Shown one piece after another: positions 1 to 64,000 of a stretch of 64,000 nucleotides of DNA. The notes beneath the pieces were generated by a model. The model made no database searches, had not been told where the DNA came from, and was given only the letters and a program-made list of their open reading frames with translations. How positions within the stretch are numbered: position 1 is the first letter of the stretch; every line of letters starts with the position of its first letter. Made by a program: the position numbers and the translations under genes. Source of the stretch: Pocillopora damicornis (Eukaryota); NCBI RefSeq assembly GCF_003704095.1, contig NW_020846189.1, positions 186,001 to 250,000 on the forward strand. The letters run 5' to 3'.

Positions 1-165
1 CAAAACTTCGTAAAGCAGAGCTACAAGCTCAAGTGGCAGCAGAGAAGGAACCACCCCTGTCTGATGTGGAGGGTACGTGTGCAACGCGTGAGAGGGGCCA
101 GGAAGCTTCATGGAAGGTTGGAGAGAAAACTTTGTAATTGGATATGTCACATTGTTAATTACATC

Positions 166-448
166 TGTAGGCGTAAACCAAGGAGTTGAGCCAAGGGTCA
201 GGAAGCGAGGGTGCTGCAGCCCTCAGGAATGAAAGCTTGAAAAGGTTTCCGAGTTAATGCTGATGTATGTGCGTAAACACTCCCTGCATGTTTACTTGAT
301 GGCCTAAACTTTCCAATTAAGTCTCTATTAAGTCAATTATTCTATCAGTGGTTATAGAAGTAGTTTCTCATAAATTTAGCATCGTGTGAAGTGTGTCATT
401 TATATCTGCTCTTCTTCTGAGGAAACTGACGTTGGCACGCCTACTACA
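166..448. mobile_element. Probable solo LTR (283 bp)
   Basis: TG...CA ends with inverted termini TGTAGGCGT / ACGCCTAC(TA)CA, flanked by near-identical 5-mers acatc (161-165) and acagc (449-453). Confidence 0.5.
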
Positions 449-1295
449 ACAGCAAAACACAAACAAAGCTCTCTTACTGTGTAAAATTCGAGGCCATTAA
501 GCTACTTTATCTCTTATTTATCTTGCCAAAACTGAAGAGTGAACTTCAGACTAACGAGAGAACTAGATTTGTTTTACAAGAGTTACAAATCGATTGAAAA
601 TTTATCATGGAACTTTTCATCAAAAACGGCTTGACACAACAAACGAAGCAAACGAAGGCTAAGACTTTTGATTTTTGTGTTGTCTCGGAAAACAACTGCT
701 ACTTTAAGAACGACCATTTTGCGAATTTCCTCTCTGAAAATTGATTGAAGACTAGAGGTGATCCCTGCAAGTCCTCTTTCGCCTCGCCAAGAGCTATTAC
801 GGACATAGAACAATGCCTCGTATTGTTCTTTTAACACCTCAAGAATTCATAGGCGCTCTGTTTGAACAGAGTTCGGCCTCTGCATTATGTCTTTACACAC
901 TTTGGAGGGATTCAGTTTCAGATCTACGGATTGTTTGGATCTCATGCGTTTTTCTTCTTATTTTAAAATGCGAGAAAGGCTTGAGAGCTTTTCCTGACTC
1001 TGGAGAAAAGGTGTTATGGAATTATCTAGTAATTAATCTATGTATGATGATTCCAAATTTTAAATTACTTCTAATACTTTCAATAGATGTGGGAATTATT
1101 TTTTGGCGTTTTTGGTTTTCATGCTGTTTGGGTGTGTTTGAACCCTGAGTTCAACACGCCTTTTCGTGTGATATTTTTGCAGGGGGAAAAGACGTATATG
1201 AAGGAACCCCTATGTCCGGCCATGTGGCAAAATACGGCTGGACCAATTCATAACCGATCAGAACGCTCTGATTTACTCCAGGACTACCTTGCAAT

Positions 1296-2027
1296 ATAAT
1301 AAATTGCATATAATTGTACATACCACACAAGTGAATAGCGCTTTTCGCGCGCGCTGCTTGGCTAATTCGGAAGTTGATATCAAGTACTGGACACCTCCGA
1401 GCAGCCGATGAGACAAAATCGCGCGTCAAGAGTTTAATTTCCGAACATTTTTCGGTATTTTCGTAGAAAAGGTTGTGGTTACTCTCCTGTTGTTCTGGAG
1501 TTTCTTCTAAAAATTAAAATAAAAAAAAATTTTAAAAAAGTAAAATAAAAAAGAGGAAAATTCTTCTAATAGAAATTCCAGAAGCGTGAATGCCCACGAT
1601 CAAAAAACACAACAACAGGAGAGCCGTGCGACAGCGGACCGCCGAGGGAGCAAATCACTGAGTGAACAGCAAGGATCGAAATGCACCAATCAGAGCTGTT
1701 GCAAAACAACTAATCAGAGCAGAGAATCATGCTTTATAAGATCACGCATGACCAGTCGACCTCATCGCCTGAAGAAGACTAGCCGACTAGCCAGTCGAAA
1801 CGTCGCGATCTACATCACACGTGACTACATCTGGAGACAAACGAAAAACTTAGCTTTTATTTTTCGGCATATTGAAAGAGATAAACTATTTTGTATCTGT
1901 GTAGTAAACACTGAGACAATTATTCACCTCAGCGCCGTTGAAAGTGATAGATATTCACCTCAGCACCGTTGAAAGTGATAGATATTCACCTCGTAGCTTC
2001 GCTTAATATCCACCACTACTCACCGGC
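1296..2027. mobile_element. Degenerate interspersed repeat interrupted by an LTR-like insert (1474-1829), with an internal 31-bp tandem duplication (1920-1991)
   Basis: ATTTTTCGGYAT occurs on both sides of the insert. Insert ends are TGTGGTTAC...GTGACTACA, followed by PBS-like TCTGG. The unit ATATTCACCTCAGCRCCGTTGAAAGTGATAG occurs twice plus a partial copy. Family assignment is from pattern memory only. Confidence 0.4.
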
Positions 2028-2758
2028 AAAATCATTTGAGCTGAAGCCCAACAGGTGCTAGGCCTTTCCTTATAAGCAGCGAGACGTTTACACCATGAAT
2101 TGTTTTCATTTATGAGTTATAAATGTGCTCTAATTCCAGGTCATGTCATCGCTTGCTCCTGCTATGGTCACAACACCAAGAATATTGGACATGGATATCA
2201 ATCGCAGCCGTGATGTAGCTAAGGAGTAAGTTCATCAGTGCTCGTGCAAATAGAGCTTAGAACGGTCGCTCGTAATACTTTGTTAAGAGTGGCGTTGTTT
2301 AACTTGTAAAAAGTGAAGGGATAACCAAATCTCACGGTTGTTACGATATCTAAACAAGAATGACTTCATTTTTTTTATGCCAAGGGTAGACACTGTTTGA
2401 TGATAAAATTTAAAGAATAATCACTCGATTGGTACCTGTTGTAGTCCAAACTTTTTCTTGCTTTGAAATTTCTTCCAAGTTGACAGATAAATTCTGTATA
2501 GACTGCTACTGACTGAGGAAACATGTTAAACCATCTATAATTCCTTTGAAAAGAATTGAAGGATGAACATGTGGACAGATGTTCAGTTCTCCATGCTCTA
2601 GATTCTATACGAATTTTAACCCATACAATTTATTTTCACCTATCACGTTTTCATTACAAACATCTTTCACCTGTAATTAAGTATAATTGTTGAAAAAGAA
2701 ACGATCATGCTTCACTACGAGTGTATTGACATAATGAATGACGGCAATCTTCTCTAAG

Positions 2759-2960
2759 TGAAGAAATGATCCTTGCAGGTAATCATTTTTTCCCCTCTCC
2801 CAACGTGTAGCTTCGTGGCTCGGATGGTAGTAACGCCCAACTAATGTCTTATCTGGGAGGCACGGGTTCTTACCTGGATTTTTTCAGGCTTCTTTGTAGC
2901 TATTTCTTTAATCAATTTGCAACTCATGTTAGATTATCTTTTTTCCTATGTATTTTATCT
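2759..2960 (+). mobile_element. Degenerate tRNA-derived SINE-like repeat
   Basis: A-box-like TGGCTCGGATGG (2816-2827), B-box-like GGGTTCTTACC (2864-2874), then TTTTTTCAGGCT shared with the copy at 28.1 kb. No intact cloverleaf. Confidence 0.5.
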
Positions 2961-3741
2961 ATAGGTTAAAAAACTTATTCATGAAAATCGCGCCCTTTTT
3001 TAACAGCATCTTCTACCATTATTTTTTTTAGAATTTTGACCAATGTAAGCGAAGCTTCAACGACGTCCAAATCCGTCAGCATTCCTCCAATGAGGTTTTT
3101 CCCTATGCTTTATGGTTACTACAAACAGCCTCACACCGGAATCCGTAGAACGAGAAGCGAACCTGCTCAATCGCGAAAAAAATCTGTAAAGAGCTTCCAA
3201 TCCAGAGAAACATTTCTTCCTCCGATAGCTACACTTTATCCTGAGAACGACCAGACACAGGATTCTTAATTATTCAGAAAAAAATTTTAAAACTGCGATT
3301 TGGATTTCGTGAAAACATAGAAACATGTAAAATAAAATTTTCTTTAGTCGTTGCAGACTTTTGTTGAATAAATGAAGATATACCTGTTTATTGAAGAATA
3401 AAGGACAACAGTCCTAAAATTTTTGTTTGAACAGTTCTGACAAAACGCTTTAAAATAAATACATTTTTAAACTATGTAGTTACAGTACCCCACCCCTTTT
3501 TGGTACCTCATCATCTTTGGACCCGGATTGAAGTTGTGACATCTGTGGCACATGGGAGATGTCTTGGTGTGATCACTATATTGAATTAAAGCTTGCAGCC
3601 AAATGTTACTAGTGAAACGAGCCTTTTCCGTTCGACAAGGAGAATGATTCCTACTAGAGCCACTTGTTAGCGGAGGTATGCAGTCCCGCGAGTGGAAATT
3701 GTCGCCTTTTCATTGTTTATTCTGTCTCACGCCGAGGGTGG

Positions 3742-3819
3742 CTCATGGCCACCTTGGAGGAGTGTGCCTCATGGCCACCTTGGAGGAGTGTACCTCATGG
3801 CCACCTTGGAGGAGTGTGC
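3742..3819. repeat. Minisatellite, 3 x 26 bp
   Basis: CTCATGGCCACCTTGGAGGAGTGTRC at 3742, 3768 and 3794; one mismatch, no spacers. Confidence 0.95.
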
Positions 3820-5933
3820 CTTTGCAATTCATTCAAGCTACTTCTTGAAACTTAAAGGAAGATCCGAGACTGATTATTGTGAAATGGCCAATCAAACGTA
3901 TTTTGAAGTCAAAGTATCCTTCGAAAGGTTACTCTTTTATCAATTTTGTTTTCAACTGCCCATTATTAGGCAGCTCACTTTACCATCTACCTATCACGGA
4001 ATCGATATGAGCGAGTAGCGTAACCAATCAGATCAAGATGCAGCATTTGTGATAGGACACTAGTAGATTAACCATACTTGTTTAAGCTAGTCACATTTCC
4101 CGTGCATTTGAGAAATTAGTTTTACTTGCAATTTTCTATAAAAAAAAAAGATGTGTCAGGGGGAAATGCCTCAATCCAAATAGATACCATGGCCACGGGT
4201 TACCGATAAAGCAAAGCTAACGACGACAGTTTCGTTCACATTCATTCCTTCAGCGAGGTCAGTGTGCGGAGTAAAACCATCTTATACAAAAATATTAAGC
4301 AACAATCAACATTATTTTCTTCAAGGAAGTAATGGTGAATAAAAGCCCTCAACATTTTCAGCGAAAACTATGAATTGTTGCAATAGCTGACAAAAGGAAA
4401 TAGTTTGTGACGCACGTGGTAAAAAAGAAAAAAAAATTCGCCTGCGAAAGACTTTTACGCCGACCTCCGTGGTAAGTTAGACTTGTTTATTTTTCTCGGA
4501 AAAGAGACAGTTCTCGTCGTCGGAATATGCATCTTTTTCCAATTGAGTTATAGATTAATTCTCCTTATTTCACCTGCTGACAAGAGTGAACTGAAAGATT
4601 CACTAGCAGAAAGAAAGAACGGGAGGAGAATCTTTTTTGAAACTCGAGTTTTTAGTGCAAAGAATACTTAAACTTATACTAAGATTGAAAACTAACCTTC
4701 TAGTTTCGCATCACGAGTAGCAAATGATTGCAAAGATGATGGTGAGAGCTCTAAAAGCGCGCGTCTTCGATTTGAAACGATACTTTTTTCTTCTCTAGTG
4801 AAAGCGTATACCAATGCCTTTACTGCGAAAACGAGCGAAGTAAAGAAATGACGTCACAGTAACAATTTATGACTCAAGTCGCGCGAGCCAGTAATTGCTA
4901 GACTTGGTCCCATGCCCCCTAAATCCAGATTATTTTATCCCATGATTTTTCAATTTACTCAACAAAACAACTTGTTCCTGATTGGTCAATGCCTGGTACA
5001 TTGAGTTAAGAGTGCAATTTGTTCTTTCCGTATCACCTTGTGTCGAAATGTACGATAACCTGTGGAGCATTCGGACAGGAATATTATAGTCGGAAGGGTA
5101 GCCTTGAACGTGTGTCTTTAATTATAGCGCGTGCTACTTGATTTCAGGTACGTTTGGAACTACTTCAAGCTTCAAGTAAAATGTGGTGTCGTTGCATAAC
5201 AATCAATGCATAGAACACGCAAATCTAGAACAAATTCTAACGTGTGTGTTGCAATAATTATAACTATCTGAAATTATATCTGACAAGTTCTTTCATAGTT
5301 TTAAACCTCAACGAGCAACAACCGTCCTTGGTCATTTTCGCTAATTCCCAACCCCAGGCAATTTTGACCCAGAAGAAGGGATAACTAGGGTTTTAAGACT
5401 TACTCTGGAGTCAAGATTGAAAGCTTTTAGGTCTTTTCTAATCATAGGAAGTTTGACCAATGCAGGTCTAAATTGTTCATTCATCGGTGGGTGAATGAAA
5501 AATTATGGCAGAATTAGCACTTTCACTGCCTGCTCCCCGGACGGGCCCTGAAACTCAACCAACCCAAGAAACCAGAAGAGTCAATCCCGAAACAGCCACA
5601 GCCCTGCAAATGCGACAGAATCCCATATAAAAAGTCGAATGACAATGGCCCATTGCAAATTTCTTTTCATGCTTGATACATGTATGTCTCAAAGGCAACA
5701 ACAAAAAAGAAAAAAAGCACTTTGGAATATTTAATTGGCCATCCAAGTCCTGTCCCTGTCGAACTCCAGGCTTCACACACGTGGCGGCGTTCAGAGAAAT
5801 AGAAGAGGAGAATATTATGCGCGCACCAGACGCGAAGGTTCAAATCTAGCGATCGCGAAAACACGAATCAAAGAGCTATTGATTTTAACAAGCAGTACTT
5901 TATTATCTCATCTTTTGATGGAATAAGACAGAT

Positions 5934-8900
5934 TTACGATGACGTAGTTTGTCGTGGTCCAACACCACCTCCTGGACGCTGCCCTTGAGGATTGTCAGGC
6001 TAAAATAATAAGAAAAAAGAAACAATAAATCAAACAAAAACAAAAATCCTGGTGTTCAGTAATTTGCAATTGTTCAAGTCATGTTTCATCTATCTGAAAC
6101 TTTAAAAGTGTCATGAAACAATAACAATGCAGAGTAATTTTTTAATAGTCAATTCTCTCTCAACAAAACTCTTACTAGAGGCCCAAGGGTTCATCCATAA
6201 ATTAAGCTCAAGATAATTAATTATGCTTTTTGTAGGAAGACAAAGTTTCTTNNNNNNNNNNNNNNNNNNNNNNNNGGGGTGGGAGAAGGGAGACTTGTTA
6301 GTTGGAATGTTCAGTAACAGTTTGCTTACAACTAAATAGCAAGACTTAGAGAGACAAGAATAGCTGTAAGAGCTGGAGATTACTCCACATAAAGTAAATG
6401 ACAAACTCGACATACAGGTATATCGGTTCTTTTTGTTGTAAAATGTCACAAGGACCTGCTTGAAATGTCTCATTTTTGAAGGTATCCATCCTAGAGGTAT
6501 TGCTTGAGGTAGAACAGCAATAGATACTTACCCTACGTGGGAACCTTGGAGGAGGGACCCTGATTTTTCTGTTTTCCTTGGAACGATTCCTCACAACCTT
6601 GGAGTGAATTGCACAGCTGACACAGTAGTGAAGCTTCACATACAGTTTGGGAAGAGCATACACTGAAAAAATAATTTCAAATGAAGTCACCAGTGTTTTG
6701 GCAGAATTTGTCAAGAAATTTTACCACTTTACCACTTGTTCTGGATTATGGTCCTTACAGATCAAGTCTACAGCTAAAGTATACACCAAACCATCAAACC
6801 ACCAAACCAATTGACAGAATTTTTATTTTGAGTTTATTTGTCTTTTAAAATTTTGCATCAGGATTTGATTTAGGGGTCCAGTCTCAAATGATGAATAAAC
6901 AGTTACTACTGACTAAATGTCAGTTGACAGGGTAACAAATGCAACAGGAACATTGTTGCATGCCAAAGGCTTTCCTTGTAGTCTGTGAAAAGTTCATAAA
7001 CCACTGCAGTCTAGAAGGAGATCAGTTGTGTGGTGCTGCCACATAATCTAACATCATTTTGGTATCATTGCTCAGGTGAATAAAAAGATGCAAGCCATCT
7101 GATTGGTCTCACAATACTTCCTACATTGTTGTATCTCCCTATAATCAACTAGCAAGAGATAATTATTCCAGGGGTTTTAATCTTTCAGAGCACACTGGCA
7201 GCAATTGGTTTTATGCTGGTCATTCTAAGCCATTTAAAACTTTCTAGCCGACAAACATTGACTTGACTACTACAACTTCTACAGTTTAGTTCAGTTTTCA
7301 CTTTTGCCAAGTGCAGATTACAGATTGACCAAGTGATCTAAGCACAAGACCCTATGCATCTGTTCTTTAATGTGTGACAGGTTGGGAGTGAAGAAATAGA
7401 CCACAATTTGGGTTTTTTTTTTTCATAATCACCTGAGGAATGAAACACTGAAACTACTGTTCCCCTAATGGCAAATGAATATGGTTGATCCACTTTGCCT
7501 TCCATGAAAACTTTTCAATTGTGTTTTTAATAGTCTTTGTTAGTATGAGCCTTTAAAGTGTGATGGAAGTGGTGATAACAATAACTTGGAAGCCACAAAA
7601 AAAGAAAGTGACCAAGGCAATGCCATGGATGTCTCAAGTGCAAAAAAGGAAACAAAAAACACTAATACATATTAAGGTTTGAGAAAGACTGTATGATCCT
7701 TGTTAGCATTTGAAATACATGAAAATGTAACACACTGTTTTATAGTTTTTCAACCTGGAAAACCTGGAAAAGAGCCTAAATATTCCATAGGAAGTTGTTC
7801 CTGGAATAGCTGGATATAGCAGTAACACAATTTCAAACTCTGTGTACAAAAATATATAAATTTATCTAACTTCACCTGTTTTTCTGTAACAGTCTATAAA
7901 GTTGCTAGTATGTCATTTCAGAACATCTTTAAAAGAAGAAAAATTCAATATTTAAAAAAAATTTACATAACAATCTCACCTTCATACACACTGGCATCAG
8001 CTATATCCCTGACTGCAGCTGCCTCCACAATATTCCTAATGACAAATTTCTTTATAGCCTTGTCCTTTGGGACACAACGTGCACAGTTTGTGCAACGAAC
8101 AAACTTGACATGCCCGCGGCCATGCTTGGAACGTCCACAATTACGCCTCTTCTGGGTCTAAATAATACAAAGCAAAAAACACTTGAAGTAAGAATTTCTC
8201 CCATAAAGGAGGAATAATCCATCATTCACACTAATATAATACTGCAATTATTGAAATATGACGCATGCAAGATGTTTAGTGAGTAAGAAAGAATCATAAA
8301 TGTTGCTCATGGTTAGGCTTTTTGAGCCCTATTAAACCTTTCCAAGTGCCTCATATTCCAGTGAATATATAGACACAAGAATCAATGGCTTCAAAATGTT
8401 TTCTACAGTATGGTGTAGATGTTACACAAAGAGAAATTCCCATCGCAATCTTTCACTACAAACACACACTCATGGGTGTGCAAATGTGTGTATAAAGCAA
8501 TTTAATATGTTCACGAAGATTTACCAGCTCTATTACAACAAAAGTGAAATAAAGATACCAAACAGCACGTTTTGTCATTGTTAATCATTCAGTCTAAATT
8601 CGAGTTAATATGGTATGGATAGTTGTGAGAAGAATTCATACACATTCTTATAGCCCAGGAAGTAAATGCCTTGTGTACCTCTGATGCCCTCATTTTCAGT
8701 CAAATTAACAATTGAAATTTGATCAGTACAACTAATAAAACATCAGGCCCTAGAATGTTCAAAACAAAATATATCTGTATCATCGACTTCTGAAGCAGTT
8801 TTATCTGTAACACTAACCTACGAAACTAACACACACTTATGCACACAATACCAAGTATAGCCGCATCGTTTGGCTAACAGAATATCTTTTAGAACTCTTT

Positions 8901-9190
8901 TTTTAATTGAGAAGTTATATGAAGATGGGAATGGGCTATATTATTCTCCAACGATCGAGAATATGACTTCAAGCTACCAAGGTAAGTGACAACGTGGTTT
9001 TACATCCACACGACAAATCAACTTGAACAGCAAAAATTTTCCCTTTCTCAGTGAAGATGTGATGAAATGTAAAGAAATGGGGTGAGGAAATGCCTAAAAT
9101 ATACAGCATGCTCTTTGAACTAGGCTGAACCTTGATATAACCATGAAAATTCCTCAAAATTTCAGTTACAAATCACAAAGGGCTCACCAT
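5934..9190 (-). CDS. RPS26: 40S ribosomal protein S26 (eS26), 4 exons, 125 aa
   Basis: Exons 9190-9188 (ATG only, then gtgag), 8157-7980, 6662-6532, 5999-5934, all GT-AG. Spliced product [125 protein letters not shown] is clearly eS26 (zinc-binding CxxC pairs). AATAAA on minus strand at 5904-5899. Confidence 0.97.
6252..6275. other. Assembly gap (24 N) in RPS26 intron 3
   Basis: Run of n characters. Confidence 0.99.
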
Positions 9191-9321
9191 TTTGATCTCA
9201 GGGAGAGGAAAGAGACCACTCACATGGAGCCCCTTATATTTGTGTAGGGCCGCCCCAGAATTATCTAATGTAATCGCGGGCTCGCGCAATAATTTCGTCA
9301 TTCACGTGGTTTTCGAACAAA
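9191..9321. promoter_or_regulatory. Compact bidirectional promoter and 5' UTRs of RPS26 / PHB1
   Basis: 131 bp between divergent ATGs. Minus-strand polypyrimidine CTCTTTCCTCTCCC (9214-9201; TCT initiator / 5'TOP) with TATA-like TATAAG about 25 bp upstream (9238-9233). E-box CACGTG at 9303-9308. CpG-rich core 9247-9290. Confidence 0.8.
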
Positions 9322-12300
9322 ATGGCTGCATCTTTCCTCAACAGGCTCGGAATATTGGGTATGGGTATCGCCTGTGTCGGCGGTGTTGTCAACACAGCCC
9401 TTTTCAACGGTAATATGAATTTTTACTTTGAGAATTGCTCGCATGCTGAGTCTCAGTTTCGATCGGTCGAACTTTAAGAAGCTGATGAGTGCGTTTGACA
9501 ACTGATATAGCTCGAGTATTTTAACATCTTAGGAATACAACTGAGTTGGTACGTTTGATTTGAAACTCTATTCGGAACTTTTTCAAGGAATCTGATCCGT
9601 TAGCTGCTAGAACTAAAACTGCTCAATTTTATCCTTTCCTTGCTTCGTTTGAACCCACAATCAGTACTTCAGCTTTAGCATTAGGATGTTAGGATGGGCT
9701 AGTTTGCTTCTTGGACAGCACCAGTTAAAGCAGCACGTGCATGAAAGTTTTAAGGTGATTTATATGTTTGAAGAACTTTTCCGAAGAGTTTGTGAGAAAG
9801 GTTATCCTGACAATTCTTTTTGAAATAATTTGTTTTACATCAAGTTACATAAGCTTTGTTGGTCAATTGGCTAGTATCAGGCTCCTTTATCTCAGCAAAT
9901 GCCTGGCTGATTGCATAAAGGTTTGTACAAACTCTGTATGCAATTTTCTAGTGATTGTTATCAAGATGGCTTAATCAAGAGATCTCCATCATTGAATTTA
10001 AGAACCGGCAACATTGATCTTACATTTCACATTTCAAACTTTTTTATTCAGTAAATTTTCAGATTATCAGTATTACATTGGCTGATCCACTAATAGCCAT
10101 AGCTAGTCTAAGATGGGTCAATAGTTAAGATTGAGGTAGCTAACTAAACTATTTAAGTTAAATTTCAGTGCCTAAACCAATTGTTCATTTGTTGTACTCT
10201 TTAGTTGAAGGAGGTCATAGAGCTGTACTGTTTGATCGATTTCAAGGAGTGAAACCTGAGGTAACAGGTGAAGGAACTCATTTTCTCATTCCTTGGGTGC
10301 AGAAACCAATTATATTTGACATCCGCAGTCGACCTAGAAATGTCGCTGTAACAACAGGAAGTAAAGGTAATGATAAATTTGTAGATAGTACACAATATAA
10401 GTGGAACTACTTGAGAGTGGAAGAAGTATATCTACAAGTTATTCTATTTCTAATCTGGACATAAATTCTTCTTGCAGATTTACAGAATGTCAATATTACT
10501 TTAAGAATTCTGTTTCGACCTCAGCCACATATTTTGCCCAAGTTGTACATGAATCTTGGGGAAGATTATGATGAGCGTGTTCTTCCTTCCATCATCAATG
10601 AAGTGCTAAAGGCTGTGGTGGTGAGTAAACAGAGATTTCCTGCTTAAATCACTATTTCATTTCTAGAAACAATCAATTTATAAATTCTTCTTATAGCATG
10701 AATACATTGTCAAGTTGGAAGTTACTGGTAATGAGAATAAAGAAAATCATGAACTAAGGGAAATTGCCCTGATATAACTTCCATTCTTTTGAGAAAGTTA
10801 CAAGAGAAAATACCATTTGGTCATTAGTTGGTACAAGTGGTTATCAGATTTTGGAAGTGAGGGGGATAGAATATTATTTGAAGTTAAATGATAATTTCAG
10901 GTCAAGGTGATTTTTAACCAGTTTTATATGTTGTTGACACAGAAAAATACTTAACAGGTTTGTATGAACTTCAGTATACACAGTATTAGTGTATAAGATA
11001 TATTTACAGCTCCCCAAGCACTTCACGTCAGTGGTTATCTTTTTCCTAGTCTGATTACCCAAATTGTTTGGCTCCAGAAGTAAAATGTCCTTTCTTCCTT
11101 AGTTCAGTTATGGATAGTTATTTAACACAAGTGGATGGTGAAAAACATAAAGTTTCCATGGGCAAATTGACTGCTGTGGAAAATTTTGAGAAGCTGACAT
11201 TTTCAGCATTAGCCTTTTTCAAAATTTTTGCAAAGTGTGTGATTGTGGTCATTTTAGGCAGTAGTATGAGTGTTTTTACTTGTCTTTTAATACTTAACAG
11301 GCCCAGTTTGATGCTGGAGAGCTCATAACACAGAGAGAAGTGGTAAGCGTCATTGTTTTGAATGAAGATACTTGTAGGCAGAGAAATATTCCAAGAGCCA
11401 AAGATATGCAGTCTTTAAAAACATTTTTAAAAATTATTTTATCAAATGCAGATTTTTTTTAGGGGGGTGGGGGGTGTGGGATGTTAGGAAGTGTTTGGAA
11501 ATTCAACTTGGCAGTGGAAACATTGCAGTCAAGACTATTGCTTAGCCTGACTCTCACACTGTGAGACAAACAAGTAAATGTTTATTTGTCTATAAAACCA
11601 TAATGAACAACGACATTTCTAAGGGTTTTTTGTGGTTCTCATTCATGTTAGTATTTTGAAGACCTGGAAACCTACATGTAACATTTTACATTCTGCATTC
11701 AATTTGCTGTAATTTATTGATAGTTATTAATAAACAAATATGATTTCAATTGCAGGTTTCACAAAAAGTGCAGGATCTACTGACGGAGCGAGCTGCAAGT
11801 TTTGGGCTTATTTTAGATGATATATCTTTGGTGAGGTCTTGCTTTTATGTAAAATTCTAAGAACTAAATAACGTACAGATTGTCAACATACATAACTTAA
11901 TGTATTTTTCCTTTCAACAACATTATCATATTTGTTATTCAAAGGTGATAACAGATCTGTTAAAAAAACTGTCATGCTTTGTTGCAAGGATCTACAATCT
12001 TCAATTATAATTCACATTGATAACTTTTTGATGTTGAAATTAAATCTGAATGAGGCACTATTTCTATTTCAGACACATTTAACTTTTGGCAAAGAGTTTA
12101 CAGAAGCTGTGGAAATGAAACAAGTTGGTGAGTAACTTATGACAAAGTTGGTAATTCTCGGCTGGCAAAGTTGGCAATTCTTGGCAAGAATGCTGTAGAC
12201 TTTTTTTGTGAGAAGTAGGAAGTTCAATTTTTAATATTTATGTGTGTGAAGATCTTTCAGGAATAACCCCTTCATCAGTTCCAGCAATTATTGCCAAATG

Positions 12301-13356
12301 TAACCTTGCAGGAGAGCTCGTGTGGTTTGGCTTGTTTTCGCGTTTGCAAAGACGTACTCACATATAATTCAAATTGATTATAATACAGCAAACTGTTTTC
12401 TCATTACAAACAATACTTTGTCTTGTTGCCTTATAGCTCAGCAAGAAGCAGAACGTGCCAGATTCTTGGTGGAGAAGGTAAGGGGGGGAATAGGGGCAAC
12501 TGAAACTAATACAAGTGAAACACAATGGCAGTCCAAGTGTGTAAGGTTTGAAAGACACGAGGGAGGGGAGGAAAGGGGGCTGCACCCCCCTTGATATTAG
12601 GAAAGAATTAATTTTCTAGGCAATTTTGTGCACCTCAATCTCAGAAATGTCTTATTTTGTCACCGAATTATGTTCCAAACAAGTTGCTTTGAGAAGGCTG
12701 GATTGAGAGAGAAAGTGATATCAAAGTGGTGGAGTTTGATTTTCAATTTTTGTCTCCAGCTCACATAGGAAAAAAGCCCGAGAAGGTCGTGCTTTGATAA
12801 GTTAGTTACTCTTCTGCATACAACATCGGCTGGGTGCACACACTGAAAGTGTGTGCGAGTGTTTGAACTTTCCTTCTCAGTCCAGCGGTGTCACAGAATC
12901 AATGAATTTAGTAATTTTTGTTAAAATTCACACTTATCTTTGAATTTTCGACACAAAAATTTGTTCTTTGTATGTTTACCAAAAGTAGTATTTGAATAGA
13001 GCGAGAAAGAGAACGATTATATTTTTTTCATTCAAGTTCGGCTCTGAATAGGTGCTGTGTGGAGAGGCGCGATCAAGGCAATGTGCTCTGTGATGTGCTT
13101 AACGTATTAACTGTAATCAACGTCCTTTTTTCAGGCGGAGCAACACAAGCAAGCCACAGTGATCCGGGCTGAGGGAGACGCTAAGGGAGCAGAGCTTTTA
13201 GCAGACGCGTTTAAAGAGGCTGGCGAAGGGCTTGTTGTGCTCAGGAAAATGGAAGCCGCTGAGGAAATCGCAGACAAGTTATCTCGTTCAAGAAATGTAG
13301 CGTACCTTCCTCATGGACAGAATATGTTGTTGAATCTGCCTGTCGGTCGTCAGTAA
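9322..13356 (+). CDS. PHB1: Prohibitin-1 (SPFH/band-7 mitochondrial inner membrane protein), 8 exons, 275 aa
   Basis: Exons 9322-9409, 10205-10366, 10478-10620, 11301-11342, 11756-11830, 12073-12127, 12437-12477, 13135-13356, all GT-AG and in phase (828 nt). Motifs [89 protein letters not shown] are PHB1-type. Confidence 0.97.
10646..10870. mobile_element. Degenerate MITE in PHB1 intron 3, related to the 42.5-kb element
   Basis: Shares ATGAGAATAAAGAAAA and the AGATTTTGGRAGTGA..GGG end with 42526-42736. Confidence 0.5.
12687..12897. repeat. Inverted-repeat (MITE-like) element in PHB1 intron 7
   Basis: Arm GCTGGATTGAGAGAGAAAGT (12697-12716) is an imperfect reverse complement of ACTTTCCTTCTCAGTCCAGC (12867-12886). 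Inner hairpin GCACACACT-GAA-AGTGTGTGC. Confidence 0.55.
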
Positions 13357-13830
13357 GGATATGATGTAGAAAAAGATTGAGACGAAAAACACGGCCATAG
13401 CTAAAACTTAAACAGTTAAGAATTGACACTTTTCGGATAACTTGTGTTTCGTCTTGAAATTCGAAGTTAAACTTTCAAGCTCAAAAAAAATCGCACCAAA
13501 AAGTGACGATGAAATTCAACAGATCCTAGCAATGATTTTCGTGGGTGAAACTATAATATTGAACTACCTATCTAGGTGTTTCGTTATCAGCTTCCACATG
13601 TTAGAAGTTGGATTTCAAAGGTTTTTCGGGGAACGAGTTTTTCCTGTAAGTTATCTGTCGGTGAGGTAAATATGTGAAATTGCACGATTTGTAATGAATC
13701 AACTGATCAAAAATATACACGCCTCTTTCAATTATTGCATGTTTCTTTTTGTTTTTGCTTCTGTGTTTTAATTATCTTGACCTCGTCTCTTTATGTTTCT
13801 CGGTAAGTTTTCATCGCGAGAAACCCCGCG

Positions 13831-13912
13831 TAGCCTACGTGCACCCTCCCCCCTAAGGGGTTCCCTCGCCTCCCTTTCAATTGTCGGGGAGGGTATGGCT
13901 ACTCATAGGCTG
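13831..13912. mobile_element. 82-bp mini-MITE with perfect 9-bp target-site duplication
   Basis: Ends TAGCCTA...TAGGCTG, flanked by AACCCCGCG at 13822-13830 and 13913-13921. Confidence 0.75.
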
Positions 13913-15794
13913 AACCCCGCGGAGCACTCTGACTTAGATCTCGTACTTGTTCTTTAGAGTAAAACACTCCTGCCATAACCCTAATCAAACCTAAAAAAAC
14001 CCTCTTAGGAGACAAAGAAATGGATGGACTTAGCATAGAACTGATCCATACGGTAAGGAACCAATGCTCAAAACTGAATCCCTGAAATGCTCAGAGCCCT
14101 TAATTTCATCGATTGATCGAGCTGTTCAGGTCCAGTGACAATACACGCTAATAAACCAAGAAAGTAAAACTGTTGGCGAACAAGAATACCGTATAGTGCA
14201 AACTTGAATAATTAGGACGATGAAATCAATGATAAAGACTTTCATCTACACGTATCGACCTGGTAAACAAACTTTGGTGATAAAAATTATCAGAACAACC
14301 TCGCTCCAAAAACTGAGAGAGGATTTATCTGGAAAAGAGTTCCGCGTAATGAAAATGGTGGAAGAAGCTCTTTATTCTTCTTTCTTGTTCGAGCAACTCT
14401 AAATGCATTAAGTGGTGTTGTATGTGAAAGCCGTCTCCGCTGTGAATGCTACACTGTTTACCGATTCAATAATTGTTTTGAAACCACACGAGGTATCTGT
14501 TGGATGTAAGGGACGTTTTGTTGAGTTGATTGTGATGTTGGCACCACAACTTGGGTTTCATTTTTCTGTAGAGATAAATTTTTGAGTCGTTGCGAGAAAA
14601 CGTGCACGACGCTAAAACTGAAGCATCAGCCCCTCAGCGCTAACGCTGACATTAAAAGTTAGCGTTTGTTCAAAGACATGTGGTGTTTTTTTCCTTTAAA
14701 ACGTTAATCGGTTTTTCTCGACGCCAGTTTGTCAAAATGATCCTAATCAGTGTTAGGTCCATTGGTGTCGACACGGTCAGCAATGGCCGACGAGTTGTCA
14801 TTTTTAGCGAGGGCCTTGAATTGCTCAGTCAATCTGTCATGCAGTCCTTGCTTTGTTCTACCGATCTAAAAAAAGGATTTCAGCCCTTCATGACAAAGGA
14901 CAAATAAAGGAATTAAAAAGCATCTCTGTGTCGCCGGGAGAGAAAAGTTCGCGAAACCATGGAGACCAGGTTTCCCTGAAAAATAAAGAAGCACGTTACA
15001 TGTTTCGGGTAAACGACAATAACCCATGAGACTAAACGGAGTTCATTAAAAATGAAATAAGCTGAAGCTGAACGCATAACGAGATTGTCATGGCTTATAT
15101 TATTCAAAATTTGACGACTTAACCTGGAATCTTACTCGTTATTAGCCGCCGAAACGTTATTTGTTAATCCCATTAAGCTGACCTTATAACTGACACAGGT
15201 TGTGTGAAAAAGAAGACACCTCTATCATCAGCTGGATGTATATTTAGATACCCCTTGTTTATAAATAGCACCTTTTGGTGGTAAACAACTCTCTTAACTC
15301 CGTTTAGTTTAGAGACCAGTGTGTTGCTATCTTTAGCAAGTTCTGTACATCATCAATTAAGTTATTTTTCAGAGTAAACACTTCGTCTTAATTAAGCATG
15401 ATTTTCACCAGGGATAAATTCGCGTCTTGCTGAAATGCCATGGCGATGGTGCCATTGATGTTTTGTGTCTTCTCTCGCGGGGGAGGGACGGGTTTGTCTC
15501 AAGTGAAGTGACTAAGATGATTGCCGAGTCCTTCAAGATTTAATTGTTAGCAACATTTCAGTTGTTCTTGTTGTCCTGTTATAAAGCTTGAACTTATTGC
15601 CAAAGCCATTATAAACAATACGCGATTTTTATAGGCCAATCTTTTCCGCAATCCTAGCTATGGCAGTAACACGATGATGGCATTGGGTCCTGGCCTCGTT
15701 TAATAGCTAGAGATCGATAGTTAGTATCGCTATGGTAAAGGACTGTGTCGTAGCAAACTTGCGAAAACAGCTATGAAAAGACTTTTTATGGGCC

Positions 15795-16006
15795 TTAACC
15801 CTTGAACTCCCAACATCTCTTTAGTTTTTCTTCCTACCGTCCCCTAACAATTCTTATGATTTTAGTTTGGAGAATTCGGTACTGGATCAACTAATAATCC
15901 ACTAATTAATATTTTTCTTTATTCTCGTAACTTATCTTGTTGGAATTGTATTGATATTGTAAGCAGAAGTTCTGTCTTGGTCACTTATGGATGTTAGAGG
16001 GTTTAA
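15795..16006 (+). mobile_element. piggyBac-like MITE (TTAA/CCC ends), degenerate copy
   Basis: TTAACCCTTGAACTCCC...GTTAGAGGGTTTAA; the body is the reverse-complement homolog of 42526-42736. Confidence 0.75.
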
Positions 16007-17501
16007 AATAAGATCTCAAAAATTGAACGACTTTTTGAAACCTGTGTAAGAACAAAAGTAAGAAAGAGGGCGTTGTCCTAGACACGAATTCGAAGGGAAA
16101 ATCGCGTCTAGCGTTTTAACAAAGCACTCGCCGCGAACTGTTTACAGATGACACGGAATTTGTCATAATTGCCTTCTAATTTAAGGCTCGTTCAAGTGTT
16201 CTGCTTAAGTTGCTTGTAAACCAAGACGTACTACACGTCTAAAACGTTTACGCACTTTCAACACGTGAAAAAATTCACTGCAAAAATGATATACGATTTT
16301 GTTTTTATTTATTTATTTTCTGCTTTTTTTTCTTTCTCGGAGAAATTAGCTAGACAGCTACTCTTGTAAATCTGACGTGAAATAAAGGTGATGTGTAATG
16401 TGTGATGTGTGGTGTGTGATGTGCAAGGGTTAAGTCTGTTCAAAGGTACATAATGAGTTAGGTTACAACTTCAAACAGCGTTTAGGATGTCTTACAATTA
16501 CTGTTTAACTCAGTTTTGCGAGACCTTGGTGAATCTTTCCTCAAAAAATAAACAAAACTGCATCAAAGAAGACAGAACTACTTCTTTAAAAAATGCACTT
16601 CACAATCACGAATGCCAGAAGCAGCAAAATCTGGCAGATAACACGTTGCTCAGTGGTAAAAGTGATTTTCCATGAGAGGCATGAACCACAGAGATTTCAA
16701 TGTGGACGCATAAAAAAGATTATTCTTAATCCATCAGTCTAAAGAATCTACAAAGTAACAACTCATCTGATAACTTTCACAGTTCTTATAATTTTCGTTC
16801 GTCGAAGATTGCTTTTAAGACTGCTAACGTCATCACGAAATACAGAACCACGCTTATGTGACGTCATCCACAGTTTAGAGTCAAATTCGACATCAAGTTA
16901 AAGTCAAAATATTAAGTTATCACTTTGGATTGACATAAATAAAGAAATTTTCAAGATACACCACGAATAGGTACTTTATCGGTTATATTAAGTGCGCAAA
17001 AGCCATGATTGGCCGCCTGGAGCCAAAGTGTTTCGCCCTCACCCATAGTACAACAATAACAGCAAGCAAACTGCGGTTCATCATTACCTTTTTATCGAGA
17101 TTTTTTTAACATTCTCCGCCATCATTTCTTATTTAATGCATTCCGAGAAAGCCCAAAATATGTCCTAATTCATTTAACGGAGGATTTATAACCAACAGAG
17201 AGATTTCAGGACCAGATATGTCTTCAGCGTAACAGTTCATTGGACCGGATTACCCCCGTCTTCAATTCGACAGGTTATCGCTTTTGCAACCGTTAAATTT
17301 CATCCAAAGATCAACCGTTCAAACACCTGTTAAGCACCACAGGTTGACGACTTTAACACTTAAAAAAACTCTTCCTCTCGAAAGTAAGTCCCTCAAAAAA
17401 TAATAGCCAAAATAGCCAAAGAATCATTGCAAAATTATTTTCAGGGAAAAAATTTTAAGTGGAAGGCTCCAGGCGAAAAGAGTGCGGGAGTTCTTGTCAA
17501 C

Positions 17502-19447
17502 ATGTTAATGTTCATATTATTGACTCTGCACTTGGCTACTGAGGTAAATATTGTATTTAATCAATTTTAGCGTGAGCCTTATTTAAAGCCTTTTGCTTAT
17601 AAATGTTAATGAGTTTCTTATTTTTTTCCCCATTTGGCGAAAAGAGTTTTTCTGCAGCTCATCAAAAGAGGCGAGGAAAATCTATTTCCCGTAAGTTGGA
17701 TGATTTGACTATACATTTAGATCAAGGCTACTTTGGTTAATTTTATATGAAATATTCGGAATTTAGGGTTTAGGCTTAAAATTATTTGTTTTGGAAAGAA
17801 CGTAAAATATCTGTATAAAAACAAGCAAAAGTCTTCAACTTCTACTCGAATGATAACAAGCTCGTTTTAAAAAATAACAGCTGGCGGAATAAATAATTCA
17901 TCTACACAATGGATATTAGGAAAATCAAGTTAGATGTATACGTTAAGATATTTCAAAATGACTTACCTGCAGTGTGAAAAATTAGCACAGGATTTAAATT
18001 GTTCTGCCTCCTAAGAAATAATACCTAGCCTCATCGAGATACCGCTTTTCCACTTGTTTAATGTAATTTCAAACTGCTTTTTTCAAGCTGATGGTCTTCG
18101 TTTCAGTTGCTAGGATATAAGCTCTTAGCTGCCAGTATCATACCACACCCGCTAAAGAGCCCAATTCCCGCTAAAATCTCTAGAGGAAATGAATACTTAC
18201 TGAGTGCGTGCATTCAAAATCAATTACTCTTGGTAAAAACTGAAGTAAAAACCGTACTAAATGTAGAAAAGCGATCTCAAAAATGTTGGAGTTTTTCGTT
18301 CTAACTGCTCTAATTTTCGTATTCTATAGTCAACCAACACGGACCTCGCCGCAGTGGTATTCTTGAAATGGTGCTGGCCATTCCCACATCGACCACACCC
18401 ACTAATTATGTTTTCATGCATCAAAACTCGACCGTGCCCTCTACAAAAGATAAAGGCCGAAAATTCGACGCTGTCAACAAAGCACCCTCCAAAACAAATT
18501 TGTACTCTGTAGTAAACGAGAAAAAAGTGACCAACGGTGTGTCTGTTGTTAAAAATGCCACAAACGGAATGAAAAACTTGACGACATATTCATTTGCGCA
18601 ACCGAACAGTTTTCCACAGCCAACTAGTATTCCACCAATCGATACAATGTCGGAAGCATGGCCAAATCCAATGGGATCGATCGATAACGAAATGGAGGAC
18701 ATCGGAAGTCCAACTTCAATGCAACCGATTGCGAACGAGATGAACGATGAAGAAAAAATACCTGGTATAGCTGATATTTCCGACATGGAGCGTATTCCGT
18801 TAGACTTTCAAGAAGAGGAGCCATGGGAAAGGAGTCAAGCTACTGCCAGTCACGTGACTCACAGTCACACCACGCACGGTCTTGATGGTTCTGGTGTTGG
18901 CCATGCTGCGCGTAGGCATGTTGTTCCTGCTCCGCGTAGACGCAGGATGAAGTTAGATGTTAAGGACTGGAATAAAGTGACTGGTGCATATGTGAGAAGG
19001 AGGGAGTATCATACTCAGAGAGGTCAGCTGAGAATCTGGAGTACTACGCCTAAAGCTGGTCGGTTGGGAAGGAAAGGCAAGTTAAAGTTCGAGAATGAAA
19101 TTCCCCCAATCCACAAGGTTAGAAAATTCACGATGAACAAAACCTGTCCTCCCTGTTCGTTTGTGAAAACGAGGAAGTCGAAAAAGAAAATGTCAATTCC
19201 ACCTCCCAAACCTATCGATCCAATCCAGCCATTGCTTGAAAAATTTGAAAAAGAGAAAGAAGTCAGTGATATTAAAGAACACACAGTGGACATTGAAAAA
19301 GTTCAACCGAATGAAGCAATTGATAAACATCTGAAAACTTTGGAAAATCAGCCAGACATCACATCAATTTCTGAACATCTTTCAAAGGAACAAATTCAAG
19401 ATATCGTGCCGATAGAAAATCATCAACTAGAACTCAAAACAAACTAA
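17502..19447 (+). CDS. Uncharacterised, probably secreted precursor-like protein (418 aa, or 429 aa with optional micro-exon)
   Basis: Long ORF 18368-19447 preceded by acceptor ttctatag|18330 (phase 1). In-phase upstream exons: 17502-17543 (MLMFILLTLHLATE|gtaaat), optional 17658-17690 (LIKRGEENLFP|gtaagt), 18107-18203 (LLGYKLLAASIIPHP...EYLL, A|gtgcgt). Hydrophobic N-terminus, many di- and polybasic sites, no recognisable domain. The last exon is well supported; the upstream exons are inferred. Confidence 0.7.
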
Positions 19448-20369
19448 GGAATTTTTTTTGGATTGAAAGTTGGAGGAAAAGAACCTCCTCTTGTGTCTGC
19501 ACAAAAACACTCGATTCTTTGAAAAACCGTCAAAAACCAGGGGCGTTGTAAATGATTTACAAATACTGGTTTATGAAAAAATTTTAATCGGCTTAACATT
19601 GTAAAGGAATGACAGGAACGGTTTCAAGGCATAGTGCAGTTTTTCAGGCCTCTGACTATTTCACACCCCGTCAAAGTGCAAATTATCAGTGGCTTCTTCT
19701 GACGTTACTTTTCAAACAGCTTCCGCATGCGTGGACCATAAGTGAGACGTGAATGGTAGCCAGGAATAGAGTGTTTTTTCCCCCGGCGCTTGTCGCGAAC
19801 GTTTCATCGGTAACGTTAAGTAGCGAAAGGACACACGTGGCCTTGTGACTGATTATCCTAGATGAGCCAAATTAGCGAACATGAAAGCCAGTGTTTTTGT
19901 CAACTGCAGCTTGCTTCTCAAAACTCGTCCGAATCACTGGAATCGGATTGCCGTTATCTACTAGTATGGATTTGTCTACCTATGCACCATAACTCAAGCA
20001 AATCTGTGTAATTACTCATCTCCTTACAGTTCCAGTTTGATGAAGAATTCACCGAAAAAACTTGAAGATTGGTTCTTGTTCCCACTAATACAGTCATTGT
20101 TCAAGTTTCTCTTTCCTTCAACTTTGATACTCACTTTACTACTCACGATACTCACGCCTATAGGGATTTCTAAACGGTAGCTTTGGGCATACGTAAACGA
20201 TTACATGTAAGGTGGCGTAGTTGCGCAGGAATTTTGCAAAAGATAGATAAAATTTCAAGCGTAATGCGCGTGTTCTCTACCCTGATGATGGTCGTTCCTA
20301 TGTGACCACACAATGAAAGCAAAAGTCCACTTGGGAAACTGGATTTCTTTCTTTGAATGATAACATGAA

Positions 20370-23300
20370 CTATACTTCTATTCTGTCGATGATAGAATCC
20401 AATAGCTGCATCACATCCTTGTCCAGGCTGTCATCGACTCTGGGTTTTTCCGCTTCTGTTTGCGCCAGGGCCATGTTGTTATTATTGTTTGAATCATTGT
20501 CGTCCTGTGTTTTTCCACCAAGTGTTTTCGAAGTTGTCTCCATGCCAGAATGGCTTGCTGTAATAACAAAAAGTGACAAATTTTATACAAGTGTTTCTGT
20601 GAATATCTAAGTATGGAAAAAGACACTCAGAAATAAGCTTTTGATGTGCATTATCGTTTAAAGAGGTCGAAGACTTCTAGGTAACCAAGTGGTCAGTGGG
20701 TGAGTGCCAGTATTTCCATCGTAATCCTCCAGAATTAGCTTCGCTTATGTTTTTTTTTAAAGGAGTCATGTTTTATGAGACCAAATTGAGTCTTTAAAAT
20801 CATGGAGTCTGACAATAAAAGATCGCGTTCTCCAGAATGGCTCCTTTTTTAGGTTTCAGGTAGTTTTACAGACAATATCTGTGCTATTTTTTAGTATTAA
20901 GGTTTTTCCCATCTATAAATTCAAACTCATGCTACCTTCCTTCCTGTTCTTGTCAGCCACACCAAAGGGAAGATTTACGTGTGGTAAAGACAACCTACTG
21001 CTACAAACAGTTAAGTCTATACTCGTCGCTCGTCGTGAGAGATTAGCTTCTGGGCAGAATCGCCGAGATACGCCTGTATGGTGAACAAGATTGAAAACAG
21101 CTTAATTTATACATTGAATTACAAGGAAGGAATTGAGTTCTTAGCTTTATTTGTTGATTAGGGTCGTGCACTATGGCAAATAAAAAGTGTAATTCATAGT
21201 TTTTAGACATATTTTATCTTTTTCATGTTGTCCAGTTGCTGTTCAGAGATGACGAATCACGTCATCATTTTGTAAGAGAGATGAGGTATCTGTCACACAA
21301 GCCACAGATGGACAGTACTAGTGTCCGCGCCGAATTTGACGTCACAAGTGCTGTGGTGCAAGGGAAAGCAGGTGTAGAATTAGTTTTGGAGTTTACCACA
21401 TGAAATACACGGGGAGCAAGAACTTACTTAGGGTTCTCCTGCTGGGGCGTTTGCCTCCACACACACTCAGCGCCATTTTGAACACAAATAAGTAACCTCG
21501 TCTGTATCGCTGGCTCATCCAACCGTACAGCGGAGGATTGACGACAGCATGAAGTAGAGAAATAACACTTGTAAACACCACAACTTTGGTCACCGGCTCT
21601 CGGTCAACAATCAGACAATAAAGGTTGTATAGCTGTGAAGGATAAAAGATTGAATCAGGTTAGTTTGTTGATGCACATGCAACAGTTAGTCAAAACAGTG
21701 GTCAATACACCTTGAATTAAAGAAACTTGAGCGAGTTTATGTCAACGGTGGCACGTGACCTAGTAGGAAAATTCTGTTTTTTAATTTGATCAGTAAAACT
21801 GAGTACGAGTCCTCAGTTTTTTAATCTAATTAATTACAAAAGTCAGACTATGATCAGATTGGGTTTTTGATATTGGTTCGTGATTCTCTCAGTTATCAGA
21901 TATGAACATGAAAAGTTTTACTCGAGGTTGTGTTTTTTTTAATTTCTGCGCCAATGAACAAGAAAGATCGCAGAATAGTGGACAAATTTTATATGATGAC
22001 ATAGACTTAAGAGTCCCTTTCTTCAAAACGAAGATCGCAAATATGTGACGTAACTTTCTCTTTGTGAGACCTTCATTCGGTATTGTCCGAATGAAGGCGT
22101 TCGATTATTAAAGCACAGACACCTTATCATCTTCTGCATAATTTAAACAGACCTTTATGTCGCATTTTGACATATTTTCACATGTAAATTCAGAAAGCAG
22201 GCATTCTTTCAATACCAGATTTGGCGATCAAGCATAACCGCGAGTTACAGGTTTACGTACATTTACATTTACATTTATCATCTTACAACATCTATAACAC
22301 ACATACTCGCAAGCTCCTAACTAATAACTAAAGCGCTACAACTAGGAAATATAAAAATAGGAAAAAAAAACAACAACAACAAAAAAACTAACTAATATAT
22401 GTACCATGATGTAGATTTCGCATGTTCGTTACATAACTTGACCAACCCAAGAGAGCGAATTCTTAAAAATACGAGTCTCTCTCCAGTCTTATCAAAGTTA
22501 AGTGAACTAAAAGGGATAGAACCCTGTCTAACATAACAAACCGTGCCACAAAATACGAAGCAGGCCCACAGATTCCTTTGGCAAAGACAAACGTTAATCG
22601 CTATGTCACGAGCGTGGAAGAAAGCAATTTTACCGGCTCCTAATTGCTATGGTACTCTTTTAAAAGTCAATCTTTACCCTCATTGAAATCGCGCTTTGAA
22701 ATAAATCTCTCACTCACCTAGCCTGGGCGGCCTGTGGCTTATCTTAAATCAACGGTTCCTGTGCTAAGCACAACCACAATTAAAAATGCATTACGTAGAA
22801 GGATCGATAATTGAACAGATTGTTTTGTTTTGACCTGTCGACGGGCAGACAAAGAGTCCACTAGGTTACCTTTGTTAAGCCGCTTAGATGACAATATTTA
22901 TACTGCTTCTACGCAACCCATATTGAAAAACATTCGACGGATGAGTTCTTGTTCCTCGATTAAACTGAATTTGATTAACTTAAAGATGTTTCAGCCGCAA
23001 TCAATATACAGTATACATTACTTTAGGAAGCCGTAATTTGGGAGTTATCAGACTTTCGAATGCAGTCATCTTTACGAGATGGATCTTTTGTATACTTATA
23101 CGTCTGATCGTACAGTCGCCTGCTTTAACTGTGACATTGACTGACTCTTTAACTTTTATATTAACACGGCGTCGGTGTTAGTAAGCGGTCGTTCGATTAT
23201 AAACCGAATTACTGACGATGTATTCACACTCAGAATCACCACTTAAGATACAAGTAATCATACGAAACGGAAAGATTATCTTTGTATTTTGAGGAAGCAA

Positions 23301-24556
23301 GTCTGCTTGTTAGGACTAGAACTATTTGTAACATCTGAAGGTTAATTGACATCTTTCTCAGTTCACATCCCAAATTGATGGCTGAGAGACGTGCGCGGAG
23401 ACATCAAAAGCACACAAATGATTTTGGTAAGTTCAATTTGGCGAATAGCAACCGGCGATTGTGACTAAGAACTCAACAAAAGATTCAACATTAACCAAAG
23501 AACTTGTGTTTTCTTGTTTTTACACCTGCTTACACAACTTTGGCATAAAGAAAGCCTTATTAAATCGGTTTTCAATGTCATTATTTATCACATTTCAAAT
23601 GACTTGTTCACAGAAGTACGATTAATTTTATTATTTTTTCCTCAAACATTACTCACCAGGAAAGGTAACCAGCTAATGTAATAAACAACTACCACTATCG
23701 TCATCATCTTCGTCAGCTTTCTGATATTTCTCACACCGCTTGTTGTTCCTAGCGACTGTAGTTTATCTTTGCAATTTTGAGTGCCATGAGGTTCATTTTC
23801 ACCGCCTCCCGACATAACAGTTTGTCGCTGAATAAACATTTTTCCTGAGAGTTTGATCGTAAAATAAGAAACCAACACCGCTATCAATTGTATTGCACCA
23901 AGCACCTCTATGTAAATGGCATATGCTTTACCCAAATTGTAGATCTGCGAAAAACACTCTCCATTTCGAAATCCTGAATGTCCGACGCCAATGAAGGGTA
24001 AAATAGCGGAAAATATGGAAAAGAGCCAAACTCCAAGCACAAATTTCTTCATGCGTGAAACTGTTATGAGAGTATGATGTCTAAAGGGCTTTACTAATAA
24101 CATAGCGCGTTCTAAGGCCATTACCGTGACTGTGGTTGCCGCAGCAAGTCGAAATGTATATACCAAACCTATAAACAAATTGCACAAGGTTTCTGTCATG
24201 TGTCGTCTCATGTAGTATTTCACAGTCGTTAAAAGCTGAAGTGCGGCAATCGAATCCAAGATATCTGCTAAGGACAGTGAAAATAACAAAACGTCTGCAG
24301 GTGTCCAATTTCGGTAACACGCAAGTGCTGTAAGGACTAACACGTTTCCAAACACTACCAGAACAATGGCAGACTGGAAAATTAATCCAAAGAAAAAAGG
24401 GTTGAGATTCTCTTGTGTTTCTGGAGATGTTGTGGTGCTGTTCGTGTTGTTCCTAAGAAATCCGGTGATGTTTTCACTTGTGTAAGCAGCTGATGTAGAA
24501 GTCGTAGGATCGGGCCATGGCGATAAAGTCGGGTTGTTCCACAAGGACGTGTTCAT
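20370..24556 (-). CDS. Class A (rhodopsin-like) orphan GPCR, prostanoid-receptor-like; paralog A, ~476 aa, 4 exons
   Basis: Exons 24556-23657 (TM1-6: GN, LSLAD, ERA, SWLP|gtgagt), 21632-21428 (TM7 NPPLY, helix 8), 21073-20936, 20557-20370, all in phase. N-terminus rich in N-x-S/T sequons. An alternative in-frame ATG exists at 24685, but 24556 has aaaATG context and a candidate acceptor lies between them. Confidence 0.88.
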
Positions 24557-27500
24557 TTTCTCGGAGACTTCTAGGTTTCGGTTCACTGGTTCACTGCGTT
24601 CAATTGGAAGTAAAGTGTTTGTAATGCACGCATGCCTTAAATTAGCCTGGCAGTTTTTGCAGTTGTGTAAACATTCGAGCTTCATAAATTTCCGCCGATA
24701 TTAACGTAGATTTGAATAAAATTAATAGTTCCCCCCATGAAAAAAACAATCGCAGCAGGAGATCAGAACGTCACACCGCAAAGCATCTGGTAAATTTCGA
24801 GGGAGCTATCTATAGTATAAATTATTTCTTAGCTTCCAGTTTATGTAACGATTTTACAAGAGTCACTTTTCAGAATCTTCATTTACCCCCAAAAGAAGCT
24901 TTTCACATCCAGCTGAATCATCATTAACATAATAAAAAGGATATTTTTGTATACGTTTTTATTTGTTTTGAGTTTCAGCTTGTTTACACGAAGTTTTCGC
25001 AACTCTTAAAAAGCTTGTAAAAATGACAAAAGTGAGAAATATGTCATTGTTAATACAGAGCTGTGTTGATACAGTCCAATGCTTAAATAAAAGCTATTTT
25101 GTTTCATGTTACGATTTAACTGCAAACTAGAAAACTCAATCGAGAGCGAATCTAATGGCGTATCCAAACGTTGATATGTGTATCATCTAATTTGCTATCG
25201 CATCATGCATCACATGACTTTGAAGAGCAATTCCTGACAAGCACATCCGTCATTAGCGTTCTTATTGGCGTAAGAAATCTTGGTGCAAGGTCAAGTTGAA
25301 AACTTTGTTGTTAAAGATGTAAATTGATGAATGTGGTTTCCATTCATATCTTTACCGAAGGCTGGCAGGTGCCTACCTAGAAGCCCCTCCGAGAATTATG
25401 CCCCCTGGTGATCTCATCAAATGCGGAAATACTCAAACAAGTGACACGCCATATTGCGGTCAAACTTGTACTTATGAGGGGAAGAAAGGCTCGATACAAC
25501 GTTCGACTGATGCTTAGTCCTCCTTTTCTTCTTCATCATAAATTTCTGCAATTCCGAGAACGAGATCTCTCATTCTTTTCCTCCCCTGTTTTCTCCAATT
25601 TTTTTGGGATATAAATTTGCATCACGTTTGTTTCACTCTAACTCGGTTTCCCTCGCAGCACGAAAGTCATGTGATCATGCTGTTAGTGACTTTGTTTTAT
25701 CATCCTGTGGCTTATAATTGTACAATTTGAAGTTAGAAATGTATTCATTAAAATTAAATGACATACAACTGAGAAAATTTAATGCAGCCATTCCATGCGC
25801 GCTTATCAAAGCAGAGAATTGTGGCGTCTAGATCGGCGCTATATCCATTTTGATGTAATTGTTTATTATCCTAAAAAGAGCGATTTTAATTAAGTTGTAA
25901 TATATCTTTGCGCATATCTTTTTATGGATCGGGAAGGAATTTAGTTTTTAAAAAATTGAGGCTCCCAACTGCAGGACAGGTTTCTAGAATTGTAGTTTTC
26001 ACGACGTCTTTATCTGTATTTTAATTTTTTGCGACGCACACTCTACGACTCCAGTGTAAGACGCGAAGGCGGTGCAACGATTCCATATCTCGTGATTTAT
26101 TAGCAAAATCGATGTTTTATAAGATTTCATATTTGCACGAACCGTTCAGAACATCAGGAGTGGCCATGAAATTCGAAATTCTCGCTTAGTTCAAACAGAT
26201 CCTTTTTTGTTATTTTCATGCCAAAATCCCTTTCTAGCCCTTTTTTACTCGATCTACTTGTACTGACACAAATCGAAAATTGAACTCAATTGAAAATAGT
26301 TGGATGCTTTTTTTGATCAGGTTGTTCGTTTATAATAATTGTGACAGACAAACCGAGCTGAAACATTCACGAAGTATTCTGAAAAGACATCTTTCATAAA
26401 AGCAAAGTCCGGAAATTCCGTATAGCTGTCTCTAATATTTTATTTATAAACTCACCACTGACCAACCATGAACTAGATAGTTGATTCAGTTTATGATAAG
26501 ATCGATAACTAGGTGGTGTTTGCTGAATGATTATTAACAGTTTTTAAAGTAAAGTTTCCTCTAGAGACAGATCAGTAGATATACCTAAAAGCTTCCTTCA
26601 TCTTGGCTGAAGCCATCCCTCTTTGCTCTAATTGACAATGTTTTTAAACTGTGTACTTAAAAAGTATACATTGTTTTTGTGAGATGTTTTGACGGCAGAC
26701 TGGCTAGATTCGCATCCGTGTGCAAATAGTGACTGTGTTCTGTTTTCTTCTGCAAATAAGGCAGCCAGAACACTAGCGATCAGGAGAAATAGGAGGTAAG
26801 TTGAACGAGAAAGGAACGTATTTATATACAATATATGTGTGGAAATTTCCTTCAAGTTTGTTAAAAAGACTATGCTCTTCAAAGATTGAGAATAGTCGAG
26901 CTGATAGTATTTTCGATTCGTGTTGATCTTATATGGTTAAAATTTTGCACTAGAAAAGATTATTTGGTTCATGGCACACGAACAGTTAGTCTACCACTCA
27001 GAATATTTGACTGAAGGATAACTCAGGTAAATCGTCAACGAATGAAATTAGACAGGTAACGTCAAGGATGCGCCATTTTAAAATTCACGACTGCGCGGAA
27101 TATTAACGAGGGTGTTTCCCATTCGGCGAAATCTCATATACCGATTTTTCTCTCGGGAAATAATTCGGACTTAAACTTTATCATTTTTTTATTAGACACG
27201 CGTCGTGCTAATGCTGCTTTTATGCTCAATTTCTCTTACGTGAGTTTTTTTCCCCGTAACTTTCTATCGACTTTTTTCTTCCGATTATGAAGCGAAAATG
27301 CGTTATCTTATGTGATGGTTCACGTCAATAAGTTTTCTGCGAATAGCTTGTCTGTCTCCACCATCCACCCGAGAGACATCTAAATTGTCACAGAGCCACA
27401 ATAAAACAAATTGTTATTGACTAAAATCATAACAAACTTGCTAGAGCCGGATATTAGAAATAGCTCATCCCAAACACCTTCCCTTACAACAGATATGTGT

Positions 27501-28065
27501 CTTTTTTTCGGGTTCTTAGAGTTATTGTATCATGCTATTTTTTCCTCTATCCAGCTGTGCTTTATCAAAATTTCCTCTCCCACTCCCTCACCGTCTATAT
27601 TTCTCGATCTTTGACACGACGTTTTTCAGTTTTCCCCATTCGACCTCCTGAATTTCAACATTTTGCTCGTTTTGAAAGGCGTGTTACAGCACAAAATGAT
27701 AGAAAAGGCAGGTGTGAAAAAAAGTTGCTTGGACCTGGTTTATTTTAGTCGCACCAATAGAATTGTACATAATTTATGAAAATGAGTCCTGTTCTGCATT
27801 TGATCTCTCGTTCCTAATTCACGGTTGTTTCGTTCACTATGATCATCACAGTTCACTATTGCTGTTGATAAACTTGAAATAAAGAAATGATAACCATGGT
27901 AATGTGGACAAATAAAATAGATGTGGAAAACCTGAAAAAGAAATTGATCGGTAATGGTGCAATTCAAACCCACGACCGTCCTGAATTAAAATTCTTTCAA
28001 GGATTCCATAATAAATAGAAAATTTTCATAGATTCTCTTGATGTTTTCATAAATAATGTAAGTTA

Positions 28066-28250
28066 GCTCGGCTTGGTAGCTCAGCTGGTGAGTGCGCTGC
28101 ATCAGTTTATCTAGACGGTCATGAATTCCAATCGTGTTCAAAGACAATTTTTTTTCAGGCTTTATCTTTACAGTTACTTAGATATCTACATGAATGCAGT
28201 TAAAATTCTTATTGTGCAGTTCAAAATAATGATAATCATTATATTTTCCC
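28066..28250 (+). mobile_element. Degenerate tRNA-derived SINE-like repeat
   Basis: A-box TAGCTCAGCTGG (28077-28088), decayed B-box, then TTTTTTCAGGCT as at 2.8 kb. Confidence 0.5.
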
Positions 28251-31200
28251 TATCATTGTTCATGGACAGTTATGCTCCTCCCATCTTAATTACTTAGGAA
28301 CAAGGAGATCGTCTTCAATAGACTAACTTGCACAGTGTTTGTCAAAGAAGTCAAATGAAATAAAAAAATAGCCTAAGGAAGGTGTCCACATGAAAAATAA
28401 CCTTTTTATACAAAAGTTCGTCTGGCGCCAAGTTCGCACACCAATGTTAAGAAGGTACCTCAGGGAAACTGTGCCATATTCTAATTATTTAAGCTTTTTT
28501 AGTGTTTTTTTTTTAATTTGGGAAGCAAACCCTATAGACGCATGCACCAAAACAACAATGACTATATCATAACTGCGTAGCATTTCCAATTTAGACCTGA
28601 TAATCTCTTGAAACACCATTATGTATTTAACATTCTAACATTTTTGTTGAAAAGAACCATAAACAGCTTAACTACATGTAGCACAGAAAAAAAAATTTTG
28701 AATAAACTAAACCAACCAAGTATTCACCACCGACAATTAAGCCTACACAACGTATTTGTCGAATAATTATTCATTCGAAACTTAGTTTGTAAACGAATAG
28801 AGCAGGTGGAAGAAAACACGTTTAAAAGGATCTGTCAATTAGCAATTATGGCTCTCTGTCTCCTTATGAACATGACAATCACGATCAACTTAGGCTTTTA
28901 GTCCTTGTTTTGACAGTAAGATAAACAAACTATTGAGTTATTCAGACACCAAAACAGCGTGTTGTTGTCCATTCACATTGAGTAGCAGTTAGAAAGAATC
29001 ACTGGCACCAATAGGTAAGTAAAACTAGCTTTGGTCAGATAAGAATGTCTGCATTTGACACAAAAATTTACAAAATGAACTGAAATTCAGTTCTGAATTG
29101 TGCAGCATGAGAACAGGATTTCCTCCTCATAATTAAGTACTCTTGAATAAAGAATTTTCCTCAAAAACATTTAAAAGGAAACACCTATCAAAATTTTGTC
29201 TTGAGCAAAGAAGACTAAAGTTTATTCGTTTCAAGGTATAAGAAGTTCCCTTTCGTTAGTGTTACGAACGCCAAAAAATTTTATCCTTCATAAACTATTA
29301 TATGGATAGAATTCTGTGAATGGGCGAAAGCAGCCTCATTATCAGATAAAAGTACATTAATTACACTATGGATTTCTCTTTCCTCCATAGCAAATTCCAA
29401 GTTTGTCTGACTTCCTTGCGCAATACATTGACAGTTTGGTTCTGTATTGTATTTCTTATGATTACAAAGATCACAAAGCCTAAAAAGTCTAAAGCAGTTT
29501 TATTTTGATTTAAATAATGTTAGAACATATCAGTCCGTATGATTCTCCTTTCCGTATGATAATGTTTACCTAAAGCAACGGATTTTTCGATTACTTGTTT
29601 CGTTATACTTTTAAAGAGGAATAAGTACAATCTAGAATTTAAGGAACTTTTCCTTATGAATTTTTTTCTTTCATTTTTCACCAATGAGAAAGATCGGCAG
29701 TACCCAGTCAAGGGTCCATTCTGAACTTTTCATTTTGAGCAATATTATTTTCCGTTGATTTAAGGTAGCTCTGAAAATTTCTACAAAATGGGGGAAAGAT
29801 AACTGAATCTTAATTGGCAATTCCATAGTAGCAAATGAGAATCACCAAGGGAAAGAATGATCCATTATATTTTCATGGGGTCAACGAACTCGTTTCTATG
29901 CTGCAGGCAAACAAATCAGCGCAAAAAAATCGCTCACTTTTCTATCCAGCATGCGCGATACAACACATCGCTCGTGATTTGGCTTTGAAGTAGTAGAAGA
30001 TTTCAGTATCTGCGAAGATCATATGAAAATCGCCGTTGCACGGGCTCCCTCAAACGCAACAGTGATATGGGTAAGCACATACTTAAGACCCGAAACAAGC
30101 TTTAAAAAATGGCTTCAAGTGTTAAGATTTAAATTCCGTCCATCACTTGCAGGCAAATAGTGCCTCACGTCAATATGGGAACAAAAGTAACGAAACGTTT
30201 TAATCAAGAATTTCATACATTTGACTGGCACGAAATAGGATGTCTAATGTCCCTGAGTCACATTGTAGTTGAATCACGCCAGGGAAGTGATTAAACTTTC
30301 CATGAATGATTGGAGGCTCTGTTTTTCACCTAATGGACACGCGAGCCAAGCAACCCGACGACAAAATATACGAATGCGTGGTTTCACTTAGATGTTCCTA
30401 TCTCGAAAGGTCGGAAAAAAAAAATGTCTTGGGTAAGTCGGACTTCCGCCGATGGTTGATCTTGCCTAATTTCAAATGGCTTAATCTACAAAGTTCAAAG
30501 CCACAGAAGACAACCAAAAGGCGGATATAATTTGGTGCTTCCGATATGTAAGTTTAAACTTGTGCTTTTCTATCTATGTACAAACTAACGAGAGTTCGAA
30601 GATAAGCGATAAAGAGAAATTTGGCTCTCTTTTGCTATGCTCTGAATCACGTCCACGAACACCTCAGATCTACAGTACTGTCTCACTTCTTTTCTATGAG
30701 CAGCACCTTGTGAAAAAGGCTTAAAAGATACTTTGAGCAACCTCTTTACAGCAAAGATGAAAATGGCAAAATAACAGTGTTAACAAGAACGATTCAATAT
30801 CTTGAATTAAAAATTTAGATACGAAATCGTTGCTTTTCGCACCTAAAGGATACCTTTGTATTATCAAACTCATGAGCAATACTTTTATTAATAACTGAGG
30901 ATATCTAGTTTTAACCACAATTTAATCCGTAGGTATGAGAGGATTTTAAACCTCTTGAAAAAAAAAATTTCATGGAGACAATCTGACGGGTTCCCTCATA
31001 GCAGGAGTTAGGGCCTTTTGTAGGATTGCGTAATTAAGATTGAGTAAATAACATGGTTGGAAATATGAGGTAACTTAACAGTGGAAAATTGCCTGTAAGT
31101 TAGGTCTCTCTTTGGCGTCATTGACCACTATATTGATGACACAGGTAGTCATTGCGCCGGCCACGTGCATGTACTAGTTATGTGATGCATGTTTTTATAA

Positions 31201-31631
31201 CCTTTTTTGATTTATTGCCACAACTTGTTAACATAATTCACTGACAAAACAAAACAGGCTTTTTGAATGTTGAAGAGATTGATAATGAGTGTTTACTGAA
31301 ATTTTGGAACACTTGTTGATTTAGATAAAGCAAATCGCATTACATCTTATACTGTGATGTACTGCACCACGCTTCAAACAGACTAGCTGCATTTCAATGC
31401 CCATGAAAAAGAATATATATATATATATATATATTCACCGAACTACCGAAAATGTAATAAAGTGCACCATGCCAGCATGTTTAGCGTAAATTGCAAAGCT
31501 CTATCAACAACTGACCACAGTGCATTAAAACACAATTCTTTCACAGATCATTGCTTTACAATGCCAATGCTATGCTCTTAATTTGAACCATCCCTCAGTT
31601 AAGCATAGTAAGAGTGAAGTGCACAACAATT

Positions 31632-32085
31632 CAATATCCTATATACACTTCACTGTATTACGAACGAACTGCTACCAGCAGTAGTGTTCTACTGCGTACG
31701 TTGTAATAATTTGCGAAAATTTATCCTATTTGGAAAACGTGGTTTGCGTTTTTAAGCCGTTTATATACAAAGAAAAACGCTGCTGCTGGCACCATGCCGT
31801 GCTCTGCAGTCGGTGGCAATAATTTGCTAAAAGACGATATCCTATATAACCTCCACAGTATTACAAATACACTGCTACTGGCACCATGCCGTGTTCTGTG
31901 GTACGTGGCAATAATTTGCTAAAAGACGATATCCTCCACAGTATTACAAATACACTGCTGCTGGCACCATGCCGTGTTCTGTAGTACGTAGTAATAATTT
32001 GCTAAAATATAAAATACATAATCTCATATTACGAAAACGCTTCGGCTGGTAACATGCCGTGCTCTGCAGCAATAGTCTGCCAAAA
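31632..32085. repeat. Tandem array of ~80-90 bp units (3 good copies, 2 degenerate)
   Basis: Recurring CTGCTRCTGGCACCATGCCGTGYTCTG...AATAATTTGCTAAAA...CCTCCACAGTATTACAAATAC. Confidence 0.85.
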
Positions 32086-35000
32086 GCTATCCCTGAATTG
32101 TAAATTTACTTAGATTTCATCTTAGTTTCGGAGCCTTTTAATGTGCAAGGCAAAACTCACATTTTCTTGTTAGGGCGCAGGGAGAGTTTTCTCTAATGAT
32201 ATTCGAAAGCTACAAGCGCAGTATCATGTAGATTAATAGATAGCAGCAAAATCGAGCTTGAACCACAAAAAGCACAAAATCAAAAAAGGGCACACCTTAT
32301 CCTCGTGTAGTAAAAAGCATACAAAGTGACTACATTCATTTCCTGGTTTTGAAAAATTTAATCATATATTTCTTCAACGCCCAACGGTTTTTAATATAAT
32401 GGTGGAGATGAGAGTTCTTCTGCAAGAATCAGACATTTACTTCCACTTAAATTCCCTAATTTCCTAAGGATTAGCAAAAGTTACACCCTTTGGCATAAAT
32501 CGTTTTATCCTTTCAATTATGATGTTCTTCTCACAATTCGATGAAGTTAACGAGCTTGAATAAGTAAGGCGGAAGGATCTCTAAACTTTTAGCACCCGTC
32601 ATTTGTTTATCAAAGTGATACTCTTCCTTTCTGTTTGAATTCGACTCGTTCATGTCTTTGTGCCAGAGACATTAGGAAGCTTTGTTAAAGTATGTGATAA
32701 TCCATTGGCGTAATCCCTCATAAACTGTCTGATTAAAAGTTTGCAGGGTATTATGACAATTGTTTCTTTTCAACTGAGGAAGTCTTAAATAATTTGTGGC
32801 CACAGCTGTGTTATTTAAAAAATGCGACATTTCTTACGCCTCCTGTGTAATTACCATGTCTCAGTAGTGAAATTTTGGTCGATATATGCTTCCGGAAATC
32901 CTGGAAAAGGAAACAGACATCAGTTTATTTTCCCTCGAAGGCCTTAAATGGCTAAATCAAAGTTGAAATATTAGCTAACTTTGCCTTTGAGTAAAGGAAA
33001 AGGATTGGTATCTGGGATGTCTGCGTATCCATTCTCTTATATTCTTTCCCTCTTCTTATTTCCGTATCGTTGTATGAAATGTAATAACAATAGCATAGCT
33101 GCTTGAACTATCAAAAGAATCTTACTATGAAACATCCAAAGGAGCTTTCTGTGTCGAAAAATCTGGAAAAATATCCGGATAAATTGTATTTACTTAAGCT
33201 CATCACCAACCAATGTAATTTAAGCAAAAAATCCAATTGGATTGATTTAAGTTCGTTTACTTGGCTACGATAATCATACTGATAGATGTTGGGGTGAGGG
33301 GACCACATATGGTGTATCCCTGTGACACATTCCCCCTGCAGTCTTCTCTAACCTGGGTTATGACTTCCACTTCGTTTTATCGCGATGCTCTGTGTCGGAG
33401 TTCTTGTTTAACTGACCTCCTCCGTGCGCTTTTTTTATGGCTTTTTTCCACGCCCTCTTTTCGTTTAGTAGTTATAGAAGTAGTCTCTCGAAGATGAAAA
33501 TTATATCTCGTGTTACAAAGTAAAACGTTAAAAAGTATCGAAAAGATAAAAGTTGTAAAAACATGTAAAAAACTCGAAAAATGCTTCCAAAAATGTTCAT
33601 TTCTTCTTTGGGATTTGATTAACATCCCCATGCGTGTTCAGAGGTATTTTTCAGTGAGTATGTTTAGCCATTTGACCCGAACTTGGATGAGGTGAAGGAT
33701 CGGTTTACGAAGACTTAGTATTTGTTTGTAATGTTCTTCATCACTTTCCAACTTTCGCAGGCACTTTATAAAGCCCCTCAAATTCACAATTTTAAACTTG
33801 TAGGATTTTCTCATGGAATGTCCTGGCTCTCGGTAAGACTGACTTATTTTGTTTTGATTATGCTGGGCTGAGATATGCAAATATCAATCTTCTTGAAACC
33901 TCAGGGAGAGATGGGTTATCTTCAACAATAAAAATTTTGCACTATTTCACTAATAAACTGGTTTTACCATTTCGATATGCGGATGAACGATACGGAGATT
34001 CTTATGCACAAATGCGGTTACGAAATCCGTTCAGGATGTCACTTCAATTGTCTCACAATTTTACTCCCGAACCATCTTTATGAAGGGTGGAGAGCATACT
34101 TCAAGTTTTTGAAAAATGCACAGAACACTTCTACATCTTAATGCTATTACAATGGGTGAAGGAATCTTATTAATTTCTGGTGAAAGAGCAAATAATACTC
34201 AGCTATGTACATAATGAGCTAGGTGAAAAAAAAAAAAAAATGATTGAGATTAAAAGTGCTGGTTAGGATGGTGCGTTGTCGTCGTTTGTGTAAAGTGTTT
34301 TGATATCAGTAATATCTTTACTTTTGTGAATGTTTTTAATATAACATATTTGCTCAGTATTGGAGTCTGAAATTACCATCGAATATTGTTCAATTGATAA
34401 CTAAGCCATTTGATATATTGTGGTTATTACAGGAATCAAACAAGTCATCTATTTTGTTAAGAAAGAAATCTCCGACTTCAATCACTCTGATCGCAACAAT
34501 GAAAATAACACGGAGCAAGAGTGAAATTTCAAAGAAGCAAGCAATGTTGAATTTCCGAAAGCCAATGCACTTCAGGAAATTTTACCGAACCTCTGCATGG
34601 AAAACTCTTTCGTCAGGTATACAGCTAAAATGTTTATCGTAATAGTGCTCAATTCCCTCTTTGCTCTGATAAATGAAGGGTAAAGAAGGACTTTGGATTT
34701 GGTTCTTCAATAACTATAGCCTGCACCTTGTACCTCTAAGCCACTGGCTGTTTCTTAGCTTGAGTAAGCGCCAAGTATTTTTTAAGTCTTGTGTCTCTGT
34801 GAGGATATTTAGCCTTCTGGTAAGACGCCTTTTTAATTCGGTGTAAAATTTTTAGTCGTGGTAGTTAAGGCGCCCAGGGGGCCAAGATTAAATCGGAGGT
34901 TGAGTTTAGCTGAGACCACTTCAGCGCCCGGAAAATCAGTTCAAGGTCTCCCGCGTAACATTTCTTTTTCAAAAGGCTTCTCTATAATCGCTTCAGAAAG

Positions 35001-38000
35001 CCAGATTGGAGTGACAAAAACTCAGCGTTATTATTTATGACATGTAACCCTCGTAAACTTATGATGGGTGACACGCCTTTTTTTAGGCACATGCACGACA
35101 TCAAATCATTGGCGATTACTGGAGGGACACCAACAGTTAATGTTCGTGCTTTTTCTTTCAATTCTATCAGTAGTTTAAACTAAAGACACAGAAAAGGAAA
35201 ACTACAAACACTTATTGCGTGTTTCATTTTGGAATTATTCCCAGAGGTCACAATCTTATGCTTACCTAAATCATTAACTTGGATGAAAACCAGTTGAAAC
35301 AACTTTGAACCTTACAGCTGATAGCGGATCGTAATTTAAGACCCTTATTTTAAAGACTTGAATGGCAGCTGAGATTGCAAGCACCAACACAATCTGCATC
35401 CATGACCGACCCAGGAATATAAAGGTGCCTTGTACAGTAATAATATCAAGGTGAAAGTTGTACGAAACTAAAAAATTCACTCGTACAAGTGTGAAGGGTT
35501 TCAGTATGTCGAAACAGTTTTAAATTTTGGGTAACACGATTTTCAACACGATAATATAATAATTGCTAGTTCTTAGAACTTCTGGTGTTTGTATCAGGAC
35601 ATAGAAGCATGGTAAAATAGAGCGGTAGCTTTAAAAAAATTGAAAGTTGAGTATGTCGTAGCCACTATAAGCCTTTTTTATGAAAACCGTCCATGAGGTT
35701 CGCCATAACCACGCCCAAAAGCAGACAGTTTGCGACTTTTTAGATCGGGGTGATGATTGACATTTTCTCAAATATGAGGACAATACAACAATACATGGAA
35801 TCTTTGAAGAGGCTGTTAACCCAGGGTTAAGCTACTCGGAAGCGTGCCTCAGGATTTAATCAGCTTGGTAAAAGATTTATTGTTCCTAGATTAGATTCCT
35901 ACAGAAACCGTTAACCCAGTTTCAACTTGGAAAGAAACGAAAGTTTTTTTGATCACAAATTTCCATTCTTTTCGGCTTCTTGGTATCTTTTCGTTCTCAC
36001 CAGCACGGAAACGTGGTTAGAATAACCATGAGTCTCCGTTTTAAATTTTTTGCACTGAACGACACTGTTCACATTGAATGTATTTATTTTCATGCCCTTT
36101 CATTGCTATTTGGATCCTGTGACTTGTTTGCCAAACTTGTCGCAGTTCAAGGTTTTGAAGTTCTTGCTGCTTTAAACCCACGATGAGTGGACGAGACAGC
36201 AAGGGGGAACAGGTTTAAGTCTCGTTTCACAAAAAAACTCGGAGTTCTACTGAAAAAGAAGTAAGAAAAATGAGTCAATAAACCTCAACATAACACATAT
36301 TTACGCAATGTCAACGTTTAAAACATGGGAAATCAGTCTTACAATGAAATGATAATTTCTTTCATATTTCGAAGCAGTTTTATATCTTAATATTAAATGT
36401 GGCCATTTCGAATATCAACCACATTTTCCCCCTTTTCCTCCCCCACTGAGCCAGATGTTTATTAGGTATCACAATTTGGACATTTTTTTTTCAGTGGATA
36501 TCTCTTGGTTATGTAAGGCCCTAACTCCTACACGTGTCACTAGCGTCTCGTAGTACTTTTTCTATTTTTAGAATATCTGGAGCACTGAACGATTTAGGTG
36601 GAGTGGATTAACTGGTCTTTCGCTGGCAGGAATAGCGATTGACTTAAGAGTAAAGTGCATGATCGATGAGTAACCATCTATAAAGGATACATTTAAGAGT
36701 GATTAGCAGTTAAGTGTTTTTTCCGGTCTGTCCCGGAGTCTTTCATATAAGAATTTTCTCGTTTTCACCAGAAAACGAGAAAATTATGGATTTGATAAGT
36801 TTAAGTCCAGCTCTTGCTTTTGGAATCACATTCGATTCTTCGCTACCCAAACACCATCAAAGCGTGTGTACTTAAACGCTATTGTTATCCGAAAACAAAG
36901 CAAGGATCGGTAGATTCTAAAATCACTGCAAAATACAACTAAAACTGTTTTTCCCGGGAAGTTTCATGGCTTTGTTTGTCGGCAAAAATTCTAGCACAGA
37001 TATTTCCTTGTTCGCACTCTTTGCCGCAATAACTATTCTTGCATTTTCATAGTAATGGTGATTTCTGCGCGAAATGTAATTTTCTCCTCTTGAATTTGCA
37101 TGCGGAGAAAATCTGAGAAAGTTAAGGTCTCATAAAGTAAAAGGTTTCAAGGCGCACCCTTTTTTCTACGCGCAGAACACGCAACGCCGTGTTCGCGTGC
37201 CTCTAAAAATGGCACATACTAGATACTTAAAATGTGTCTGAATTAATCTTGTAATAAGGTAGGACTTTTGGTCTCCATCCCTGATTAAGGCTCCCAAAAT
37301 AAAACTTCGCTCAGAAGTACTCATCGACAATGAGAGTCCTTTTGTATGAATGAAACAAATGTTAAATCACCTATTTTGGTGTCATGGTAACTGATCCCTT
37401 TTGTGGTCTCACACCCGGCAGGTGATTATTTGCATCTCGTTAAAATTTGTTTCCATTCACAGTGGGCAGTGGATTCACTTGATTGTATTTTGAAGATAGT
37501 AGAAGAAATAAAAAGCGAATTTCATAATACTGTTATTTCCGGAATTTTCATCGACAATGGAAGATAGATCACGCTGATCCAAACACAAAGTAGCTTTCAA
37601 AACAACTTTTATCTGCACGCGCCATTGCAATTACATCTAAGCAAAGAATAACATATGCTACCTTTTTTGGAGAAAACACAGGATAGCTACAAAGTTCAAT
37701 TTCACGGAGTGTTAAAAGCGTCATCATATATTGTTTTGCCTTTATGTAATGCCCAAAGAACCTCACTCAGCTGGGTAAAACAAAGAAAGCATTTGTCATA
37801 TCTCAATATAATATGTAAAATTTTCTCTTTCGTAGCTCTGTACTAATTAGATAGTGAAGTGCAATTCAACACTTTAGATCCCTTTTGATGTCGAAAGGTG
37901 TGGATTCCAGACAGAGCTCGTCGATGAACAAATTATTTTCGTTGGAGTACCTTTCAGTCTGCGTGTAAATTGGTTTCTGCGATTAAGAGATTAGGGCACT

Positions 38001-38190
38001 TCCAAGTTACACTCAATTAAAGCTGTCAAGGACTCTCATAAAGATATTTAACAACCTGCGGTTAAACCTCACCATTCATTGCTGTCTTCTGTCTCTAATT
38101 GACCAACAGACGCGTGCCAAGGCTATGAGAAGTTCGAGGAGCCTCGAACTGATTTAAAGTTAAAAAAACTGTGCGTTCGTGAGAATACAA

Positions 38191-40877
38191 ATGGCCTCCA
38201 CATCTGTGGTTACCAATGCCGATACAACAAACATAACGACATCAGCTTTTACGGTGAAAGAAGAAGGAGATAATGCAGTAACTTCTCTGAGTCCATTAGC
38301 ACTTGGCTTATTCCTCGAAGCAGGTATTTTGGCAGTTGCTCTTGGAAATCTTTTGGTGCTGCTGTCGATAAAATTTCAAAAACAATGGGTCATTACAGAT
38401 ATTCTCCTTCTGTCCCTTTCAACGGCAGATTTCATTGGCGGAGCTGTCCCTCTTCAAATTCTGATTTTCGTGAACTATTTTGTCCAGAGGAGGTGGACTC
38501 CCTTTCTCTGCGGCTTCTATATAGTGGTGGTAAATGCGCTTCGCTTTGCCTCCGCTGGGACGGTCACGCTGATAGCTGTCGAACGAGCTTTTATGATTTT
38601 GTCTCCATTCAAATATCACACGACAATTACAACTTCGCGTGTGAAAAAACTTGTCATGTTCACTTGGTTGAATGCAGTGTTGTTCGCCTCTTTGCCATTC
38701 CTAGGAGTTGGAAAATCGGGTTATGAAGATGGTAGATGTTTTTATCATTTAACGCATTTGGGAAAAGCCTATGCTATTCTTATCGTATCTGCATCCTTCA
38801 TATTGTTGGCACTAGTGTTAGCATGTTATTTTGCGATCAAAACATCGAGTACGCAGTTTATTAAGCGACAAACAGTAATGGACACAAAAAACAAAAGTGC
38901 CGGGACGAATTTGTCTCGCGGGTCAGTTTCCGAGGATCCTGGGTGCGAGGGAGTGAAAAGAAGACGAAAGAGTAGCACGCATGGAGTGAGGGAGATTCAG
39001 AGACTGTCACTTATGATGGCCCTAGTTGTTTTTCTTTACTACATTAGCTGGCTGCCAATTTTGGTGAGTATTTCGTTCTGGAGTATTAAAATGTTGAACT
39101 TGGAAATACAAATTCTACCCAGCGAAGTCGGCTATCGAGATTAAGTCGTAGGTCTTTACTATACGGTTTCCGAAGCATTTCAGCTTAGAAATCACATTGT
39201 AAACGATAAAGTGTCTGGTAAAAATTCGTGATGCTGTTTCGTTTTTTTTTTTTTTTTTTTTTTTTTTTGCCAAAGAGAAAACAAATTATTTCCGTTAACA
39301 AAGTATCCAATTGACCAGACATACTTCATGAAACTTCAATCGTGAATCAAACAATCCAGTCAACGTACAATGGAGAAATAAAACCACTGATATACTGCAA
39401 TAGCAGCTTCCTAACTGAGTTATTTGTTTCTTTTATTTGCGGTGCGTCTGCCAAAAGCCAAAAAGAAAGGCAGTACCAATAACTGCAATAATCTCTCTCT
39501 TGAACTCTTGTGCGGTGAGGACCTCATAGGGTTCAACTTTCTCAGACACCTTCTATCTTAAATTTAGCTGTTAGTCTGTAAAACAAAACAATTTCAGCTA
39601 ATGGGTATCTTTTGCAATTCATCAGACTTCAGTTTATACATTAATTGACATATGAAATTCCCGATTTCATTCAGACTATTCAGTCAATATTGGCCTAGTG
39701 TTGCTCTTGATGGTCCACATAAGTCAGAATTAGAGCTGAAGATCATGATGCTGTCGAGAAGAAAACATCATTGTTTTCACATTATTTTCAGATCAGCAAC
39801 ATTGTTACCCTGATTACAGGCCACCAATCAAGTAAAGCTGTTGTTCTCCTCACGGGGATGGTCTCTCTGATATACGCTATGGCAAACCCGATCATTTACG
39901 GAAAAATGAGTTCACGGTACAGATGGGCTTATCGGCGAGTGTTTGCATCTCTTTTTCTTTGTGAGACTTGCAGGCAGAGATCAAGATCCTGGAGCATATC
40001 GTGCTCAAGGAAAAGTAAGTAAATTTGCGGGATCTATTTAAGACAAATCATCTTTGGGTCTCTATAGAATTTTTGACCGTTTGAACGATATGTTATTATT
40101 TCTAATCCTTCCTTGCCGGGAACAGTGTTCGTCCTTCTTTGTAGTAGCCTGAAAACCTGTCTCTCGTGTCAGATGAGCGTTTTATAGCTTTTTCTCAACT
40201 TTTCGTCGTATGACACTGAACATAGGATTATTTAAGATGGGCTACTATCATTGATCAGAAGAATTAGCTTGCCATGAAGAACTCCTTAAATAGATTTAAA
40301 AAGATGGTCAATTTTGATCTCGGTTGGAGAAGAGATAAATAATGGTCATTCATTTGTTTGGTGCGAGCGTGGAACACATAAAATCCGAGTCCTTAAGAGG
40401 AGTCTTTTACATTGACGATGCATTTCGCTTGGTCACTTACAATATTCATAGCGGTGACAAGCGTCCTATTGCGCATATTGCAACTATGAAAAATTTCGAA
40501 ACCGTTGCGTGCGTATATAGACGAAGAAAATTGTTCTTCTTTCTTTCTCTTTATTTGATCACAGCGAGTTGACAAATTAACATTTTTTCATGATATCCTT
40601 AGGCACACGTTCGCGCACCTTGTCGTTACCACAAATCTCAAAGGACCAAGAGCTCAAGAGAAATATTACCAAAGACGAAGGTCCTGAGTACCCAAAAATG
40701 GCGCATGGACGACATCAAGATTCTGCTGGACAGAAAAACGAGGGGCTACAATGCCCGGATGACTTTGCAGAAGGCGTGGTACTGGAATTTGGCGATGATG
40801 GAAACAGTTTTTCTCAAAATGAATTTACGAGCAGAGAAACGAACAGCTCTTACTTATCAAATGAGTTTTTACTTTAA
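38191..40877 (+). CDS. Class A (rhodopsin-like) orphan GPCR, prostanoid-receptor-like; paralog B, 456 aa, 3 coding exons
   Basis: Exons 38191-39063 (TM1-6: GN, LSTAD, ERA, SWLP|gtgagt), 39792-40014 (TM7 NPIIY), 40603-40877, in phase. Colinear similarity with paralog A (LPFxGVGxSG, CF, LGKAYAI, FIxRQTVM, YYISWLP). Acceptor at 38109/38110 implies a non-coding upstream exon. Confidence 0.92.
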
Positions 40878-42525
40878 ATAAGATGAAAAATTAGCTATAG
40901 AACGTTTCCAAATACTTATATAGTTATGTAGTCACTACTTATTAACTATTTAAATAATTGACGGTCACTAAATGAACTTTAGTGGACATAGAAGCGACTC
41001 CCTTGTTTGGCCGAGAGAGAGGAAAGATTCGTACTTTTCAGATGAGGTTTTTTTTAAATTAGGTTCGAATTTCTAGATCATACGTCTTTTTATTTAAATA
41101 TGTAATCTCTATGTTGATTAATCTATGATTGACGGATGCTGAATGAACTTTAGCCGAGATATAAAAAGAACCCGCATATTCGGAGAACTAAGCAACATGA
41201 CCTCTGCGGCAACGGATAAGTTTGGCAGGATTGATCTCATTAAACGATCGATACATCAATGAAAAACATAATCGATCGAGCAATTAGTCCCGTTTATTTA
41301 ATAAAAGTACAGGAAGGTTAATGTTGAAACTAGCACTTAAATCATCTAAAAAATTTTACTGGTGTCTATTTATAATAAGTTTGTAAACAAGGTCAATAAG
41401 GCGGAATACTGTGATTAAACTTAAACCAAGCAGAGTATTTCAAAATTTTACTAACACACTAGAATCTGACCTTACTTAGAGAATGACAAGTTTAATGAAC
41501 GCTAAATTTTACCGGTATCCTCTGAATGAAATTTCACTTTGATTGAAATAAAGTTCATCTGAAGGAGTTAACTTCAACACTCACTCAATTTAGTATAGCA
41601 GAGTTTCCATTGTTTAAATATACGAAAGTCATTTGGCCTTTGGAACTTCCATTAATTCATGTCGGAGACGACGATGAAAAAAGACCAAGTAAATTTGGGA
41701 GTCCAAATTCTAAATTTTTTCTTTCCAGTGTTAAGTGTCTATGGCTTCTAAAAATAGCACGATTGACAGTGGATGTAATCAAAGATTTATTCTGAGTGGA
41801 AATGGTTCCAGCTCTTCAAGATATGGAACAAATGAAGACGAACGTGCGCCAGTGGGGAAATATGATTTGAGTTTTGTGGAGAGAAAAAGTTTCTCTTAAA
41901 GCTTTCAAACTCTGTTTGCCCTCTATCCATCTCAGTACTAAGATATTCATTGTTGGATTGCTGCCTAAGTGATTAGCTTTTCTTAGGGTCCTCCCTAATT
42001 GCCGTAAACATTTATCCAAGCAATTATCTTGCCGAATAGCTACCTGTTCTCCTTCAATGGTGGGTCACGCTGAGATCCCTGAATGATCCTCAGTATCCAT
42101 GTCAGTGACCGTTATTTATCTAGTTAACTCAATTAGGAGATTATAATGGTCTGACCATCTTTCAGTTTCTAAACTTGCTTTGCGAGGCCTATTTACTCGT
42201 TCATCTTGGAGATTTTGTACCGAAAACGCGAATAATATCATGTTTTTTTTTTCTGTTTTAAATTTTGAACCGCAGAAGAATCTCAGAAGTGCGCAATTTT
42301 CATTTTAGCCAAAGTCATGATCTATTGATAGCAACAAGAGCGTCTGTGGCGCCATAAAAAATTGTTATTCTCGTTATTCATTTGATATTCTGTGGAAATT
42401 AATTAGGATTAAGTGTAAACTGTTTACTGACTTCACTGAAATGTAGGCATTATGTATGTGAGGGATGTCTCTTTATGGCTGACTGACTGACGGGGTGTTG
42501 TAAATTTTTACAACAACAACAATTT

Positions 42526-42736
42526 TTAACCCTTTCACTCCCATGAATGGCCAAAGCAGAATTTCTTGTTACAATGTCATACAAACTTAAGCAGACAAGT
42601 GATGAGAATAAAGAAAAATATTAATTTGGGGATTGTTAGTTGATCCTATTCCAAGTTCTCCAAACTAACATGACGGGGATGGTATGGAAGACAGTAGTGG
42701 GAATTATTGATTAGATTTTGGGAGTGAAAGGGTTAA
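42526..42736 (-). mobile_element. piggyBac-like MITE with perfect 14-bp TIRs and TTAA flanks
   Basis: TTAA-CCCTTTCACTCCCA ... TGGGAGTGAAAGGG-TTAA; no ORF. Confidence 0.85.
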
Positions 42737-43404
42737 CTTGTTTCAGGGTTACATTAATTTGACTCGCCACCTAGATTGTTACAACCAAAGAAGAATTTTT
42801 CAGTGAGATAATACATCCGCTGTTTGAATAATCTAGACAGCTTTGAATCTAATCTGCTGCTCTTGTGAACAACGTGTTAATGAAACGTACCTGAAACATA
42901 TCAACGCTTCTTGGAATTCATTCTAGAGAGAGGCGTTCTCGATTTTATGCCATGTTAATTCACAAAATATTTTTCGGACGAATCTTAAACTAAGGCAAAC
43001 ACTCAACCAAACATCTTCGGTGCCAACTAAGCCAAAAGGTATGAAAGCGATGGGAGTGGACAAAATTCATCGTAAGTTATAAAGAAATAAATCAGTATTT
43101 GAAAGCCAAGTGATTCATTTGACTGGGAACATGCGGTTTACGAGACTTGTACCTGACAACTAGAGTTTGCTCGACCGCCTAGTTCCACTGCAGACAAACC
43201 TTCATATTGTTTAAACAGATTTCATACATACTGAATGAACGACTGTGAAAATACATCGTTCGTCCAATCAGAGATAAGAACAATTATAGTACTTCACACT
43301 GGAAGGCATCAAATGGCTTCCAATTTTTTAAATGTGTCGGTCAGTAAGAAAATATCTCAGTATGTATGAATTAAAAACATCATACCGCCATACCCATGAT
43401 ACCA

Positions 43405-43550
43405 TGGAAAATGCTTGAACGATTCTTATTCACTCGTTGCGATGCATCAAAGACCTCACTCGTTCGCTGCACTCGCTAGTTCGTTATTTTGATGAATCGC
43501 AACTCGAAAAAAAATTGTTCGTACTCACTTTCCACAAAATAATCTCTATA
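43405..43550. repeat. Palindromic (foldback) MITE-like repeat
   Basis: TGGAAAATG...GTTGCGATGCATCAAA is an imperfect reverse complement of TTTGATGAATCGCAAC...ACTTTCCA, around a CACTCGTTCGCTGCACTCGCT core. Confidence 0.6.
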
Positions 43551-46500
43551 TCCTAACTTTTCTGAAGGGATCTCCTTGTAATGGACAACCTGCCACAGAT
43601 CTGGAAGCCATCATTCAACGATGTCATCCGTCAAAATTTTGCTGGCATCCTCCCGGTCGTTGCTAGGCTGCCCCACCCATCAAATCCAAGAGACAAAGTC
43701 TTGATCTTTTTCACCTCAGAATTTCGACAATCCAATTATGTTCCTTGGTACATTGCAATAGGGGAAACTGTTATATTTGCGCCAAACTTAAAACATTTAC
43801 AAATGCACTAGTTTCGTAATCGCAAAGCGCATTAGAACTTAGAACTTAGTGTCGGAAAAAAGAAGTATCATAACCCATCATTCTCATTGTTTCAAAAGAT
43901 GATGAACTTTTCAATAAGTATTTCCAAGAGAGAACAGTCTCTTGCTATTTCTACCATTGCTGTTTTGATTTTTTTAGTCATTCATTGCCCTCGTACTTTA
44001 ACAAGAGAACTCTTCAATACTGACTTGTCTCGCCAGCTTCATGGATGACTGAGTTTTGATGAATTAGAGTCAGTGTAAGTTATGATCTGATTACGTAAGC
44101 TCCACGTAAAAGGAATCTTTGATACCTTTGTCGTTAACAAGGCTGGTATATTTCTTCTTTAAAAAATTCGTCTGTCATAAATGGTGGTTCGCACAAAGCC
44201 GCAGTATGTCATGTGGGTAGTCAATGGAGACTTCAGGCTCCACTGGATGACACTACTAATAGACAAACACTCCACGGATAAGGAGGCGACTGAAGATTCT
44301 CAGTTTTGTACCCATTGTAGTTTACCTATTTTCCCTTTCTTACTTTCCCTTTTGGCTTTTATGGATGAAAATGGAGTTCTCTGTTTAGACATTTAGCTTT
44401 GTTACATTCGTGGCCTTAAATGTCCACATTTACTCGGATCATTAATCTAGAACTTTGCGGTTTGTTGGTTTTGAGCAAAGTTCACTCCATTTTTCTCTTA
44501 ATTTGTTTATTGGTTTTAGTAAACATCTTGGCCTGTTTTCTGGTTTTCTGTTTTATATTTAGTTCCTTCAATACGTTGAAATGTGCAGATTATGTGCCAC
44601 CGACTTCTCCTAAGTCGGACAGCGTTTTTTTAGAGTTGAAAGCCCGGGTGGGATCTGGAATTTATTTGAACTAGTGGAACTTGGAACTAGTGCAAGAGGG
44701 TGTGTCACCGTCTTTCTGAGTTAAGATGATTAAATGAAAAATAAAGCGACAAAATTTTCCTATAACTAAGAAAGCCGGTTACAGCAAAATTTGAGTTTCA
44801 CTTAGAAGAGGGTATGATCGAGTCAGAAAAAAACAAAGATTTTACTTTAAATTTGAGTAAACTAAAGACTAACCTGAGACCCAAGTTTCATAAGATTTGA
44901 TCAATCACTTAGAAAAAAAAATTAAAGAAAACATTTACGCTGATTAATGAGCATCACCTTCTCTAATGTTAATCAAATTTTAAAACCATTTCCTGTAGAA
45001 GTGCAAAGTCCGCAAATGTTCAGACAGAAAAATCGTCTGGAGCAGCTTGACCCAGTACAATATCATCTATTTTGAGAAACGGGTTTCAAAATAAACGCAA
45101 AAAAAAAAAAAACAAACCTTATTTCTAGCCGTTAAAGAGACCCCAACATTTAACAGTGCATTAGGGTTAAATATGTCCTATTAGAGTTGAACTTATCCAA
45201 AGACAAACGCTAAAATCACCAGAAACCAGATGAAAATATTTGAGATGTCGTTGGAATTGATCCCAATAGGCTGGGTGAGTTCTTTTTCAAAGACCTTTGC
45301 CCATCGGTTCCCATTCTTTTCTCCTAGTTTTGATGTTTAGGGCTCTCTAAGCAAACCAGGCAAACAAACTCGATGGACGCTCAAAATAAATTGCATCATT
45401 CATTGACTTTTTATATACAACAATCGTTAACTTATCAGTCTAGATATTTCGTGTGGTCCTTTTGGGATGATAACTATTAAACGATGGCTCGGAGATTGTC
45501 TTTAACGAGAGAAACTTGGGTACCAAGGATTGTGCGACCATCATTTAGGAAGCAGCAGTGTTAAAATAGTTCAGAGAGCTCCCATTATAAATCTGAGATT
45601 TGTTTTCATTTAGAAACATTGTGTCATTCAGACAAATCAAAACAGGTCAGGTTTAATTTGGATAACCCGAGGATTAACCTTGATCCGAAGTTTCACAAGA
45701 TGGTAAAATGCTTCAAAAAAGGAAAAAAAACATTTACACTGACTTATTCATCCTTAATTAAATTTCGTAACCATTTCCTGAATAAAACCAGCGCTGATCT
45801 ATTCCAGTTTGCGATAAGTACAAAGTTCGAAAACATACAGACAAACAAAACAATTATGATTTGAAAGCAACTTGAGACCATGCATGCCATATCGTCTGTC
45901 CGAGTAACTGGGCATCAAAATCAAAGCAGAAAAAGGGCTTTGGTTCTATTTAAGTTTAGCAACAACTGAAGAGCTACAGAAGGTAACATTTTGCCATAAA
46001 AGTATCCATTTAAAAGCGGTCGTAACCGTCAGAAATAAAAATGCGAAGAGTTCACATGATCTATCAGATTGTAACTAGCCTCAGAACACGCGATAAAATA
46101 AGCACGCGTTATATTTTTAACATTTCCCAAAAGAAATTAAATAACGAGAAAAGACCAGAGGCCTCCTCAAAACTGAAATTGATCAGCCGGACAACTGAGT
46201 TAAGTTTTAAAGATCTTGCCTGACAAAAAAAGAATCCAGAGTAATCAAATAATTGCAGGCTTCCAATACGATGAAAGAACCACGCCAATATTTCCACGTA
46301 CAGATTCTGAGGTCTTCTTAAAGGCAGGAGCTAATGATAGGATTTTAAAGGGGGGAATTTCTGTTTCATCCATGTAAAATAATTCGATTAAGCAACAACA
46401 CGAAGCTTTCTATTCACGGCATGAACTCTTCATGTATTGCAAGCTCAGCACGAAGCGACGAATATCTATGTGTGAATTTTCTCTCACACCGTCGAAAACG

Positions 46501-47945
46501 TGATGAAATGAACTCAATCATTTGAAGTATATCTATGTAATAATCTTTACAGGCCATGAGTTTGTATAAATTTTTCTGACTGATAGCTGTTTGAAAATGT
46601 TGTTTTAAGATTCAAGTTATTCCAAAGAGCTAACTACCCTTACAGAAGAAGAAAAAGCCTCAGGGCAGAGTCTTTGATTTCTTGGATACTAGTTATATCT
46701 GCTTAGCTCAGACACATCATGAAGGGAACATTTGGTTTAAATGCTATCCTAACTTCAGCGCAAAGCATGTAAATATTCAGAGTGAATGTCATATAAAATC
46801 AGTGTTCACTATCTTAGGATTTCCTGTGATTTCTGGCGAACAGCATACTTTTTCTCGGTCAAGTCTTATTCATTTGGGAAAGAAGGGAAGAAGGCCAACC
46901 TCTTCGGGTGTAGCTAAGAAAACATTGGCGTGACAAAGAGTTCCGTCGTTAGTCTACTTTTTTTCTAGTGTTTTCTACAACGAGTCCAGTATAATTGCTA
47001 AGTTTCTAACATGCGCTTCGAGTTTTTGTGGAATTTATGACATTTTTAGTGCACTCTTGAAGGTTTTCAAGTTAAGTGTGCAGCGTCACACAAGGTGATT
47101 CATTCGAATGAAATAGCAGCTGTTATAAATAATTAATTATCAACCAGGATTTTCTCAGGGTTTTCAAGCGTTTTGAATCCAGTCAAGAAAACCTCTTTAT
47201 TCTCGAACAATGAGGTTTTTTTTTCGGCTCCTAGAAAACAAACAAGATCTTCACCTTACCTTGTAAATGATTTGGATGATATTGTAACTCAATCTTCTCT
47301 GCTACTTCCGAACCAAGATACCGAGGATATTAAAACTACCTCGTTCTTGATTTGTTGCTGCAACTATGTTGAATTCAATAAAATTTTACAAACATTTTTT
47401 AGAAATAGTAGCGCGGAGGAGGTCCATCACAACAATGAGACTCTTTTTAGGTAAGGCCGTAATCAGTTTAGTATAATCGTGTTCGTGCTTTTTGGCGAAT
47501 GTCCCGGAAAGTGATGATAGATTTCTCCAAGATTTGATCCGAATCATGCGACTGGTCATGAAAAGTTTTCTGCACGTTTAAGATTGAAACCTTTAAAATT
47601 TCGTCATTAACATATGCACAGATCATTTAGAGTGATTAGTAACCAGGAGAATGAAAATAAATGCAACAAATCACCTAGAACAATGTTTTCACAGCATTTA
47701 ATGATCAATTAATCCCACAGGAACCAATTTTAACATCTCGGGTATTTACTTCCAGGTCACCCACAAAATTAACCATGCGCAGCTATTGAGCCAGTAAATG
47801 CTTGGTCAGCAATCACATTTCATAGAAACCTGAGTACATCGTATAAAATTGGACAAATGTACCATGCACGAAATATTTGCAGAATTCGACTGCTGCATAT
47901 CTTGCGCCTTTTCCTTACGTTGTAACAAATTATAAAGTTTTAGAC

Positions 47946-48620
47946 ACTTCCAAGATCTAATTGTCAATTGTGCCCTCTACGTGCACATCTCCTTGTAAAT
48001 TAGTTACAAGAATTTGGTGTTAGATCACAACAACAACTTCTACCTGGTAGGTTTCAGCTTTCTCATTACCCATCTGCTGGATGATGTCTGAATATCGTAG
48101 GGAGAAGTTAGATGTTAATCACTTGTGTCATGCGGATTCGTGCGAAAACACTGACCCCCAGTCCATGGACTACCGCGATGGACTACGCCAAAGGACTACC
48201 CCGAAGTGCCTTGAAAAATCCTCTTTCAAATCAGAGTACTATTGAAAGGAATGCTATGTCTATACTTATATCATGCAAGTGCCTTCTTTATTTTTTTCAG
48301 TCAATGCGATAAATTTCTCAAAAACACTTCACATATCGTTTTGACGTCATCTGTGATCTATTTCTAAATACCGCAGCACCATGGAACCTATTTTAAATAG
48401 AATGAAAGATGATTAAAGATTACTTTAAGACCTATATTAAGGGAAGGATCATGACTTCAAGTCATGTTTCAAATGAAAGACTTTGAATGTTTGAAATAAT
48501 CGCTTAAATTTTATGATGTTTGTTGTGGCTAACGAAGACAGAGGACTCAGAGGGCTGGTCCACTTCAGGGCAGTCTATCAGGGTAGCCCATGGACTGGGG
48601 ATCAATGTATTGTTGTCGGA
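47946..48620. mobile_element. Cluster of MITE remnants: decayed piggyBac-like MITE relative (47946-48125), TIR element (48148-48608) and nested fragment (48338-48395)
   Basis: ACACTGACCCCCAGTCCATGGACTAC (48148) vs GTAGCCCATGGACTGGGGATCAATGT (48583-48608) form ~26-bp inverted arms. Internal TTTTGACGTCATCTGTGATCTATT matches the 62.3-kb foldback arm. Confidence 0.65.
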
Positions 48621-49118
48621 ATGTTTGGGTCTTTCACGGTGATAACTCTTACTCGATAATTTCTTAGCTGGTTATTGCAAAATCGTCTAATAATACATGA
48701 CAAGGTAAAATCAGTCAACGAACCTAGTTATTCATTGAGCCGGAGTTTATTCCAGTTTCCCAAGCATGGAACGATTACCAGGATTGCAAACCCCACCCTC
48801 TCGCAATGGCATATTATTCAATCGCACATTACTTCTTAGCTTCTTCTTTATTTTTCTTATCAGTTGACTGGTACTCACGTATACTTCTGAGAGAGTGGAA
48901 GCAGTCGGAGGGTAGTGTGACTTTAGTAAAAAATACAAAATTACTGTCAACCATCATGCCAAGACGTCTCCCATCAAGTGATTCATAAAAAGAATCTCTG
49001 TAGAAAAGTTTATTTTGATTGTGTAATTAACTGATAAATGGATCCAACCATGTATTTTTCTTTTCTTGTAGTCCCTTGTATTGTAAGTATATATTTTAAA
49101 GGTATCGTAGATATCGTT

Positions 49119-49165
49119 AATAATAATAATGATGATAATAATAATAATAATAATAGTAATAATAA
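49119..49165. repeat. (AAT)n microsatellite
   Basis: Interrupted AAT run. Confidence 0.9.
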
Positions 49166-50189
49166 ACTAATAAATGGAAGAAGTTATATTGCCGTGGGGG
49201 GATGCAAATACTGATTGTTTGGTCCCGAGGTTACTGCAGCGACCGAGTGACAGACAACACAAGAAGATAAAATTCTATTTACGTCCATTAGGGTTTTGTT
49301 TATCATGTAGATATCGATGGGAAATTGCAAATTGAGTACTTTATGATCGTTTGAAGACACTTTTTGAGTGCAACAACTGTTTTGATCACCCGCGCCAACC
49401 TAACATATTAGGTGTGTCCGCGAAAAAGCAACAACGTCTTTTGATGAACCAGGAGCGACTACACACACAGATGAAGGATAAAGCACTTTGGGAGCCAACA
49501 ATACCTGTTCCAACTAAAGTCTGCGCAAATACTTCCCTTGGTGATAACGGATCTGGACTTGATATTAAAAGGAACAAACAAACAATGAATTTCACACTTG
49601 AAGAAACGCTCTCAAAGTTTATCAGATGATGATGATCTCCTTTCTCTACGTAATCAGTGGCGTGGCCATATTGCCGTTTTTTGAGGTTCCCTTCACGGCC
49701 ACCTCTGGAAAGGACAGAAGTTGAGGTATATGATACAACTTGATAAGCGTTTTTAATAGGTTATTCAGGTTAGATGGCTATCCGGGCCTACAAGGCCAAG
49801 AGCTAAGTCAATGGTGTATATTTTTCGTTTCCAAAGGAAAACTTTTCTAACGAAATATTTTCGAAAATAAAGAAGTGATTGCTTTTGTCCAAAAAAATTA
49901 TAAAAATTTGACTCAAACCAAGCTCAAACAGAGCATATCGTTCGATGGATTGATTGACGTCAGGTGTATATATTGACCTAATGCCACAAACATGAAAGTG
50001 TCCGCTGGTCTCTTTTCTCGCAGGTTCAAATTACGGGTTGATCATCTGAAGAGAGTCAAAGAAAAGTTTGTTTTGGATAGACCTCGAACGCAAACTAGTT
50101 AGGGGGCGGCGGATTAAAGAGCTACTTTACCTTCATCGATGGGCCAAAACTGGAATTAAGGGGAGGGAAATCTCCAAAAGTATCGAGAA

Positions 50190-63480: not shown

Positions 63481-64000
63481 AATTTAGTATAGTGTGCCAT
63501 GTAATATCCCTTTAAGTGTCCTGGAATGTATGGCTAACTGTGCCATTCAACAAAATGAGTGAATGATATCACAAAGGGTAAATGAGCTAACACCTCAATT
63601 TGGAGAAAACACAACGAAAAAAACACAAGGCAATGTTTCTGTATCTTTATTGAGTGTTTTTTTTTTCTTTACAAATAGATAGGATCCCAGTTCCAAATGT
63701 TAAACTATGTAATGTTTACTGAGTTTTAAGCCAGGCAGCAATGATTTTTTAATGAATCAAGCCAGGTGGTCTGCCTGGTGCAAAATACCTGGGGAGAACA
63801 CTGACTCAGTAGGAAATCAGACTACTGTCACAAAAGGGTGACAGGCACTTTAAATTTATTTAGTTTGAGTTAAGTTTTTTTAAGGCTTTATGGTGAAAGC
63901 TCAGTTTACAATTTACAACCAGAGAATAATTTTTCATGTGAATAGTCATTCTATATAATGATAACTAAGGTTGTTGTTGTTGTTGTTGTTTTTTTTATAC

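Follow-up and report, generated by a model that had tools for sequence, protein, structure and literature searches.

Two receptor genes in the window

The locus described here raises the question of what two neighboring coral receptors sense, and with which residue they would hold it. The window, i.e., the whole stretch of 64,000 nucleotides from Pocillopora damicornis that was analyzed, contains two genes of the rhodopsin family, A and B, which are oriented divergently and lie 13.6 kb apart. Gene A occupies the minus strand with 4 exons (476 aa) and gene B the plus strand with 3 exons (456 aa), and their products share 44% identity (155/350 aligned residues). Both display the hallmarks of class A (7tm_1, D2.50, C3.25, E/DR3.50, W6.48-P6.50, and NPxxY); they are two paralogous and intact class A GPCRs. 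The features of the locus are the following:

23657..24556, minus strand: gene A exon 1, from the start codon through residue 6.52 (TM1-TM6); ORF, Pfam 7tm_1 E 2e-27, donor at 23656
24149..24151, minus strand: gene A Arg3.36 codon CGA (R136); codon reading and translation
21428..21632, minus strand: gene A exon 2 (TM6 end, TM7 with Val7.40, NPPLY, helix 8 YRRGY); tblastn with gene B exon 2 (E 7e-10) and splice signals
20936..21073, minus strand: gene A exon 3, predicted (C-terminal tail); AG/GT signals, resembles the tails of orthologues P0068 and P0075
20370..20557, minus strand: gene A exon 4 to the stop, predicted; AG signal, VxQLLDxxxxxI end as in P0068 and P0075
24557..38190, no strand: 13.6 kb spacer between the divergent start codons; from the coordinates
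38191..39063, plus strand: gene B exon 1, from the start codon through residue 6.52 (TM1-TM6); ORF, Pfam 7tm_1 E 5e-25, RNA joint
38542..38544, plus strand: gene B Arg3.36 codon CGC (R118); codon reading and translation
39064..39791, plus strand: first intron of gene B, phase 0, directly behind residue 6.52; spliced out in the RNA contigs from 3 studies, site common to 8/8 clade genes of this genome
39792..40014, plus strand: gene B exon 2 (TM7 with Met7.40, NPIIY, helix 8 YRWAY); sequence and RNA
40603..40877, plus strand: gene B exon 3 to the stop; RNA joint from 40014 to 40603, translation

An intron at the end of TM6 had been predicted for both genes, and a GT donor indeed follows residue 6.52 directly in A and in B, in phase 0. 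Gene B has two introns (39064-39791 and 40015-40602, GT..AG), and both are missing from the RNA contigs of 3 runs belonging to 3 studies; a fourth run reads through them. The exon structure of gene A is a prediction from splice signals and orthologue proteins. Named homologues of A and B were found in Oculina, Orbicella, Porites, Montipora, Desmophyllum, and Nematostella, and the pair seems to be linked in other species as well, to judge by contigs of equal length.

An invariant arginine in TM3

R136 of A and R118 of B occupy position 3.36 both by the count from the ER motif and by an ungapped alignment with TM3 of beta2AR, where they lie opposite V117, as the original prediction had stated. 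The predicted lack of Arg7.40 and Lys7.43 was likewise confirmed: in TM7, which exon 2 encodes, residue 7.40 is Val in A and Met in B, and both have Leu at 7.43. In a family set of 95 rows (92 database proteins, A, B, and a third paralogue), Arg3.36 is found in 94, that is, in every row covering the site, the remaining one being a fragment that starts past 3.36; a single row among 29 outgroup class A rows has it.

Two other motifs that had been offered as prostanoid-like are present in A and B but were rejected as markers. The P-F/Y pattern of ICL2 is also found in beta2AR, and the LPxxGxG...CF motif, LPFxGVG...CF in the prediction, is also found in L018, an unrelated coral GPCR encoded by a single exon.

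Probable ancestry beside the prostanoid receptors

The ancestry of the pair was assessed with trees of hand-picked rows, which include one vertebrate prostanoid receptor (stingray EP2-like) and no HCA or OXER1 row. The larger tree has 81 rows and 264 columns (LG+C20+F+G4), the columns of 3.36 and 7.40 and ICL3 having been removed; the smaller one has 48 full-length rows, without the exon-1-only rows and most of the long branches. In the 81-row tree, A, B, and 11 prostanoid-type rows fall into one 52-row clade (support 100/99) that takes in the stingray receptor, four insect PGR-type rows, and the coral prostanoid-like (EP4-like) rows, and amine, adenosine, and peptide-type rows, labelled from their motifs, remain outside. 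Within the clade, the canonical prostanoid group of 11 rows (98/87) excludes A and B, and the other 41 rows are weakly joined (82/67). The 48-row tree has the same joint clade (100/98) and canonical group (100/96), again with A and B outside, and joins the other rows at 92/93. The prostanoid rows sit on long branches in the tree.

The phylogeny that had been proposed as a check thus placed A and B with prostanoid-type rows, but its rejection of an amine grouping is marginal. Forcing the A/B group together with amine receptors changed the log-likelihood by -25.9 with 81 rows (AU p 0.076) and by -16.4 with 48 rows (AU p 0.036), such that this grouping is marginally rejected in the second set and not rejected in the first.

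The intron after 6.52 gives a further view of this ancestry. Genome searches revealed 6 more genes with a GT donor directly after 6.52, for a total of 8 clade genes, all 8 of which have the intron; in A and B it lies, in phase 0, at the same site as in the EP4-like L025, in L028, and in L029. Among 17 other GPCR loci, a small part of the 142 genome matches, 16 continue in one frame through TM6-TM7 and the 17th breaks earlier. Unspliced database rows behave alike: homology ends after 6.52 in one insect-type row (P0343) and in 17 of the 18 clade rows that were examined, a break judged from translations and not from DNA. Vertebrate prostanoid receptor genes have an intron at the TM6 end. The literature searched held no usable statement on its exact position; a splice variant of FP with six helices, given in one review (PMC3477067), is no more than compatible with a TM6-end intron.

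Rankings by similarity and fold point in another direction. The best PDB sequence match of B was beta2AR (E 5e-17), A matched beta1AR (E 5e-12) ahead of FP (4e-10), the paralogue L004 matched amine receptors first, and the family profile also found amine receptors first, with no prostanoid receptor among its top 60 PDB matches. With equal-sized profiles, B scored 107 bits against prostanoid rows, 122 against amine rows, and 149 against peptide/other rows, and neither A nor B scored higher with prostanoid than with peptide/other rows. Out of 10 diagnostic columns, 7 favor the outgroup. In sequence, A and B have retained a good number of generic class A residues that are gone from the prostanoid receptors. 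The AlphaFold model of orthologue P0002 (mean pLDDT 69, about 90 in TM3) has seven long helices and helix 8, and fold searches with it placed adenosine and amine receptors on top with near-tied scores (A1: Z 28.1, rmsd 4.2, 305 aligned); no prostanoid receptor was among the listed fold matches, a ranking that is uninformative at such distance. Mixed class A matches at 0.95-0.96 were obtained from the ESM Atlas, including EP2 (rank 4, 5 hits) and IP clusters, which we take as a lead only.

These rankings, together with the AU p of 0.076 and the names given by NCBI to the orthologues (adrenergic-, histamine-, or adenosine-receptor-like), would fit A and B being orphans of the amine or adenosine branch, with the prostanoid grouping a long-branch artefact and the motifs generic. 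We regard this as quite unlikely. The support for the clade is high in both trees and the AU p of the 48-row set is 0.036; the intron site is common with EP4-like L025 and absent from 16/17 other loci; and A and B have no Asp3.32, a residue that is not among the six commonest at that position in the 95 family rows, 76 of which have Val. In addition, A and B both reached their best profile score, 159-160 bits, with the L006 group, and L006 itself scores 148 bits with prostanoid rows and 125 with amine rows; thus, the link between A/B and the prostanoid receptors runs through intermediates bearing Arg7.40, which bridge both groups. The only match of gene A outside its family was an insect prostaglandin receptor, whose best match in the genome is gene A.

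Taken as an ancestry, the prostanoid-like scaffold of the original prediction therefore stands on the two trees, the intron, a tyrosine of TM2 (see below), and the insect cross-match, but not on the similarity and fold rankings. A and B are quite probably an orphan sister lineage of the prostanoid receptors and not members of that family by its defining residues. We found no description of this lineage in the open-access papers searched, subscription journals lying outside the scope.

Distribution of Arg3.36 and Arg7.40 in the clade

The 8 clade genes of the genome comprise three pocket types. Besides A and B, Arg3.36 is carried by L003 and L004, which have Leu or Gln at 7.40; Arg7.40 without Arg3.36 is carried by L006, L025, and L028; and L029 has neither. 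All 15 best PDB matches of L025 are prostanoid receptors. In the 81-row tree, Arg3.36 occurs in 30/41 sister-lineage rows and in 0/11 canonical prostanoid rows. A TM3 arginine "instead of" that of TM7 is accurate for A and B but does not hold as a rule of the lineage: among the 35 clade rows that cover both sites, Arg3.36 stands alone in 14 and Arg7.40 alone in 9, while 2 rows carry both and 10 neither, which rules out strict mutual exclusion. As related rows share these labels, the counts are no proof of compensation. Arg7.40 is found on both sides of the split between the canonical and sister groups and is therefore likely ancestral.

The pocket and its predicted ligand

EP receptors grip the ligand carboxylate through Y2.65, a Thr of ECL2, and R7.40, according to the available text of PMC12107139. 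Two-thirds of this triad is lost in A and B, which have neither the ECL2 Thr nor Arg7.40. Compared with the vertebrate prostanoid receptors (EP1-4, FP, TP, IP, and DP1), A and B share the joint clade, a tyrosine atop TM2, LPxxG at the end of TM4, and the TM6-end intron; they differ in lacking Arg7.40 and the Thr-Trp-Cys-Phe of ECL2, in having a shorter ECL2, in keeping the canonical W4.50 and Y5.58, in carrying Arg3.36, and in falling outside the canonical group. Around the disulfide Cys, ECL2 reads GECF (A) or GRCF (B), and the Trp of the prostanoid WCF is absent from the 12 commonest ECL2 endings, which cover 79 of 85 matching rows; 8 residues separate GxG from Cys in 82/92 rows. The tyrosine is placed at D2.50+16 in A and B and is present in 89/92 close homologues. 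It is one residue later than in EP-type rows and at the same position as in the insect PGR; counted at either +15 or +16, it is found in 28/52 clade rows and in 2/29 outgroup rows.

As the carboxylate-holding Arg7.40 of the prostanoid family is missing from A and B and Arg3.36 is invariant, the two receptors probably respond to an acidic lipid that is gripped in another way. Our main reading is that they bind an oxylipin whose carboxylate is held by Arg3.36, to which we assign a probability of roughly 0.45; this value applies jointly to Arg3.36 as the best mechanism for the ligand carboxylate and to oxylipins as the best ligand class. According to this reading, the common ancestor of the canonical and sister lineages would have had the intron, the tyrosine atop TM2, and Arg7.40; Arg3.36 would have been gained in the sister lineage, and A and B would then have lost Arg7.40 and the Thr-Trp lid of ECL2. 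Arg3.36 would take the place of Arg7.40 in holding an anionic lipid, with an oxylipin or a fatty acid as the likeliest candidates, and the carboxylate would lie further down in the pocket, at TM3, in the manner of HCA2. Through this arginine, binding would be linked to the adjacent Trp6.48/Tyr6.44 switch, and the intact D2.50, ER3.50, SWLP, and NPxxY would allow signaling through a G protein.

An arginine at 3.36 is also present in OXER1. HCA1-3 share this residue, and in the available text on HCA2 it is R3.36 that binds the ligand carboxylate, the R111A mutation abolishing agonism (PMC10043007). The parallel drawn by the original prediction with these receptors holds as an analogy at one position and probably not as kinship: HCA1-3 and OXER1 are delta-branch receptors, residue 6.48 is Phe in HCA2 and Trp in the A/B family, and neither HCA nor OXER1 appears in the listed top PDB matches of A, B, or the family profile. 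According to PMC11087051, the fatty acid receptors and the purinergic receptors are confined to bilaterians. The resemblance is likely convergence.

A precedent is offered by the insect PGR (Drosophila CG7497 family), which, like A and B, has no Arg7.40, an invariant TM3 arginine, and Tyr at D2.50+16. It differs in that the arginine is at 3.33 and not at 3.36 (R3.33 in 73/74 rows, Arg7.40 in 0/74), in its place within the canonical group, and in its known ligands, since CG7497 is reported as activated by PGE2 and PGD2 in the available text of PMC11761813. As this receptor responds without Arg7.40, prostanoid sensing without that residue exists, and we infer that Arg3.33 is its carboxylate anchor.

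The same ancestry could also have led to a receptor in which Arg3.36 holds a small non-lipid anion, such as a hydroxy acid, an amino acid, a sulfonate such as taurine, a nucleotide, or a free peptide C-terminus. The short ECL2 without the prostanoid lid, the retained W4.50 and Y5.58, and the use of R3.36 by HCA2 for small acids are all compatible with this idea, but the position beside lipid receptors in both trees and the retained TM2 tyrosine speak for a lipid, and we hold a small anion to be rather doubtful. The free peptide C-terminus bears on two Nematostella receptors, GPR216, which matches P0045, the orthologue of B, and GPR229, which matches P0094, grouped with A in the 48-row tree (99/92). 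Both were cloned as neuropeptide-receptor candidates only (Thiel et al. 2024, PMC11087051); in the parts of that study available, they have columns in the supplementary 64-peptide mix screen but do not figure in the main text or among the matched receptors of the dose-response file, i.e., they went unmatched. A negative result in heterologous cells may stem from poor expression. The words "prostanoid", "prostaglandin", and "lipid" are absent from the main text of the same paper.

Alternatively, Arg3.36 could be structural, reaching the sodium pocket (D2.50, S3.39) or pairing with an internal acid to set the basal activity, with a ligand that is uncharged or absent. The surroundings of the pocket are in keeping with such a role, as Y6.44 is invariant, residues 7.45/7.46 are unusual, Asp2.53 is present in 48/95 rows, and medusozoan members keep Arg3.36 with the acid moved from 2.50 to 3.39. 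However, D2.50 aside, there is no invariant acid among the positions of TM2, TM3, and TM6 that were counted, gene B has Gly2.53, and residue 3.36 of HCA2 is both switch and carboxylate anchor; a purely structural arginine thus appears unlikely to us.

Taxonomic range and significance

A profile search of 1.84 billion representatives was performed, and taxonomy was looked up for 30 proteins, 28 of them from its matches. The relatives of A and B among them come from cnidarians (Nematostella, Hydractinia, and the jellyfish Sanderia), hemichordates (Glandiceps, Ptychodera, and Saccoglossus), and echinoderms (Diadema, Acanthaster, and Patiria), and a Trichoplax relative on a long branch makes placozoan membership possible. 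The subfamily had been predicted as cnidarian, a restriction that has to be abandoned. No named member of the sister lineage from vertebrates or protostomes was among the proteins looked up; loss of the lineage in both groups is weakly suggested, many of the rows being nameless.

The oxylipin reading of A and B has a wider version, in which an unrecognized family of lipid receptors beside the prostanoid receptors pre-dates the cnidarian-bilaterian split, exchanged a carboxylate anchor in TM7 for one in TM3, and survives in corals, jellyfish, echinoderms, and hemichordates, the insect PGR having seemingly made such an exchange separately (3.33), and in which the coral members would be the receptors so far lacking for oxylipins of the lipoxygenase type or made by symbionts. 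This version is speculative and, on balance, we do not expect all of it to hold. According to a 2026 paper, prostaglandin-receptor coupling is still to be shown for cnidarians, and the receptors for most symbiosis oxylipins count among the unknowns (PMC13440314). The Exaiptasia "EP2/EP4" proteins (KXJ26289 and KXJ28775), proposed there as cnidarian prostanoid-type receptors, are comparable to our genes in that respect; the EP4-like gene of Pocillopora is L025, with Arg7.40, and not A or B.

A positive ligand assay would open the receptor side of oxylipin signaling in coral symbiosis and bleaching and would show a rewiring of the lipid-receptor pocket in early animals. The eight coral genes make up a panel sorted by pocket type, with a single residue to mutate in each, and clones of two Nematostella orthologues already exist for use in a cell assay.

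Arginine placement and the sodium pocket

The lineage to which genes A and B belong, a likely sister of the canonical prostanoid group, has a handy marker in helix 8: of the 25 sister-lineage rows with TM7, 23 show a YRxGY-like motif after NPxxY, vs 3 of the 39 other rows. Insect prostaglandin receptors, represented by P0093 together with 73 related rows from insects, lack Arg7.40, and an arginine occupies position 3.33 in 73 of these 74; the Drosophila PGR study (PMC11761813) nowhere uses the word 'arginine' in its main text. Arg3.36 and Arg7.40 are found together in the database proteins P0103 (Glandiceps) and P0112 (Sanderia), possible models of an intermediate state between the two placements. 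In the medusozoan-type rows P0106, P0107 and P0163, position 2.50 is Ser, Gly or Ala rather than Asp, and Asp stands at 3.39; the sodium-pocket acid has apparently been swapped from 2.50 to 3.39.

Genomic neighborhood of genes A and B

A-type and B-type proteins come from contigs of equal length in five other assemblies and in Nematostella, and two members in Diadema have adjacent accessions, which suggests that the gene pair has been kept over a long time. Other features of the window are:

6349-6720, minus strand: ribosomal protein S26 gene, exon(s)
10162-10461, plus strand: Band 7/prohibitin-like gene, exon(s)
18314-19447, plus strand: 377-codon open frame converging on the gene A 3' end, with no Pfam match

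Other GPCR loci in the coral genome

Further receptor loci of this genome include (local coordinates):

1474-2277 and 3351-3560: EP4-like gene L025 (G000:C3758)
9166-9402: second TM7-like exon (GLLNPALY) at L021, 5 kb downstream of L003 exon 2

L025 has Tyr2.65, the ECL2 PGTFCLF and Arg7.40 within AVRLAS; if this coral has a genuine prostaglandin receptor, L025 is the strongest candidate. The L021 exon is probably part of another GPCR gene. Neither arginine is present in L029/L032 (G000:C3313), a prostanoid-clade receptor with Ser or Cys at 7.40, a type kept in other corals. The Arg7.40 receptor L028/L033 (G000:C3843) has an additional phase-0 intron inside TM3; by eye, this locus adjoins tandem MFS/monocarboxylate-transporter-like genes.
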